Shown in pieces: positions 1-59,582 of a stretch of 59,582 nucleotides of DNA. A program made the translations under genes and the position numbers. The number at the start of each line of letters is the position of its first letter. Positions within the stretch are counted from its first letter, which is position 1. The DNA comes from a virus. Taxonomy: Duplodnaviria; Caudoviricetes. Below the pieces are notes generated by a model. It was not told where the DNA came from and did not search any database. It saw only the letters and a list, made by a program, of their open reading frames with translations. The stretch spans positions 1 through 59,582 of the IMG/VR virus record IMGVR_UViG_3300025082_000008; one strand, written 5' to 3'.

Positions 1-2
1 AT

Positions 3-632
3 GATGGCATATGGTATAACACAGGCGGCTACGGCCCAGACGGAGGCGCTAACCCCTACACAGGCTCTCGAGGAAAAGATATGTGGCAGAACTCGACTTA
101 CGGAACGATGCAGACAAATGGGATCACTATAAGGCCGAAGTACTATTTTAGTCATCGTCACTTCGGGCATTACGCAGACATGGCCAAGCAAGGCCGTGAC
201 TCAAAGATGCTGATGTCACTAGCTTCAGCCCACGGAGGCACGCTCGCAGGAGATGCCCGCGTGAGGCGCTCAGCGACATCCAGACATAGCCTGCCGTCGC
301 CTGTGCAAGTGAAGCTAGTGTCTGGTGCTGTGACAGAAGGTGCGAAGATCAAGAACTACTATCTTGAGTCACATCCAGCTAGCCTGTTTCACATTACTGA
401 AAGCATTGCAAGTGACACAGAAGGACAGATGCTTTTCATCTACACTAAAGGGAACGTAAGTCTTCAGTCGACATCATCATTCGGCTGGTCAGAGTCTGGA
501 TCTGGTCGTGTCGTTAACGTACCGCTATATAATTTGTTTGCAATGCTCGAGTTCGGATGGGTCACAGCAGAGCAGATGTCTGCTGCATCAGCCTATGCAA
601 ACATTGCAACGAGAATGATGGTCCCAGATTAA
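3..632 (+). CDS. 3' part of a gene truncated by the left window edge; hypothetical, probably virion structural protein
   Basis: The frame of ORF 81..632 is open back to position 3 (DGIWYNTGGYGPDGGANPYTGSRGKD-MW...), so the ATG at 81 is probably internal. Confidence 0.7.
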   Translation, partial: DGIWYNTGGYGPDGGANPYTGSRGKDMWQNSTYGTMQTNGITIRPKYYFSHRHFGHYADMAKQGRDSKMLMSLASAHGGTLAGDARVRRSATSRHSLPSPVQVKLVSGAVTEGAKIKNYYLESHPASLFHITESIASDTEGQMLFIYTKGNVSLQSTSSFGWSESGSGRVVNVPLYNLFAMLEFGWVTAEQMSAASAYANIATRMMVPD

Positions 633-706
633 TTTTTAATTGATGACAGACCATAATTTTTATCTAGCGGATAATTATTGTATGATAAGAACAGGGAAGT
701 GATTAA

Positions 707-1753
707 ATGGCAGGGATACTTGACAAAAAGACGAGATTTATTGACTATGTAATCACACAAGAGGGCAAGCGACAGTTAGCGTCAGGGAAGATGCGCGCGA
801 TGTATGCTTCTGTTACAGATATGCACACATTCTATGACGTCAATGAGCATGATGATGTGAATAATAGAATATTCTTTCAGGTCATGGAACGCCCTGAGAA
901 TGTCATTGTCTTAGAGAAGGATGACAGCGGAAGCCTCATTGACTTTAATTTTTCACCGACAGGCAGCATAGTTGGTAACGATATATTTGATAAGGATGCA
1001 ACAGCTACAAACATCCTGAAGCTAACGGCTGTCACAGGATCAAAGTTTGCCAGCACAAGCGACCAGATCCTGCGGTCTTTCTTGACACACTTCAAGCGAA
1101 ACACTATGGTAGGCACTTACTTTTCTAACGGGTCCAATGACTTCAGATTAAATCGTAAGCGCTTAAACTTTTCAATTAGTAATTCTGTTCCGTTTGAGCA
1201 TGGACCTCAAGGTGAGACGATTAATGTCAATAATGCTGAGCCGTTCTTTTTTGATTCAAAGTTAACACACTTAAAAAACTTCATGTTCCTCCCGCCTGTC
1301 AACACAGACGGCTCACCATATGGTGTTCATAAAGACTTAAGAAGCACAAAAAAAGAGACGCTACGAATGATCAAACGTGAGTTAGGCGTAGGTGCATTTG
1401 ACTCTGACACACTTGAAGTAGAAGATAATTATCGTGCTAGAGTTGACAAAATGGGTGACTTCAGCGTCATAAATAGAAATAAGCTGAAGTCTGTCAACAC
1501 GAGCATGCCAAAAGAGTTCAAGACAGTTATTTTTAAGAAGACATCAAGAGATAATAATTTGTTAATACAGTTATTTGAAAACAGTAAAAATGCAAAACTT
1601 ACAAAGCTTGATATCATCGATGCCGGAGCATTCTATGATAGGAAGGCAACAAACGGAAGGAATGAGAAGCGAATTTTTTATGTAGGAAAGATATACTTTG
1701 ATGACTTTAAGGTTCCAACATTCATAAACATATTTACGTTAGTATTTGATTGA
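707..1753 (+). CDS. Putative virion structural (baseplate/tail-associated) protein
   Basis: 348 aa; N-terminus MAGILDKKTRFIDYVITQEGKRQLA resembles that of 11536..12231; lies in the structural cluster. Confidence 0.55.
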   Translation: MAGILDKKTRFIDYVITQEGKRQLASGKMRAMYASVTDMHTFYDVNEHDDVNNRIFFQVMERPENVIVLEKDDSGSLIDFNFSPTGSIVGNDIFDKDATATNILKLTAVTGSKFASTSDQILRSFLTHFKRNTMVGTYFSNGSNDFRLNRKRLNFSISNSVPFEHGPQGETINVNNAEPFFFDSKLTHLKNFMFLPPVNTDGSPYGVHKDLRSTKKETLRMIKRELGVGAFDSDTLEVEDNYRARVDKMGDFSVINRNKLKSVNTSMPKEFKTVIFKKTSRDNNLLIQLFENSKNAKLTKLDIIDAGAFYDRKATNGRNEKRIFYVGKIYFDDFKVPTFINIFTLVFD

Positions 1754-1761
1754 GTTAATAG

Positions 1762-4569
1762 ATGAAAGTTTTAGTAGACAAACATGATATCTTTGTGAAT
1801 CCGCAAGACCTGGATTATAAAATATCAACAAAACCAAAGATCACCAAAATAACTAAGTACTACGAGCCCAGTCTCGATCGTATTCAGAAGGTGCTCGAAA
1901 TAGAACTATACTGTGTTGTAGATCAAAGAAATCTCTATGAGGGGAAAGTTAGAAAAATAGAAGCGTATTTAAGTGAGAATAGTATTGATTTTTATAACTC
2001 ACCTGACGCTAGTGCATATGCAGATGCAGACATGACTGATCCTTTAGAAGTAAATAATATTTCGTATGATATCGTAAGCATTCGTGAAGATAAAGAAGTT
2101 AAAAAGTACAATGACATGGCGTACTTAACATCATTTGAACCATATCGAAATTTTAATAAAGTTCCTGCAAAAATGATTAATATACGCAAACTAACTGATG
2201 AGCAGGCATTTGGAAGTAGAGCAAGATATAAAATTGTAAGTCGCCGCAGCAGAAATTCAAATTCATCAAGTAATAGACGACAATCTGCAACAACGAGTTC
2301 AACTATCTTAGATTTCTTTGAGTCTACCGGCCGAACTGCATCCGGAACAAAGATTCAAGAGACAGAGAAAAATACTAAAAATTATGGCCGCGCTTTTAAG
2401 AATAGATATCATATGATAACATCTCAGGGCCGTGACCCTATGTCTATTTTTCAGCATCCCGAAGATGGCCAGGGTATGGTCGCGTTTTTCAAAGGTGTGA
2501 AGTGTATTGATAAACCTGCTATACATAATCATAGGCTGAGAAAGATTGTAAAAAAGTATGCAACACAACAGATGGAAAAAAATCCTAGTGTAGCAACGTC
2601 TGTTAAAAAAATACGTGTGTCTCGAAGGGTTAAAAGGCTAAAGACAAAACTTAAGCTAACTGCAAAACAGCTCATACAGCTGTCAACAGTTGGTGATGAG
2701 CTTCTTATTTTTGCGTACGATAAGGAAGGAAATAAAATAGACAGTACAGGATATCAGCTAAATGCAAAACAGATACTTAGAAGCATAAAAGCAAAAAGGC
2801 CTGTTACAAAATTTCACGCAACGTCAACAAGAAATATAAGAGGGAAAATTATTACAACAATTCAAAACTATGATAAGCGCCCAGTCCACTTGAACGTCTA
2901 CACAAAGAAAATTTTTAATTATTACCCTAATACAAGAAGTGAATTTCTAAAAACAGATGATGATGTCTTTATTAAAGGAAAGGGCAGGGCCACTATAATT
3001 GATGGAATGGATGAAAAGTCAGGTGACCTCACACCTCTTTTTGGAACGTCAACACCTGTCTTTCATAGATTTACAGCAGACTATGATGATTATGAGTTAG
3101 CAAACTCCGCATGTTCATTTGTGGGACCAGTTAGAGGCAGCAACGATAAACCGTATTGCAGCTTTTATGCAAAAGTAATAAATGATGCAGATACTCCAAG
3201 AATCAGAATCCGAGTGAGCAATGTATCGCAGGGTGTGAATAGTTTTAGAGTTCTTAAGCGTGTTGTTAGCACTAGCTTAAGAGGACAAAACTATATAATG
3301 TTAAGAGATGAAAACTTTGCTGTGCAGCGTGATGTGTTTATCACAAGTCAAGATGATACTGAAGCAGGCAATTATTCAGTTGATGACTATGATATCGAAG
3401 ATGATGTAACTTATGAGTATGTGGTCCAGATGAGAACTACTGCAGGTATAAAATATACAACTGGACACACATGTTTTGAAAAGTACATGAAACCTAGCTC
3501 CGCCCTTTCATTGACAGTTAAAAATGCCAAATTTTCTCCTAAGACGTCTGTCAACAAAGATGTACCCTATGCATCAACTGTCAAGACTTCATTTCTTGTG
3601 AGTGTTAATGTAATAGAATCAGATGTCGATAAGCTTCTAAACTCTGTTCATGGAGACGCGCATGAGCTGTTTAAGGATGAATTTTCTTCTGTAAAAGACG
3701 CGTCAAACCTGATATACGGTGTTAAAGTTCATAGGATCAACAGGGGGACAGGCGAGACTAATTATGTTGGTAACTTTAAAGCAGCAAAGTCAAAGACAAG
3801 TAGTGAAAAAACAGAAATTGAAGGCTATGAGCAGGCAATATTTTGTACTGTTACTGATACACACTCACCATTTTACAATTATGAGTATAAAATTGAGCCC
3901 TATATTATGCCACCGTCTCATGTCTTAGATAAAGTAGACGGCCTTATTGCAAACTTGGCAAGAAAAAACTTTAAGAAAAATACATTGGCCACAAAATTCG
4001 CAGCATCAGCAGCTGCTATAAGAAAAAATTCAGCATCTAAAACACTTGTAAGCTCTGTAGGGTCAAAATTTGCATCAGTAAAGTCAAACAAGGGTGCTAT
4101 CTCTAGTAACAGGTCACTACTTACAACAAACTCTGATGAATTATTCTCTGAGGGTTTAACTGGAGATATACTGTATTTTCCAGTCAAGAGTGCATTTGGT
4201 GATTACTTTAAGAAGGCAAATTTTTTATCAAAAGGCACAGTTAAAAAGTTAACATATTTTCAAAGGCACAGATCGCCATCCATCGCGCGAATCAGAAAAT
4301 CATATACGAAGGTGCGAATGAAAATTGATGGCGATGATAGATTTGTAGACTTCTACATTATTCTTAAGAGAGAAAATGCGCAAAAAGATTTACTTATTGA
4401 TGGTGCTGTACACAGTTGGGATTCCCATGGCACTTCTCAGGTTTATAATTTTATCTCTAAATGCGTGGGGAGTTTTGGTGCAATTGAGTATTTTGTTATA
4501 CCTGTTGCTAAAGATGGAACGCTGGGTGCTTTATCACCTATCGGAGCAATTTTAATAGATGAAGAGTAA
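1762..4569 (+). CDS. Large hypothetical protein, probably virion-associated, with FN3/Ig-like segments
   Basis: 935 aa; beta-sandwich-like patterns (VNSFRVLKR...YSVDDYDIEDDVTYEYVVQ; VTDTHSPFYNYEYKIEP); tightly packed with neighbours. Confidence 0.5.
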   Translation: MKVLVDKHDIFVNPQDLDYKISTKPKITKITKYYEPSLDRIQKVLEIELYCVVDQRNLYEGKVRKIEAYLSENSIDFYNSPDASAYADADMTDPLEVNNISYDIVSIREDKEVKKYNDMAYLTSFEPYRNFNKVPAKMINIRKLTDEQAFGSRARYKIVSRRSRNSNSSSNRRQSATTSSTILDFFESTGRTASGTKIQETEKNTKNYGRAFKNRYHMITSQGRDPMSIFQHPEDGQGMVAFFKGVKCIDKPAIHNHRLRKIVKKYATQQMEKNPSVATSVKKIRVSRRVKRLKTKLKLTAKQLIQLSTVGDELLIFAYDKEGNKIDSTGYQLNAKQILRSIKAKRPVTKFHATSTRNIRGKIITTIQNYDKRPVHLNVYTKKIFNYYPNTRSEFLKTDDDVFIKGKGRATIIDGMDEKSGDLTPLFGTSTPVFHRFTADYDDYELANSACSFVGPVRGSNDKPYCSFYAKVINDADTPRIRIRVSNVSQGVNSFRVLKRVVSTSLRGQNYIMLRDENFAVQRDVFITSQDDTEAGNYSVDDYDIEDDVTYEYVVQMRTTAGIKYTTGHTCFEKYMKPSSALSLTVKNAKFSPKTSVNKDVPYASTVKTSFLVSVNVIESDVDKLLNSVHGDAHELFKDEFSSVKDASNLIYGVKVHRINRGTGETNYVGNFKAAKSKTSSEKTEIEGYEQAIFCTVTDTHSPFYNYEYKIEPYIMPPSHVLDKVDGLIANLARKNFKKNTLATKFAASAAAIRKNSASKTLVSSVGSKFASVKSNKGAISSNRSLLTTNSDELFSEGLTGDILYFPVKSAFGDYFKKANFLSKGTVKKLTYFQRHRSPSIARIRKSYTKVRMKIDGDDRFVDFYIILKRENAQKDLLIDGAVHSWDSHGTSQVYNFISKCVGSFGAIEYFVIPVAKDGTLGALSPIGAILIDEE

Positions 4570-4571
4570 AC

Positions 4572-7500
4572 ATGTCAATTAAACCAACAAACGCAAATTT
4601 TACTTTAAGCGCAAGCTTAAACAACCTTAGTAAACCAGTAAACTTAACTCTTGCAGGTATAAATCTCACTGATGATTCTTCATCATCTCTCGGCTCAGAG
4701 GGCTATGATACGATGACAAATGCGAATGCTGCTGATCGCTATGAGATACTTTACTTATCTGGGCTTAACCCCCTAAAAGCTCTTTTGATTGCTAACACAG
4801 AGTTTGTTCCCATTGCTGTGGGGGCCAAAAATGATGATTCGTCAACAATTAATTTAAATTTTGGGGAGGAAGAGAGCATAAGCGTAACAAATTGTGCACG
4901 CCTGATTGAGTTGCATAGGCAGATAAGAGAGTATATATTAAATACTGCAACTAGTCTACTTTCTAGATCGCAAGACTTCAATGTGAATAATTTTTATAAG
5001 TCGTTGCAGTATGTGCTTAACACAAAGCCTAAGAGTGCGGGATCATCTTCAAAGTCAAAAAGTAGAAGTAAGTCACCTGGAGGTTTGTCTGTCTCAAGAT
5101 CCCGCGTGCCGAATCCGAACACAGCAATTAGTATCGGCTCTTGTATTGATGCTTCCAATCCAACAATGTCTGGCACTGTGAATAATATCATAAAAAAACT
5201 TCAAAGTACGCCACACACAGCAGGCAAGCTGTCAGTCAGCAAGACTCAAAGTTTTAAGTTAAACTCACTTCGTGCTGTAGCAACACAACATAAAAATAGT
5301 CCTCTACTTAAATCAATTGTAGAATATATTTTATATGAAAAAATAATTCTTGATGCCATCGAGTACTTAAGCGGGATCTTACGGATCAAGTCAGACTTAG
5401 AGGACAATTACTCGCTCAGTATGATGGAAATGAAAGGATCTTCATTTGATGATTTAGACATAGGATTTGGTGGCATGCAAGTTGATTTTGATGAGCTTTC
5501 TAATACCGGGATGTTGGGTGATCGCACCGGTGCAGCATCCGTTGCTACGACAGTCAAGGGTGCCGGTGTCATAAGGAATAATATGGGTCTGTCATTTGAC
5601 AGCACTGCTAGTAATATTGATGAGTACTTCAACTTATTGACCTCATTGGCATCAAAAATTTTACTAAATGACTCTGCAACTGTATTGCAGTCTTTTAAGA
5701 GTAATGATAAGAATACCAGTATGTCCGGCGGACAGGTCATTGTTCAGAAAGAAGGTGACTTAAGAGAAGCTATGGTGAGACTGTCAAAAATTAGATTCTC
5801 AGCTGTTGTCCCTTCTGAAGAGAGGGTAACATCATTAAGCTCGACACAAATTCTATCTGACGAGAATATTGAAAAAATTGAAGGTGCAATTTCTGATGAT
5901 CTTGTTGGAACATACGCTGAGCTACTTGTTGCGGCCACCTTTGATAGCATATATGAAATGACAGGTAGATGTGATGTGGAACTTAAGTTACCCAAAGTAT
6001 TGCCCCAGGGCGGCTCAAGTAGACTAAACCCATCAGCCAAGTCAGCAACAGGAAAAGCAACAATCGTATCGTACTTAAAATACGCGCTAGGTGACATGAT
6101 ACCTGATTCCGCCGCTAGCGATAAGGATATAAAAAGTCATACACTGAGTAAAAAGGAATATTCAGCTATAAGAGTACCCAGAGGAAGCCGCGGAACTAGA
6201 GCTAATGTGACTAATTTAGGCGTTTTGGGTGAATTTTTATCAAGAATAGAGAAGGCTTCTGACGGATTGAACTATATTCCCCTAGAGAGCACAATTGGAA
6301 AGCTAAATGCAAAAACTGGTAGCACTTCTTTCTATACAGGCCCAGAGGCTTTTATTGATAGAGCCTTACAAGCAGGTGATATCAAGTTTGAAGAATTTTC
6401 AAAATTTGTCGACATGTATATGGATGTGACAGAGGCTTTTGCAGAGGATATTCTTAAGCTGACAAATTGTGGGTATGGTCATTTGACAACAAACAAGAAT
6501 TCAAAAATAACACCGCTAGGAGCGTTATCACCTTCTGGCTGCATTGAATCGTTACTATGCTCGCTAGGGAAGGATATAAAGCGGGGGGCTGAGACATCAA
6601 AAGCAATCCCAGGTTTAGCATATACTGCTATGTATAGCTACGGAGTTGAAAATAGAAGAAATTGTTTCCAGGCATCTTTGCTCGGCCTGCTGGCCTCTGG
6701 TGTATGGACAGGCCTCGGGACAGCTACAGCAAGACTTGATACTAGCGCTACAAAAGATGCTGCTGAGGAAAACCAGAATAAAGTTGAAGCAATGGCCAAC
6801 GTTCTGTATTTTGCGCATGAGGCGAGAACAGAGAAACTAACGATCAATCTTTTGTATGCGCAAGCAAAAGTCAAGAAGTTACAGACTATGTCCAGAAAGT
6901 ATTTTATGAATGATGACGAGAAGTACAAAGTTGTTATAACTGATGACAAACATAGTTGGTTAACTGACAAAGACAAAGATCTACACAAATTAGGAAAAAG
7001 CAAATACGTAATTCAGCGAGAAGCAAATAAGCCTGATGAGTTTGAAGAGGCCTCAGCGCTGCACGCACTCGGGGACGCTGGCCATTTTTCGTTCAAGATA
7101 ATGAAAAAGTCTGGTGATACAGACTTAGCAGATGCTTTTAGAATGAGAGACATTGACGGTAGTATTTTAGCAACTTCTATTGCGATTGGATTATTAGCAG
7201 CTGTTGCAATAGGAAGTGGCGGACTTGCCGTCTTTGCAGCTGCGTGGGGGGTAATGCTTCCTGTAGCCATAGGCGCAGCAGTTGGAGCAGCCAGCGCTGC
7301 AGTCACAATTGGAGTAGCAAAATCAATTAGATCAAGAGACAATCTAACTCAGGACCAGCAGGAATCAATGGCATTCCAGGGCCCGCAACTGAGTAGATAT
7401 GCTGGTGCATTTAATACTTTCCTCATGGATGAACACCTAACTAACGATCCAGAAACAAGCAGAGCAACAGAGTACTCAAGAATGTCAAATTCTATAGGTG

Positions 7501-9311
7501 AGAATGCTTCACATGATTTTTTTGCAACACTTCTTGACACAGAAAAATCTGCATTCATAGGCAGTGCATCAAATCATATCCGTAGTGGCAAAAAATTCCA
7601 GTGGCGATGGCGAACAACAGTGAGAAACTACGGACCAATATATAGTCTCGGCATGCATCAAAGAGCTTGGGTATGGTGGAACTGGTCTGCACAGTGTATA
7701 CAAAGATACACGACTGTTAGACTTTCGTCTAATAATCCTGGTGGTGCAAACAATGCGTATGTGAAAATTCATATGTATAAAGACCAGATTAACGCTATTG
7801 GGGATGCATTTTGGGATGTGGGTAATGGCGCAACTTCATACTCATTCCCTCCGCACCCGAATGCGTTATTTTCTCTTTGGTATGAGAACAGTTATAAGCA
7901 CGCGTATCACGCAGCAAGAGAGATAGTGAAAAAGGCTCAAATAAGAGAGCAACAAATTGTTGGACTGTGTTTAGCACTTATGACGCACGCAAAGAACTTA
8001 GGGCGATATCGAGATAAATTCATCAAGTATATAAAGACAGGTGATGGCACAAAAACAAAAGCACTTGCAATTAAAGCGCTGAGAGAAAACAAGATATACG
8101 GTAAGTCTGTCAAACTATTAACAAAAGAGAAGGTGAGTCAGATGTATGCAGACTATCTAACATCTTTTAAGTCTGTTAATGGCACACCACTATACTCTTA
8201 CGATGACACTTATAACTTGACTTCATTGAAGTTAATGTATAAGGTGCTCTCGCAGAGAGGCTATGGGCTATTAGAAGGCAGAGGAAAAGAGCTTAGAGGT
8301 AATAAGACTGTTCTTCATGTAGGTGTGACAAATTCAATGATAGCAACTATGAGACTTGATGCATACAAAGACACAGGAGACAGAAAGTATTTAAATTCGT
8401 CAAAGATTTGTATTAATGTCTATAAGAAAAATCAGTTAAACTCATATGAGCTATTGTATCCCAAAGCATATATTTTTGACATGTCAGCACACATACTAGA
8501 TATAGATCAAAATGGAGACCATTTATCTCATATATCAGACTTTCAAGAGACATGGAATCTATCTGATGTTATTAAAAACACATCAGTTACAAGATGGACA
8601 GATCAAGGTGATAATCCTGGATTAGAAACAGATGCGTATACAGATGACTTTAGGGCAGTTATTGGAAAGGGTATGACAGCAAAGGGGATAAATGATAAAG
8701 ATGTTTTTATTAATCATATGTTCGATTATTCATTTAAGCTGTATTATAGACTCACGCTAGGAATTGATATAAAGGAGCGCACGTATCTCCTAGGGAAGAA
8801 TATTATAGAGCATGATAACGTAACTGCAACAAGAAGTGTGGGACAAGCTGCATTGCAAGCGCAGTATGATTCACTGGAAGGTAAAGTTACTGAAATGTAT
8901 CCTGCTGCTAATCTTGATCCTCTACTATCATCAGAGATGTTCAGAGTTTTAAACGTCATAAAAGCATCAAGTCTTTATAGCGGCCTGAATAAGATAAAGA
9001 AAGTGTTTAATCCAAAAATGTTTGATAGAGTGTTTGCAGTACTAGTCAATGAAAAAGATTTCGTAGTTCATAAGGACTCGCTATCAAAGGATTGGCTAGA
9101 CATATATCAGAGCGAGCCTTCATTTGAGTATACATCGAAGCTCTATAGACCTGACGTAGTTGATGATTTTTCAGGAGATATCTCTTCATCGACTCAGGTT
9201 AATAACATTACAACTGTGACAAAGAAGTATAAAGCATCTTGTTTTAATAACTACCCAGAAGTGTATACTTATTATGTTAACATTTCACTGTTACCTGATG
9301 ACGCTTACTAA
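4572..9311 (+). CDS. Very large hypothetical protein with an internal hydrophobic hairpin
   Basis: 1579 aa ORF; about 50 uncharged residues encoded at ~7161-7320. Confidence 0.55.
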   Translation: MSIKPTNANFTLSASLNNLSKPVNLTLAGINLTDDSSSSLGSEGYDTMTNANAADRYEILYLSGLNPLKALLIANTEFVPIAVGAKNDDSSTINLNFGEEESISVTNCARLIELHRQIREYILNTATSLLSRSQDFNVNNFYKSLQYVLNTKPKSAGSSSKSKSRSKSPGGLSVSRSRVPNPNTAISIGSCIDASNPTMSGTVNNIIKKLQSTPHTAGKLSVSKTQSFKLNSLRAVATQHKNSPLLKSIVEYILYEKIILDAIEYLSGILRIKSDLEDNYSLSMMEMKGSSFDDLDIGFGGMQVDFDELSNTGMLGDRTGAASVATTVKGAGVIRNNMGLSFDSTASNIDEYFNLLTSLASKILLNDSATVLQSFKSNDKNTSMSGGQVIVQKEGDLREAMVRLSKIRFSAVVPSEERVTSLSSTQILSDENIEKIEGAISDDLVGTYAELLVAATFDSIYEMTGRCDVELKLPKVLPQGGSSRLNPSAKSATGKATIVSYLKYALGDMIPDSAASDKDIKSHTLSKKEYSAIRVPRGSRGTRANVTNLGVLGEFLSRIEKASDGLNYIPLESTIGKLNAKTGSTSFYTGPEAFIDRALQAGDIKFEEFSKFVDMYMDVTEAFAEDILKLTNCGYGHLTTNKNSKITPLGALSPSGCIESLLCSLGKDIKRGAETSKAIPGLAYTAMYSYGVENRRNCFQASLLGLLASGVWTGLGTATARLDTSATKDAAEENQNKVEAMANVLYFAHEARTEKLTINLLYAQAKVKKLQTMSRKYFMNDDEKYKVVITDDKHSWLTDKDKDLHKLGKSKYVIQREANKPDEFEEASALHALGDAGHFSFKIMKKSGDTDLADAFRMRDIDGSILATSIAIGLLAAVAIGSGGLAVFAAAWGVMLPVAIGAAVGAASAAVTIGVAKSIRSRDNLTQDQQESMAFQGPQLSRYAGAFNTFLMDEHLTNDPETSRATEYSRMSNSIGENASHDFFATLLDTEKSAFIGSASNHIRSGKKFQWRWRTTVRNYGPIYSLGMHQRAWVWWNWSAQCIQRYTTVRLSSNNPGGANNAYVKIHMYKDQINAIGDAFWDVGNGATSYSFPPHPNALFSLWYENSYKHAYHAAREIVKKAQIREQQIVGLCLALMTHAKNLGRYRDKFIKYIKTGDGTKTKALAIKALRENKIYGKSVKLLTKEKVSQMYADYLTSFKSVNGTPLYSYDDTYNLTSLKLMYKVLSQRGYGLLEGRGKELRGNKTVLHVGVTNSMIATMRLDAYKDTGDRKYLNSSKICINVYKKNQLNSYELLYPKAYIFDMSAHILDIDQNGDHLSHISDFQETWNLSDVIKNTSVTRWTDQGDNPGLETDAYTDDFRAVIGKGMTAKGINDKDVFINHMFDYSFKLYYRLTLGIDIKERTYLLGKNIIEHDNVTATRSVGQAALQAQYDSLEGKVTEMYPAANLDPLLSSEMFRVLNVIKASSLYSGLNKIKKVFNPKMFDRVFAVLVNEKDFVVHKDSLSKDWLDIYQSEPSFEYTSKLYRPDVVDDFSGDISSSTQVNNITTVTKKYKASCFNNYPEVYTYYVNISLLPDDAY

Positions 9312-9328
9312 CACAGGCAAGTAGCTAC

Positions 9329-11476
9329 ATGGCAATTACAAAAAATAAATCAACATCGTCGAAAGGACTTTCTAGCACTTTAAGCACAGCAGTTGTGTCA
9401 GGAAAAGCTCGCTCCGGTACCAACAAGTCTTCTGTTGTAGAGATTGAAAATCCACAATTTGATGTTCATGACATGATAGGTGTAACATCGGGCCGCGAAA
9501 GTTACGTATCTCTACCTGCTAACAGAATTAATATTCCTGAAGTTAGAAGAGCAAAGGCGGAGTTTGTTTATAATTACTTTGTTAAAGACGAGCGCGTAAA
9601 AAAGAGTACCGGTCTTTCGAAGGATAAAATTCTCGATCTTGGTGTTGACTTTAGTAATGAAATATTCTTCCAAATGTCAAATGATAGGATGCCACGATAC
9701 GTGAAATTATCGTTTAAACCTCCCAAGACATACGGAATTATTAAAAAGTCGACAGTATCTAAATTCATCGAGGACAACTTAGATAAAATAACTATTGAAG
9801 GTGCATCGTCAAATACTTATTTTACAGGAATAGAATTTATTGACACAGGCAAGGAAAAAGAAATATACTCACTTTTAAACTCAACAATGTTTTTTACAGA
9901 CATAGTCACAGCGGAAGGTTCTCCGCAAGATGCTGCTGAGGCGCTTTATGATACACTTGAAGAGAAAGGAGGTTTGTTCGGAAAAGACAAGCGATTACTC
10001 AAGGAGGGTCTTAGCAATATGCAATCATCAGGTTATGTTCTCGCAGCATCAGATGTTCCTCCAGAAATTGCAGAATTCTCAGACGACCCGTTGACAAAGC
10101 AAAACTTTTCAGTTCAATTTAATAATTTGACAATATCAGAGACAGTGAAAACCGCGACAAGAATACCTGACACAGTTTTTCAAGATGAGTTCAGAGCACT
10201 TGACTCGTTCTCAGAAGGCATAAAAACAAAAATGTTGAAAACTGTTAATCCGTCAAAGATATCTGACACACAGTATGAGATGACAGTTAAAGCAGTAGAA
10301 ATAAAGACACTTTCTGATAAGACACTTTACCCTAACAGAACAAGGAATGTAAGAAATTTTGGAGCAAGGAAGGGTCGAAAGAACTATGCTAATAGAAAAT
10401 CTTTGTATGATAAGTACCCACAAATAAAGCTAGCAGGTTATATAATACAAAAGTATGAAGTTGACACGGATGAATCGACAACATTCTTGGGTACAATGTA
10501 CTCAAATAATACTAACGGGCTGTACATAGTTGATAAGGATGTGCGATACGGTGGGAACTACATATACAAGATAAGAACAATTGCAGAAGTTGACACTATT
10601 GTGACAACATCAACAGCTTCAGCATCTCAGAATTCACTGTCTTCTTTTGCAATTGCAAAGATGTTAGTCGCATCAGAAGGCGCCACTGTTAGTGCTACTT
10701 GCACTGAGTATGTTCCGCCGCCGCCTCCGGAGAATCTAAGGATAGGCTTTAACTTTAGGAGAAAACTTCCTTTTCTTTCATGGCAGTTTCCTTTGAATGT
10801 TCAGCGTGATATAAAAAGATTTCAGATATTCAAAAGGAAAAATCTTAGAAAACCCTTTACACTGATAGCTGAGCTTGACTTTGACGATTCAGTTATTAGA
10901 GGCGGTGTTGCAGAGATTGCGCTGGAAGAAAATGTGCACAGAACTGATCAACCTCGAGTGAACTATCTAGACAAGACGTTTAATTTAGGAGACACACCTA
11001 TATACGCAATAGCAAGCGTCGATGCGCATGGGATGAGCTCAAATTACAGCGCACAAATTAGAATGAGATATAATAAGTACACTAATAAGTTAACAACAAA
11101 GGTCCTGAGCGGCCCAAATGCACCGAAACCGTATCCTAATCTATTGCTGAACGTTGATGCATTCGATGATGCTATAAAAGTTAGCGGGTACGAACGAATG
11201 AAAGTTTTCTTTGATCCTGAGTATTACAAAGTGTACAAGAATGAGAAAGGTCAACGAGGAGAACGAGGCAAGGTGGACCGCGTTAAAAAAGAGTTATCTG
11301 TCAATTTCTTAAGGGTCAATCCAAATGTGGATACATATAAAATTCACATCATGAATTTAGACTTACAAAAAGATAGGATAGTCGGTGTCAGGATAGCTGA
11401 CTTCAGCGGCGCGCCTATAGGTGTCTCCCCGGCGAGCTTCTCTACGACAAACTTAAGTTTTGAGTTTGGAACATAA
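9329..11476 (+). CDS. Hypothetical virion protein with FN3-like domain
   Basis: 715 aa; PPPPENL...LSWQFP...IKRFQIFKR...YLDK...YAIASVDAHG is an FN3-type pattern. Confidence 0.55.
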   Translation: MAITKNKSTSSKGLSSTLSTAVVSGKARSGTNKSSVVEIENPQFDVHDMIGVTSGRESYVSLPANRINIPEVRRAKAEFVYNYFVKDERVKKSTGLSKDKILDLGVDFSNEIFFQMSNDRMPRYVKLSFKPPKTYGIIKKSTVSKFIEDNLDKITIEGASSNTYFTGIEFIDTGKEKEIYSLLNSTMFFTDIVTAEGSPQDAAEALYDTLEEKGGLFGKDKRLLKEGLSNMQSSGYVLAASDVPPEIAEFSDDPLTKQNFSVQFNNLTISETVKTATRIPDTVFQDEFRALDSFSEGIKTKMLKTVNPSKISDTQYEMTVKAVEIKTLSDKTLYPNRTRNVRNFGARKGRKNYANRKSLYDKYPQIKLAGYIIQKYEVDTDESTTFLGTMYSNNTNGLYIVDKDVRYGGNYIYKIRTIAEVDTIVTTSTASASQNSLSSFAIAKMLVASEGATVSATCTEYVPPPPPENLRIGFNFRRKLPFLSWQFPLNVQRDIKRFQIFKRKNLRKPFTLIAELDFDDSVIRGGVAEIALEENVHRTDQPRVNYLDKTFNLGDTPIYAIASVDAHGMSSNYSAQIRMRYNKYTNKLTTKVLSGPNAPKPYPNLLLNVDAFDDAIKVSGYERMKVFFDPEYYKVYKNEKGQRGERGKVDRVKKELSVNFLRVNPNVDTYKIHIMNLDLQKDRIVGVRIADFSGAPIGVSPASFSTTNLSFEFGT

Positions 11477-11535
11477 AAAGTTTACTTTAATTCGTCGTAA
11501 ATATATATTTATAAGCAGAAAGTGAGGAATAACAA

Positions 11536-12231
11536 ATGGGATTTTTAGATCATTCAACAAACAATATCATCGTTGATGCTGTTTTAACAGATTTAGGACG
11601 TCAAGCGTTAGCAAAAAATGACGGTTCTTTTAACGTGTATCAGTTTGGGTTAGGTGATGATGAGTGTGACTATAATGTGATCCAGCAGTTCGGAAGAACT
11701 GTGGGCAAAGAAAAGATAGAAAAGAACACACCCATAATAGAAGCACTGACAGCTGGAAGCGTAGCGCTTAGACATAAGTTACTCAGTGTTTCAAATGAAT
11801 TCTTGACGCACCTGCCTGTTCTAGAATTCGCTGATACATCAACGATCGCGCTGTCTAGAGGCGGAAATGTCACAACTAGCACGCTGACAGCGACTATCAG
11901 TTCAAAGACAGGTGTGGGCATAGATCAGGATCTTATAGACGGAGAGTTCAGGGTGGAAGTTAATCACATGTTTTTGGGTCTCACAGGTGAGGCTCCTGAT
12001 ATCGTCCATACAGATAACATCGCTATCTATAGGTACCCAGCTGGATTCGGTGACACAGCAGACACAGTTTCAGCAAGCATTCAGTTATTTTTAAAATCAT
12101 TTTCAGACACAACTTTTGATACCTTTTCTACTTCTGGTGGGACATACATTAGAACATTCGTCAAAGTGACAGGTATTAACTCAGGACTTACACAGAACAT
12201 AGAAGTTCAGATCGAAAAGGGAAGCAGCTAG
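11536..12231 (+). CDS. Putative virion structural (baseplate/tail-collar-like) protein
   Basis: 231 aa; VDAVLTDLGRQALA...FNVYQFGLGDD; SD GAGGA upstream; N-terminus paralogous to 707..1753. Confidence 0.6.
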   Translation: MGFLDHSTNNIIVDAVLTDLGRQALAKNDGSFNVYQFGLGDDECDYNVIQQFGRTVGKEKIEKNTPIIEALTAGSVALRHKLLSVSNEFLTHLPVLEFADTSTIALSRGGNVTTSTLTATISSKTGVGIDQDLIDGEFRVEVNHMFLGLTGEAPDIVHTDNIAIYRYPAGFGDTADTVSASIQLFLKSFSDTTFDTFSTSGGTYIRTFVKVTGINSGLTQNIEVQIEKGSS

Positions 12232-12247
12232 GAGGCCAATCTAATAA

Positions 12248-13567
12248 ATGAGTACTTATAAAACAATATCAAGCGCAGACATAAAGACAACGCGGTCAAA
12301 CTTAAATCAGCTTGTTGACTTCGTTGAAGAGGATGTGTCTGGGTCTACAACAAGAAAACGTTACCAGGTTTTCATAACAGGCTCTGGCGCAAATTCTATC
12401 ACATCATCACTGTTTCATACAGTGTATGATCAGGATTATACACTCCAGACAGCAAATGAGCTATTTGACATGACAGTGGGTGTATACTCAGGATCGCGCA
12501 CTGTCTCCACTGCTAGCTCAGGGATGGACGTGAACGGCAAGCTTCTCTTCACAGGAAGCCAGCCGATGATGAGGGAGAAGGTCAATATATACAGACAGTT
12601 TTCCCAGCTATTGCTCGGAGATGCGTCACAGAGATTCACGTCACCGTTCTCAAATGCTACAACAACAGTAGAGAACATCGACAATGCACTGTTCCTCACG
12701 TTCAAGCGACTTTTTGTCAGAGACGGTATCAAGCGCGAGACTTTCGCGATGCGGATATACCAGAGCTCATCGAGGGCAAGCCCCTCCACCGGTACTACAG
12801 ATGCTGACACAGCTGGTGAGGGTGGATCAGGACCGGCACAGAACATAGCAGTAACATCAGTCCATCCAGCCAGTGGCTCAGTAATTATAACAGACGTAGG
12901 TGCTGCATCTAGCATTGAACGTTCTCAATTTGGAGGCGACGTAGGGAATCTTGTTCTTGCGTCTAATACATCACATAATGTTGGTTTGATATTCTACCAG
13001 CACGGCATACTAATACTTGACATGGAAAGAGCCTTAGACGGAGACCAGATCATGTCAGGTTCAATCTCTGCAGTCGGTGCACCCGGGAAGGTAGCTTCTT
13101 ACGACGGTGTAACCGCGGATACAAGAGTGGAACACCCAGCAGGAACCACTATTGGTGGTGGTGCTCTGTCAGGTATGGCCCACGTTTCAGCGTCATTTGT
13201 TCCTCACTTTGTGGCGTCTGCCTCTATTGACACACTGCTTGATCACATAGCAACCACGCGGTTCTCAAGTGGCTCGCAGACTTTCCTGACATTCCAGAAT
13301 AACACACAGATAAATTCAACATTGATTTTCTGTAGAGCGACAGCTGATGAATTTAATTACTCGTCTAACCCAACGTACACTGACACTGAGGGAAGAATTG
13401 TTGTCATTGACGAGTCTCAACAGGGCGTGCAAAAATCGTTCGCCTTTGTTTCAACAATTGGACTTTACGACGCTAATGAGCAACTCCTCGCAGTCGCGAA
13501 ACTTTCAAGGCCAGTCGAAAAGAATGATGAGAAGGATTTGACTTTTAGAGTTAGGCTTGATTTCTAA
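12248..13567 (+). CDS. Putative virion structural protein
   Basis: 439 aa; C-terminus IGLYDANEQLLAVAKLSRPVEK...FRVRLDF, paralogous to the C-terminus of the next gene; SD AGGAGG. Confidence 0.6.
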   Translation: MSTYKTISSADIKTTRSNLNQLVDFVEEDVSGSTTRKRYQVFITGSGANSITSSLFHTVYDQDYTLQTANELFDMTVGVYSGSRTVSTASSGMDVNGKLLFTGSQPMMREKVNIYRQFSQLLLGDASQRFTSPFSNATTTVENIDNALFLTFKRLFVRDGIKRETFAMRIYQSSSRASPSTGTTDADTAGEGGSGPAQNIAVTSVHPASGSVIITDVGAASSIERSQFGGDVGNLVLASNTSHNVGLIFYQHGILILDMERALDGDQIMSGSISAVGAPGKVASYDGVTADTRVEHPAGTTIGGGALSGMAHVSASFVPHFVASASIDTLLDHIATTRFSSGSQTFLTFQNNTQINSTLIFCRATADEFNYSSNPTYTDTEGRIVVIDESQQGVQKSFAFVSTIGLYDANEQLLAVAKLSRPVEKNDEKDLTFRVRLDF

Positions 13568-13582
13568 CACTAAGAGGCAGAC

Positions 13583-15979
13583 ATGTCATTTGTCAAATTA
13601 GACAGGCAGAATTTTGAACTAACATCAATCCTTCTTAAGCCAACTGTACACTTTGTGTCATCTTCAAAAGACCCGGGTGGTGTTGTTACTGGATCGCAGT
13701 ATGTTTCATCTGTTAGATCAAAGTGTATTAAGCAGGTTATTGATCTAGCAGCTGCTACGAATAATCTCGAGGAGGATATTGAAGATGATGTGTCATCAGT
13801 ATCTCAGTACAATATTGACAGTTACACAAGAGCAGTTGCTCTATATACAGCACAAACAAAAGCAGCAACAAGCGGTACAACTGATTTAACTGGATCTTTA
13901 GAGTTGTACATGTCTGGCGTCTATGTCGCACCGAAAGATGTAAGATTCGAAAAGACAATTGATGTTTTCAGATTTGATCCACCGTTTAAGTACACAAATA
14001 ACACAACTGTTAAGAACGTAGTTAGAAATGTCTTAATGCCGTATAATCGGCACAGATATGAAAACTGTGGTTTTTGGTACTCTAATTATAATACTCTTAA
14101 TTTTTTCGATAATGACATAGTGCCATCAGGATCTTGCCTAATATATCCAAACTATACAAGATCGCTTGATCTACCTGACACGTTTTCTTTGAATTTCTGG
14201 ATAAATCCGAGGTACTCAAGAGCTGATAGAGCATATAAAGCTGGAACGATATTCCACATGTCCTCTTCAATTGCTGTGTCACTTGTTTCTGGGTCTAGCA
14301 TAAATGTGTACGGTGAGGAAGATGAGTTCAAGCTACTCCTTCAGCTTAGCCACAGTGCTGACATACCTCCATCATCAATCGATCTAGCAGCACCTAACAG
14401 TGCATTCCCGGGAGATTTAGTTTTTACATCGTCATTTGTTCTTAAAAAGAATCACTGGCATCATGTTGCAATCATGTGGGGCGCGAACACAAATAATCAA
14501 AGCGGTTCCATGTGGATCGATGAAAATGAAACAATCTTTCACGTGCCATCAAGCTCATTAAGCTCATCATACCAACCAGACGGGCTAGTTATTGGAAATT
14601 ACTACGATGGAAATGCAGATGACTTGTCAGCATTATTCGGCACGCACGTAGAAGCAGAGGGTGTGAGAGTAATGGGCCCAGATGATTCCGCAGATCCTTC
14701 AATAGGCCCAAACATGTTCGCGCATCCATTGAATGCAGAAATTCATGACATAAGACTCTATAATCAGTTCAGAGATAAGGCAGTCACATCATATCAAAAC
14801 CCGGGCGCGGTGGGCCCAGAGACAACTGAGAACTTAGTTCTTTGGATACCTCCGTACTTTTACCCAACGACGCCTACGAGAAGTGTGCTAGTCACACCTT
14901 TTCAGACGATAGATGACAGTACAACAAATGATCCGTTCAACGTCCAGTTTTCATTCGGTGTGGGCGGAAAGATGATCAATCTTGAGAATTTTGTTAGAGA
15001 TTTTGTGACAGGTGAGTATCCAAGGCTTTTAGAGTTAGTTCCAAAGACAATAGACACAACAATAGAGGACATAACAGCAGACCAGTATGTCTATGAAGCA
15101 GGCACAAATCCTATATTTTCAGGTGTGGTGATACCTACTGGGTCTCACATAAAGAGAAATATGACAATTCTCCCTTGTGACAATGGCCTACATAGTCCTA
15201 GATACACAATACTTTCTAGCTCTGCAATGTCAGCAAGCGCGATGTATCAGAAGTCTTGTAATGGTGTTCCTGATTACTCTATTATAAATTTGGACTATCT
15301 AATTCCAACAGCTTCTTTATTCCCTGGCCTGATTTTTGCAACTGGGTCTATCTTCTCTGACATCTGTGGTACTGCTCCTGATAACCCTGGTGTTGCACCA
15401 GGCTCAGTTCTTACAATAGCACAGAGGACAAGAGACGTAAGCTCAAATGAAATTGTTGTCTTTGATATATCGAATCTTTATTACGGAAATAAGATAAACC
15501 CAGGAAGTCTTGAGATGTATGATGAGCATCTAACAGGCTCTCAGGGAGATGTAAAGATAAAGTTAAGAGATAACGGAAGGGGTAGCATTTATAGAGCAGA
15601 TTCTGTCACAAAGCATGCGACATGGAATAATTTAGGAAATGTGTTATATGAAGACGGCATCGTTGTTTTAAAGACGCCTCACCTGCTCTACTTCAACAAG
15701 GATAAGACAAATATAAAATTTAAGGGTGAACAGAACATTCATACAATGATAGTGAACGTTCCCTGTCATGAGTGGAATTTCACTTCATCTTCAAATAAGA
15801 CCTATAAGGAAATAACACCGACTGCCGGCGCAAATGACTCGACTCTCAAAGCTGTTTATTTAACAGGCGTGAATATTCACGATAATAATTTCAATGTGAT
15901 CATGCGAGCAAGCTTCTCCCAACCGATTGTTAAAACTCAAGAAGATGAGTTTGTTATTCGTTTAAAGCAGGATTTCTAA
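13583..15979 (+). CDS. Putative virion protein with LamG/ConA-like lectin domain
   Basis: 798 aa; FSLNFWINP...WHHVAIMW...LVIGNY...EIHDIRLYN is the LamG-like pattern; C-terminus paralogous to 12248..13567. Confidence 0.65.
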   Translation: MSFVKLDRQNFELTSILLKPTVHFVSSSKDPGGVVTGSQYVSSVRSKCIKQVIDLAAATNNLEEDIEDDVSSVSQYNIDSYTRAVALYTAQTKAATSGTTDLTGSLELYMSGVYVAPKDVRFEKTIDVFRFDPPFKYTNNTTVKNVVRNVLMPYNRHRYENCGFWYSNYNTLNFFDNDIVPSGSCLIYPNYTRSLDLPDTFSLNFWINPRYSRADRAYKAGTIFHMSSSIAVSLVSGSSINVYGEEDEFKLLLQLSHSADIPPSSIDLAAPNSAFPGDLVFTSSFVLKKNHWHHVAIMWGANTNNQSGSMWIDENETIFHVPSSSLSSSYQPDGLVIGNYYDGNADDLSALFGTHVEAEGVRVMGPDDSADPSIGPNMFAHPLNAEIHDIRLYNQFRDKAVTSYQNPGAVGPETTENLVLWIPPYFYPTTPTRSVLVTPFQTIDDSTTNDPFNVQFSFGVGGKMINLENFVRDFVTGEYPRLLELVPKTIDTTIEDITADQYVYEAGTNPIFSGVVIPTGSHIKRNMTILPCDNGLHSPRYTILSSSAMSASAMYQKSCNGVPDYSIINLDYLIPTASLFPGLIFATGSIFSDICGTAPDNPGVAPGSVLTIAQRTRDVSSNEIVVFDISNLYYGNKINPGSLEMYDEHLTGSQGDVKIKLRDNGRGSIYRADSVTKHATWNNLGNVLYEDGIVVLKTPHLLYFNKDKTNIKFKGEQNIHTMIVNVPCHEWNFTSSSNKTYKEITPTAGANDSTLKAVYLTGVNIHDNNFNVIMRASFSQPIVKTQEDEFVIRLKQDF

Positions 15980-16531
15980 TTGATACTAGCACTTGACATA
16001 TCCACTAGTTGCACAGGTTTCTGCGTCTTCAGTTATGAAGGCACACTTGTTAATAGCGGCGCGATTAGACTTGATAGGGAAAAAGACTTTTTTATGAAAG
16101 TTCGGATGGTCGAGAGAATAATTCGAAAGCTAACAGTAGAGTATGGCTTAAAAGTTGTCGTTATTGAGGAATCATTACAATCATTTCGTCCAGGATTTTC
16201 ATCTGCTAAGACCCTGTTTACGCTATCAAAGTTCAATGGGATAATTCAGTACATATGCTATAACTTAGATATGGAAGTTTTCACACTAAATGTAAACACT
16301 GCTCGTAAGCTTGCTTCAATTAAAATTGACAGAAAGAGCAATGTGTCAACAAAGGAGCAAGTTGTTCAGCAGGTCTCGCAGAACAATGAATTGAGGCTTG
16401 ATTTACCCAAGAAGATACTTAAGAGCGGCCCAAGAAAGGGTCAAGAAGTGTATGAGAATGCTGCGTATGACATTGCAGACGCTTATGTGATAGGTAAGGC
16501 ATATTGCGTTGAAAATCACACAGAATGTTAA
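15980..16531 (+). CDS. RuvC-like Holliday junction resolvase
   Basis: ILALDISTSCTG, VVIEE, and DIADA near the C-terminus give the RNase H-fold acidic residues; TTG start directly after the upstream stop. Confidence 0.8.
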   Translation: MILALDISTSCTGFCVFSYEGTLVNSGAIRLDREKDFFMKVRMVERIIRKLTVEYGLKVVVIEESLQSFRPGFSSAKTLFTLSKFNGIIQYICYNLDMEVFTLNVNTARKLASIKIDRKSNVSTKEQVVQQVSQNNELRLDLPKKILKSGPRKGQEVYENAAYDIADAYVIGKAYCVENHTEC

Positions 16532-16537
16532 TATAAT
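16509..16537 (+). promoter_or_regulatory. Sigma70-type promoter of the primase gene
   Basis: TTGAAA (16509-14), 17 nt, TATAAT (16532-37). Confidence 0.6.
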
Positions 16538-16543
16538 CGTTCT

Positions 16544-17500
16544 ATGAGTGTTATCACTGAAAAGCAAAAGATAGAGCTTATAAGGTCTGCTTTTGGTGAA
16601 GGTATAGTTTCAAAAGACTATAAGAATATATCAGTGTCGTGCCCTATATGCGGAAAAACTAAGTCTGTTCACAAAAAAAAGTTATCTGTTTGTCTAGATA
16701 CGGGAATGTATCACTGCTGGGTTTGTGAAGCTAAAGGCAGGAATATTGCTAATCTAGCAAAAAGGACTGGAACATTTCAGAACACTTTAGATAGCTTATA
16801 TGTAATATTTGGTTACCCAAAAGGCGAAGAGCAGGAAATAGTTGAAATATTGAGTCTTCCGTCTGACTTTAAGCTTCTTTGTTTGAATAACAGCAAGGCG
16901 GCAAAGATTGCTAAACATTATCTTAGTTCTCGAGGTTTTGACGAGAAAGACATAACAAGCTACAAGGTAGGGACAAGCAATGAAGATCAATATAATAATA
17001 GGATTATATTCCCGTCATTTAACGATCGACTCGAGCTGAATTTTTTTCTATCAAGGACGTATGACTCAAGACAGAATATTCCTTACAGGAATTGCAAGTT
17101 TAGTAAAAAAGATATTATTTTTAATGAGAATTTTATTGATTGGAACAATACGCTTGTTTTAGTTGAAGGTGTCTTTGATTCTGTAAGAGTTCATGGAAAT
17201 GTAGCATGTATGCTAGGAAGCTGGATCGATGAGACACACTTGCTCTTTAATAAGATAGTGATAAACAAAACACCCGTTATTCTAGCGCTAGACCCAGATG
17301 CCAAGGAGAAGGAACAAAAAATTGCTCAAAAATTATCTGAGTACTGTGTTGATGTTAAGATTGCTAGCAATAAGCTTAAAGACTTTGGGGATATGACACA
17401 TGAAGAAGCACAAAGTTTTATTAACAGTGCTAAACATTTTGATGTTACTGATAGAATAAGATATTTAATAGGTGGAATAAAATCTGGTTCCGTCTATTAA
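16544..17500 (+). CDS. DnaG-type DNA primase (Zn finger plus TOPRIM)
   Basis: CPIC...YHCWVC zinc-binding domain; RIIFP; LVEGVFD and LALDPD TOPRIM motifs. Confidence 0.88.
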   Translation: MSVITEKQKIELIRSAFGEGIVSKDYKNISVSCPICGKTKSVHKKKLSVCLDTGMYHCWVCEAKGRNIANLAKRTGTFQNTLDSLYVIFGYPKGEEQEIVEILSLPSDFKLLCLNNSKAAKIAKHYLSSRGFDEKDITSYKVGTSNEDQYNNRIIFPSFNDRLELNFFLSRTYDSRQNIPYRNCKFSKKDIIFNENFIDWNNTLVLVEGVFDSVRVHGNVACMLGSWIDETHLLFNKIVINKTPVILALDPDAKEKEQKIAQKLSEYCVDVKIASNKLKDFGDMTHEEAQSFINSAKHFDVTDRIRYLIGGIKSGSVY

Positions 17501-17509
17501 GGTGTAAAT

Positions 17510-17827
17510 ATGAAAAAATTAAGTCGTGCTAGTCTTAGAAAGCTAATTAGAAATGAAGTTCGGAGCATCGTCGATGAAGATGCTCTTCTTTCATCACCTG
17601 ATATAGGCGAGCCTTATTACGTTCCGAGAGATGAGATGGAGTATGATGATCATGACCACAGCCTCAGCGCGCAACCGTGCTCTGCGTGTGGAGATTATCA
17701 TGATGACTCACCCTGCGCAACAGAGCAGGATCCATTTTTAGACACACTTGGCGCAAGATCTGACCTCTATGAACTTTCTGATGTCTACAACAGAACAGGC
17801 AGAAGAAAACGAAATGATAGATCTTGA
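17510..17827 (+). CDS. Small hypothetical protein with N-terminal LRKLIRNE helix and Cys/His cluster
   Basis: 105 aa; MKKLSRASLRKLIRNEV; HDH...CSACGDYHDDSPC; stop abuts the next ATG. Confidence 0.6.
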   Translation: MKKLSRASLRKLIRNEVRSIVDEDALLSSPDIGEPYYVPRDEMEYDDHDHSLSAQPCSACGDYHDDSPCATEQDPFLDTLGARSDLYELSDVYNRTGRRKRNDRS

Positions 17828-19135
17828 ATGCCTTCGCTACAAACTTTATTTGCAGAAACGTCTGACTATAACATAGATAGTAAGCATTTAAAAAAAGTTT
17901 CTAAAGTTTGTAGTCGTCTTGGCAGCGCAGAAAACTTACTACCTTCAATGAGTTATCCGTCAGTTAATTCTGCAGCATTTGATAATGATTTGGATGAAGT
18001 GGTGAGATGTATTAAACACCCACATATGGATAATAGATTTATAAAATGTTCTGATGGCTCAGTTGAAGAAACATTTAAATCGTTTTTAGAAAGAGAGCAT
18101 AATGACTTCATAGACTGGAGTGAAATATCAAAACTATTAGAAGAGGTTGATACAATAGTTTTGAGGCTAAAATACGAGTATAAAAGACCCAGGCCCAAAT
18201 GTTTTTTAATAGATGTCAGTGACAGATATAGAACAATAAAAGATTCGAAATCACCCTCTTTTCCTAGTGGTCATACAGCAATTGCATATTTTTTATCCGG
18301 AATACTATCTAAACTCATTCCAGAGCTTACAGGTGATCTTTTGACATTATCTGAGATGGTAGGACAGTCAAGAATTGAAAATGGTGTACATTTTCCTTCT
18401 GATATTTTGTATGGGAGGCTAGTGGGCGAAATGTTATCTGACAGCTACAATAATGAAGAAAGACGCATAATAGATGGGTTAAAAAGAAATCACTATCGTG
18501 AGTGTAGTCAAAATTTGAGAGATGTTGCAGAAAAGATACGTCCAAGTCACTTGAAGGTAGATGCTTTGGATAGCTACGCAAGGGACCTGGCACAATATAT
18601 TTTTAGAACTAATCAGATAGAGCGATATTCTTTGGACTTCGATGATTGCAATCAATCTGCTCGGGAATTTTTAATGGGTTATCCATCAGACTATGTAACT
18701 GATGATAAACACATAAGCTCAACACTTGACGGAATTGTGTATACAAATCTACTTGAGACTATTGATAGTCCACAAAAAATTATACAGACACACAGGGCGT
18801 TTCATCCCGACGTCATAGAAAGACAAGCCCCCGGTTCTTTACGAGACTTTTCACATGCTTCTCCGTCAGGTACAGCTTACTCAGAACCTCAGGATATTCT
18901 TCATTGTTTGAAACAGTGTTGTAAGATCAAAGATCAACCTGTGCTAAAGCATATTGTCTATGAATGGGTGCACCCATTTTGTGATGGTAACGGTCGTTCT
19001 GGAAGGTTAATTCTAGCGTCAGACTTAGGTTATAACTTTGATATTGCTAACCAGGTTATTGATGACAACTACATTCCAATGTTAAGAGAGTTCATGGAAA
19101 ATACAGATATGAACGATTTAGTAAATAGCTTATGA
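17828..19135 (+). CDS. PAP2 (acid phosphatase/haloperoxidase-type) domain fused to a Fic domain
   Basis: PAP2 motifs KYEYKRPRP, PSFPSGH and SRIENGVHFPSD; Fic motif HPFCDGNGRSGR at 18971-19006. Confidence 0.85.
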   Translation: MPSLQTLFAETSDYNIDSKHLKKVSKVCSRLGSAENLLPSMSYPSVNSAAFDNDLDEVVRCIKHPHMDNRFIKCSDGSVEETFKSFLEREHNDFIDWSEISKLLEEVDTIVLRLKYEYKRPRPKCFLIDVSDRYRTIKDSKSPSFPSGHTAIAYFLSGILSKLIPELTGDLLTLSEMVGQSRIENGVHFPSDILYGRLVGEMLSDSYNNEERRIIDGLKRNHYRECSQNLRDVAEKIRPSHLKVDALDSYARDLAQYIFRTNQIERYSLDFDDCNQSAREFLMGYPSDYVTDDKHISSTLDGIVYTNLLETIDSPQKIIQTHRAFHPDVIERQAPGSLRDFSHASPSGTAYSEPQDILHCLKQCCKIKDQPVLKHIVYEWVHPFCDGNGRSGRLILASDLGYNFDIANQVIDDNYIPMLREFMENTDMNDLVNSL

Positions 19136-19144
19136 TTGATTTTC

Positions 19145-19173
19145 GTGTAACTTTTCATTTTTTGTTTTATAAT
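19145..19173 (+). promoter_or_regulatory. Putative early/middle promoter (GTGYAA-N17-TATAAT class)
   Basis: GTGTAA 19145-50, 17 nt, TATAAT 19168-73; same architecture at four other sites. Confidence 0.65.
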
Positions 19174-19209
19174 ATTATCAAGAAATGAGTTTAATAAGCG
19201 GAGAGGGCA

Positions 19210-19644
19210 ATGATTCCAAAGCTGACACAATCACAGATCAAAATGATCAAAGAAGAGCTTCAAAAGAATGTTGAAGAATTCGACGCAGAAGAAGACCTTG
19301 ATACTGTTGACTTAGCAGCTGTTAAAAAGCGTTATTCGTATGAGTTAAACGACGACGGAACGATGCATTCAGATGAGAAAACAATCAATAGGCAGATCAA
19401 GCGAAAGATGCTTCGAGAAGCCAGAAATACGAAGAAAGTATCTGTTGCGTGGAATTTAGAGGCAGGTGATACTGTCCAATTTAAGAAGAACGGAACAATT
19501 GTATACGGGATGATCGTAAAGCAGTCAGCAGATGGAAGTTACAGAAACGTATCAGAAGCAAAGTATAGAGGGAAAGTTCTCGTTATGTGTGCTTCTGGCA
19601 ATATCTGGATGAATCCAAATAAGCTTGAAAAGCTTGATGACTAA
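19210..19644 (+). CDS. Hypothetical protein, possible C-terminal SH3/KOW-like barrel
   Basis: 144 aa; LEAGDTVQF...YGMIVK...VLVM...IWMNPNKLEKL; SD GGAG. Confidence 0.6.
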   Translation: MIPKLTQSQIKMIKEELQKNVEEFDAEEDLDTVDLAAVKKRYSYELNDDGTMHSDEKTINRQIKRKMLREARNTKKVSVAWNLEAGDTVQFKKNGTIVYGMIVKQSADGSYRNVSEAKYRGKVLVMCASGNIWMNPNKLEKLDD

Positions 19645-19650
19645 GAACTC

Positions 19651-19679
19651 GTGCAATATTAAGAAAAACAATTTATAAT
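19651..19679 (+). promoter_or_regulatory. Putative early/middle promoter
   Basis: GTGCAA 19651-56, 17 nt, TATAAT 19674-79. Confidence 0.65.
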
Positions 19680-19709
19680 ATAGAAGAACAAATCATTAAA
19701 GGATAAAAA

Positions 19710-20762
19710 ATGAATATCAAAACCTTCGTTCAAGTTATTTCGGCTCTCCCACCCCATATCGCAGTGTTGGCAAAGGGACCAACTGGAATCGGTAAGTCAG
19801 ACATCTTTAAGGCTGTTGGAAATAATCTTTCCATGCCTGTTATCGACCGTCGACTGTCTCAGATGACAGAGGGCGATATCATCGGGCTCCCTGAGCTCAC
19901 TGACGGCATCACACGATTTGCGCCAGTGGACTGGTTTGTCCGGGCTTGCAATGAGCCGGTCGTTCTGTTCTTTGATGAGCTCAACAGAGCTACAATTGAG
20001 GTTCAGCAATGCGCGTTCCAGATCGTTCTTGATAGAGAGTTGAACGGGCACAAGTTGCATCCTGAGACTCGGGTCTATACTGCGATCAATGAAGGTAGTG
20101 AGTACCAAGTCACAGACATGGATCCTGCCTTGCTTCGTCGTTTCTTTGTAGCCACTCTAGAGCCTACGACTGAGGACTGGCTCGTCTGGGCGGAAGGTGC
20201 GGGCGTTGATGATGTCATCACTTCGTTCATTAAGAAATATCCCACACATCTCCGACATGACGGTGAGTTGCAGCCAGGAAAGGTGTATCCAAACCCGGCT
20301 TCGTGGGATCGCTTGGGTCAATCCCTTTGTTTCGCGAACATGGCACCCTCTGATTTGATTGGAGGAGAGGTACCTGACATTCTTTTCTCGATGTGCACGG
20401 GATTCATCGGCACAGAGACTGCTGTGGCATTTACTGATTACGTTAGAAATTACGAGATCAAGTTCTGTGCTGAGGATGTTCTTAACAACTGGAAGTCTAA
20501 GAAGTCTGGAATTAACAAGCTCACGAACGACAAGAAGAACGATCTTCTTAGTCAGATTGTGACATTCAGCAAGGATGTAGAGCTTACGCTAACTCAGGCA
20601 AAAAATGCATGCGCATTCGCAGCAACTTGCTCTGATGAGATCCTCGTTAATTTTATGAACTCAGTGATGGAGACCAAGAATATTCCTAACATCAGGAAGG
20701 TCCACAAGCACATCGCTCAGAGGGTTGTTGAGATCGTGAATGCTGCTCAAGCTATGAAGTAA
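19710..20762 (+). CDS. MoxR-like AAA+ ATPase
   Basis: Walker A GPTGIGKS, Walker B VLFFDELNRA, sensor TAIN, arginine finger DPALLRRF. Confidence 0.88.
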   Translation: MNIKTFVQVISALPPHIAVLAKGPTGIGKSDIFKAVGNNLSMPVIDRRLSQMTEGDIIGLPELTDGITRFAPVDWFVRACNEPVVLFFDELNRATIEVQQCAFQIVLDRELNGHKLHPETRVYTAINEGSEYQVTDMDPALLRRFFVATLEPTTEDWLVWAEGAGVDDVITSFIKKYPTHLRHDGELQPGKVYPNPASWDRLGQSLCFANMAPSDLIGGEVPDILFSMCTGFIGTETAVAFTDYVRNYEIKFCAEDVLNNWKSKKSGINKLTNDKKNDLLSQIVTFSKDVELTLTQAKNACAFAATCSDEILVNFMNSVMETKNIPNIRKVHKHIAQRVVEIVNAAQAMK

Positions 20763-20765
20763 TTC

Positions 20766-20794
20766 GTGCAATTAATATAAATATGTTGTATGAT
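20766..20794 (+). promoter_or_regulatory. Putative early/middle promoter
   Basis: GTGCAA 20766-71, 17 nt, TATGAT 20789-94. Confidence 0.6.
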
Positions 20795-20816
20795 ATAGGC
20801 AACAAGAGGATATAAC

Positions 20817-22106
20817 ATGACTCCCCAAGCACAAATTAGCGAAGATATCGCTACATGCACTCCGACTCTCACAGAAGCGAGGTTCAGTAAGATCTTGATT
20901 AAGTTCTTGCTCAATGAACCTTTCTTTTCTTCTATTGTCAGGAATCTCAGAAAGGAAAAGACATATAGCATTCCAACTGCAGGTGTGACATTTATTGATG
21001 GGTCAATGTCGTTGTACTGGAATCCAGATTTTATCTCTAGTCTTAACACAAGAAAGACGTTTGGTCTGCTTAAGCATGAGTGTTATCACCTTATTTTTAG
21101 ACATCTGACGTCAAGAAAGCAAGATCCTCATCTTTTTTGGAACATTGCAACTGATCTTGCGATTAATAGCACAATTCCTGAAGATGAGTTGCCAGACGGT
21201 GGTCTGGTTCCAGGAAAGCCTCTTGAGATCAAGTCAGACTCACCGCTTCCAGACGATGTCAGAGAGCAGGCAGAAAAGATGTCAGCTTTTATTGAGTCAT
21301 TGCCACGGAATCGTGCATCTGAGTGGTACATGGAACGACTCATGGAAAATCCTGAGATTCAAGAAGCGTGCAAGACAGTTTTTGAACCGGGCGAACCGGG
21401 TGAAGGCTCAGCTGCAGGATTCGACTTTCACTTTGATGATGACATGTCTGACGGCGAGCGTGAGATGATTGATGCTCGAGTAAAGAAGATCGTTGGTGAA
21501 GCTGTTGAAAGAGCAGATAGAACTAATTCGTGGGGCTCTGCACCAAGTGAGATGAGGTCAAAGATTCGATCAATGCTCGATGACACTGTTGACTGGAAGA
21601 AGGTCTTGCATTACTTCTGCGGAACTAAGCAGAGAGCAAATAAGTCACGTACATTCAAGAGAATTAATAGAAAGTATCCTTACATTCATCCTGGTCGCAA
21701 GATTAAGCACACGTCAAATCTTGCAATTTACATCGATCAGAGCGGTAGCTGCTCTGACGACGACATCGCTATGTTCTTTGGTGCTCTGTCTGATTTCTCA
21801 AAGGAAGTCAAGTTCACAGTTTACCACTTTGACACTAGTGTTGATGAGAAAAGTAAGCATGTCTGGAGAAAGCGTCAACCGCACCGAGATCCCTATAGAA
21901 CGAGAAGCGGTGGGACTTGTTTCGATTCTGTCGAGACACACTTCAGAACAACACGTGGCGAATACGATGGATACATCATTATGACTGATGGTGCTGCTCC
22001 TAAACCAAAAAATTGTATTTCTAAGAGATGTTGGGTAGTATTACCAGGACAACAGCTTCATTTTGCACCTGAAAAGAGGGACACAGTAGTGACGATGAAG
22101 TGTTAA
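20817..22106 (+). CDS. HExxH metallopeptidase-like plus vWA domain protein (DUF2201-like), MoxR partner
   Basis: HECYH, WNIATDLAIN, MIDAS DQSGS, GGTCF and MTDG; adjacent to the MoxR ATPase. Confidence 0.85.
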   Translation: MTPQAQISEDIATCTPTLTEARFSKILIKFLLNEPFFSSIVRNLRKEKTYSIPTAGVTFIDGSMSLYWNPDFISSLNTRKTFGLLKHECYHLIFRHLTSRKQDPHLFWNIATDLAINSTIPEDELPDGGLVPGKPLEIKSDSPLPDDVREQAEKMSAFIESLPRNRASEWYMERLMENPEIQEACKTVFEPGEPGEGSAAGFDFHFDDDMSDGEREMIDARVKKIVGEAVERADRTNSWGSAPSEMRSKIRSMLDDTVDWKKVLHYFCGTKQRANKSRTFKRINRKYPYIHPGRKIKHTSNLAIYIDQSGSCSDDDIAMFFGALSDFSKEVKFTVYHFDTSVDEKSKHVWRKRQPHRDPYRTRSGGTCFDSVETHFRTTRGEYDGYIIMTDGAAPKPKNCISKRCWVVLPGQQLHFAPEKRDTVVTMKC

Positions 22107-22113
22107 GGAATTA

Positions 22114-25100
22114 ATGAAAATACTACATATCGCTGATGTGCATTGGCGAGGTCTAACAAGACACCAAGAGTATATCTTGTCTTTTAAACGGATGTTTACT
22201 AAGGCAAAAATGCTTGAGCCCGATGTAATCTATGTTGGTGGCGATATCGTCCACTCAAAAACGCAGGGTATTTCTCCTGAGTTAATAGACTGTCTTTGCT
22301 GGTGGTTTACAGAGATGGCAAAGATTGCACCAACACATGTAATTCTTGGGAATCATGACGGTCTGATACTAAACAAAGACAGACAGGATGCAATAACACC
22401 AATAATTGATGCATTAAATAATTCAAATATACACCTCTACAAAGAATCAGGGACATATGACGTAGGCATTCCAGGCTTTGAGTGGTGTGTCTTTTCGTGC
22501 TTTGATGAAGAGAGGTGGGGTACTGTTTCGCCTAGCAATGACAAGATCAGTCTTGCTCTGTATCATGGTGCAGTCCGCGGGTCTTTGACAGACACAGACT
22601 GGCAGCTCGACGGTGAAATCAACGTGTCCGCGTTTAAAGACTATGATTTTGCGCTGCTTGGCGACATTCATAAGCGACAATTCTTAAATGAAGATAAGAC
22701 AGTCGCATATTGCGGATCTACGATTCAACAAAATTATGGAGAAGACTCAGAGAAGGGATTTCTCTTTTGGGATATTCGTAGCACTGATGATTTTGATGTA
22801 GAATTTTATCAAGTTGACAATGATTACGTTTTTGCAACTGTTGACTGGAAGGGTAACGTAGAATCAACTGTCTTGGCATGTAATCAGTATCCTAACTTAA
22901 CAAGATTTAGAATTAGATCTGACAATTACATATCACAGTCAGACTCGAGAAGATTACAGAAAATCTTATCAAAGAAGAACAATGCAACAGAAGTTGTTTT
23001 TAAGATAGATACAAAACTAGAGACAGACTTTATTAACCAAGGTGGTAAAGACTCGCTTGATCTTAGAGACGTCAATGTGCATAAACGATTAATTAGTGAC
23101 TACTATGTTAGTCACAATTTAGGAACTGAAGACTCAGAAGCTTTAGACAGCATGACTGAGGAATACTTGTCAGAAGTGTTGCAAGATGAAAGAGACTTAA
23201 GAAACATAAAGTGGTCAATTAGTAAGATCAAGTTTGATAATATTTTTTCGTATGGCCCTAAGAACTATATAAATTTCGAAAATTTACCCGGAATAACTGG
23301 AATATTCGGTAAAAATGCGAAAGGGAAGTCATCAATTATTGGAACGATAGCGTACGCGCTATTCAATACTACTGATAGAGGAAGCATTAAAAATCTTCAC
23401 GTGATCAATACTAGACACAATTCATGCAAAGTAGAGATAGATTTACTGATTAATAATGTTCCGCACAGAATCATACGATCGACTGTTAAAAAACAGAGCA
23501 AGAAGGGCTATTGGGCACCTACAACGTTAAAGTTCTTCAAGCTAAATAGTCTGGGCGAGATCATAGAAGACATGACTGAGGAGCAACGAAGAGAAACTGA
23601 AAAAATAGTTAGAGGAATGATAGGAACTTCAGAAGAGTTCTTGATGACTAGTTTAGCTTCACAAGGTGAAATGAATACCTTTATAAGAGAGAAGGCTTCA
23701 CAAAGAAAGACAATTCTAACAAATTTCTTAGATTTGACAGTTTTTGATAAAATGAATGAGCTGGCCAAGAAGACATCAAATGACTTAAGAGCAGAGGCTA
23801 GACATCTTTCTGACAACAACTGGAAGAAAAGAATAGAAACACTTACAGCAGACATTTCTACACAGGAGTCTGGACTATACACCTCCCGCGAAGATATTAA
23901 GCGAACAAAAGCGTCAATTGAAATATTGACCAGGGAGCTTCATGAGTCAAGCGATTCTGTCTACGTTGACGAACAAGAGGTCAAGAACGCAGAAAAAACA
24001 CACAGGGCATCAATAACAAGAAAAGAAAACATACAAGTTGAACTAGATGAATTACGAGACAAGATATTTGACACTGAAGATAAAATTGAAAAGATAACTG
24101 ATTTTCTTACGACATTTGATATAGACGATGTTAAAGAAAAGAGAGCAGCACAGTTACAGATAGAAAAAACTTTGTATGAAGTAACAAATGACTATAATTT
24201 AGAAAAGAAAGAATTGTCAGTATTAACAAAGTCTGTTGATAAGTTAAAAGAAGTGCCCTGCGGTGATCAATTTCCAACATGTAAGTTTATTAAGGAATCA
24301 CATAAGAACAAGAAGAAGCTTCAAAGTCAGGAAGAAAAAGTTATTGTTTTAAGAACGCACATGTCTGACATTAATTCTGCATTTAAAAAGCTAGTCAGAG
24401 AAGACTATGAGAAGAAAATAGAAAAGTATAACGTAATTCTACAAAAGAAGGTGTCTCTTGTTACATCAATTTCGGAAAAAAGAGTAAAGATCAATAGTCT
24501 TGAGAATGATATCACTAATTTAACGAGGACAATAAAAGAAAAGAAAGAGAAGCTTCAAGATCTTAGCGCTCGATTTGAGAGTCAAGATGAGAATGACGCG
24601 CGCGTAGGACTAAGCAGTAGAATACAAGAAAAAAAGCGAGATTTAAATCGTTTTGATAAAAATAGAATTCAAATTATTAATAATATTGCCAATTCAAAAG
24701 CATCATTATCTGTTGCAGAGAGCCAAAAATTTGATTATGAGCGTGTGAATAAAAGCATAAGAATATTTGACTTATTCATTCAAGCAACATCGAAGAGGGG
24801 AATTCCGGTTCAAATTATTAGTACTTTGTTACCTAAGATTAACGCTGAGATCTCAAAGATCCTTAAGGGTGTGGTTGATTTCACAGTTGTCTTGGAGGCT
24901 GACCTAGATTCAAACTCAATGGACATATATATTGACTACGGTGATTCAAGGCGAATTGTTGAACTGGGATCTGGCATGGAGAAGATGTTATCATCACTAG
25001 CTATTAGAGTGGCATTAATTAATATTTCATCACTTCCAAAGACAAATATGCTGATGATCGACGAAGGGTTTGGATCACTTGATGAAACAAATCTTGAATC

Positions 25101-25242
25101 GTGTGGAAAATTATTACATTCTCTTAAGAAGTGGTTTAAGAACATTATAGTCATTTCTCACATAGATACAGTTAAAGATATTGTTGACAACACGATAGAC
25201 ATCACAAAGAAAGGTTCTGATTCACATGTCAAGAGTTTATAA
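22114..25242 (+). CDS. Fused Mre11/SbcD nuclease and Rad50/SbcC ATPase (gp47+gp46-like)
   Basis: Phosphoesterase motifs ADVH, GGD, GNHD, GDIH; then Walker A GKNAKGKSS, coiled coil, GSGME signature, Walker B MIDEG, ISH. Confidence 0.9.
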   Translation: MKILHIADVHWRGLTRHQEYILSFKRMFTKAKMLEPDVIYVGGDIVHSKTQGISPELIDCLCWWFTEMAKIAPTHVILGNHDGLILNKDRQDAITPIIDALNNSNIHLYKESGTYDVGIPGFEWCVFSCFDEERWGTVSPSNDKISLALYHGAVRGSLTDTDWQLDGEINVSAFKDYDFALLGDIHKRQFLNEDKTVAYCGSTIQQNYGEDSEKGFLFWDIRSTDDFDVEFYQVDNDYVFATVDWKGNVESTVLACNQYPNLTRFRIRSDNYISQSDSRRLQKILSKKNNATEVVFKIDTKLETDFINQGGKDSLDLRDVNVHKRLISDYYVSHNLGTEDSEALDSMTEEYLSEVLQDERDLRNIKWSISKIKFDNIFSYGPKNYINFENLPGITGIFGKNAKGKSSIIGTIAYALFNTTDRGSIKNLHVINTRHNSCKVEIDLLINNVPHRIIRSTVKKQSKKGYWAPTTLKFFKLNSLGEIIEDMTEEQRRETEKIVRGMIGTSEEFLMTSLASQGEMNTFIREKASQRKTILTNFLDLTVFDKMNELAKKTSNDLRAEARHLSDNNWKKRIETLTADISTQESGLYTSREDIKRTKASIEILTRELHESSDSVYVDEQEVKNAEKTHRASITRKENIQVELDELRDKIFDTEDKIEKITDFLTTFDIDDVKEKRAAQLQIEKTLYEVTNDYNLEKKELSVLTKSVDKLKEVPCGDQFPTCKFIKESHKNKKKLQSQEEKVIVLRTHMSDINSAFKKLVREDYEKKIEKYNVILQKKVSLVTSISEKRVKINSLENDITNLTRTIKEKKEKLQDLSARFESQDENDARVGLSSRIQEKKRDLNRFDKNRIQIINNIANSKASLSVAESQKFDYERVNKSIRIFDLFIQATSKRGIPVQIISTLLPKINAEISKILKGVVDFTVVLEADLDSNSMDIYIDYGDSRRIVELGSGMEKMLSSLAIRVALINISSLPKTNMLMIDEGFGSLDETNLESCGKLLHSLKKWFKNIIVISHIDTVKDIVDNTIDITKKGSDSHVKSL

Positions 25243-25492
25243 CGTTAGAACATACGAGGGGGCAGATACTGACAATAATAGTTTTTATTGTCAAATTTGC
25301 AAGTATCCTATTATAAGCAGAGAAGATATCTCGTCAAACAAATCGTATAAGTGTTGCAATGATTGTTATTTAACATTTATTGAGTCGAGAAAGCAAGAAT
25401 GGGCAAAAGGTTGGCGTCCAAAACAAAATAAGGTAGATAGTTATATAGAGACAAAAAATAAACTCTATCAAAAAACGAGGAGATTACTGTGA
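25226..25492 (+). CDS. Small putative zinc-finger protein
   Basis: 88 aa; CQIC...CCNDC; overlaps both neighbours. Confidence 0.6.
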   Translation: MSRVYNVRTYEGADTDNNSFYCQICKYPIISREDISSNKSYKCCNDCYLTFIESRKQEWAKGWRPKQNKVDSYIETKNKLYQKTRRLL

Positions 25493-25872
25493 ATTTTGAA
25501 GAATATAATATTTTAGGTTCAATTGTTGAGGATGTGTACGGAACAGCACGGAGCGAAGAGTCAAACGGCTCTTTCAAGATTGTTTCGAAAATAGTGGGAG
25601 AGGAAAGACTTAGAATTACTTGCATGATTATTGTTAATCTATTGAACAGGTCAGAAATGCAAAAGGAATCTTCCAAAGCAAAAGAGCAACTCGCAAAGGC
25701 GTGTAATGAACATCTTAAAGAGATAAAGAAGCAGTTTAAGTCTAATGCAGGAAGGGCACTCAAAACAAAAGAATTGGGTCATGACCAGTCCGTTGAATTA
25801 ATCAATATGTCTGTGTATTCACCAAAGGGAACGGCACTAGTCAGATGCGTGTATAATTTTGAAGCTAAGTGA
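25489..25872 (+). CDS. Hypothetical protein upstream of terminase
   Basis: 127 aa; GTG start, SD AGGAG, ATAGTTAT motif upstream. Confidence 0.6.
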   Translation: MNFEEYNILGSIVEDVYGTARSEESNGSFKIVSKIVGEERLRITCMIIVNLLNRSEMQKESSKAKEQLAKACNEHLKEIKKQFKSNAGRALKTKELGHDQSVELINMSVYSPKGTALVRCVYNFEAK

Positions 25873-27497
25873 TGGCAAAATACAACAAGCAGCTACAGGT
25901 CAAAGAAATTGTAAAGTGCGGTAAAAATCCAGAATATTTTTTTAAAAATTATCTGAAAATACAACACCCAGTAAGCGGTCTTATATCGTTTGATACTTAC
26001 GAATTCCAGGACAAGTGCATAGAAGACTTTTTGGAACATAGATTTAATGTTGTTTTAAAGTCTAGACAATTGGGAATATCAACACTTGTTGCTGCATACG
26101 CAGTTTGGATGGCGATCTTTCAGAGAGAGAAGAATATTCTCATTATTGCTACTAAACTAGCAGTTGCTCAAAACTTTATCATAAAGGTAAAGACAATGTT
26201 GAGATCTTTGCCAAAATGGCTTCTTCTTCCTGAGATCGTTGCTAACAACAAGCAGATGGTCCAGTTCAGCCATGGCTCACAGATAAAAGCAATTCCGACA
26301 TCAGAAGATGCAGGAAGATCTGAAGCACTTTCACTGTTGATAGTTGACGAAGCAGCATTCGTTAGAAACTTTGATACGATCTGGACAGGAATCTATCCAA
26401 CAATTTCAACTGGCGGCCGCGTCATTATTCTATCAACACCCAACGGTGTTGGAGGCCAGTACCATAAGTTGTACACAGATGCAGAAGCTGGTTTAAATGA
26501 ATTTAATCCAATAAAGATAATGTGGGATGAACATCCCGAACGTGGTCAGGAGTGGTTTGACGAAGTCACAAAGAATCTGTCAAAACGACAGATAGCGCAG
26601 GAGTACCTCTGCGACTTTGCAACAAGCGGAGAGACTTTTTTAGATGCATCTTCACTAGAGTGGCTTTCTACATTAGTTGAGAAGCCCATCGATAGGAAGG
26701 GAAATGATAAGAATGTATGGATTTGGAAATATCCGCTATCAGAGCATGACTACGTTCTATCTGCTGATGTCTCAAGAGGTGATTCTAAGGATTACTCTAC
26801 GTTTCACATAATTGATAATGAAACATCAGAAGTAGTTGCTGAGTATAAGGGAAAAATAAGACCTGATACATTTGCAGAGTTAATTAATGAGTTCGGCTTA
26901 ATGTATAATAATGCAATTGCCTGTCCTGAGAATAATAGCTATGGATATGCTACAATACTTAAGCTACAAGAGTTAAAGTATCCGAGGCTCTACTATAGAA
27001 AGAGAAGAGTTCCTTTGATAGGCGACTATGTTGCTCCAGCTTCTGCAGACACAGCCGGATTCAATACAAATGGTAAGACAAGATCAACAATTCTATCAAA
27101 ATTAGAAGAAGTTATTAGAAACAAACAGCTGATTATTCGTTCTTCAAGATTTTATGAAGAGTTAAAGGTGTTCACATGGAAGACAGGCAGGGCACAAGCA
27201 AAACGAGGGTTTAACGATGATCTTGTTATGAGCCTTGCAATAGGCGCTTGGCTATTTGATGCTTCATCAGACTATAGTAAAAACTCTAAAGCTTTGAACG
27301 ACGCTATATTGGGAGGGTTTCAGGTACAAAAAAGACAGTATAATGATACTCCTGCCGCAGTGTTACAGCCTGTGGGTGTATATGCTTCAAGTGCTGAGAA
27401 GGAAAATAGCGACAAGGGAAATATAGTTAAGCAAGATGTTAATAAAACTTTAGAACGTGGTAATATACCAGAAGATATGTTATGGCTTTTAAAGTAG
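25869..27497 (+). CDS. terL: Terminase large subunit (T4 gp17-like)
   Basis: KSRQLGIST Walker A variant, LIVDEAAF Walker B, STPNG coupling motif, nuclease SADVSRG...DYS...DDLVMS. Confidence 0.93.
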   Translation: MMAKYNKQLQVKEIVKCGKNPEYFFKNYLKIQHPVSGLISFDTYEFQDKCIEDFLEHRFNVVLKSRQLGISTLVAAYAVWMAIFQREKNILIIATKLAVAQNFIIKVKTMLRSLPKWLLLPEIVANNKQMVQFSHGSQIKAIPTSEDAGRSEALSLLIVDEAAFVRNFDTIWTGIYPTISTGGRVIILSTPNGVGGQYHKLYTDAEAGLNEFNPIKIMWDEHPERGQEWFDEVTKNLSKRQIAQEYLCDFATSGETFLDASSLEWLSTLVEKPIDRKGNDKNVWIWKYPLSEHDYVLSADVSRGDSKDYSTFHIIDNETSEVVAEYKGKIRPDTFAELINEFGLMYNNAIACPENNSYGYATILKLQELKYPRLYYRKRRVPLIGDYVAPASADTAGFNTNGKTRSTILSKLEEVIRNKQLIIRSSRFYEELKVFTWKTGRAQAKRGFNDDLVMSLAIGAWLFDASSDYSKNSKALNDAILGGFQVQKRQYNDTPAAVLQPVGVYASSAEKENSDKGNIVKQDVNKTLERGNIPEDMLWLLK

Positions 27498-27505
27498 GAT
27501 AATTT

Positions 27506-29545
27506 ATGGCTGATATAAAAAACAGTAGAAATTTATTTAACAGACTCACACGACTCTTTAGAAGTGGTCCAGTTGTTAAAAGAAATGTCATGTCACCTGA
27601 TGCAAAGTACACTTCATCAGCGTTCGACATGTTTCGCAAGAATCAAAGTCAAGTTTACAGCACTGCTATGTCTGCCTATGGGACATATGACAGGATGGCT
27701 AGATACAGTGATTTCAGCGAGATGGAGTACACACCAGAAATTGGCAGCGCTCTAGACATATACGCAGAAGAATCATGCTCTTCAGACGAATCCGGAAAAG
27801 TTTTGCACATCTTCACAGATAATGTAAAAATTAAACAGATACTAGAAGAACTATTTTATGACACCTTAAATATTGAATTCAATATGACGCCGTGGATTAG
27901 AAATCTTGTTAAGTATGGTGATTTCTTTTTATTCAATGATGTTAATCCAAAGTACGGTGTAATTAATGCATATCCGCTTCCAATTTCTGAGATTGAGCGA
28001 GAGGAAGGATTTGATCCGAAGGACCCAATGGCAGTACGATTCAGGTGGGTCACACAAGGAAATCAGGTCTTGGAAAACTGGCAAATTTCTCACATGAGAC
28101 TGCTGGGAAATGATGCGTTTCTTCCATACGGTTCGTCGGTATTAGAGCCCGCAAGGCGAATTTGGCGACAGCTCATTCTCATTGAAGATGCAATGTTAGT
28201 CTACAGGATAGTTCGAGCGCCAGAAAGACGAGTGTTTAAGATTGATGTAGGCAACGTCCCACCAGACGATGTGGCATCATACATGGAAAAAGCAACGTCC
28301 TCGCTTAAGAGAGCTTCAATAACAGACCACACATCCGGCAGAGTTGATCTACGCTATAATCCGTTGTCTGTTGATGAGGATTACTTTATTCCAGTAAGAG
28401 GTTCAGAGTCAGGAACAGATATTGTCTCATTGGCAGGCGGCACAATTGCAGGTGAGACAAATGATGTCGAGTACATACAGAAAAAGTTATTTGCTGCGTT
28501 AAAAATACCTAAGGCATATCTCGGATATGACGAAGGTCTAGGTGCGAAAGCCACCTTGTCTCAGGAAGATATACGATTTAGCAGGACTATAGCAAGAATT
28601 CAACGAACAATACTGTCTGAAATGAACAAGATTGCAATTGTGCATCTGTACTGCAATGGCTTCACAGATGAGGATTTGTTAGATTTTAAGCTAAAGCTAT
28701 CAAATCCATCAACAATCGCGCAACAACAAAAGCTTGAGCTGATTAAGTCTAGATTTGAAGCAGCGACATCAGCAGTAGCAGTAGAGGGAATGGTTGATAA
28801 ACTTTGGGTACAAAAAAATATTCTTCGATTGTCAGATGCAGAAGTTGCTGCAATTAAGGATGGCCTAAAGAAGGATAAGGTTATGTCGCTTGAAATTGAA
28901 GCCACGCAGATAACTGCTCCGGAAGGCCCAGAGTCTGCCATGGCCGGTGAACCAGCGCTAGGTCCCGCTATTGATATAGGCCCACCTGCAGGAGCTCCTG
29001 AGGCAGGAGTACTAGATTTTGGAGCACCAGCACTAGCTGAGACAAATTCAGTAAATGACGATGTCGTTCCAATTAGAATACAACAAAAAATTGATGACAT
29101 CGTGTCTGTGTTAGATGAAGATAATACTCCGGATAAAGAAGGTTCAGATTCTGAAATGACAGAATTTGAAGAGTTTCAAAAAGAGTATGAAATAGACTAT
29201 AAGATTAAAAGATCGAAGGCAAAAAATACTCGAAAGGCAGAGTTTGCAGATAACATGTCAAGTACTTATCAGCGAACTAGAAAACAAAATAGTGTTGATG
29301 GTATGTCAAGGCTTGGTGGCGATTTAAGGAGTTTAGTAAAGCCTAATCTAAATGAAGAAGATTTTGATATAGGAGAATACTTAGATAGTAAGATAGTTCA
29401 AAACGCACACATGACCAGCCAGATTAAATCAACTTTGAGTAAGCTGAATACACAGTTTGGTAAGGAAGAAAAACGACAAATTGTCATATCTGAGAATAAT
29501 TCATCAGAGGAAGTAAATTTAAATGAAGACACAGACGAAACATAA
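27506..29545 (+). CDS. Portal protein (T4 gp20-like) with acidic C-terminal extension
   Basis: EDAMLVYRIVRAPERRVFKIDVGNVP, EDYFIPVRG, YIQKKLFAALKIP. Confidence 0.92.
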   Translation: MADIKNSRNLFNRLTRLFRSGPVVKRNVMSPDAKYTSSAFDMFRKNQSQVYSTAMSAYGTYDRMARYSDFSEMEYTPEIGSALDIYAEESCSSDESGKVLHIFTDNVKIKQILEELFYDTLNIEFNMTPWIRNLVKYGDFFLFNDVNPKYGVINAYPLPISEIEREEGFDPKDPMAVRFRWVTQGNQVLENWQISHMRLLGNDAFLPYGSSVLEPARRIWRQLILIEDAMLVYRIVRAPERRVFKIDVGNVPPDDVASYMEKATSSLKRASITDHTSGRVDLRYNPLSVDEDYFIPVRGSESGTDIVSLAGGTIAGETNDVEYIQKKLFAALKIPKAYLGYDEGLGAKATLSQEDIRFSRTIARIQRTILSEMNKIAIVHLYCNGFTDEDLLDFKLKLSNPSTIAQQQKLELIKSRFEAATSAVAVEGMVDKLWVQKNILRLSDAEVAAIKDGLKKDKVMSLEIEATQITAPEGPESAMAGEPALGPAIDIGPPAGAPEAGVLDFGAPALAETNSVNDDVVPIRIQQKIDDIVSVLDEDNTPDKEGSDSEMTEFEEFQKEYEIDYKIKRSKAKNTRKAEFADNMSSTYQRTRKQNSVDGMSRLGGDLRSLVKPNLNEEDFDIGEYLDSKIVQNAHMTSQIKSTLSKLNTQFGKEEKRQIVISENNSSEEVNLNEDTDET

Positions 29546-30389
29546 TAAAAAAAGAAATGTGGGTATCATCTATGAGCTACTTTTAAAACATCTGGGCAAT
29601 TGTTTAATTGATGGAAATTTAACTGAGCTAAAGAAGGTTACAAAAATCTTAGAAAAAAGATTTGCTAATGGCACAGAGTTGTATAAGGAGTTCAGGTTAT
29701 TCAATGCGCTAGCACAGACAACTGCTAGTGACACGCATATCGTTGCATCTATTTTGTCAGAAGCAAAGTATGCAGCGAGAGAGTGTGATATCAAGAAGCT
29801 CAATAAAGAAAAGTCTGATCTAATTAGGGATATTAACTATAAGATTAATGATTCAGCTTTTTATTATAGGTCTATTTCTAATTATAGAGACCTTGCAACA
29901 ATTCAAATAATGCTTAATGAGTGGAGAAAGAAGCGTGGGTCAAATGTGCAAAAATTGATCGAATTTGAACAAAAAATAGGCACTTTGCTCTTACAGGATA
30001 AAAAAACTATCAACTTAGAAAATGAGATGAAAAGATTAAACGCCTCAGACTCTAGTTCGTTAATTTTAAAGATTATGACAGAAAAAATAAACAAAAAGTA
30101 TGGGTCAGACTTGAGTGAGAGCCAGAAAGAAATAATTAGAAACTATGCAATTTATTCTGAGGGTGACAAAAAAGCATTTAAACAGTATCTTACGATAAAA
30201 AAGAAAGAGGCACAGAATCTTTTAGAAAACTTTGAAGTCATAGAGAATAATAAAATTTTGATTCAGAAGGTAAGCACTGTAAGGGAAAGAATAGAAGAGC
30301 TTAAAATTGATAATATTGATGATGATTCAATAATCAAGTTTTTGACAGTGACAAAATTAATAACAGAGTTAAATCAATCAGGAGACTAA
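29523..30389 (+). CDS. Hypothetical head-module protein
   Basis: 288 aa helical protein between portal and protease; KHNKKRNVGIIYELL. Confidence 0.65.
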   Translation: MKTQTKHNKKRNVGIIYELLLKHLGNCLIDGNLTELKKVTKILEKRFANGTELYKEFRLFNALAQTTASDTHIVASILSEAKYAARECDIKKLNKEKSDLIRDINYKINDSAFYYRSISNYRDLATIQIMLNEWRKKRGSNVQKLIEFEQKIGTLLLQDKKTINLENEMKRLNASDSSSLILKIMTEKINKKYGSDLSESQKEIIRNYAIYSEGDKKAFKQYLTIKKKEAQNLLENFEVIENNKILIQKVSTVRERIEELKIDNIDDDSIIKFLTVTKLITELNQSGD

Positions 30390-30390
30390 A

Positions 30391-30996
30391 ATGAGTAGCC
30401 TTACAGTTTTAAGAGAGTGGACACCAATATCTTGCTCAAAAAAGATGCTAAAAGAGTCAAAAGAAAAATATGGTAAAGTAATGTTAAGCGGCATTATTCA
30501 AAGAGCAAATACGTTAAATCAAAACGGAAGAATCTATCCTAAGTCAATTCTAGAAAGAGAGATAATGAATTATCAGAAGCTGATTAAGGAAAATCGCGCG
30601 CTAGGCGAGTGTGATCATCCAGACTCATCTGTTGTTGAGCTAAAAAATGTTTCTCATATTGTTAGAGAAGCACGCATGGAAGGTGATGATGTTTACGGGA
30701 CTATTGAAATATTAGATACACCAAGCGGAAAGATAATACAGAGCTTGATTGAAAGTGAAATAACACTAGGGATCAGCTCAAGAGGTGTGGGTTCAACAAC
30801 ATCAAAAGGAGATTCTCAAGTTGTTCAAGATGATTTTCAGTTAATTTGTTTTGATATGGTAAGTGAGCCCAGCACTCCTGGCGCGTACATGCTTCGCGAG
30901 GGAAAGACAATCCAGAGAAAAGAGTTAGACAAATTTTTTAACAGATCAGACAAAATTGATAGAATTTTTAATGAAATATTAAGCTGGGATAAGTGA
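30391..30996 (+). CDS. Prohead core protease (T4 gp21-like)
   Basis: NQNGRIYP, ALGECDHP, VSH, GISSRGVGS, FDMVSEPSTPGA. Confidence 0.92.
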   Translation: MSSLTVLREWTPISCSKKMLKESKEKYGKVMLSGIIQRANTLNQNGRIYPKSILEREIMNYQKLIKENRALGECDHPDSSVVELKNVSHIVREARMEGDDVYGTIEILDTPSGKIIQSLIESEITLGISSRGVGSTTSKGDSQVVQDDFQLICFDMVSEPSTPGAYMLREGKTIQRKELDKFFNRSDKIDRIFNEILSWDK

Positions 30997-31514
30997 TGAA
31001 GCTAGATAAACAGGCACTTAAGACTATTGTTAAAGAATGTTTGGTTGAGATATTAGCTGAAGGAATAGTTGCACCTGACCGCGGAAAGTCGTCAAGAAAA
31101 AAGAGAGCGCTATCTGAGGCAATTCAGGCTAGAAGCGAAAAAAGTCGCTCAATTGAGGGTCTCGGTGTGTCAAATGATACACGAAGAACCCGCGCTGATC
31201 CTGTGCGAAAGCCCAGCTATCTTGATAGTATTAGGTTTGGTGATGAAAATGGCGCCAGTGAACAAACAACAAGGCACAGCCAAGCAGTTTCTAATGTGAC
31301 TAAGTCAATAACAAAAGACCCGCTGATGCAGGAACTGTTGGCAGACACAGCAAATACAACCCTGCAAGAGCAAGTTTCAGCTGAGGGCTCTGGTGCTAGA
31401 TCTGCTGTATTGTCAAAACCTGCTGATGAGGCAGCCGCGATTGTGAGACAAAATGAGCCTGAAGATATTTTTGGCGAATCTGCAAAAAATTGGGCGACTT
31501 TAGCGTTTAGTTGA
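30993..31514 (+). CDS. Hypothetical head-associated protein
   Basis: 173 aa; MKLDKQALKTIVKECLVEILAEG; overlaps the protease stop. Confidence 0.65.
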   Translation: MMKLDKQALKTIVKECLVEILAEGIVAPDRGKSSRKKRALSEAIQARSEKSRSIEGLGVSNDTRRTRADPVRKPSYLDSIRFGDENGASEQTTRHSQAVSNVTKSITKDPLMQELLADTANTTLQEQVSAEGSGARSAVLSKPADEAAAIVRQNEPEDIFGESAKNWATLAFS

Positions 31515-31583
31515 TATTTAAGTTGAAATATATCTTGTGAAGTTATAATTAATCTTGATCGCATTATTTGAGGAGGAATAATC

Positions 31584-31850
31584 ATGGCCAAAGTAAGAAA
31601 GTTGACACCTCGACGTTTAAAGAGAATCATTGAAGAAGAAAAAAGAAGGCTCAGAATTTCAAAGCCCAGGCCTGTGACTAAGTCAAAGCCCAGGACAAGA
31701 AAGAAGAAGCACAATTCGTCATCAAGTGTCGTAGCACAGATAAGAGCGCTAGCCGAATTAAAGCGCCGCGAGACAAAGGCAGCTAAGCGCCTAAAGAGAA
31801 TCTATGAAGCCCGGAAGTTAATCAAGAAAGAATTGATTAGGAGACTATAA
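31584..31850 (+). CDS. Small highly basic protein, possible DNA-binding core protein
   Basis: 88 aa, very Arg/Lys-rich; SD GAGGAGG. Confidence 0.7.
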   Translation: MAKVRKLTPRRLKRIIEEEKRRLRISKPRPVTKSKPRTRKKKHNSSSSVVAQIRALAELKRRETKAAKRLKRIYEARKLIKKELIRRL

Positions 31851-32359
31851 TGGCAGAACAACCGCAAACTATAGTTGAAGCTGCTTTAGCCACAGACCGC
31901 GCTATGGGTGCAAGAAAAGAAAGTAATTTAAGATCATCATACCCGGCGTCGCCGATTTACTCAGGTGATGTTACTGATGCTGAAAGAAAGAAACTTTTTC
32001 AAGAAACAGCACTTGATGGCGTCGTCCTGGGCGGACTCGGTGTGAACTCGTATGATCGTGACTTCAAGGGAACAACACAAGATCCTGTTCCCAGTCTAGA
32101 AGATGTTGCAACAGGCGGAGGCGGCCTTCCTGCTACACCATACATACCGAACTTGACTAGTCCCGGGCCCGGAAGTGTGAGTGCAACAGATCAGCCTGAA
32201 TTCAATGGAATACTACCTACTCCTGAAAATAATTTGGAGTTTGGAAGCGGATTACCAGGAACAACATCACCAGATGAAACTTCAGAAAGAATAGCTGAAC
32301 AGTCACTAGGTAATTACATCTCAGGAAAATCGTATCTAGGATCAAACGGTCAGTCTTAG
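31850..32359 (+). CDS. Hypothetical Pro/Gly-rich head-module protein
   Basis: 169 aa; TAATG overlap with the upstream gene; SD AGGAG. Confidence 0.7.
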   Translation: MAEQPQTIVEAALATDRAMGARKESNLRSSYPASPIYSGDVTDAERKKLFQETALDGVVLGGLGVNSYDRDFKGTTQDPVPSLEDVATGGGGLPATPYIPNLTSPGPGSVSATDQPEFNGILPTPENNLEFGSGLPGTTSPDETSERIAEQSLGNYISGKSYLGSNGQS

Positions 32360-32362
32360 ACA

Positions 32363-32980
32363 ATGTCTGCTTTTGGCCTTACCCCATATGAGCCAGGTAC
32401 TCCTGGAGGATTAGGAAATGTTAGAGGCGGTGGTCACCCTGTAACTGGAAAGACTAGGGGCCAGACATTTCCTATTTATGATAAGAATATAGGTGATGAA
32501 TCTTATTATCTTGATTATGATGAAGAAGATGAAGATTTCGATCCTCAAGATTTTGATGAGACCGACGCGTACATTAATAAGATAAGAAGAAAAACCGACT
32601 CGCATGCTGTTCACAGGGCAGACATTGGAGGAAGAAGAGATGTGGGTAACGCTGTAACAAACGTAGGTGGATATTTAACTATGGAGTTTGCAGGTGATCA
32701 CACGACACCCGTATCTAAAGGTCTTTCACCAAGACTAACATACAGAACAAGGACGAACACAAAAGGTCCTGCCATGGGCACTCAAGGGAGTGCTATGTAT
32801 ATAAGGAATAAGCCTGGGCGCCAAGACGGCACGCAGTTTGGTACATCACGCGCACCCTTGCCCAAGCATTACGAAGATGAAGAAAATATCTGGTCTTTGT
32901 CAGATATTGACCCTTACGATAATGCTGTGAAAAGACAGAATAAAATAAGAAACTATATTCATTCATTAGAAGATTATTAA
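32363..32980 (+). CDS. Hypothetical head-module protein
   Basis: 205 aa; Gly-rich with an acidic tract; packed between head genes. Confidence 0.65.
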   Translation: MSAFGLTPYEPGTPGGLGNVRGGGHPVTGKTRGQTFPIYDKNIGDESYYLDYDEEDEDFDPQDFDETDAYINKIRRKTDSHAVHRADIGGRRDVGNAVTNVGGYLTMEFAGDHTTPVSKGLSPRLTYRTRTNTKGPAMGTQGSAMYIRNKPGRQDGTQFGTSRAPLPKHYEDEENIWSLSDIDPYDNAVKRQNKIRNYIHSLEDY

Positions 32981-33034
32981 AGAAGAGATAATACACATTA
33001 TGAGTGATATTTATTAAGCGAGATAGGTGATAAC

Positions 33035-34495
33035 ATGTCGAGTAAAATTTTTGAGGAAGCAATAGCTGATGCAAAAAAGCTTAGAGAAGTTGCAGAAGAC
33101 AATGCAAAGAAAGCAATTCTTGAAGCTGTCACACCGAAAATAAGACATTTTATAGAAGAGCAGCTGTTAGAATCGAGTGATACTAACGAAGACATGTTCA
33201 TCGCTGATGAAAGAGAAGAGCTATCTGAAGATGTTTTTTTAGATGAGCATGCATTGAGCTCTTTGGTTGCTATGCTTGGAGGTGACGAAATATTAAACTC
33301 GCTTAGTGAGTCACATTCAGCTTCAGTGATAAATAGTTCTGTAAAAGAGGCAGTTGCTTCTCTTTCGAGCAGACAAAGAGATAAATTATTAGAAATTGCA
33401 AATAAAATTAACAATACTGTGGATAATTTAGCAAATAGCGAGATAAGTAATAAAGTCGTCAAAAATGAGGAGAATTCAGTTATGGCAGATAGAAATTTTT
33501 ACGAAGTTGATCTAAAAGCGCTTCGTGAAGCACTTGAAGAAGACTTAGGAACCGAGAACACGGCAACAGAAGGTCAAGAGCTCTACCCAGAAGAAGGGGT
33601 AGACGAGATGGACTGGGCTACAGAAGATAGCGACCTGTCTGAGATGCTTCAAGAGTTGCGTTTAGTTCTTGACTTAGGCCCAGATATTGAAGAAGATGCA
33701 CTGCCAGAAGATCTCCTCGGTATGGTGCTTCCTGACGAAGACGAAGAAGGCGATGAAGACCTCGACATGGACGATGAAGATGAAGGTGATGAAGGTGATG
33801 AAGGCGAATTCGAGATGCCTGACTTCGGTGACCTTGGAGATGATGCGGGTGAAGAGCCCCCACCGGCTGAGGAATCTTATACAGTCGACGCGACGATGCT
33901 CAAAGAGGAGCTCGCGCGCGCGCGACGCATGCTGCGTGAAGGTAATGTTGACCATCACTTCGGAGGCAAGGGCACATCAAAGGCCGGCACGAAGAACGCG
34001 TTTGGTGGATCAGGAAAGAAGAATGTAGGTTACAAAAACGCCTTCGGAGGCGGAAGCTACGGCTCAGATCCATTTGAAAACCCACCACAGATTAATAAAT
34101 TAAACGAGGCTATACGCCAGCTGAGACGCATGAATCGATCTCAGAAAGAGAAACTGAATAAATACAGAGGCGCGATCAATACGCTTCGTGAACAGTTGGA
34201 AGATCTCAACCTATTTAATGCTAAGCTGCTTTATGTGAATAAGCTTCTTCAGAACAAGACTCTTTCTGAGTCTGAGAAGAAGTCAGTCATTAAGGCGCTC
34301 GATGAGGCAAGAACTCTTAGAGAGGCTAAGTCATTATATGGTTCTTTGACCGAGACATTCGGTAGAGGATCCAAAGGTAACTTAACTGAGTCTAGACGAT
34401 ACGGAAGTTCGTCTAGAGCAACTACGTCCTCGTCTGGCACTGGTCGAGTCAATGGTGAACTCGACAGATGGCAGACACTAGCAGGACTTAAGTAA
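33035..34495 (+). CDS. Prohead scaffolding/core protein (T4 gp22-like position)
   Basis: Directly upstream of the capsid gene; acidic, coiled-coil; many LxE sites (LLES, LSES, LREG, LNEA, LTES); ends RWQTLAGLK. Confidence 0.8.
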   Translation: MSSKIFEEAIADAKKLREVAEDNAKKAILEAVTPKIRHFIEEQLLESSDTNEDMFIADEREELSEDVFLDEHALSSLVAMLGGDEILNSLSESHSASVINSSVKEAVASLSSRQRDKLLEIANKINNTVDNLANSEISNKVVKNEENSVMADRNFYEVDLKALREALEEDLGTENTATEGQELYPEEGVDEMDWATEDSDLSEMLQELRLVLDLGPDIEEDALPEDLLGMVLPDEDEEGDEDLDMDDEDEGDEGDEGEFEMPDFGDLGDDAGEEPPPAEESYTVDATMLKEELARARRMLREGNVDHHFGGKGTSKAGTKNAFGGSGKKNVGYKNAFGGGSYGSDPFENPPQINKLNEAIRQLRRMNRSQKEKLNKYRGAINTLREQLEDLNLFNAKLLYVNKLLQNKTLSESEKKSVIKALDEARTLREAKSLYGSLTETFGRGSKGNLTESRRYGSSSRATTSSSGTGRVNGELDRWQTLAGLK

Positions 34496-34540
34496 AGTAA
34501 AAACTGTTCACAATAATTAACTTAAAAGGAGAAAAATATT

Positions 34541-36457
34541 ATGTCTAGAACATTTTCCCTCAATCAGTTAACGGAAGGGATCCGTGATCGCAATGTGGGC
34601 GCCGAAGGGCGTCGTCTAGTCGAGAAATGGACCCGAACCGGTCTACTGAGAGGACTCGGAGATTACAAGCGCGAGGCTATGTCTCGTCTGCTTGAAAACC
34701 AAGCCGCACAGGTACTACGTGAGGCCAACGTGCTTGGTTCTTCAAACGCTGACTCAGGTCGTGTCGATGGATTTTCAAACATCGCTTTCCCGATCGTGCG
34801 TCGTGTTTTCGGCGGACTCGTTGCAAACGAGCTCGTTTCAATTCAGCCCATGAGCTTACCGTCTGGTCTGCTCTTCTACCTTGACTACACCTACGGCTCT
34901 GATGTCGGCGGTGACAGCTCACAGTCAGGCACAAACCTGACAGGTACTAACGTCACGTATGAACAAGGCCAGTCGCTATATAATAACCCCCCAGGCTCCG
35001 GTGTCCGTTCAGGTTCACTTGCTGTAGGTGGTCATTACGACTTAGTCGGTACGTCATACACACAACAGCATGCAACTGCAGTGCTTGGTGCAGGTGACTG
35101 CATAATGTTCTCCGGATCATTCGGTGGCGGATCTGCACAGGTCGCAGCAAATGCTGTCCGTGCTACAACTAGTGGCTCTGATGGTAAGCTACTTCAGTTC
35201 GACCCGCAGATCGTACAGCTGATAGAAGAGGATAACCCTCACACATTCTTGATCGTGGCCGCGAACGTGCTGTCATCTTCAAATAGTGTCAGGATGGATC
35301 AGACTGCAGTTAAGTCATTAGCACTTTACGATGCAGGTAGCGGTCAGTCAGCTCTCGCGAGCTTAGGTGACTCAGTCCAAGGTGGCTCAGGCATCAAGAA
35401 CGTGCGACGTCTTAACCAGCTAGGTACGTGGAACTCGACAACTTCGAAGTTTACTGTAAACGCGCTTAAGCCGCTTACAGACGCTGATGCAGGCGTTCTT
35501 TGTGTCGTTTCAGGAACGTACGCAGGCTCAATTGCTGCTACGTCAACCAACTTCCAGTATCTTACAGCATCATTCGTTATCTCTGATAGCGTATCTGCTG
35601 CAGGTGGAACTGGTGGAACACTCACAATTCCTAGCTTCGAGTCTGACTTCGCAGCTACACCTTCACCCGTCATCCCTGAGATCGACATCAAGATCGAGTC
35701 AATCGCTGTTACAGCGACGACCCGTAAGCTCCGTGCTCGCTGGTCACCAGAACTCGCTCAGGATCTGAACGCTTACCACAGCCTCGACGCTGAGGTTGAG
35801 CTCACACAGATCCTCTCTGAGCAGATCGCTCTAGAGATCGATCGTGAGATCCTTAACGATCTCCTGGTAGAGGCTGCAGGTGCAAACTATTACTGGTCAC
35901 GTAGTCCTGGTAAGTTCGTTAATAAGAACAGCGGCGCTGCTGCTACTCTTGCTAGCACGCTAGCCACAGGGCCTCAGTTCACTGGTACAGTTCGTGAGTG
36001 GTACGAGACACTCGTCGAGACAATCATCGACGTGGCTAACGAGATCCACAGAAAGACTCTCAGAGGTTCTGCTAACTTCATCGTGGTTTCACCTGAAGTT
36101 GCAACGATCTTCGAGGCCTCTGTGCTCTACAAGCCCACTATCAAGCTTGATGGTGATGGACAGGTCTCTGCTCCATTCTCACTCGGTGCTGCTGCAATTG
36201 GTAGCTTGAGCAACCGTTTCACGGTCTATAAGGACCCCTACTTCCCACGCAACAAGGTACTTGTTGGGTACAAGGGCGGTAGCTACCTTGAGACAGGTTA
36301 CGTATACGCTCCTTATGTCCCGCTTATCGTCACCCCGACGATCTTTGCGCCAGAGGACTTCACACCCCGTAAGGGCGTGATGACTCGCTACGGCAAGAAG
36401 ATGGTTCGAGCTGACTTCTACGGTACAGTTACAGTCATGGATATGGACATCATCTAA
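34541..36457 (+). CDS. Major capsid protein (T4 gp23-like)
   Basis: LLENQ, VSIQPMSLPSGLLFY, TRKLRARWSPELAQDLNAYHSLDAEVEL, YAPYVPL, GVMTRYG; strong SD AAGGAG. Confidence 0.95.
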   Translation: MSRTFSLNQLTEGIRDRNVGAEGRRLVEKWTRTGLLRGLGDYKREAMSRLLENQAAQVLREANVLGSSNADSGRVDGFSNIAFPIVRRVFGGLVANELVSIQPMSLPSGLLFYLDYTYGSDVGGDSSQSGTNLTGTNVTYEQGQSLYNNPPGSGVRSGSLAVGGHYDLVGTSYTQQHATAVLGAGDCIMFSGSFGGGSAQVAANAVRATTSGSDGKLLQFDPQIVQLIEEDNPHTFLIVAANVLSSSNSVRMDQTAVKSLALYDAGSGQSALASLGDSVQGGSGIKNVRRLNQLGTWNSTTSKFTVNALKPLTDADAGVLCVVSGTYAGSIAATSTNFQYLTASFVISDSVSAAGGTGGTLTIPSFESDFAATPSPVIPEIDIKIESIAVTATTRKLRARWSPELAQDLNAYHSLDAEVELTQILSEQIALEIDREILNDLLVEAAGANYYWSRSPGKFVNKNSGAAATLASTLATGPQFTGTVREWYETLVETIIDVANEIHRKTLRGSANFIVVSPEVATIFEASVLYKPTIKLDGDGQVSAPFSLGAAAIGSLSNRFTVYKDPYFPRNKVLVGYKGGSYLETGYVYAPYVPLIVTPTIFAPEDFTPRKGVMTRYGKKMVRADFYGTVTVMDMDII

Positions 36458-36480
36458 TCTAAGATAAGATACGTTCGAAT

Positions 36481-36516
36481 AAAAGGCACCCCTTGCGGGG
36501 TGCCTTTTTTGTTTTT
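36481..36516 (+). terminator. Rho-independent terminator after the capsid gene
   Basis: AAAAGGCACCCC-TTGC-GGGGTGCCTTTT followed by a T-tract. Confidence 0.9.
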
Positions 36517-36541
36517 ATACATTGTTAGCTCTATGTGTATA

Positions 36542-36799
36542 ATGAGTGTAAAGGAAGTGATGATGTTAATAGATCCGGACGCAACGCGCGAAAAAGCTGA
36601 GGATGAGATTGTTGAAACATTCGACACATGTGCAGAAACGGACATGGGAGTTCGAATGCAATTACTTAACTTAGCAAAAGAAATACTACAGCATAAAGCA
36701 GCAATGCGATGGGAAACTCATAAGCAAATTGAAGATATAACAATTGACTCGCTAATAGAAGAGACAAGAAAACTTTACTCTTTTGTGACAGAAAATTAG
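36542..36799 (+). CDS. Hypothetical protein (start uncertain, 36542-36563)
   Basis: The listed start at 36500 lies inside the terminator; AAGGA precedes GTG/ATG codons near 36557-36563. Confidence 0.55.
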   Translation: MSVKEVMMLIDPDATREKAEDEIVETFDTCAETDMGVRMQLLNLAKEILQHKAAMRWETHKQIEDITIDSLIEETRKLYSFVTEN

Positions 36800-36866
36800 A
36801 AGTAATTGTTTTGTAAGTATATGTAGATGCATCATATTTAATATACGGTGTATAGGAGATTCACTA

Positions 36867-37217
36867 ATGTATATGTTGTTATTGTTACTGTTATTGTCAG
36901 TTCAGATCAGTTATCCAGCTTTTGCAGATCCAGGTCAAAAAGTCCAACCAGTTTATGAGCCAACTCAAGAACGTGAAGTCAGTAATATTGTTGTTGCTGT
37001 CCCTCGTGATGAGAGCTTGAATCTATCAATTGCTTTTTTGACATATATCGGTATGAGTAGCAAAGTTTACGTGCAAACGACAGGCACAACTATTTTTAAT
37101 AATCCAGCTATTATATTAACCACCCCGGTTGATGCTTGTGACTATGTTGCAATAAATGAAAAATGTCTTAATAAAGAACCCGTTTGGAAATTCATACTAT
37201 TTCGAAACGAAGGCTAA
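36867..37217 (+). CDS. Hypothetical exported protein with signal peptide
   Basis: MYMLLLLLLLSVQISYPAFA-D: hydrophobic core plus AxA site; SD AGGAG. Confidence 0.65.
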   Translation: MYMLLLLLLLSVQISYPAFADPGQKVQPVYEPTQEREVSNIVVAVPRDESLNLSIAFLTYIGMSSKVYVQTTGTTIFNNPAIILTTPVDACDYVAINEKCLNKEPVWKFILFRNEG

Positions 37218-37233
37218 TCAAGTAAAACTCCGC

Positions 37234-37262
37234 GTGTACAACTCGTAGGCGCTGTGTATACT
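37234..37262 (+). promoter_or_regulatory. Putative early/middle promoter of dUTPase
   Basis: GTGTAC 37234-39, 17 nt, TATACT 37257-62. Confidence 0.55.
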
Positions 37263-37279
37263 TGAATTATGGCATTGCT

Positions 37280-37738
37280 GTGATACTAGAGTATTCAAAA
37301 ATACACGACGGCGCTCACGCGCCTGATCGTGCAAATCCTTCTGATGCTGGGATAGATGTATTTTTTAGTCCTGGCATTGATGAACCACAGGAAACTGTGA
37401 TCGAGCCAACCACAAGTATTCTGCTTGGCACGGGATTAAAATTTGGGATACCTCATGGATACATGCTTGAGGTGAAGAATAGATCATCTTGGGCATATAA
37501 GTTTCAGCTCTTGGTAGGCGCCTGCGTAATTGATTCTGGCTATTTAGGGGAGGTGATGATTAATTTACACAACGTGGGTAGCCTACCAAGAGTTGTTAAA
37601 TCGGGAGACAAGATCGCGCAGATTGTGATGATCCCAGTTATTCACTTCCGACCTCATCTAACTAGCGAGGAGCATCTTTATGAAGATGAGCTATGTGTCT
37701 CATCAAGAGGCACAGGCGGTTTCGGATCAACTGGATGA
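37280..37738 (+). CDS. dut: Trimeric dUTPase
   Basis: DAGIDV, NRSS, VIDSGYLGEV, GDKIAQ, RGTGGFGSTG; GTG at 37280 preferred because the TTG at 37262 overlaps the -10 box. Confidence 0.93.
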   Translation: MILEYSKIHDGAHAPDRANPSDAGIDVFFSPGIDEPQETVIEPTTSILLGTGLKFGIPHGYMLEVKNRSSWAYKFQLLVGACVIDSGYLGEVMINLHNVGSLPRVVKSGDKIAQIVMIPVIHFRPHLTSEEHLYEDELCVSSRGTGGFGSTG

Positions 37739-38065
37739 CATGTATTTAATCCAGCTATAACGCTTTCTATTTAAAATATAAACCCAGTCACCTTGATTGG
37801 TATATGCTTCTCGCTCAAAAGGTATCTCAGTATACGCTTTGTGCGAGTTTTTATATTTTACCATTCCTATCAGCCAAAATATTGCGTAAAGAACATAGAA
37901 CCCAACTAGAAGAAGTTCTTTTTGCTGTTTTAAGTGTATATTCTCGTGATTAAGCGTAATGGGATTCCCTTCATCTCTTACGAAGATAAACGGCCACAAA
38001 GTAATTGCATACACATCTATAAACACAGACGATAATTTAGGTACAATACTATTCTTGATAATCAT
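37727..38065 (-). CDS. Hypothetical membrane protein with HExxH...E (zincin-like) pattern
   Basis: 112 aa; AITLWPFIF, LNHENIHLKQ, hydrophobic helix, FEREAY; fills the gap between + strand genes. Confidence 0.75.
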   Translation of the reverse strand: MIIKNSIVPKLSSVFIDVYAITLWPFIFVRDEGNPITLNHENIHLKQQKELLLVGFYVLYAIFWLIGMVKYKNSHKAYTEIPFEREAYTNQGDWVYILNRKRYSWIKYMSSS

Positions 38066-38146
38066 AGCAAAACCTTTTAAAGTTTGAGTAGTTGCGTTAT
38101 AATTATCCTACGAGTATATCATTTTTCATTTTAAAGGAGAAAAATA

Positions 38147-38359
38147 ATGCCCAGAGCAGCAAGAACAACAACAGACCACAGTCATGCAGACTTAGAGAAA
38201 GAGATCGCTGCGCTTCGTAAGGAAGTTGCAGAGCTTAGAGCGCAATTAGCGAAGAGGCCTGCCAGAGGCGCCGGCGGCGCAGACCCTAGGGTAGACGCTT
38301 TGTGGGAATCGCAAGGCGGAGAGGGTAATCCTACTTTAGCAAAATTATTGAAAAAGTAG
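38147..38359 (+). CDS. Small coiled-coil hypothetical protein
   Basis: 70 aa; LEKEIAALRKEVAELRAQL heptads; SD AAGGAG. Confidence 0.7.
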   Translation: MPRAARTTTDHSHADLEKEIAALRKEVAELRAQLAKRPARGAGGADPRVDALWESQGGEGNPTLAKLLKK

Positions 38360-38376
38360 TATTAAAAGTAGTATTA
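38353..38376 (+). repeat. 12-bp tandem duplication
   Basis: AAAGTAGTATTA twice (38353-64, 38365-76), spanning the stop codon. Confidence 0.85.
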
Positions 38377-38395
38377 GCTGGATATATAAAAGCAG

Positions 38396-38457
38396 GCCCG
38401 GTTTATTATAATCACCTGACACCCACAGGGAATCGGAATCATTGGGAGCAAAAGGAG
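38396..38457 (+). ncRNA. Putative structured cis-regulatory leader RNA (pseudoknot)
   Basis: CCGGTTT/GAATCGG outer stem, CCTG/CAGG inner stem, loop CCCA complementary to TGGG just before the SD. Confidence 0.4.
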
Positions 38458-38462
38458 AGATT

Positions 38463-39071
38463 ATGCCAAAAGTAACATACACAGTAGGAAAAGGTTTAGT
38501 TCAGGAAAGTGGTGGCGGAATCACAATGAACTATCTGGATTTCCTATCAGGAAACCTAAACAACCTGACAGACACCGTAGCAGCAGTTACAGATGCTGAA
38601 GCTGATAGTGCAAAAGCCAGCGCGACCGCTACCACAATCGCAGCTGCTCGAGTAGCACCAAATGCTGTCAACACCCTAGCATGGGATTCCGGCGCCGCAG
38701 GATCTATCTATCTGCCAAGAGGAACTGTTGATACACACTTGGTAGTACACCTTACCGGTGACCCGGATGAGGCCAATGCACTTGATATCTTTTGTCAAGG
38801 TGCAGCTGATGCTAGCGGATCAGAAGTTTTGGCAAAGCAGGTAATCAGCTCTAACGTTGGTTCTGCAGCAGCCGCCTCTGTTTTGACTGCAGGTACATCC
38901 ACTGTACCAACTTCTGTTAAACTAATTTATACGCCGGCTGCTACAGCAACAAATTTTTTACAAGCAGGTAGCTTGATTCATTTTTATTGCATTGTAGAAA
39001 ACCAATGGCTGGTCAGAATTCAGAATGTTACTGAAGGTGTTGGTAGTACCGGTGCTTTGACAGTCGCTTAA
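38463..39071 (+). CDS. Hypothetical Ala/Thr/Gly-rich protein, possible capsid decoration or fibre protein
   Basis: MPKVTYTVGKGLVQE...; SD AAGGAG at 38452-57 favours ATG 38463 over TTG 38442; followed by a strong terminator. Confidence 0.65.
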   Translation: MPKVTYTVGKGLVQESGGGITMNYLDFLSGNLNNLTDTVAAVTDAEADSAKASATATTIAAARVAPNAVNTLAWDSGAAGSIYLPRGTVDTHLVVHLTGDPDEANALDIFCQGAADASGSEVLAKQVISSNVGSAAAASVLTAGTSTVPTSVKLIYTPAATATNFLQAGSLIHFYCIVENQWLVRIQNVTEGVGSTGALTVA

Positions 39072-39094
39072 TACATAATTAAGTGCTAGGTTTT

Positions 39095-39122
39095 AAAGAC
39101 ACCCGCAAGGGTGTCTTTTTTT
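39095..39122 (+). terminator. Rho-independent terminator
   Basis: AAAGACACCC-GCAA-GGGTGTCTTT plus T-tract; GNRA loop. Confidence 0.9.
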
Positions 39123-39162
39123 ATTTCTTACGTACACGACGTTGATTTGTGTGCACTTTCAC

Positions 39163-39191
39163 GTGCAATAACATAGTTATAGGTGTATAAT
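39163..39191 (+). promoter_or_regulatory. Putative early/middle promoter with an embedded ATAGTTA motif
   Basis: GTGCAA 39163-68, 17 nt, TATAAT 39186-91; ATAGTTAT at 39173-80. Confidence 0.6.
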
Positions 39192-39225
39192 ATAAGTGTT
39201 AAACTAGAAGCAAGTGAGGGTACAC

Positions 39226-39948
39226 ATGAAGAAGTCATCTAGGGTAAGTGAAGGCACACGCGAAGATGCAGTTGCTGCTGCTATTTCAAATCTTGAGAAT
39301 CAATTCGGAAAAGGCACAGTCATGAGAAAAAATCTAGCTGATCACATGAGCAAGCAGATGAGCAGGACAAGCGACATGTCAATAGTTCATGATATCGCGC
39401 TAGCGCATGACATGATGATAGAGCTAGCTCCGTCTCTGGTAGAGGCTGAATCTCAACAGCAACCTAGAGCACCTGGCACACCGATAGGCCCAAGTAAGTT
39501 TAGAGAAGTCGTCGGTCAAATTGTTATGAGAACAGATCTTGATAAACGATTTATTACATTTCATTTAAGATACGCAGTAAATGATGCCAAGTCAGGTGAG
39601 CTACTTTCATTACCCACAGGAGCAGACCTTATCACAAAAGAAACAACACGCCGTGAAGAAGCTGAGCGTGCAAGAGTAGAGCGACAGCGAATCGATGATG
39701 AGTCGACTGAGATGATAGCTGGCAGAAGAATCAAGACGCTTCCGGCACACGGCCGAGGCCAAGGACGTCCAACTTACGGTCACACTAGTATAGGAACATC
39801 ATTTGCACCTGAGGGTATGACAGACGAGGATGCAGTAGAATATTTATCTAATAAATACAGAGGCGCGCCCATGTGGAGATTTGATATAAGCAGAGATCCA
39901 GAGACAGGTAAGCTATACGCGTACTTTGAAATTGATACATCAGGGTGA
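39226..39948 (+). CDS. Hypothetical protein with RecA N-terminal-like peptide and no RecA ATPase core
   Basis: REDAVAAAISNLENQFGKGTVMR; no Walker motifs downstream; ATG at 39226 follows GAGG. Confidence 0.7.
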   Translation: MKKSSRVSEGTREDAVAAAISNLENQFGKGTVMRKNLADHMSKQMSRTSDMSIVHDIALAHDMMIELAPSLVEAESQQQPRAPGTPIGPSKFREVVGQIVMRTDLDKRFITFHLRYAVNDAKSGELLSLPTGADLITKETTRREEAERARVERQRIDDESTEMIAGRRIKTLPAHGRGQGRPTYGHTSIGTSFAPEGMTDEDAVEYLSNKYRGAPMWRFDISRDPETGKLYAYFEIDTSG

Positions 39949-39954
39949 TCACGC

Positions 39955-40200
39955 ATGCCGTATCGTATTAGAAAACAAGATTGTGTAGACTCAAAGGGTA
40001 ATACCGGCACGTATGTCTTACAAAAAAAGAAAAATGGAAAGTGGGTAAAAGCATCCTGCCATTCATCTAGGGAAAAAGCTGAAGGTGCAAGACGAGCCAG
40101 AGGAATACAAAAAGAAGAAAAAGTTTTTAGTATGTCATTAAATGAGTTGAGAGAGTTGATTAGAGAAGTATTTTTTGAAAATAGTTTAGAAAAATCTTGA
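39955..40200 (+). CDS. Small basic hypothetical protein
   Basis: 81 aa; C-terminal SLNELRELIREVFFE helix. Confidence 0.65.
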   Translation: MPYRIRKQDCVDSKGNTGTYVLQKKKNGKWVKASCHSSREKAEGARRARGIQKEEKVFSMSLNELRELIREVFFENSLEKS

Positions 40201-40286
40201 TGTAGATGATACATCATTATGTTGAAATTGCGTTTAGTTAGTCGAGTTGTGTATGCCTATATATAGATGTAGAAAAGGAGCACAAA

Positions 40287-41462
40287 GTGGCGACATTCGC
40301 GAATACCACGAATCCAACACCCTTTGGGTTATTTGATTCAGAGACATCATTTTTAACTGATGCTGATAGCATGGTCACTTTTGTTAAGCGGAAGCTAGGT
40401 GATGACATACTTTCTGTTGAATTAACAAAAAAACAGATATTCTCAAATTTTGAAGAAGCTGTTCTTGAGTATAGTTCAATTTTAAATCAATACCAGGCAA
40501 AATCACAGCTTGTTAACTACTTAGGCTTCCCAACGGGCAGCGCTGACAATCCAGATATGGAGACTGGCGCTGAAGAAAGGTTCGTAAGAGATAATCTAGA
40601 GTACTTGTCAAGATTTGCTGAACCATACGCGATGGAAGCGGGCATAGGGGGCTCTTATAACACACTGTCTGGGTCAATAAGTCTCCAACAGGGTCGACAA
40701 GACTATAATCTATATACAGAGCTGTCTGGTGCTAATGGTGGATTGTTTGATAACTCAAAAGGTAAGTTAAGAATCGTAGAGGTTTTTCACTATAATCCAC
40801 AAGCAGCATATAGATTCTTTGATACGACGTCAGCTATTAATTACTTGAATAATGAGTTCTCATTTGAATCTTTTACACCTGAGACAATATTTTATGTGCT
40901 CCCTGTGTTTGAAGATATTCTTAGAGCCGGCCAGCTAGACCTATCTAATAGAGTTAGAAGATCAAACTACTCTTATGAAATAAACGGTACAAATCTTAGA
41001 ATATATCCTACACCAACAGTAGAATCAGATACAAAAAAATTGTGGGTGAAAATAAGACAGTATCCTGATCCAACATCACCATCGTATGAGGACAAAACAA
41101 TTGATGGTGTGTCTAACATGTCGAATCTCCCGTTTGGGAATCTTAAATACGCAAAAATAAACTCTATAGGAAAACAGTGGATAAGACAATTTTCGTTAGC
41201 ACTTAGTAGAGAACAATTGGGAATAGTTAGATCAAAATTTGGAAGCATTCCTGTGCCCGGCGCAGAAGTTCAGTTAAATGGAAGCGACTTAGTATCATCT
41301 GGTCGCGAAGATAAGGAGAAGTTGATAACACAGTTAAGAGAGATGTTAGACACGTTGACATATGATAAGCTAATCGAGATACAGTCGGCTAGAGCTGAGC
41401 AGATGAACAAGCAGTTGCGTTTCGTTCCAATGCCAAATGGCAAAGCAATATTTATGGGGTAA
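40287..41462 (+). CDS. Neck/head-tail adaptor protein (T4 gp13-like)
   Basis: KRKLGDDILSVEL, WIRQFSLALSREQLGIVRSKF, VQLNG; position before tail genes. Confidence 0.75.
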   Translation: MATFANTTNPTPFGLFDSETSFLTDADSMVTFVKRKLGDDILSVELTKKQIFSNFEEAVLEYSSILNQYQAKSQLVNYLGFPTGSADNPDMETGAEERFVRDNLEYLSRFAEPYAMEAGIGGSYNTLSGSISLQQGRQDYNLYTELSGANGGLFDNSKGKLRIVEVFHYNPQAAYRFFDTTSAINYLNNEFSFESFTPETIFYVLPVFEDILRAGQLDLSNRVRRSNYSYEINGTNLRIYPTPTVESDTKKLWVKIRQYPDPTSPSYEDKTIDGVSNMSNLPFGNLKYAKINSIGKQWIRQFSLALSREQLGIVRSKFGSIPVPGAEVQLNGSDLVSSGREDKEKLITQLREMLDTLTYDKLIEIQSARAEQMNKQLRFVPMPNGKAIFMG

Positions 41463-41465
41463 CGA

Positions 41466-42131
41466 ATGGGTAGACTTTTTATAACACCGCGAGAAATTAA
41501 TTTTATAAATGACTTGGGTAAAGAGATAATCAAGGATGTAATAGGGCAAAAAATATTCTACTTTCCTATTTCTGAAATCAAATCAAACATTCATGATGTT
41601 TACGAAGAATCACCTGACAAAGTTTTTGAAAATCCAATAGAGATAGACTGCTTAGTGAAGTATGAATCTGATCAAGTAAGAACAACTCGTTTTGGATCTG
41701 AGACGTATTACACAATCGAAGCTTACATTCAGTCTCGTGATCTCTTGGATAAGGGAATTGAACTACTTGAGGGTGACTTTTTCTCTTATGGTACAGTATT
41801 TTTTGAAGTTATTAAAGCACCAAAGTCTGATACAATATTCGGACAAATTGAGCATAAGCGTTACGTAACAATTACAGGTAAACAATCAAGAAAGGGACAG
41901 TTTTTATCAAAGGTTTTTGGACCAACATCAGAGAAATATACAGATTCAGATGCAGTTCAAGATACATTTGTTCAACAAAGAGGACAGACTTTCAATAGTA
42001 ATGGTGAGACTGGAGATATACGAGAGCTTCGCAAGAGAGGAGTGTTAGATGATCCAATCACTGGCGCTAAAGAGGTCTCGCCCGCAGGCGATTCGACAGG
42101 CGTTGGGTCGTCATTTTATGACGAGGATTAA
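41466..42131 (+). CDS. Neck/head closure protein (T4 gp14-like)
   Basis: GQKIFYFP, DVYEES, EGDFF pattern; synteny. Confidence 0.65.
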   Translation: MGRLFITPREINFINDLGKEIIKDVIGQKIFYFPISEIKSNIHDVYEESPDKVFENPIEIDCLVKYESDQVRTTRFGSETYYTIEAYIQSRDLLDKGIELLEGDFFSYGTVFFEVIKAPKSDTIFGQIEHKRYVTITGKQSRKGQFLSKVFGPTSEKYTDSDAVQDTFVQQRGQTFNSNGETGDIRELRKRGVLDDPITGAKEVSPAGDSTGVGSSFYDED

Positions 42132-42133
42132 AG

Positions 42134-43342
42134 ATGTCAAAAGCACCAGGGCCTAAGGGACAAAAGATCATAAAAGATTTTGATGGAAACAATTCACCAG
42201 ATGATTTCACGATACCCTCTGTCGGGATAGAAGATATTGACAGGGCTATTTTTGAACTGTTTGACAAGAAAATTTCTTTTGAAGTGAGCAATGAAGGAAA
42301 GCTGCAAAAAGTTCCTGTTATATTTGCGTCAGGAGAGCGATTCGCATTAACAAGAAGAAAAAATCCGATAAGAGACAGGGCAAACGCATTGATCTTGCCT
42401 ATAATTTCGATAATGCGAAATGACATAGACTTCACCCCCTCACAATCAGGAAAAGGAACAGCAATATCATTCAGGGAGCAGCAAAGCTATAGAGTAAGAT
42501 ACAGACTTAGCGAAAGAGACAGAAAGTTTCAGAACATTGTCAACAAGATGGGAATAAAAAATCAGAGCAATGTTGCGTCGCTGAATAATTTATTAGAGAA
42601 TACAGGCCTTACAGGAGGCAGAGGCGCAGTTCCTGGGACTGTTGCAACAAGAAGAACGAACGAATCGATGAGCTTCTCAAAAGATGCAAAACTTGCTTTA
42701 GAAAGTGATTTAGGCGTCAATATTTTTGAGATAATAGAAGTTCCGTATCCTGAATTCATAGCAATTAATTATGACATAATTTTCTGGACGCAGTATATGA
42801 AACAAGCAAACCAGATGATTGAGACACTTTTAGTTAACTTCACCGGTCAGGGTGAAGAAATTCCAATAACAACAAACGGTGGGTATGAGCTAGTTGCATT
42901 TTTTAAAGGAACTTTTTCTAACAGTTCGAATTTAGATGAATTTACAGACTCAGAGAGGATTATCAAGCACACGTTTTCAGTTACCATACCTGGATACATA
43001 ATAAATCCTCGGCATCCAGGGCTTCCAAACTTAGTAAGAACATACACATCAGCACCTGTTATTAGCTTTACTTTTGCTGATGCGAATGCTGCTGTAATAA
43101 GTTACCAGTCCGAAACGAATGAAGAGAAAGTTGCGAGACATGTTCTCACAGACTTAACTGCAGTTGATGAAAATTCGCTTAGAAGAGGAGAATCAAGTGC
43201 TGTTATTGAGAATTTTGTACGAAATCCGTTTAGCAGCAGTACAAAGACAGAATTTTCTAGGATCAAGTCTAGAAATGTGAGAACAGGAGAAACTGTTGCG
43301 TCTTCCAAAATAATTGGTGCACTTGAGGATCAACAAGAATAA
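42134..43342 (+). CDS. Tail terminator/sheath stabiliser (T4 gp15-like)
   Basis: KVPVIFASGER, LPIISIMR, INYDIIFWTQY...QMIE, FSVTIPGY; synteny. Confidence 0.65.
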   Translation: MSKAPGPKGQKIIKDFDGNNSPDDFTIPSVGIEDIDRAIFELFDKKISFEVSNEGKLQKVPVIFASGERFALTRRKNPIRDRANALILPIISIMRNDIDFTPSQSGKGTAISFREQQSYRVRYRLSERDRKFQNIVNKMGIKNQSNVASLNNLLENTGLTGGRGAVPGTVATRRTNESMSFSKDAKLALESDLGVNIFEIIEVPYPEFIAINYDIIFWTQYMKQANQMIETLLVNFTGQGEEIPITTNGGYELVAFFKGTFSNSSNLDEFTDSERIIKHTFSVTIPGYIINPRHPGLPNLVRTYTSAPVISFTFADANAAVISYQSETNEEKVARHVLTDLTAVDENSLRRGESSAVIENFVRNPFSSSTKTEFSRIKSRNVRTGETVASSKIIGALEDQQE

Positions 43343-43399
43343 TTAATGATAAGATGTTTGAATATTAAAGCGATAGTTATATAGGTAATTGAGGAGAGA

Positions 43400-46300
43400 T
43401 TGATGGCAGAACAGACTTTCAGATCTCCGGGTTTTTTTGAGAGAGAAATTGACTTAACCCAGAGAACACGAGAAATAGAAGGCGTCCCTGCAGGAGTCAT
43501 TGGAATGGCCCAAAAAGGTCCTGCATTTGTGCCTGTCACAGTAGGCTCTTTTGTCGACTTTGAAAGAAGATTCGGAACGCTAGACACTGAATTATTTGGC
43601 CCGTATGCAGTCAATGAGTGGCTTGAACATAGAACTGCATTAACTTACATAAGAGTTCTCGGCGCCGGCGCTAATGCAGACTCAACAGATATTGCTGCTA
43701 CAGTTGCAAAAGGAACAGTTAAGAATGCGGGATTCCGAGTGCTTGGTAAGGGTGAAGAGAGCGACACCCCAGCAGCTTTAGCAGGTGGCGGAAGACTCCG
43801 AGGTGGTGTGCAGTTCATATCAGCAGTACATAATGTGATAACAGAGTATGAGTCTGTGGGATACCCGATCTTTTCTGACAACGACTCATTTGATACGTCT
43901 ACTGATCTTAGGCTGGTCCGCGGAATGGTGATGATGGCCTCAGGCGCAAGAATGGAGGTGCTTCATCACAATAGCTACTACTCCGGAGTGCAGACGACGA
44001 CAGATCTAGCTCAGATATCGTCATATGACGGAACTTCTGGGGAAGGAACATTCAAACTTATAATTTCTGCCTCCGGTACTGGCTTTAGTAATGATGAGGG
44101 TTTCCCTGGCATTAGAATTTACACGGCATCGTTAGATCCGTCTAGCAAGCATTACATCGGAAAGATCTTAAATACAAGCACTGACAGGTTTCATGCAGAG
44201 CAACACATACTCTACGCAGATTTTGCAGTCGAAAGCGAACTTGCTAGGGTTAAGTATGATGCTTCTAACCCATCAGTTGGAATCTTATCCGGATCAACAG
44301 AGACATCAAACTCTAGTGGCGACACGTCATTAAGGTTCTGCGATGTGTACGGATCTTTCAACACGAGATACCAGGCCGCTAGAACAACATCATTTATCTC
44401 ACAGCCTTACGGCGCTGATGAATATGATCTATTCCACTTCGAGATGATAGATGATGGAACTGCCGGCAATGCTAAGGTGAAGGTCTCAATTTCAAATCTT
44501 AAAAGATCCACAAACCCAAAGAGCAAGTATGGATCGTTCACAGTTTTAATTAGAGACTTCACAGACACAGACACTAACATGAAGATTCTTGAGCAGTATC
44601 CTCTTTGCACGCTTAATCCTGCAGATGATGACTACATAGCTAATAGAATTGGTGACTTAAAGGTTTCATATAACTTTGATGCAGAGACTGATTCTGAGAA
44701 GAGATTAATGGTTTCAGGAAAACGACCTAATAAGTCAGCATATGTCCGAGTTAAGATGACAGCAGCTGCTGAAAATGATGATATTCCTGCTGATGCTCTA
44801 CCCTTTGGATTCCGAGGCTTGCCTGTTCCAAAGACGACAGATAACCTAAGAGATGACACATCAACACTTTCTGTAGGCTCAAATAGGGGAAGACTAACAA
44901 GAGTCGCAGGAGGAATTGCAGAAACTGGAACTGAGACGCTAACACATGCGGTCGTGCCTCCTGTTCCACTGAGATTTAAGGCTACAAGAAATGCAATTCT
45001 TCAGACAGACACACCAGGCTTCACAGGTGCCCCCGGCGCTCTCGAATTAGCTGATAATAGATACTTCTTTGGAGTAAAGTTTGAGCGTTGTCCGGTGACA
45101 GCAAGTCTAGACAATGCTGTCTTGACATCAAATGCTTCATCTGCAAAGAATCCTCTCGTTTCAGCTTACTCAAAATTCTTAGGAATTGCCAAGTTAGACG
45201 CACTAACTACTGGATCTGGTGCAGACGCTTTTTGTAATAATAAGTTCACGCTGGCAAAAGTTGCTTTCTATAATAGTACTACAGCTGCAACTACAACAAT
45301 TGATTCAGAAGTAGACGTAGTATTCACAGGGTCAGTTGATGAGCACATGCGAGAAGCAGCTTACTTAAGAAACGGAAGATTAGTGACGCCGCAGTATACA
45401 ATTCAAGATGGGGCAACAAATCCAAGACGAATAACATTTGCTTCTCTTGCTGCAGCCCGTTCAGCAACCAAGTTCAATAGATTTACTGATTACATGAAGT
45501 TTACAAACATGTTCTACGGTGGTTTTGACGGCCTAAACATTCTTGATAGAGATCAAAGGCTCATGAATGATAAAGCATCATCAGTAGGCACCGGCGGCAA
45601 GGCCGTGGGTGATGAGCTAGGATACACGAATCTCTCTACAGGCTCTTCACCAGGGTCAGGAAAAGAGAATAACATAATTAGTTCATATAGAACCGCTGCA
45701 AAGATCATAACAGATCCAATGGCAACACGCGTTAACGTGATTTCTGTACCGGGAATTAGAGACTCTTATGTTACAGACTTCTTAAGTGATCTAACTAGAA
45801 CTTATAGTAAGGCAATCTATATTATGGATATGCCAGCTTATGATGACGATACAAATCGTCTATATGACGATGCAACAGTTCGTCCAAATGTTAGACGATC
45901 AGTTGAACAGTTTGAGAGCAGAGCACTTGACAACAACTATGTCGCGACATATTTTCCTGACGTGATTATAGAAGATCCTATCAATAGGGCATCAGTGAAT
46001 GTGCCGGCTTCAATTGCAGCTGTCGGCGCATTGGCGTACAATGATGCTGTTGCTTATCCGTGGTTCGCTCCTGCAGGATTTAACAGAGGAGCTCTAGACA
46101 ATGTTATGAACACTGAAGTGAGGCTAACGGCTGAAGATAGAAATGTCATGTATGAATCAATGATTAATCCTATCGCTAACTTTCCTGACGGTGGATTTGT
46201 GATCTTCGGTCAGAAAACATTGCAGCAGGCAAGATCAGCACTTGATCGTGTTAATGTTAGAAGAATGCTTCTAGAGGTAAAACGAATAGTGTCAGACATT

Positions 46301-46558
46301 GCTGTTAAGATCATCTTCGAGCAGAACACACCTGCAACAAGAGCTAGATTCGTCGCACAGGTGACACCACAATTAGCAACGATACAAGCTCAGCAGGGAA
46401 TTGACCAGTTTAAGGTTGTTATGGATTCTTCAAACAATACAGATGAAGACATCGAGCAAAATCGACTAAACGGACGAATTGTTTTAGTTCCGACGAGAGC
46501 TGTTGAGTTTATCGCAATAGACTTTATTATAACAAATTCTGGCGTAAGTTTTGAATGA
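43400..46558 (+). CDS. Tail sheath protein 1
   Basis: SPGFFEREIDLT, KGPAFVP, PWFAPAGFNRG, FGQKTLQ, SALDRVNVRRML, PTRAVEFI. Confidence 0.93.
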   Translation: MMAEQTFRSPGFFEREIDLTQRTREIEGVPAGVIGMAQKGPAFVPVTVGSFVDFERRFGTLDTELFGPYAVNEWLEHRTALTYIRVLGAGANADSTDIAATVAKGTVKNAGFRVLGKGEESDTPAALAGGGRLRGGVQFISAVHNVITEYESVGYPIFSDNDSFDTSTDLRLVRGMVMMASGARMEVLHHNSYYSGVQTTTDLAQISSYDGTSGEGTFKLIISASGTGFSNDEGFPGIRIYTASLDPSSKHYIGKILNTSTDRFHAEQHILYADFAVESELARVKYDASNPSVGILSGSTETSNSSGDTSLRFCDVYGSFNTRYQAARTTSFISQPYGADEYDLFHFEMIDDGTAGNAKVKVSISNLKRSTNPKSKYGSFTVLIRDFTDTDTNMKILEQYPLCTLNPADDDYIANRIGDLKVSYNFDAETDSEKRLMVSGKRPNKSAYVRVKMTAAAENDDIPADALPFGFRGLPVPKTTDNLRDDTSTLSVGSNRGRLTRVAGGIAETGTETLTHAVVPPVPLRFKATRNAILQTDTPGFTGAPGALELADNRYFFGVKFERCPVTASLDNAVLTSNASSAKNPLVSAYSKFLGIAKLDALTTGSGADAFCNNKFTLAKVAFYNSTTAATTTIDSEVDVVFTGSVDEHMREAAYLRNGRLVTPQYTIQDGATNPRRITFASLAAARSATKFNRFTDYMKFTNMFYGGFDGLNILDRDQRLMNDKASSVGTGGKAVGDELGYTNLSTGSSPGSGKENNIISSYRTAAKIITDPMATRVNVISVPGIRDSYVTDFLSDLTRTYSKAIYIMDMPAYDDDTNRLYDDATVRPNVRRSVEQFESRALDNNYVATYFPDVIIEDPINRASVNVPASIAAVGALAYNDAVAYPWFAPAGFNRGALDNVMNTEVRLTAEDRNVMYESMINPIANFPDGGFVIFGQKTLQQARSALDRVNVRRMLLEVKRIVSDIAVKIIFEQNTPATRARFVAQVTPQLATIQAQQGIDQFKVVMDSSNNTDEDIEQNRLNGRIVLVPTRAVEFIAIDFIITNSGVSFE

Positions 46559-46598
46559 GAATAATTAAAGGTATAGAGGAAATTTACGGAGATCATAA

Positions 46599-49500
46599 AT
46601 GGCAGAATTAACATTTAAATCAGCAGGCGTTAGCACAAGAGAAATTGATCTCTCTGGTCCTAGAAAAGTAGGACCAGTTGGCGTACCTGCGGGTGTCATC
46701 GGAACAGCCTTGGAGGGCCCGGCTTACGTGCCCATTAAGGTTGCAACGTTTGATGAGTTTAGTAATACATTCGGTGCAACAGACGGAGAGAAGTTTGGCC
46801 CGATTGCTGTTCATGAGTGGTTAAGGAATGCGCAGTCTCTTGTTTACATTAGAGTACTTGGCGCAGGTGACGGAAAGAAGAAGAGCTCTACGACAGGTAA
46901 CGTGACAAATGCAGGGTTTGTGGTTGGCGATCAGCTAGTTCAAGAGAACGGCATGCTCGGTGATAATCCTTGGGCAAATACAGCTACAAACTTAGGAATA
47001 AAGGGTAGAACTTACTTCCTCGGTTGCTTCATGTCAGAGTCGAACGGTAGCACGATATTTAGTGATGCTGGGATACAAGGTGCATCTCTCGCAGCAGGTG
47101 CAAAAGCATCTTGTTCTATTCAGTTTTCCGGATGGCCCACAACCGATGATGAACTTGTAATAACTGATGCAGCGGGCCTCTCGAGAACATACACAGCCAA
47201 GGAAAGTATTTCACTCGCTGACAACGAATATGACCGAGACGGCGGTTCCGCTGGTTCGACAGCCGCGTCGCTAATCCTCTGCATTGAGCACGCATCCGGC
47301 CATGCCGGCTCAATTACTGCAGTTATAGATGGGGATGCGGGCGGCCTGACGTTGACACAAGCTGTTGGAGGCGCAGCAGGAAACACAGCATGTGATGCTA
47401 GCTCAGTAGATAATACGACAGTAACCGGAGTTAGTCCGACAACAGCGAATACGTTTACTGGCGGAATTAATGGAGATCACGCAGTTCCAATACTCCGCGG
47501 AGTTCTTCTCGCACCTAGCGGTGTTATCCTTCATCTAAGCGGCGGAACAACTGCTGTAACAACTAAGCCTGGTGACACAGACACAGCTAGAGCAAATGAA
47601 TTGACTGTCCACGGTCAGAAGGGCGCAATGACAGGTGCAGTTCACTTAGCATCACAAGAATTCACGATGCTGATGAACGGATATGCAGGAACGACATCAA
47701 ATCTTACACACGTAACCGCTTCATTTGACATGACTTCACCGAGCTACTTCCCGAACGTTTTCAATACAGACCCATATCAGATCGAAGCAAGAGGCCACTT
47801 TTTATGCGCTTCTTACGATGTATATCCTGATCTTGCAGCTGTGACAGGAAGTTCTGCCGTTACAGAAGGTGTGTATACAGTAGGCTCAGACTCATCATCG
47901 CAAGAAGACATCGCGTTTCTCCTTACGTCATCTATCGCAAGGGGCACAGTTGATTCAACTGTACCAATGTACGAGTCATTTGAAGATAGATTCACACACG
48001 CAGAATCGCCTTATGTGATATCACAAGCGTATGGTGGCTCCGCATATGATCTGTTTAAGGTGCATGCACTTTCAGACGGCGCAGGCATATCAACAAAATT
48101 TAAGATATCAATTGAAAACTTGAATAAGTCAACATCTGACACTGATTTATTTGGAACATTTGATCTTCTTGTCAGAAGATTCTCAGACACTGATGATGAA
48201 AGAGTTGTGCTAGAGAGCTTCAGAGGACTAAGTCTTGATGCTTCTTCTGACAGATACATTGCTCGTTCGATTGGCGACCAGAACGCATTTTATAACTTTG
48301 ACAATGACCTCGAGTCACAAAAAATAGTTGTCGACGGTTCTCATCCTGTTAGATCACGATATATCAGGGTCCAGATGTCAAATGCTATGAAGAAGTCAGA
48401 AGTACCTGACGGCGCTCTACCTCTCGGCTTCAGAGGGCCCAAACATCTTGTGACTAGTGGCTCATTACTTGCAGGTGAACCTGACGCGCGCTGCTACATA
48501 GCAACAGACTTACACAAGCGTGTAAGAGAGGTGCCCATACCTTACAGAGAGTCAATCTCCCAAGGCACAGGCCTCCAGAAGAGAGATGACTCTAGACTGT
48601 ACTGGGGTGTCCAGAGCACAAGAAAGACATCAGCAACAGAGCCCAATACTGTCGGCCTTTTTGATCAATCACTATTCTCATTCGCGAAGCACCTTCCGAA
48701 CCACAGAGATGACAGCACAAAGTTTTGGGTAGGTGACAACAACGGTGTCTCAAATGTTGCAGGCTCAGTTCTTGACTGTGACTTGTTCAACAATAACAAA
48801 TTCACTCTTGAGAACGTTAAGGTCAGAACAGGATCAGACGGTGTTGCAGACGCTGAGTATTGGCTTAGCGCGTCTTATGTAAGGGTAGGAAGTATCTCTG
48901 CTGATGATGCCAATAAGCTCCGTGCGTTTAAAGTTGATGATCTTGATAAGGTTTCAAATAGAAAGTTTGCAAAATTTACATTCATACTCCAGGGAGGCTT
49001 CGACGGCACAAATATCTTTGATAAGGACAAGCGAGAGCTATCAAATGCAGCGGCCAAGAGAGAGATTGATGATGAGAACCAGGGAGAGACAGCAGGTCCT
49101 ACAGTTTCAGCTTACAGGAAGGCAATTGATGTTATGTCATCAAAGACAGATGTCGAACTACAGCTACTTGCAATTCCAGGTATGAGGCACACATCAATAA
49201 CAGACTATGCTATTAATGCAACTGAGCAAAGATTCGATGCGATGTACATCATGGACATCGAGGAAAGGGATCAGTATAACAGTGTAATAACAGCATCGGG
49301 CGGCGATCAGATGCCTCACGTCTCAAATACGGTCACAGCATTTAAGAATAGATCACTTGACAGCTCCTTTGGAGCCGCATACTTCCCAGATGTCATCGTG
49401 ACAGATCCAACAACTAGAGCGCTAGTCCAGGTTCCTCCGACAGCAGCTGTGTTGGGTGCTTACTCAGTGAATGATAGACTCGGTCACCCGTGGTTCGCAC

Positions 49501-49985
49501 CCGCAGGTTTCACGAGAGGCGCGCTATCAACAGTTGAGATGGCAAGTGTAAGACTTAATAGAACAAACTTAGACGATCTATACGATGCAGATATTAACCC
49601 TATCACAGCATTCCCCGGAACAGGTGTAACAGTCTGGGGACAGAAGACACTTTTAGCTGCCTCATCAGCCCTGGATAGGGTTAACGTAAGACGGCTTCTC
49701 ATAAGTGTTAGAAGAAAGGTTCGCAATATTGCAAATACACTGCTGTTTGAACCTAACAGGGTTGAGACGTTAGAGAAGTTCAGCGCTCTTGTGAATCCAG
49801 TTCTTCAGCAGGTTCAGGAGCAGAGTGGTGTTGACAGGTTTAAGGTCGTGATCGATACGACAACAACAACACAAGCTGATGTTGAGAATAATACGATTAG
49901 AGGAAAGATCTTCTTGCAGCCCACTCGAGCTGTTGAATTCATTGCACTTGACTTTGTTGTCACAAATGCAGGTTCAGAAATTTAA
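46599..49985 (+). CDS. Tail sheath protein 2
   Basis: SAGVSTREIDLS, PWFAPAGFTRG, WGQKTL, SALDRVNVRRLL, PTRAVEFI. Confidence 0.93.
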   Translation: MAELTFKSAGVSTREIDLSGPRKVGPVGVPAGVIGTALEGPAYVPIKVATFDEFSNTFGATDGEKFGPIAVHEWLRNAQSLVYIRVLGAGDGKKKSSTTGNVTNAGFVVGDQLVQENGMLGDNPWANTATNLGIKGRTYFLGCFMSESNGSTIFSDAGIQGASLAAGAKASCSIQFSGWPTTDDELVITDAAGLSRTYTAKESISLADNEYDRDGGSAGSTAASLILCIEHASGHAGSITAVIDGDAGGLTLTQAVGGAAGNTACDASSVDNTTVTGVSPTTANTFTGGINGDHAVPILRGVLLAPSGVILHLSGGTTAVTTKPGDTDTARANELTVHGQKGAMTGAVHLASQEFTMLMNGYAGTTSNLTHVTASFDMTSPSYFPNVFNTDPYQIEARGHFLCASYDVYPDLAAVTGSSAVTEGVYTVGSDSSSQEDIAFLLTSSIARGTVDSTVPMYESFEDRFTHAESPYVISQAYGGSAYDLFKVHALSDGAGISTKFKISIENLNKSTSDTDLFGTFDLLVRRFSDTDDERVVLESFRGLSLDASSDRYIARSIGDQNAFYNFDNDLESQKIVVDGSHPVRSRYIRVQMSNAMKKSEVPDGALPLGFRGPKHLVTSGSLLAGEPDARCYIATDLHKRVREVPIPYRESISQGTGLQKRDDSRLYWGVQSTRKTSATEPNTVGLFDQSLFSFAKHLPNHRDDSTKFWVGDNNGVSNVAGSVLDCDLFNNNKFTLENVKVRTGSDGVADAEYWLSASYVRVGSISADDANKLRAFKVDDLDKVSNRKFAKFTFILQGGFDGTNIFDKDKRELSNAAAKREIDDENQGETAGPTVSAYRKAIDVMSSKTDVELQLLAIPGMRHTSITDYAINATEQRFDAMYIMDIEERDQYNSVITASGGDQMPHVSNTVTAFKNRSLDSSFGAAYFPDVIVTDPTTRALVQVPPTAAVLGAYSVNDRLGHPWFAPAGFTRGALSTVEMASVRLNRTNLDDLYDADINPITAFPGTGVTVWGQKTLLAASSALDRVNVRRLLISVRRKVRNIANTLLFEPNRVETLEKFSALVNPVLQQVQEQSGVDRFKVVIDTTTTTQADVENNTIRGKIFLQPTRAVEFIALDFVVTNAGSEI

Positions 49986-50021
49986 ACGAGATATATATAT
50001 TTAGGATTAGGAGAATAACAA

Positions 50022-50510
50022 ATGGCAGAAACACTTTCAGTCACTGACATGCTACCAAATAAATTTGAGCCGAAAAGAAGTTATCGATGGGTACTTGCCA
50101 TTGAAGGCGTCGACTCATTTTTGGTAACCACAGCTAATAGACCTTCGGTTTCGATAACTGAAAAGAAGATAGACTACATCAATAGCTATCGTAGGGTTGC
50201 TGGAAAGCTTGAATTTGGGGATCTATCTGTGAAGCTGCATGATCCAATTGCACCATCAGGTGCACAACAGATCATGGAATGGATAAGAACACATTATGAG
50301 TCTGTTTCAGGAAGAGCGGGCTATGCGGATTTCTACAAGCGCGACGTTCAATTAAAGATGCTTGATCCGATTGGAACTGTTATTGAGCTCTGGGACATCA
50401 AAGGTGCATTCATCACGTCTGCAAACTTCCAGACACTTGACTACAGCGGAGACGAGGTCATGTACATTGATCTAACACTCAAGATGGATAACTGCGTCTT
50501 GCAATTCTAA
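50022..50510 (+). CDS. Tail tube protein (gp19-like)
   Basis: 162 aa after the sheaths; FEPKRSYRW, AGKLEF, YKRDVQLKMLDP...WDIKGAF. Confidence 0.85.
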   Translation: MAETLSVTDMLPNKFEPKRSYRWVLAIEGVDSFLVTTANRPSVSITEKKIDYINSYRRVAGKLEFGDLSVKLHDPIAPSGAQQIMEWIRTHYESVSGRAGYADFYKRDVQLKMLDPIGTVIELWDIKGAFITSANFQTLDYSGDEVMYIDLTLKMDNCVLQF

Positions 50511-50533
50511 AATTAGATTTAACTCTAATAATT

Positions 50534-50566
50534 GCGCCTGTATAATATATGCGGGCGTTTTTATTT
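50534..50566 (+). terminator. Possible terminator hairpin after the tube gene, overlapping a TATAAT box
   Basis: GCGCCTGTATA-ATA-TATGCGGGCGT with several G-U pairs, followed by TTTTATTT. Confidence 0.5.
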
Positions 50567-50578
50567 GGAGGAGAATGC

Positions 50579-51403
50579 ATGGCTAGAAAAGTAAGTGATG
50601 TTCATCACGAAGCGATGAAACAGAATGTAATGAAAGAAGATTTTGGATGGGAAATTCCCGTCGAATCTGTTCCTTTACCGTCAAGAGGGATACTGTACTC
50701 TCCAGATTCAACGTTATATAATAGAGAGACTATTCCTATCAGAGCTATGACAGCTCATGAAGAGGATATACTGACAAGTCAGGCCCTCATAAAAGAAGGC
50801 ACCGTGATTAATCGGTTGATCAAATCATGTGTGACTGATAAGTCATTTGAAATTGACGATATGACCATCGGAGACAGAAATGCGCTGATGGTGTCAGTTA
50901 GAATAACCGGGTACGGACCTGATTATAACCTGGTCACTACTTGTGCGAGCTGTAGTCATGTTAACAACATTACAGCAAACTTAGCAGACCTTGGAATAAA
51001 GCGGCTGACGATTAAACCTGTAGCGGAAGGAAAGAATGAGTTCGAGTACACTCTGCCCGTGACAAAGAAGAAAGTCACATTTAAGTTCCTCACTTTAAAA
51101 GATGAGCTAGATAGGACAGCCGCAAACAAGAATGAGCAAGCAGCGTTCGGAGTAAAGTTAGAGAGGAACGTAACAAGCTATTTAAAGTACACACTCGTCT
51201 CAGTTGGCGGCGTGACAGACAAGAATAAACTACATCACTTTGTCACGTACATGCCGGCCTTTGATTCAAAGGCCTTAAGAAAGTTCATAAATGATAATGA
51301 ACCAGGTGTAGATATGGGAACAAGCTATGACTGTGAGAAATGCTCACATCATAACGAATTCAACCTCCCAGTAACGTCAGAATTTTTTTGGCCCAGTACA
51401 TAA
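50579..51403 (+). CDS. Tail/baseplate assembly chaperone (T4 gp26-like)
   Basis: VPLPSRG, MTAHEEDIL, GDRNALMVSVRITGYG, CASC and CEKC, ends FFWPST; SD GGAGGAG favours ATG 50579. Confidence 0.78.
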   Translation: MARKVSDVHHEAMKQNVMKEDFGWEIPVESVPLPSRGILYSPDSTLYNRETIPIRAMTAHEEDILTSQALIKEGTVINRLIKSCVTDKSFEIDDMTIGDRNALMVSVRITGYGPDYNLVTTCASCSHVNNITANLADLGIKRLTIKPVAEGKNEFEYTLPVTKKKVTFKFLTLKDELDRTAANKNEQAAFGVKLERNVTSYLKYTLVSVGGVTDKNKLHHFVTYMPAFDSKALRKFINDNEPGVDMGTSYDCEKCSHHNEFNLPVTSEFFWPST

Positions 51404-51629
51404 CTGGAGAGAAGGCTTCCTAGAGGAGGCCTTTCAGCTTCAGATGCACCTCGGCATGAATTACACAGAGGTGCGAAATTTACCGATCCGCTATAGAAGG
51501 TGGTTCATAGATAGACTGTTGAAGTATTTTCAGGACAAGAACAATAAGCATAAAAACAGGCAGGAAAAGTCGTCTGAAGGCATCCAGTCATTGTCAAATT
51601 ATGAGGAAATGCTGAACAAGAAATTCTAG
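51384..51629 (+). CDS. Probable frameshift extension of the tail chaperone
   Basis: The frame of ORF 51444..51629 is open from 51375 through the T7 run at 51383-89. Confidence 0.65.
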   Translation, partial: FFGPVHNWREGFLEEAFQLQMHLGMNYTEVRNLPIRYRRWFIDRLLKYFQDKNNKHKNRQEKSSEGIQSLSNYEEMLNKKF

Positions 51630-51674
51630 TGATGCATAAGTATAGATACGTGGAGTAATTTATGAGGTTGTGTA

Positions 51675-54053
51675 ATGCCTGAACCTGTACAAATTGACTG
51701 GACGGGTTTCCCGATGGATCAGTTTGCTGCCGCGCTTGTACAAGCGCAGCAAAGCGGTGCCTCTCCGCCACCGGCTAGCCCGCTCCCTGCACCACCACCT
51801 GGTCAAGGTGGTAGTCCTGTGTCAACTGCTCCGTCGAATGTGTCAGCAGGCGGAGGCGGAGGAAGCTCACTAGACCCGACCGAACAGAAGTCAACGACGA
51901 ACTTTGTTGCAGCTGCAGCTACGTTCGCTGAGGGTCAGGCAGTATTCGCAAGGGACACATTCGACAACTCGATGGCGATAATCGATTCAATCGAAAATAG
52001 TGGTGTGATTGCTTCTTACACACAGATTCAAGATCGCATGGGTTTCTCTGTAGATGCATACGGAAAGCTAAATGAGATCCACAATGAGTTCACGCGATCT
52101 GAGGTTGAAAATTATCAGAAGATGCAACAGCAATACTCTGTGGAAGGTAGCTTGTTATCAAACTTCTATGAATCTGACACTGAGATGCTTAACGACTATG
52201 GGGACTTGCTGTCAAAAATGAATGACCTGAATCATCGTGCGCTAGACTCGTTCGACACAGAAGAGCGCCAGAGAGCGTTAATATTCCAAAAGAACATGGG
52301 TCTGGTCGAGACCGATATTATGGAGCTGATGAACAGGTCATACGCTTTCACAGGTGAGACATCTACAGAGGTTCTTAATAATATAGCAGCGCATGCCAAG
52401 GAGATGTCTGAGCTGACCGGTATAGGCTTCAAGGATCTCTCCCAAGAGATGGCAGGCATACTCACAGACACAGACTTCTTTGGAAAGAAGACAGAAGCAT
52501 TCGCAGCTAGGCTTGGTGCAACATACAGACAGCTGGGAATAGACCTCCAAACAGCAAAGGGCGTCATAGATAAGTTTAGAAGCTTCGACGATGCCGCGAA
52601 GAACATGGGTGATCTCTCTGCTATGTTCGGCATCCAGATGGATGCTATGGAGATGATGTACCTCGCGAACGAGGATGAGGAGGAATTCCTCCATCAGCTG
52701 CGCGGCCAGATGCTAGATCAGGGTATCGATGTCGAGAACATGTCGAACACAAGAATGAGGGCTCTGCAAGATCAATTAGGAATGAGTCGCACACAGCTTG
52801 AGACATTCTTCAGAGACGGAGAGATGGTCGCAGACCAAGCTGACATGGAAGAGGCCTCAAACGCGGCAGCACAGATGGGAATCGAGGAGACAAATACTCT
52901 CGTCGAGAAGCAGGCGCTGGCTGTGAGAAGAAATGCGGAAGAGTGGGGAGCGCTGAACAAACATCACCAAACTTTCAAGAATCTTGACGTTGTCGACGGC
53001 TACGCGGAACTCACTGCTGAAGCTAGTGAGATGTCAGTGCAGATGAACACGTTAAGAGCAGATATTCCTGTCATTACAGATGGTATCATGAGTATCCAAG
53101 ATGCACTTGGCGCTGTATTTTCGCAAACCGGTGAGTACATTGAAGAGGGTGACGGTTTCCTGTTAGACATGCTTGACCCTTCGAAAATTGAGCCGGTCAT
53201 GGGACCTTATCTAGAAAAGATAGAAGGTTCAGCCAAAGAGGGTTGGACCAGGATGACAACAGACGCAGAAGGAGTGTTTGGTGCGGACTCCCTGCCACCA
53301 TGGCTAGAATCTCTTGGTACTGGCCTAGACTGGGTTGCGAATAGTTCAGAGTCACCAGTTCAGAGAATGTCAGCTATAGGTGAGACGATGGCAATAAACC
53401 TCACTGAAGGCTTCAGCTCTACGATCGAGACAGAATTCACTATGTTAATGGAATCAATTCCTGAGATGCTGACAGAGCTCTCTGAGGGTGAGGCTTTCAC
53501 GATTCCCGTCGCTATTGATGTAGCCGCATCAAATGCTGGTGAGGCAGCACCTTTCAATCCGGCTGATCTTCTTAAAGTTGACCCGTCAGCAGCTATAGAT
53601 AAGATACCTGAGAACGTGAGAATAGGATTGGAGTCGATGGAATTCCCAGGTATGAATCTTGAGTCTCTAGACTTAGAGGCTGCGTTGTCAGCTGGGATGT
53701 CAGAATCTGTCGAACAAATATCAACAGCAATTTCTGAGATACCTGGCAGCATTCAGTCAGCAATAGAGACACTTAATGTAGAGAGCCAGAACACAGAAAA
53801 GGTAAATACTGCGTCAATGATAGCTGAGAATATGGAATTCAATAATAGCAAGTCATTTATGCAGCTAGCTGAAGCCCTGAAAACAATGAGCACTGACAAT
53901 AAACTTCTCTTGACAAAAGTGGTCACAGCATTAACAGATAACAGAACAATAGACGTTGACATCTTGTTAGACTCAAATAGTATAGGCAAGGCAATGAAGT
54001 CCTATGAGCCGCAGGGTAGCGGGTCAAGATTTGCAATTCAGGTGGGTGACTAG
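51675..54053 (+). CDS. Putative tape measure protein
   Basis: 792 aa, helical Ala/Met/Glu-rich, after tube and chaperone; C-terminal IDVDILLDSNSIGKAM. Confidence 0.7.
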   Translation: MPEPVQIDWTGFPMDQFAAALVQAQQSGASPPPASPLPAPPPGQGGSPVSTAPSNVSAGGGGGSSLDPTEQKSTTNFVAAAATFAEGQAVFARDTFDNSMAIIDSIENSGVIASYTQIQDRMGFSVDAYGKLNEIHNEFTRSEVENYQKMQQQYSVEGSLLSNFYESDTEMLNDYGDLLSKMNDLNHRALDSFDTEERQRALIFQKNMGLVETDIMELMNRSYAFTGETSTEVLNNIAAHAKEMSELTGIGFKDLSQEMAGILTDTDFFGKKTEAFAARLGATYRQLGIDLQTAKGVIDKFRSFDDAAKNMGDLSAMFGIQMDAMEMMYLANEDEEEFLHQLRGQMLDQGIDVENMSNTRMRALQDQLGMSRTQLETFFRDGEMVADQADMEEASNAAAQMGIEETNTLVEKQALAVRRNAEEWGALNKHHQTFKNLDVVDGYAELTAEASEMSVQMNTLRADIPVITDGIMSIQDALGAVFSQTGEYIEEGDGFLLDMLDPSKIEPVMGPYLEKIEGSAKEGWTRMTTDAEGVFGADSLPPWLESLGTGLDWVANSSESPVQRMSAIGETMAINLTEGFSSTIETEFTMLMESIPEMLTELSEGEAFTIPVAIDVAASNAGEAAPFNPADLLKVDPSAAIDKIPENVRIGLESMEFPGMNLESLDLEAALSAGMSESVEQISTAISEIPGSIQSAIETLNVESQNTEKVNTASMIAENMEFNNSKSFMQLAEALKTMSTDNKLLLTKVVTALTDNRTIDVDILLDSNSIGKAMKSYEPQGSGSRFAIQVGD

Positions 54054-54055
54054 AG

Positions 54056-54304
54056 ATGTCAGAGCTAGACAACATTAAAGACATGTTAAATGACTATAGA
54101 AATAGTGTTAAGCAAGACTTTACTAATGATGAGTTAACTGAGATAGATAATTACATGTCAAAGATCTTGGATGACATCACACCAATTGTTACGTTAATAG
54201 AGGCGATAGGCTCAAATGAAGAGTCACTGTGTGATATGAAACTGTACTTAGATAATGTTATACGCGAGGAAAAATGGCTAGAGAAACTCTTAAAGACTTC
54301 CTGA
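54056..54304 (+). CDS. Small acidic hypothetical protein
   Basis: 82 aa; starts 2 nt after the upstream stop and overlaps the next gene. Confidence 0.55.
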   Translation: MSELDNIKDMLNDYRNSVKQDFTNDELTEIDNYMSKILDDITPIVTLIEAIGSNEESLCDMKLYLDNVIREEKWLEKLLKTS

Positions 54305-57300
54305 GCTCAATAGGCATTGCTGCAGACAGTATCACGTATACTCTCAAGGAAGGCGGCGGCCCTGACGGATTAGGTATTGATCCAAACACAAACATGGAGC
54401 TTCTCGATCTCATCAATGAGACACAGGGGCTGTTAGGTGATTACTTGAATCACATCGTCGGAAATAGTACAAATGCATATAAGATACTACCTGGAAATGA
54501 GCAGGCCTCGCCTACAAGGAGAGGTGACTCGCTCACGCTAGCAGAGGAACAGGGCGCAGAGGATGTGTTTGTTGAGCAAGGAACAGAGCTCGCAGCTAAG
54601 CTGAATGAGTATAGCAATAGTAGAAAATTTAATGAGTCAGGTACTCCTCTATCAGATCTGATCGATAAGACAGGAAACACTAGCAATTTTCATGAAAATT
54701 TAAGTGATATACAAGGAAGAACAGCAAATAAGACAGGAGAAACGTTGATCAATCCCAGCGGAGAAGTTAACGACATAGTTCAAGCGACACAGAACATGTT
54801 TCTGAATAATAATAGGTTCGCAAATGTGGGTAATAAGGATAGAGATGCCTTCACTGTGAAACCACAGAATATCAAGGAGTTCGAGGACTTTGCTAATAAT
54901 AGGGGAACGCTGAATCCCCAGATTAATTTTGGGTTATACGATAAAAGCTACTACAAGACATCGTTCAGTAAACTACGAAGCATAGGCGCATCTCTTCTTC
55001 TCAAGTCAACAGGATTCGTTAACACAGCTGCTCCTGGGGATGACACAACAGCAGAGCTTATAGTCTCCGGGCAGGAAACTGGAGTAGCAGACGGATCAAT
55101 AACTTCAGTGAACGTAAGTGACACAGGCTATGTCCAGAAGGATGTGTCGTTGTTACGAGCAAAGAATGCGTCAGGATTCCCAGCTGATGCCACAGGCGAG
55201 TCAATTCGAGCCGGCACCGGCGAGTTCTTGTCGCACGACCCAGATGCTGTTAACGCTAAGAGTTTTGGAGCAACGTATAACAGTGTCATGACATTTTCTA
55301 GCCAGAATAGAAAAGTTCATAAGATCCAAGCTGCGTTGAGTGTGATAACGTTAAAGGCAGTTGCCAAGTCGTTCTTTGACACATTTAAAGAGTATCTTAA
55401 GACAGAGGATGCAAAAGCATTAGAGGCTTCAACTGATGACTTCTTACAGAGGCATGATAGGACATATGTGGGTCTCCACGTGTTAGGTCAGTCGAGAAAG
55501 CTTTCATCATTATTACTTGATGCAAATATATTCGCGAACGTGCTGACACCGACTTCATATCCGTATAGTAACTGTGTTGACAGGGGTATTGAGATAATGT
55601 TCAGCACTGAGGATTCTCCTGAGAAAGTGTCAGATCATCAATCATTCGCACAGTCACCTGGGTTCTGGATGGCTGTGTCGAACTCTGTGCTAAAGACATA
55701 TGACAATATTGTAAATAGGGTAAATCAGATAGATACAGCATCATTTTCAGGAAAAGAGATTCTTATTATCATAAAGGACATTATTGATGAGAATAACTTT
55801 ATGAGATTCCTTAATGTTATGGCTGTCATTGGAGACGTGAGTCTGCAGAGTACAAACTCAGTTGTCGGCGAGACAGATCCGAGTAAAGTCACACATCACC
55901 GAGATGTTGACTCTTTAGCGGATAAGCCTGGTAATAGGGTTGGAAAGAGCAGAAAAGCTGTGCCAAAAGGAGAGCACTCATTCATTGACATAAAAGCAAG
56001 TATAAGCGGTGAAGAGACGCTAGCGTGGGAGCAAAGTGCCACACCCTCTCTGTACTTGCTTCCTGTTAATATGATAAGGGCTGCAAACTTGCTTAACAAC
56101 TCCGTCCGCGGCGCGTCACCGATGAGAGGCATGTTAGGTAGTAGGATGGCTAGAAATACCTACTTCTCTCTTGACGTTGACGGGACGTTCAATAGAATAC
56201 CGAATAGGGTTGTCAAGATAATGGAAAATAAGTTAGAGGCAGAGTACGTTCCGTTTTACATGCATGATCTAAGAACAAATGAGATACTTTCATTCCACGC
56301 ATTCTTGACTGGGCTGTCTGACAGTATAAACCCTTCATACAACTCAGTCTCCGGATACGGCAGGCTAGATCCAGTACAGATCTACCAGAGCACAACTAGA
56401 CAACTACAGGTCGGATTTACTGTCTACGCGACAAATAGAGAAGATTTTGATGAGATGTGGTTCAAGATCAATAAATTCATGACACTTCTGTATCCGCAGT
56501 GGACACAAGGAACTATGGTTGACAACGGTGCTGGTAATTTTTATCAACCATTCAGTCAAGTTATAGGTCCGTCACCGATAGTCAGGTTGAGAGTGGGTGA
56601 TGTCATCAAGTCAAATTACTCCAGATTCGCTCTTGCAAGAGTGTTTGGAATAGGTGATAAAGAGGTTGTAGCCAGGCCTGCTGACAACTCATCATTTTTC
56701 AGCTTTCTAACGAATAGTATCGATGGTGAAGTCCAGGGTGTCATGAATTTAATTCGTGATATCACAACACTTATCTGGGTCGCTATTTTTGGTAGCCCTA
56801 TTGGTCTAGTTGAGGCTGCAGCATCGTTAATACCGGAGAAACCTGGTCTTGCTGGAACTACTAAGCGTCTAGGCACAGATGCTGCTGTTAGTGGATTATC
56901 CTCAATTCTAACTAATGGATTCGCTAATCCCCTTATCGTTGGTAACGTTCTGAAAGATCTACGAGATCCTAACGTCTACTCTGGGGCCGGCCTAAGTAAG
57001 GCGATATTTCAAACGATAATAATCAAGCCAAATAATAATTCCGGTTACTGGTCGCCTGATGACAATAAGACATATTTCACTTCCACAAGAATGATAGGAA
57101 AAGTGATGGGTCAAGAAAAAGAGGGCAAAAAAGTTGTGTATAAGGTGCTTGTTTCAGATTCAGCATCAGTGATCAACGGAACGCATCTACACGTAGCCCA
57201 CGCTGACATCCTCGTAGACCCAGGCCCGCTTTTTTCAACATCAATTGCCGGTGCAGCTATGATGATCGGTGGCCTTGACTTTGCCGGTATGCTTGATTCA

Positions 57301-57762
57301 CTACTCGGTCCTGTAATTCAGCAGAAGGTACCAGCAGGTGCACAGGGCGCTGCTAATGCGGGATATAATCTCCTGAGAATGCTAATCGCGAACCCTGAGT
57401 CACACTTCATGGATCCTGCAAATAACCCGTTCACAAGGGCATTTGACACAACAAAGGGCCGCGGCCTAGCAGGCGTGATTTCAGGTGTTAGCATTGACTG
57501 GTTGAGCGATTTCCCGTGGGAGACAGATTTTAATGCGCGAGCACCTATTGGCGCCAATATATCATTCAGCTTTGACGTGATACATGATATCCCACCAGGC
57601 TTAGATCACAGTGGGTACAACAGAGCACCGCTTTATAATGTGGGAGAGATCATGCATAATATTGCAGGTGACCCATACGGTGACGACGGTGTCCTTGGCC
57701 AGGCAGCATTCACAGCCGGATCAACAATTAAAGTTCTTGGTGACAAGAAAGGTAAGAAATAA
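54274..57762 (+). CDS. Large baseplate protein with tube-initiator-like domain
   Basis: 1162 aa; FHAFLTGLSDSINPSY...GRLDPVQIYQSTTRQLQVGF...LLYP...PIVRLRVGD...PWE...ISFSFDVIHD. Confidence 0.65.
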   Translation: MARETLKDFLSSIGIAADSITYTLKEGGGPDGLGIDPNTNMELLDLINETQGLLGDYLNHIVGNSTNAYKILPGNEQASPTRRGDSLTLAEEQGAEDVFVEQGTELAAKLNEYSNSRKFNESGTPLSDLIDKTGNTSNFHENLSDIQGRTANKTGETLINPSGEVNDIVQATQNMFLNNNRFANVGNKDRDAFTVKPQNIKEFEDFANNRGTLNPQINFGLYDKSYYKTSFSKLRSIGASLLLKSTGFVNTAAPGDDTTAELIVSGQETGVADGSITSVNVSDTGYVQKDVSLLRAKNASGFPADATGESIRAGTGEFLSHDPDAVNAKSFGATYNSVMTFSSQNRKVHKIQAALSVITLKAVAKSFFDTFKEYLKTEDAKALEASTDDFLQRHDRTYVGLHVLGQSRKLSSLLLDANIFANVLTPTSYPYSNCVDRGIEIMFSTEDSPEKVSDHQSFAQSPGFWMAVSNSVLKTYDNIVNRVNQIDTASFSGKEILIIIKDIIDENNFMRFLNVMAVIGDVSLQSTNSVVGETDPSKVTHHRDVDSLADKPGNRVGKSRKAVPKGEHSFIDIKASISGEETLAWEQSATPSLYLLPVNMIRAANLLNNSVRGASPMRGMLGSRMARNTYFSLDVDGTFNRIPNRVVKIMENKLEAEYVPFYMHDLRTNEILSFHAFLTGLSDSINPSYNSVSGYGRLDPVQIYQSTTRQLQVGFTVYATNREDFDEMWFKINKFMTLLYPQWTQGTMVDNGAGNFYQPFSQVIGPSPIVRLRVGDVIKSNYSRFALARVFGIGDKEVVARPADNSSFFSFLTNSIDGEVQGVMNLIRDITTLIWVAIFGSPIGLVEAAASLIPEKPGLAGTTKRLGTDAAVSGLSSILTNGFANPLIVGNVLKDLRDPNVYSGAGLSKAIFQTIIIKPNNNSGYWSPDDNKTYFTSTRMIGKVMGQEKEGKKVVYKVLVSDSASVINGTHLHVAHADILVDPGPLFSTSIAGAAMMIGGLDFAGMLDSLLGPVIQQKVPAGAQGAANAGYNLLRMLIANPESHFMDPANNPFTRAFDTTKGRGLAGVISGVSIDWLSDFPWETDFNARAPIGANISFSFDVIHDIPPGLDHSGYNRAPLYNVGEIMHNIAGDPYGDDGVLGQAAFTAGSTIKVLGDKKGKK

Positions 57763-58058
57763 TGGCTTTATCAAGATACACATTTTCGAAAAGGACGCAC
57801 GGCGGCAAGGTGATAGAACCTAGTAAAGCAAGCTATAGGATATACCACGCAGTGCAGACTGGAACAATCCAAACATCATCTAGAATCTTAGAAGAGGGGG
57901 AACGCCTAGACCAGATAGCAGGGGTGGTATACGGTGACGGCACGTTATGGTGGGTCATAGCAGCTGCTAGTGGAATCGGTTGGACAATTCAAGTTCCTCC
58001 CGGAACACAATTAAGGATACCAATCGACCCTGGCCAGGCGTTCACACTGTTATCATGA
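57762..58058 (+). CDS. LysM-like baseplate wedge protein (gp53/tail X-like)
   Basis: EGERLDQIAGVVYGDGTLWWVIAAAS...VPPGTQLRIP. Confidence 0.82.
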   Translation: MALSRYTFSKRTHGGKVIEPSKASYRIYHAVQTGTIQTSSRILEEGERLDQIAGVVYGDGTLWWVIAAASGIGWTIQVPPGTQLRIPIDPGQAFTLLS

Positions 58059-59581
58059 GTAGTAATAGAGTCAGAAACTATAATATGAGCTACGAGCTTC
58101 TTCTAGACGCCATTAATGAGTTTGAGGGGTTCATAACAGGAGGAGGCCTGAATAACCAGCTCTTCGCGTATGGAATGGGCACAGATGTGTTCGGAACGCG
58201 GATGGAGGCGTTAACAAACTCAGAGGTGTCAGCTGAGGAGGCTATTTTCAAGGAGATAGGTACGAGGATCCTCGACAGGACAACAGGCGCGTTCTTCACT
58301 TTTGATGTGACGACAGGAAAAGCTGTTAAGAAGCTTCCCATTCCTGATAACATACAGAAGTATATAGAGATATATCACACAAATGTGGATATGGGTGCAT
58401 TTGAGACAACGTACGAGAGAGATGTGTTCAATAGAGCACACTACACAGATAAGATAGAAGAGTCTGAAATTTCAACTTCTGCTATGGCTGTTAGCACAAC
58501 AGACGCAGTCAGTCTTCATGCATGTATGGCGTCGATGCACCGCGAATCGCTTAGTAGGGCACCAAAGGCGCCAGATGATGACACAACCACAAAAGAGGGT
58601 AAGGATGAAGAAGCCAGGGCCATTTTCACTCATAACATTACAAATTTAGCTGATATCACGTGGGAAAGTCCTCTAACAAATCTATACGATGTGTCAGATC
58701 CACACAGGTACAGCACACCAAGTCTTGCAGCTTACGTGATGAAACACTCAAAACTTAATATGAGTTCAAAGAGGTCAAATCACTCATCTGTATTCTTTAA
58801 TGCGATAACGCCTCTTGAGATGTCACGTTGCTCACCATATATAAATCTTATTATAACTACACAGAAAATGAATCAGAACAAAATGTATAATAAGCTAAGC
58901 AACGTTGCGTTCATGAAATTCCTAAAGAAAGGTACTGGAGACGACTTTGTCCTCGACGAGGCTATCCTCGGCGGAGATTTGTATAAGCCTACGAGCGCAG
59001 ACGGCCCGCCTGATTTTTTTGAGATGCAAGATACAAATTTAAAGATAGATCACGGTTACATGGACATCTTCACAGCGCCACAGATGATGGCGAACGCGAA
59101 CATCAACGGTGCTGGGTCATTCGACTATCTCATGAAGGATGCTGGAAACCCATTTAACGTGTCACCTGTCCTTGATCCAATAGCACCGTTCTTGACGCTG
59201 AACTCCTTAATTGTATCAATTTCTGGAGCGGGATACGGAATCATGGCCTCTAAGGTGGCCTCTTTGAAACTGACACTCCACGACAGGAGTAGATTAAAAG
59301 ACCTAGCACCCCTTCTTGCCACAGACCAGTTCGCCACGACAAAGATAAGGGTTGAGTACGGATGGACACATCCAGACGCAGGGCCCACATCAAATAACAC
59401 TTTGGGGAATTATCTGGATGCGTTACGTGATGTAGGAATGTACACAGTCCACGGTTCAGACTATAACTTCGGTGGCGGAAATACAGTTGACATCAATATC
59501 AAACTTGCGTGCTCTGGGATCAATGAGTCCAAGACTATTCCAGCTGCATGTGGCATACACTCTCCCATGTTCATATTTAAG
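58055..59581 (+). CDS. Baseplate hub-like protein, truncated by the right window edge (absent from the ORF track)
   Basis: ATGA overlap at 58055-58; frame read by hand is open to the window end; ASLKLTLHD...IRVEYGWTHPD. Confidence 0.7.
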   Translation, partial: MSSNRVRNYNMSYELLLDAINEFEGFITGGGLNNQLFAYGMGTDVFGTRMEALTNSEVSAEEAIFKEIGTRILDRTTGAFFTFDVTTGKAVKKLPIPDNIQKYIEIYHTNVDMGAFETTYERDVFNRAHYTDKIEESEISTSAMAVSTTDAVSLHACMASMHRESLSRAPKAPDDDTTTKEGKDEEARAIFTHNITNLADITWESPLTNLYDVSDPHRYSTPSLAAYVMKHSKLNMSSKRSNHSSVFFNAITPLEMSRCSPYINLIITTQKMNQNKMYNKLSNVAFMKFLKKGTGDDFVLDEAILGGDLYKPTSADGPPDFFEMQDTNLKIDHGYMDIFTAPQMMANANINGAGSFDYLMKDAGNPFNVSPVLDPIAPFLTLNSLIVSISGAGYGIMASKVASLKLTLHDRSRLKDLAPLLATDQFATTKIRVEYGWTHPDAGPTSNNTLGNYLDALRDVGMYTVHGSDYNFGGGNTVDINIKLACSGINESKTIPAACGIHSPMFIFK

Positions 59582-59582
59582 G

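Follow-up and report, generated by a model that had tools for sequence, protein, structure and literature searches.

Fic and PAP2 enzymes have each been studied well, though neither in phages nor in combination. Class A acid phosphatases (PhoN, PhoC, and EB-NSAP) carry three signature motifs on a common fold. Class II Fic proteins, such as CdFic (4x2e), FICD/HYPE, and SoFic, share the motif HPFxDGNGRxxR and hold an inhibitory helix in their own chain. To our knowledge, every characterised Fic enzyme acts on protein and none on RNA. In RNA end-healing enzymes, including T4 and bacterial Pnkp and the 'Swiss army knife' HAD-CCA proteins, a phosphatase and a nucleotidyl transferase are combined in each chain. 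The T4 internal proteins and Alt, whose chemistry is ADP-ribosylation, bear a capsid targeting sequence at the N-terminus, a short peptide that ends in Glu and is cut by the prohead protease.

Here we describe PAP2-Fic, the product of one gene in a stretch of viral DNA of 59,582 nucleotides (the window), which is a fragment from an uncultured marine myovirus that is T4-distant and probably jumbo. PAP2-Fic has the three motifs and the fold of class A acid phosphatases but, unlike them, is viral, lacks a signal peptide, is fused to a Fic domain, and is probably cytoplasmic or virion-borne. HPFxDGNGRxxR is also invariant in its Fic half, which has an [ST]NxIE helix in its own chain, 117 residues upstream, as a putative counterpart of the class II inhibitory helix. 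Unlike class II Fic proteins, it has no TPR or HTH partner but a predicted phosphatase at its N-terminus, its family is found in viruses only, and the last position of its helix motif is R. Like RNA end-healing enzymes, it combines a predicted phosphatase and a predicted nucleotidyl transferase in one chain, although both folds are unrelated to theirs and, unlike in RNA end-healing systems, no kinase or ligase lies beside the gene in the window. The likeness to T4 extends to the genome, whose terminase, portal, protease, and major head protein are of T4 type, and to an N-terminal peptide ending in Glu. On the other hand, the gene lies outside the head module, and the chemistry of the protein would be that of Fic and PAP2 rather than ADP-ribosylation.

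A single gene with PAP2 and Fic domains

The initial annotation described a single 435-aa ORF with three PAP2 motifs and a complete Fic motif, which is borne out by the sequence, Pfam, and the homologue alignment (Table 1). In this protein, which begins MPSLQTLFAE in the ORF list, PF01569 (PAP2) scores 60.1 bits over residues 113-202 (E 2.3e-16; cut-off 27.2) and PF02661 (Fic) scores 29.6 bits over residues 319-396 (E 1.3e-6; cut-off 24). The catalytic positions of both sites are conserved in 41/41 aligned homologues, with the exception of S181 (S in 33, T in 7, and A in 1), and the combination of PAP2 and Fic motifs is therefore not due to chance. Two checks proposed in the initial annotation gave concordant results: both Pfam families are labelled in 110/120 listed homologues, and AlphaFold predicts the whole protein as a single confident body (pLDDT 92.5, pTM 0.88). 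No hydrophobic segment, signal peptide, or membrane segment was seen in 19-residue Kyte-Doolittle windows, of which the largest mean was 1.14, at residue 151. The protein of the window is acidic (pI 5.35; family median 6.7). A split into two genes was rejected because the halves occur as separate ORFs in 0/69 loci (L011-L079), and five related records have one match apiece. Judged from its sequence, the gene encodes a single soluble protein with two intact predicted active sites.

Table 1. Features of the PAP2-Fic locus and of the window (positions of the window)
Feature	Position	Strand	Basis or remark
RuvC-like resolvase	15980-16531	+	conserved upstream neighbour
Best sigma-70-like site of the region, TTGAAA-17-TATAAT	16509..16537	+	11/12; consensus match only
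Primase	16544-17500	+	conserved upstream neighbour
ATATTTAA	17461..17468	+	inside primase ORF; chance frequency
Acidic upstream ORF, 105 aa	17510..17827	+	shortened member of Cys-rich family
PAP2-Fic gene	17828..19135	+	one ORF, 435 aa; Pfam, homologue alignment, AlphaFold
Decapeptide MPSLQTLFAE	17828..17857	+	candidate targeting or cleavage peptide
PAP2 core, residues 113-202	18164..18433	+	Pfam
PAP2 motif 1, K115-x6-R122-P123	18170..18196	+	K115, R122, P123 41/41
PAP2 motif 2, P146-S147-G148-H149 (PSGH)	18263..18274	+	P146-H149 41/41
PAP2 motif 3, S181-R182-x5-H188-x3-D192	18368..18403	+	R182, H188, D192 41/41
TNQIER, residues 261-266, class II-type inhibitory helix motif	18608..18625	+	invariant E265
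Fic core, residues 319-396	18782..19015	+	Pfam, profile-structure alignment
Fic motif HPFCDGNGRSGR, H382-PFCDGNGRSG-R393	18971..19006	+	sequence, alignment
Head maturation protease (T4-type prohead protease)	30391..30996	+	phrog_207, E 3.6e-53

The PAP2 half is a predicted PAP2 histidine phosphatase, most similar to the class A acid phosphatases of the periplasm, with His188 as the putative nucleophile and His149 as the putative acid by homology. The family profile of this half matches PhoN and EB-NSAP chains in HMM comparison (E about 1e-15), and the match to the class A acid phosphatase fold spans about residues 20-210. Foldseek aligned it with acid phosphatases over about 190 columns (probability 1.0, TM by target 0.57-0.68), and its identity to solved structures is 22-27%. 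A class A acid phosphatase proper (a PhoC or PhoN equivalog) was rejected because the protein lacks a signal peptide and its score for the PhoC equivalog NF045654 (NCBIfam) is 32.7 bits, under the cut-off of 430. With regard to the vanadium haloperoxidase branch of the PAP2 clan, PF22778 had no Pfam match in the window protein at E 0.01 or better. A precomputed PF22778 label stands alongside PF01569 in 16/120 listed homologues, and the nearest structures to the PAP2 half in both profile and Foldseek searches are phosphatases.

The Fic half is a predicted class II Fic nucleotidyl (AMP) transferase, in which His382 would be the catalytic base. The residues H382, P383, F384, D386, G387, N388, G389, R390, G392, and R393 each occur in 41/41 homologues, and the family profile matches more than 30 Fic structures. 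The proposed resemblance of TNQIER to the (S/T)xxxE(G/N) inhibitory helix stands in part: T/S261 and E265 are each found in 41/41 homologues and the [ST]NxIE helix aligns with SNKIEG of CdFic in the profile alignment, but the last position is R in the window, while it is G or N in 15/41 homologues. Profile matches to FICD cover the region from the inhibitory helix through the Fic motif, and Glu265 is predicted to be placed where class II Fic proteins carry the inhibitory glutamate.

Distribution and genomic setting

The fusion is a family and not a one-off, with more than 200 sequences and about 26 full-length representatives at 50% clustering. The gene is virus-restricted, as its Atlas clusters (54 and 156 members) consist of 100% viruses, and Tara labels place members of the family in marine metagenomes. 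A cellular origin was considered and rejected, with the GTDB matches listed among the best 80 of 114 relatives being weak, partial, and confined to the Fic half. As for cultured phages, tblastn against INPHARED returned a single weak partial match. No full-length match was present in BFVD, a single-protein scan of viral sequences with PAP2-Fic gave no matches, and a viral scan with the Fic half gave no further close loci. Among L011-L079, the Fic half occurs alone in 4 loci and the PAP2 half alone in 39. The initial annotation did not recognise the fusion as a described architecture and, in agreement, no paper describing it was found in the literature searched.

In 10/10 full-length viral loci, PAP2-Fic lies between the primase and a MoxR/SbcC block, and the order of primase, variable ORF, and PAP2-Fic is kept in all 10. 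Its conserved neighbours are RuvC, primase, and an SbcC-like protein, which are related to replication and recombination, together with MoxR/VWA. The gene belongs to the syntenic core of a lineage of uncultured marine myoviruses, which is T4-distant and probably jumbo. In the window, RuvC, primase, the 105-aa ORF, and PAP2-Fic follow one another at intervals of 12, 9, and 0 nt.

The earlier reading of the 105-aa ORF and PAP2-Fic as a two-gene unit agrees with the conserved synteny and the abutting ORFs, and a Cys-rich upstream family always precedes PAP2-Fic in relatives. However, the upstream copy in the window has lost most of the conserved parts of its family, which speaks against its being an antitoxin-like partner that PAP2-Fic must have. 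No match to the upstream family was found in Pfam, PHROG, or NCBIfam, and its leads in the Atlas are weak. A class I Fic toxin with a separate antitoxin was rejected because no exact (S/T)xxxE(G/N) was found by reading the upstream translation and the helix lies within the Fic protein itself.

The initial annotation also placed a late-type motif, ATATTTAA, ahead of this unit. The motif lies within the primase ORF and occurs at chance frequency: the window has 6 copies where 4.05 are expected, and 28/100 shuffles have at least 6. The T4 late box TATAAATA occurs twice in the window against 3.08 expected, and with both motifs at chance frequency a late promoter at PAP2-Fic was rejected. Of the sigma-70-like sites in the region, the best sits just ahead of the primase; the counts of sigma-70-like and terminator-like signals between 15500 and 21000 are the same as in shuffles.

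Possible functions of PAP2-Fic

We infer the two enzyme activities of PAP2-Fic, its substrate, and its timing as follows. Our preferred, though tentative, reading is a two-domain phage-side effector that, inside the infected cell, would act on ends bearing a phosphate or a nucleotide. The PAP2 half would remove a phosphate or pyrophosphate from the end, and the Fic half would add AMP to a hydroxyl or, via Glu265, take AMP off. Both halves may act on the same substrate or pathway, and the direct substrate could be an RNA end or a protein. The preferred setting would be an RNA-repair-type counter-defence, in which the translation/tRNA apparatus is under host attack. Consistent with such an effector are the Pfam scores above cut-offs, the invariant catalytic residues and E265, the confident AlphaFold body, the structural matches of the N-terminal half to class A phosphatases and of the C-terminal half to Fic proteins, the lack of a hydrophobic segment, and the existence of a virus-only fusion family with conserved synteny.

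The RNA-repair setting is suggested by partner domains in relatives of both halves. Among relatives of the Fic half, P0178 has a PolyA_pol/CCA-type partner domain, P0234 and P0238 have a 2H phosphoesterase, and P0248 has an ATP-dependent ligase; in L011, a stand-alone Fic half is followed 2 nt on by HAD_SAK_1+PolyA_pol. This evidence comprises 4/8 long Fic-half relatives and 1/4 loci. Relatives of the PAP2 half include fusions with NUDIX plus P-loop kinase-like domains, and in Atlas clusters they occur together with NTP_transf_2 and CTP_transf_like. Domains of these types are described as phage RNA-repair parts of an end-healing framework in PMC7824862, and the CCA-adding, 2H, HAD, and ligase partners of the Fic half thus point, by inference, to RNA-repair-type counter-defence. 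More broadly, the partners, NUDIX included, suggest a possible link between Fic chemistry and RNA/nucleotide repair. On the other side, the conserved neighbours of PAP2-Fic belong to DNA replication and recombination or are MoxR/VWA, without a ligase or kinase, and an acidic protein is untypical of a nucleic-acid binder. No Fic domain is known to act on RNA. Moreover, the partner evidence comes from few proteins, 3/8 long Fic-half relatives and most of 45 PAP2 relatives have no informative partner, and the fusions may be polyvalent proteins, which carry independent modules (PMC5512222).

A somewhat unlikely alternative is classical host takeover or toxicity, in which the Fic half would AMPylate a host protein unrelated to RNA repair and the PAP2 half would be an accessory that hydrolyses either the pyrophosphate set free or a phosphate that competes on the target. 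The target could be a topoisomerase subunit or a translation factor, which are the targets of bacterial Fic and Doc toxins. The invariance of a canonical AMPylation-competent motif and the position of the gene within a replication/recombination array agree with this alternative, as does the reported AMPylation of GyrB and ParE by Fic toxins (PMC7479194 and PMC13327609), but it leaves unexplained both the recurrence of CCA-adding, 2H, HAD, and ligase domains with Fic-half relatives and the invariant, rigidly packed PAP2 half. In line with the writer/eraser idea of the initial annotation, PAP2-Fic could be a writer and eraser in one chain, with Fic adding AMP or phosphocholine and PAP2 removing the same mark via a phospho-histidine-type intermediate. 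PAP2-superfamily chemistry includes transfer from phosphodiesters, a phosphatase-fold deAMPylase exists, and in PAP2-Fic both sites are intact in the sequence and the two domains form a single confident body. We nevertheless regard this as quite unlikely, since the halves occur alone in other phages (the 4 Fic-only and 39 PAP2-only loci), and a second eraser is needless because the conserved glutamate lets class II Fic proteins erase their own mark (10.1101/323253 and PMC12007993).

It is most improbable that PAP2-Fic is a phosphate-scavenging auxiliary metabolic gene, i.e., an acid phosphatase that feeds phage DNA synthesis in low-phosphate sea water, with Fic as a regulator. Homologues are labelled 'acid phosphatase (class A)', COG0671, and K09474, and the family is marine, but the PhoC equivalog score is far under its cut-off, the invariant Fic site is left unexplained, and the protein has no signal peptide or membrane segment and is therefore not where class A enzymes scavenge. 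PAP2-Fic holds its two active sites in a single rigid protein, the gene for which has a fixed place in the genomes of abundant uncultured marine phages. Its substrate would reveal either a mark of host takeover or a route of counter-defence that is new.

The N-terminal decapeptide and virion delivery

The first ten residues of PAP2-Fic follow a family pattern, M-x-S/T-I/L-x-x-L-F-x-E, in which L7 and F8 are each conserved in 39/39 and E10 in 26/39 sequences, and they are poorly ordered in the AlphaFold model (pLDDT 55). A six-frame search of 2.2 million residues from the window and 79 viral loci gave 8 matches to the pattern, of which 7 are starts of PAP2-Fic and the eighth is where a 989-aa LRV-Fic protein starts. 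The gene for the latter, in the head module of the related phage L012, lies between homologues of the protease and of the scaffold/MCP.

These observations are consistent with a packaged and injected effector, in which the decapeptide would target the protein to the prohead, the T4-type protease would cut it, and the enzyme would enter the next cell with the DNA. The T4 prohead protease cleaves after L/I-x-E, and a prohead protease gene is present in the window. Such delivery would resemble that of T4 Alt and the internal proteins, and could be combined with any of the chemistries proposed above. The capsid-targeting-sequence concept (PMC3012670) supports it. One PAP2 relative (P0216) is a fusion with a portal protein, and PMC5512222 interprets fusions of portal and MuF proteins as packaged effectors. 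However, PAP2-Fic is packed with RuvC and primase, away from the head genes, and the late-promoter signal was not found among the ATATTTAA and TATAAATA matches of the window. The decapeptide starts no other ORF of the window, and in five related records (766 kb) a degenerate pattern adds one imperfect ORF start against 2 control matches, which is not above chance. Moreover, the decapeptide tracks the Fic half and therefore could instead be a Fic-related regulatory peptide. Stand-alone Fic halves do not carry it. The case for virion delivery is circumstantial, and we consider delivery unlikely on these signals; the decapeptide is a testable candidate packaging signal outside T-even phages.

If delivery and RNA repair were combined, PAP2-Fic could be a packaged and injected two-step enzyme that undoes host attack on tRNA/RNA 3' ends. 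PAP2 would take off a 3'-phosphate or pyrophosphate that defence toxins leave or place there, and Fic would restore or remove a terminal AMP. This combination is decidedly improbable; if true, PAP2-Fic would be the first case of a Fic domain with a nucleic-acid substrate and of a PAP2 enzyme that takes part in RNA repair.

Short sites of the form [LIVM]F.E number 10 in total against 11.7 expected overall. As a post hoc and weak observation, four of them lie within head-module ORFs.

The PAP2-Fic family and its fold

The PAP2 phosphatase and Fic domains belong to one gene, as the initial annotation had read it: the product comes from a single ORF, and both domains score above Pfam's own cut-offs (PAP2, 60.1 bits against 27.2; Fic, 29.6 bits against 24). 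The ORF translation also places the three PAP2 motifs, the Fic motif HPFCDGNGRSGR, and TNQIER where they had been reported. A word-indexed search recovered 205 relatives, and precomputed annotation assigns both Pfam families to 110 of the 120 listed, while the other 10 carry PAP2 only at a query coverage of 79-100%; source names for the relatives are at most "acid phosphatase (class A)" and otherwise hypothetical. A profile search run exhaustively against 1.84 billion representatives returned 94 proteins at E 1e-30 or better, including approximately 26 full-length fusions, the remainder being fragments, stand-alone halves, and other fusions. The two halves were not found as separate ORFs in any of L011-L079 (further related viral loci), which favors a fusion over two separate genes. 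The PAP2-Fic fusion is a family rather than an accident.

This family is viral. Two ESM Atlas clusters with PAP2 and Fic (54 and 156 members) are 100% viral, and when one genome from each of 185,579 prokaryotic species was scanned, all matches among the best 80 of 114 were weak and limited to Fic. The INPHARED search yielded a single weak partial match, and no full-length match was found in BFVD. One Atlas cluster bears the automatic name "Fic/DOC family/PAP2 superfamily domain-containing protein," so the architecture already has a database label, although no paper describing it was found in the literature searched, and the view that it is not a described one holds to that extent. No paper with both "pap2" and "fic domain" was found, PAP2 is not mentioned in the top-ranked AMPylation/Fic literature, and no description was found in literature on acid phosphatase with Fic and phage, phage Fic, polyvalent proteins, or RNA repair. 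The word "phosphatase" has no occurrence in the main text of a Fic survey (PMC4454073), nor has "pap2" in PMC5512222 or PMC7824862. These negatives indicate an undescribed architecture made of two known enzyme kinds.

Judged by sequence and structure model, both catalytic centers are intact and strongly constrained; in an alignment of 41 members (35-74% identity), the catalytic residues of both sites and Glu265 are each present in 41/41. The AlphaFold2 model built from this alignment is a single confident body (mean pLDDT 92.5, pTM 0.88), weak only in residues 1-20 (pLDDT 55 and 73), and the PAP2 and Fic domains are thus predicted to form one unit. The N half resembles class A nonspecific acid phosphatases (HMM E ~1e-15 to PhoN and EB-NSAP chains; Foldseek TM by target 0.57-0.68 to P. 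aeruginosa, PhoN, PhoC, and EB-NSAP structures), but scores far below the PhoC equivalog cut-off. The C half resembles Fic structures from M. marinum Fic, FICD, Coxiella Fic2, CdFic, SoFic, and NmFic. In the C-half profile, SNKIEG of chain 4x2e, the inhibitory motif in a Fic protein of class II, pairs residue for residue with the family's [ST]NxIE. TNQIER is thus a candidate class II-type motif: this pairing, T/S at position 261 (41/41), and the invariant Glu265 speak for it, but its last position, R in the window protein and G/N in only 15/41, does not.

Genomic context

The window covers part of a myovirus genome: it encodes a T4-type terminase, portal, head protease, and major head protein, together with two sheath-like proteins. 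Identity of the terminase is 41-43% to its counterparts in Flavobacterium phage immuto and Microcystis phage Mel-JY01, and 32% to those in T4-like cyanophages. CheckV puts related records (93-237 kb) at 34-77% completeness, which implies whole genomes of about 200-300 kb. Several other features were observed. The two adjacent sheath-like paralogues match the tail sheath profile only in their C-terminal 350-440 residues and have long N-terminal extensions; likewise, the best phrog_138 match of the major head protein covers residues 367-621, leaving a long N-terminal part outside. A dUTPase gene lies within the structural block, between head and connector genes. Six consecutive ORFs are without a PHROG match at an E-value threshold of 0.001; of these, five are conserved in related viral loci, and the largest (1579 aa) has no match in the related-locus stretches searched.

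Coordinates of features in the window and in related viral loci
Feature	Coordinates	Strand	Remarks
Six ORFs	707-13567		231-1579 aa
RuvC-like resolvase	15980..16531		upstream of 105-aa ORF
Primase	16544..17500		upstream of 105-aa ORF
ATATTTAA	17461-17468		inside primase ORF
Cys-rich upstream ORF	17510..17827		105 aa; abuts PAP2-Fic without gap
Cys-rich upstream ORF, L001	L001:7420-7998		equivalent ORFs in L002-L010
PAP2-Fic	17828..19135	+	435 aa
Decapeptide	17828..17857	+	MPSLQTLFAE
TNQIER	18608-18625	+	residues 261-266
MoxR-like ATPase, then VWA protein	19710-22106		AAA_5; DUF2201_N metallopeptidase-like + VWA
Major head protein	34541-36457		638 aa
dUTPase	37262-37738
Sheath-like paralogues	43400-46558, 46599-49985		1052 and 1128 aa
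LRV-Fic protein P0173	L012:6120-9089		989 aa
Split HAD_SAK_1 gene	L011:7272-9982
L160 ORF	G006:C1:6597 onward		364 aa

The full-length fusion occurs on ten viral contigs. In all ten, RuvC is followed by primase, the variable ORF, and PAP2-Fic; in L002 and L009, one or two additional ORFs separate RuvC from primase. A MoxR-like ATPase and a VWA protein lie downstream in 8/10; L007 and L010 are without them and have an SbcC-like gene next. The variable ORF is a conserved neighbor, as a Cys-rich acidic family (182-248 aa in relatives, pI 4.4-5.1) is always directly upstream of PAP2-Fic in the window and L001-L010. Its members share a conserved helix at the N-terminus, several CxxC pairs, and, at the C-terminus, a conserved block of ~60 residues, and no library searched gave a match. 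The window member keeps the N-terminus and three cysteines and misses most other conserved parts, a decay that argues against an indispensable partner of PAP2-Fic.

The "late-type motif" ATATTTAA, behind which this gene pair had been placed, occurs at chance frequency only, and the frequency of the T4 late box is no different from chance. PAP2-Fic is packed behind RuvC and primase; the region's best sigma-70-like site precedes primase, but is a consensus match only, with site counts equal to shuffles.

The N-terminal decapeptide

The family's first ten residues follow M-x-S/T-I/L-x-x-L-F-x-E (L7 39/39, F8 39/39, E10 26/39), and it had been proposed that PAP2-Fic is packaged and injected. In a six-frame scan of the window and 79 viral loci, covering 2.2 million residues, the pattern appeared 8 times: at 7 PAP2-Fic starts and at the start of an LRV/HEAT-repeat + Fic protein, whose gene is flanked by the head protease and scaffold/MCP homologues of L012; within a set of 279 proteins (113,470 residues), it has one internal occurrence. 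The decapeptide is thus portable and linked to two different N-terminal domains, consistent with a signal for targeting or cleavage such as PMC3012670 reviews for T4 internal proteins, and the phage carries a head protease. On the other hand, no other window ORF has the decapeptide, and 766 kb of related records gave one imperfect extra case against 2 control hits. It goes with the Fic half and so may instead be a Fic-related regulatory peptide; stand-alone Fic halves are without it. On balance, delivery with the virion seems rather unlikely. In L160, an ORF without a homologue in the window begins with a sequence close to the decapeptide, with Arg at position 3.

Partner domains and possible functions

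The PAP2 half is alone in 39 of loci L011-L079, and the Fic half, inhibitory helix included, in four. Among 53 long non-fusion relatives, 45 have PAP2 and 8 have Fic; one of the 53 matches HD_4. The Fic relatives carry PolyA_pol and its RNA-binding domain in P0178, 2H phosphoesterase domains in P0234 and P0238, an ATP-dependent ligase domain in P0248, and LRV/HEAT repeats in P0173; 3/8 have no further domain. PAP2 is joined to NUDIX and P-loop kinase-like domains in P0182, and viral PAP2 in Atlas clusters occurs with NTP_transf_2 in 31% of members and CTP_transf_like in 81%. In P0216 (843 aa), a C-terminal PAP2 of the same viral subfamily on a phage portal protein suggests a capsid-internal phosphatase.

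PAP2 enzymes hydrolyze phosphomonoesters or pyrophosphates via a phospho-His, with a second His as acid; here these would presumably be His188 and His149. In the Fic half, His382 would presumably activate a hydroxyl for attack on the alpha-phosphate of ATP. Class II Fic glutamates restrain AMPylation, and isoprenoid diphosphates are classic PAP2 substrates. The glutamate reportedly supports deAMPylation in FICD and bacterial relatives (10.1101/323253; PMC12007993), and isoprenoid diphosphates competitively inhibit FICD (10.64898/2025.12.08.693056).

The reading that we tentatively prefer is an RNA-repair-type counter-defense enzyme; phage RNA-repair parts, according to PMC7824862, include ligases, kinases, 2H phosphoesterases, linear phosphatases, and CCA-adding enzymes. 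A classical takeover enzyme AMPylating a protein is possible and nearly as likely, whereas the self-contained writer/eraser first proposed is improbable. A phosphate-scavenging role is very improbable; the Kyte-Doolittle 19-residue mean peaks at 1.14, giving no hydrophobic segment, so PAP2-Fic is not secreted, in contrast to class A phosphatases. In L011, a HAD_SAK_1 + CCA/PolyA_pol-type gene starts 2 nt after a stand-alone Fic half, and a GIY-YIG/NUMOD homing endonuclease gene splits this same gene midway through its PolyA_pol head domain.

Follow-up and report, generated by a model that had tools for sequence, protein, structure and literature searches.

An uncultured far-T4-like myovirus, an ocean phage, encodes a protein of 240 amino acids (P0001) that carries near its N-terminus a segment resembling the N-terminal polymerisation element of bacterial RecA. 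Sequence comparisons confirm that this similarity is not due to chance and indicate a true, conserved copy of that element. We propose that P0001 mimics the RecA subunit interface and caps or sequesters the RecA of its host, a reading to which we assign a probability of roughly one half.

Genomic setting and transcription signals

The window, that is, the whole stretch of DNA that was analysed, is a 59.6-kb IMG/VR virus record with a completeness of ~24% (CheckV). Its head block and the surroundings of the P0001 gene contain the following features.

25869-27497: large terminase, a T4-type head gene
27506-29545: portal, a T4-type head gene
30391-30996: gp21-type prohead protease (phrog_207 match, E 3.6e-53)
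34541-36457: gp23-type major capsid protein, a T4-type head gene
38442-39071: upstream neighbour of the P0001 gene, apparently closed by the hairpin at 39095-39118
39095-39118, plus strand: terminator-like hairpin and T-run (10-pair stem, 5 GC pairs, T-rich tail)
39162-39191, plus strand: promoter-like site CGTGCAAT-N16-TATAAT, with TATAAT 40 nt ahead of the ATG
40287-41462: neck/adaptor gene, downstream of the P0001 gene

The closest cultured relatives of the major capsid protein are those of Flavobacterium phage immuto (47%), Microcystis phage Mel-JY01 (44%), and Rhodothermus phage RM378 (40%). The P0001 gene follows the head block and precedes the neck/adaptor gene. Only one syntenic relative was found, the record L002, and it carries a homologous gene. 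A tblastn search of 50,697 GenBank phage records for a cultured relative of P0001 returned no matches, and the protein belongs to no PHROGs family.

The open reading frame spans 39214-39948 from a GTG codon, and translation probably starts at ATG 39226, with GAGGG ahead of it. An earlier reading made from the sequence only had placed two promoter-type motifs upstream of this gene, and both elements are indeed present as a single two-part site. Four such sites occur in the window, a number reached in none of 100 shuffles, and the other three precede genes 19210, 19710, and 20817 in the DNA-metabolism block. The promoter type of P0001 is thereby common to three DNA-metabolism genes and not to its structural neighbours. 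L002 holds a single site of the same type, located immediately upstream of its P0001-homologous gene. TATAAT is also enriched between genes: 8 of the 39 plus-strand copies fall within 1,498 intergenic bases, and of these, six lie 35-49 nt ahead of a start codon. The terminator-like hairpin upstream probably closes gene 38442-39071 and isolates the P0001 transcription unit.

P0001 and its protein family

P0001 can be divided into five parts.

39226-39948, plus strand: coding sequence of P0001 (240 aa plus stop), with 8 homologues at 45-80% identity
39226-39252, plus strand: residues 1-9 (MKKSSRVSE), a truncated form of the family leader with a putative gp21-type V-S-E site at its end
39253-39333, plus strand: residues 10-36, the RecA copy, from helix A through the FGKG turn to strand 0 (~4-30 in E. 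coli RecA)
39334-39405, plus strand: residues 37-60, with weaker RecA similarity up to a DIAL motif, modelled as helices
39406-39705, plus strand: residues 61-160, a helical middle with a conserved LDKRFI.FHL.KA helix
39706-39945, plus strand: residues 161-240, a small alpha/beta C-terminal domain (PTYGHT...GAPMW...EIDTSG)

Structures were predicted with a mean pLDDT of 84.2 for P0001 and 83.4 for a family member of 97 aa. The whole P0001 model had no PDB match at E<=0.001, and the model of the C-terminal domain had none at that threshold in either PDB or BFVD. An Atlas structure search yielded nothing beyond generic alpha/beta folds with a TM of ~0.5.

A profile search of 1.84 billion representatives retrieved 19 proteins at E<=0.001. 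The eight homologues of P0001 listed above are all metagenomic, and none has a usable name. Domain architecture, read from 25 family proteins, is modular. A leader of the form M-K-[IL]-[TS]-x-x-Q-L-R-x-[IL]-I-x-E is complete in 18 of the 25 and is followed in the family by at least one [LIVM]-x-E site. The N-terminal module is the RecA copy in 15 of the 25 proteins (the module-bearing members) and another module or none in 9; one fragment cannot be judged. Next comes the helical middle with a conserved F-H-L-x-K-A helix, and then the alpha/beta domain of ~80 residues, which also stands alone after the leader in proteins of 92-104 aa and is replaced by a different C-terminal tail in two members. 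The RecA peptide is therefore one swappable module of a modular family. Because the core occurs without the RecA module in 9 of the 25 proteins, the function of the core must be something else.

A scan of genome contigs with the family alignment, limited by its search pattern, gave 187 pattern matches without a confirmed relative or a prophage copy among them. A metagenome scan with a nine-row alignment gave 41 loci that matched over the N-terminal segment only (query residues 2-60 at most) and were of recA type by pattern.

RecA similarity of the N-terminal segment

The sequence-only reading had recognised a RecA N-terminal peptide followed by a protein with no RecA core or Walker motifs, and both parts of this description hold. 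Residues 12-34 of P0001, REDAVAAAISNLENQFGKGTVMR, correspond exactly to 39259-39327 and share 12 of 23 residues with positions 6-28 of E. coli RecA. The P0001 family has all three elements of the RecA N-terminus (helix A, FGKG turn, strand 0), while the Walker A motif (G....GK[ST]) is absent from all 15 module-bearing members.

Pfam searches at E up to 10 returned the RecA family PF00154 as the sole family for P0001 (E 0.019, 14.9 bits), with residues 15-60 aligned on profile positions 2-45 of 262. The PsiB, RecX, and DinI families, for which Pfam presumably holds models, did not match P0001 in this search. PF00154 was the top family in 4 of the 15 module-bearing members, matching at E<=1, and its curated cut-off of 27 bits was reached by none of the 15. 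With no core and a score under the cut-off, P0001 is by these sequence measures not itself a RecA.

Profile comparison gave stronger matches. A profile of nine homologues searched against 177,635 PDB sequences produced 21 matches, every one of them RecA and every one at the N-terminus. Single-copy RecA chains matched at E 1.8e-4 to 0.04, so that the comparison with RecA N-termini proposed in the earlier reading proved significant; fused multi-RecA constructs scored far better because every copy matched. Residues 10-60 share 41-52% identity with bacterial RecA N-termini across ~47-49 residues, which implies that the similarity extends past the helix-strand arm to about RecA residue 55. In this bacterial comparison 428 of 600 candidate stretches were confirmed, the candidates having been chosen by an exact 8-residue pattern. 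The best RecA matches to the segment come from Blastocatellia, Verrucomicrobiaceae, Actinomycetes, and many marine Gammaproteobacteria. The earlier suggestion that such matches might reveal the host did not hold up, as they span mixed phyla and are biased by the exact search pattern.

Two simpler origins of the similarity were considered and rejected. A broken recA pseudogene is ruled out by the intact frame and by conservation of the non-RecA parts in eight homologues. A compositional match of an Ala-rich helix is ruled out by the conserved FGKG turn and strand, and by the fact that all PDB matches are RecA.

Conservation of the contact face

In the RecA subunit interface described in PMC6237804, strand 3 (114/115-117/118) of one subunit receives helix A (D3-F21) and strand 0 (I26-R28) of its neighbour. 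We counted conservation in the 15 module-bearing members using RecA numbering. Position 6 is Arg in 12 of 15, Ala9 is kept in 12 of 15, and position 10 is hydrophobic in 14 of 15. Ala13, Ile/Leu17, an aromatic residue or His at position 21 (Phe/Tyr/His), Gly22, Gly24, and Ile/Val26 are found in all 15. Off-face positions 7, 8, 11, 12, 14, 16, 19, and 20 are mostly more variable, the exceptions being Ala15 (12/15) and Glu18 (15/15). Conservation of the peptide among homologues, the lack of which the earlier reading had named as a refutation, is thus borne out, in that the contact face is kept in every module-bearing member.

Position 28, which is Arg in RecA, is variable in the family (R in 5, D in 4, N in 3, and K in 2 of the 15). 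[quoted passage not shown]

Co-folding with E. coli RecA

We co-folded residues 34-333 of E. coli RecA with residues 8-80 of the family alignment. The pair scored 0.75, 0.76, and 0.74, against 0.00 for the best of three controls; the mark applied is reached by 58 of 80 solved complexes and by 2 of 110 mismatched pairs. Contacts agreed between runs to at least 55%, with a partner pLDDT of only 55-57. Swiss-Prot RecA numbering counts Met1. A shift of -1 was therefore applied to the modelled positions, and it agrees with the existence of 352- and 353-residue RecA chains and with a one-residue offset in the PDB matches. After this shift the predicted contacts on RecA are residues 89, 91, 101, 111-117, 119-120, 124, 127-128, 131-132, and 134-138. 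These cover all ten residues given as the N-helix binding region in the S5 legend of PMC4364692 (89, 124, 127-128, 131-132, and 135-138), together with residues 114-117 of strand 3. In the phage protein, residues 11-37 form the predicted contacts.

Co-folding, which the earlier reading had named as a check, thus places the peptide on the N-helix acceptor site of RecA in the model. The result supports docking in the native manner, with the caveats that the model may be recalling solved RecA filaments and that E. coli RecA stands in for the RecA of the actual host. The model thus predicts that P0001 binds RecA.

The same evidence bears on a different reading, in which the segment arose from a piece of recA that has since lost contact with RecA, and serves instead in self-association, in folding on the helical middle, or in docking inside the capsid. 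Such a re-used helix would suit a family whose core exists without the RecA module and a gene placed among structural genes. The monomer model of P0001, which gives the copied helix a pLDDT of 68-78 (moderate confidence), is compatible with it, as is a weak match of 2 of the 15 members to a PhiKZ vertex-binding family (E 0.0059). However, conserved positions 6, 9, 10, 13, 17, 21, and 26 are all among the predicted RecA contacts, and a helix free of its partner would be expected to drift, yet members down to 27% overall identity still keep IE.QFG.GSI. We therefore consider a relic without RecA contact unlikely.

Possible mode of action

Capping or sequestration of host RecA by P0001 could proceed as follows. 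The arm (residues 10-36) copies helix A and strand 0, which in RecA are normally laid on helix E and strand 3 of the neighbour, and it would fill the acceptor site left free on a RecA monomer of the host or at whichever filament end exposes one. P0001 has no ATPase core or acceptor surface of its own, so that further subunit addition would be blocked and polymerisation would stop. At the least, the arm would tether the remainder of P0001 to RecA. The net effect of P0001 would accordingly be expected to be inhibition of RecA. A possible precedent is mentioned in PMC2905775, where short alpha-helical peptides are said to inhibit RecA in vitro, with reference to work whose title speaks of redesigning the N-terminal helix of RecA.

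Docking on host RecA might conversely assist RecA, with P0001 acting as a loader that nucleates RecA on phage DNA or tethers its C-terminal domain to filaments. The PDB profile, the co-fold, and the conservation of the contact face fit this reading equally, and the ~200 conserved residues after the arm are beyond the needs of a simple cap. BRC repeats also both inhibit and permit RAD51 assembly, as stated in part of PMC2800230. Against a loader, Pfam and structure searches found no DNA-binding fold or family in P0001 outside the arm, and the protein is near neutral in charge with no basic domain. Furthermore, related phages encode a recombinase of their own (see below), so the need for host RecA is not obvious. 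We regard this role as distinctly unlikely.

Host RecA or phage recombinase

The 59.6-kb window, a fragment of the genome, contains no recombinase, and the phage may encode its own outside it. Four related records (137-237 kb, terminase 73-76% identical) each encode a RecA-family protein of 381-392 aa that scores 219-224 bits. The N-terminus of this RecA-type recombinase is without the IEKQFGKG motif, and substitutions and insertions set the acceptor region of the recombinase apart from that of bacterial RecA. Comparison of the family profile with the relatives' recombinase gave an hhalign probability of 0.5%, and the profile had no match in the four genomes. Since the N-terminus of the relatives' recombinase differs, the arm of P0001 is a copy of the bacterial kind, and this suggests that host RecA was its model and is also its target.

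P0001 homologues are sporadic among related phage records. None was detected in 12 other related records, all of them incomplete, in a search whose positive control, L002, was recovered at E 6.9e-138; four of the 12 hold a RecA-type recombinase. We consider it very unlikely that P0001 instead acts on a RecA-type recombinase of the phage itself, as a regulator or as a link to cargo: a RecA-family protein is present in all four related records searched, but its different N-terminus and inserted acceptor region, the occurrence of recombinase without a P0001 homologue, and the bacterial consensus kept by the module all argue against such a target. The capping reading accordingly takes the target of P0001 to be host RecA.

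Leader and protease site

The setting of the gene raises the question of whether P0001 travels in the phage head. According to a portion of PMC9026906, T4 gp21 cleaves after L/I-X-E. The first 10 residues of T4 internal proteins are described there and in a portion of PMC3012670 as a capsid targeting sequence, which brings a varied and rapidly evolving cargo into the prohead and is afterwards removed.

In 13 of the 15 module-bearing members an [LIVM]-x-E site lies 8-19 residues ahead of the Ile of IE.QFG; the exceptions are one fragment and one leaderless protein. Native RecA has 16 residues ahead of the same Ile, and a cut at [LIVM]-x-E would therefore leave the arm at a RecA-like N-terminus. 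The peptide of P0001 is preceded by VSE-G, for which the earlier reading had seen parallels in capsid and scaffold proteins. These parallels are real: LTE-G occupies residues 10-13 of the major capsid protein, and LREG occurs in an acidic 486-aa protein at 33035-34495. Exposure of the peptide by the prohead protease fits the presence of a gp21-type protease in the window and the recurrence of the [LIVM]-x-E site, as judged from sequence.

The leader itself is not confined to the P0001 family. A profile of the 18 complete leaders detected the same N-terminus on unrelated open reading frames at 17510-17827 in the window and at 1251-2072 and 6298-6438 in L002 (E 1.6e-6 to 4.7e-5 among the 356 open reading frames of the window and L002). 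Weaker matches lie at 30993-31514, directly 3' of the protease gene, and at 31584-31850. In five relatives, 83 open reading frames were scanned in the slot ahead of the neck gene, which spans 6.6-7.4 kb per record, and 11 of them are leader-tagged at E<0.01; P0001 therefore lies where such tagged genes are concentrated. Both P0001 and the homologue nearest to it, however, lack 13 residues of the leader, keeping MKKSSRVSE where the other homologues have MKKLSR...INE. This loss weakens the packaging idea for P0001 specifically, and the promoter type it has in common with DNA-metabolism genes likewise speaks against packaging.

Taken with the leader, the cleavage sites, and the protease and portal genes of the window, P0001 may be carried in the head, be cut by the prohead protease after [LIVM]-x-E so that the arm is exposed as a new N-terminus, and enter the cell with the DNA. 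We hold this route to be possible but somewhat doubtful. A broader scheme, which we think unlikely to hold in full, would make the family a modular cargo platform of leader, protease site, swappable warhead, and shared C-terminal body, in which the injected arm caps host RecA from the first seconds of infection, as a pre-loaded viral analogue of the BRC repeat, and other warheads are interface peptides that target other host machines.

Comparison with known systems and significance

Several known systems share parts of what we propose for P0001. The BRC repeats of eukaryotic BRCA2 mimic the RAD51 oligomerisation motif FxxA, as described in part of PMC2800230, and P0001 likewise carries the joining element of a recombinase without the core. 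The same part of that source has BRC repeats sitting on the neighbour-binding pocket and controlling filament assembly, whereas binding of P0001 to the corresponding pocket is an in silico prediction. The BRC likeness lies in a short consensus, a 4-residue hairpin motif, while P0001 contains a segment of ~50 residues with detectable RecA homology and is encoded by a virus. The N-terminal domain of RecA and synthetic N-helix peptides present the same element to the same predicted acceptor site. Unlike the synthetic peptides, P0001 is a natural protein with 200 extra residues, a phage leader, and no ATPase core.

Among mobile elements, PsiB of the F plasmid and RamT/RamA of ICEBs1 damp host RecA or the SOS response on or after entry, as proposed for P0001, while GIL01 gp7 acts on LexA (a section of PMC11841131). 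PsiB and RamT/RamA have no sequence relation to P0001, and that section does not describe them as copies of the RecA interface. T4 internal proteins (IPI-III, Alt) resemble the P0001 family in having a short leader on unrelated proteins that ends in L/I-X-E and is served by a gp21-type protease, as set out in portions of PMC9026906 and PMC3012670. The leader of the P0001 family is longer (~17-22 residues), differs in sequence, and is shortened in P0001, and its packaging and cleavage are predictions. By analogy, P0001 probably resembles a BRC repeat in its mode of action, the T4 internal proteins in its setting, and PsiB or RamT/RamA in its purpose. In the literature searched, which lay mostly outside subscription journals, we found no description of a phage, plasmid, or other mobile-element protein with a copy of the RecA N-terminus.

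RecA is the driver of recombination and of both SOS and prophage induction. If the proposed reading is correct, P0001 would be a bacterial virus's equivalent of the BRC repeat of BRCA2, and it would offer a ready-made, evolution-tested template for inhibitors of RecA and the SOS response. Should P0001 reach the cell from the virion, the small set of injected phage proteins with a known target would gain a new activity. The reading would also mean that pieces of host genes are taken up by phages to serve as interface decoys.

The C-terminal domain of P0001 as a stand-alone protein

The C-terminal domain of P0001 (PTYGHT...EIDTSG), the protein that carries an N-terminal copy of the RecA docking arm, also stands alone in four small family proteins of 92-104 aa (P0014, P0015, P0017 and P0019). 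It is preceded in P0014, P0017 and P0019 by the leader, the short N-terminus common to unrelated proteins that ends in a putative gp21-type prohead protease site, and is leaderless in P0015. Its invariant positions are Y, A-P, P-x-W and D-P, together with a fixed E-x-D-x-S at the extreme end. Because structure and family searches with this domain returned no match, we regard it as an uncharacterised small phage domain. Among the 15 family members with the RecA module, two weakly matched the Pfam family of the vertex-binding protein PhiKZ_gp85 (best E 0.0059), which may reflect chance or hint at capsid association.

Promoter-like element

A conserved two-part promoter-like element, CGTGYAAY-N16-TATRAT, occurs in the window and in L002, the syntenic relative with a P0001 homologue. 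Its layout, an upstream box with a good -10, is presumably reminiscent of T4 middle promoters.

Promoter-like elements (CGTGYAAY-N16-TATRAT)
window 19144-19173
window 19650-19679
window 20765-20794
window 39162-39191
L002 5383-5412

Leader-tagged genes and other neighbours

Four further ORFs in the window have leader-type starts, and such starts read MKKLSRASLRKLIRNE..., MIPKLTQSQIKMIKEEL..., MKLDKQALKTIVKE...ILAE-G.

Leader-type ORFs in the window
17510-17827, strong leader-profile match (E 2.8e-5), the sole strong one of the four
19210-19644, no match in the leader-profile search, likeness judged by eye
30993-31514, weak leader-profile match (E about 0.7-0.8)
31584-31850, weak leader-profile match (E about 0.7-0.8), product strongly basic, a trait of internal head proteins

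Directly downstream of the P0001 gene, an 81-aa ORF (39955-40200) has a leader-like stretch, MSLNELRELIREVFFE, near its end (residues 61-74), and the equivalent position in L002 (6298-6438) holds a 46-aa ORF opening with a full leader; the window ORF could derive from a small leader gene through decay or fusion. L002 also encodes a 273-aa leader-tagged protein (1251-2072), whose C-terminal half looks by eye to contain a lysozyme or chitinase-type glycosidase motif.

Adjacent window ORFs 43400-46558 and 46599-49985 encode very large paralogues of 1052 and 1128 aa, whose N-termini, MAEQTFRSPGFFEREIDL and MAELTFKSAGVSTREIDL, resemble each other; these are probably duplicated, putative tail-sheath-like proteins. 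In the four related phage records with their own RecA-family recombinase, a 318-325-aa ORF always adjoins the recombinase gene, and its product, judged by eye, resembles a flap or 5'-3' exonuclease.

Leader arrays in relatives

In five related phage records (L193-L197), 11 of the 83 ORFs in the slots that precede the neck gene match the leader at E<0.01, with the pattern M-K-[IL]-[TS]-R-x-Q-L-R-x-[IL]-I-x-E heading diverse genes. This slot is a hot spot of leader-tagged genes in the relatives, and the genes it holds probably encode virion cargo.
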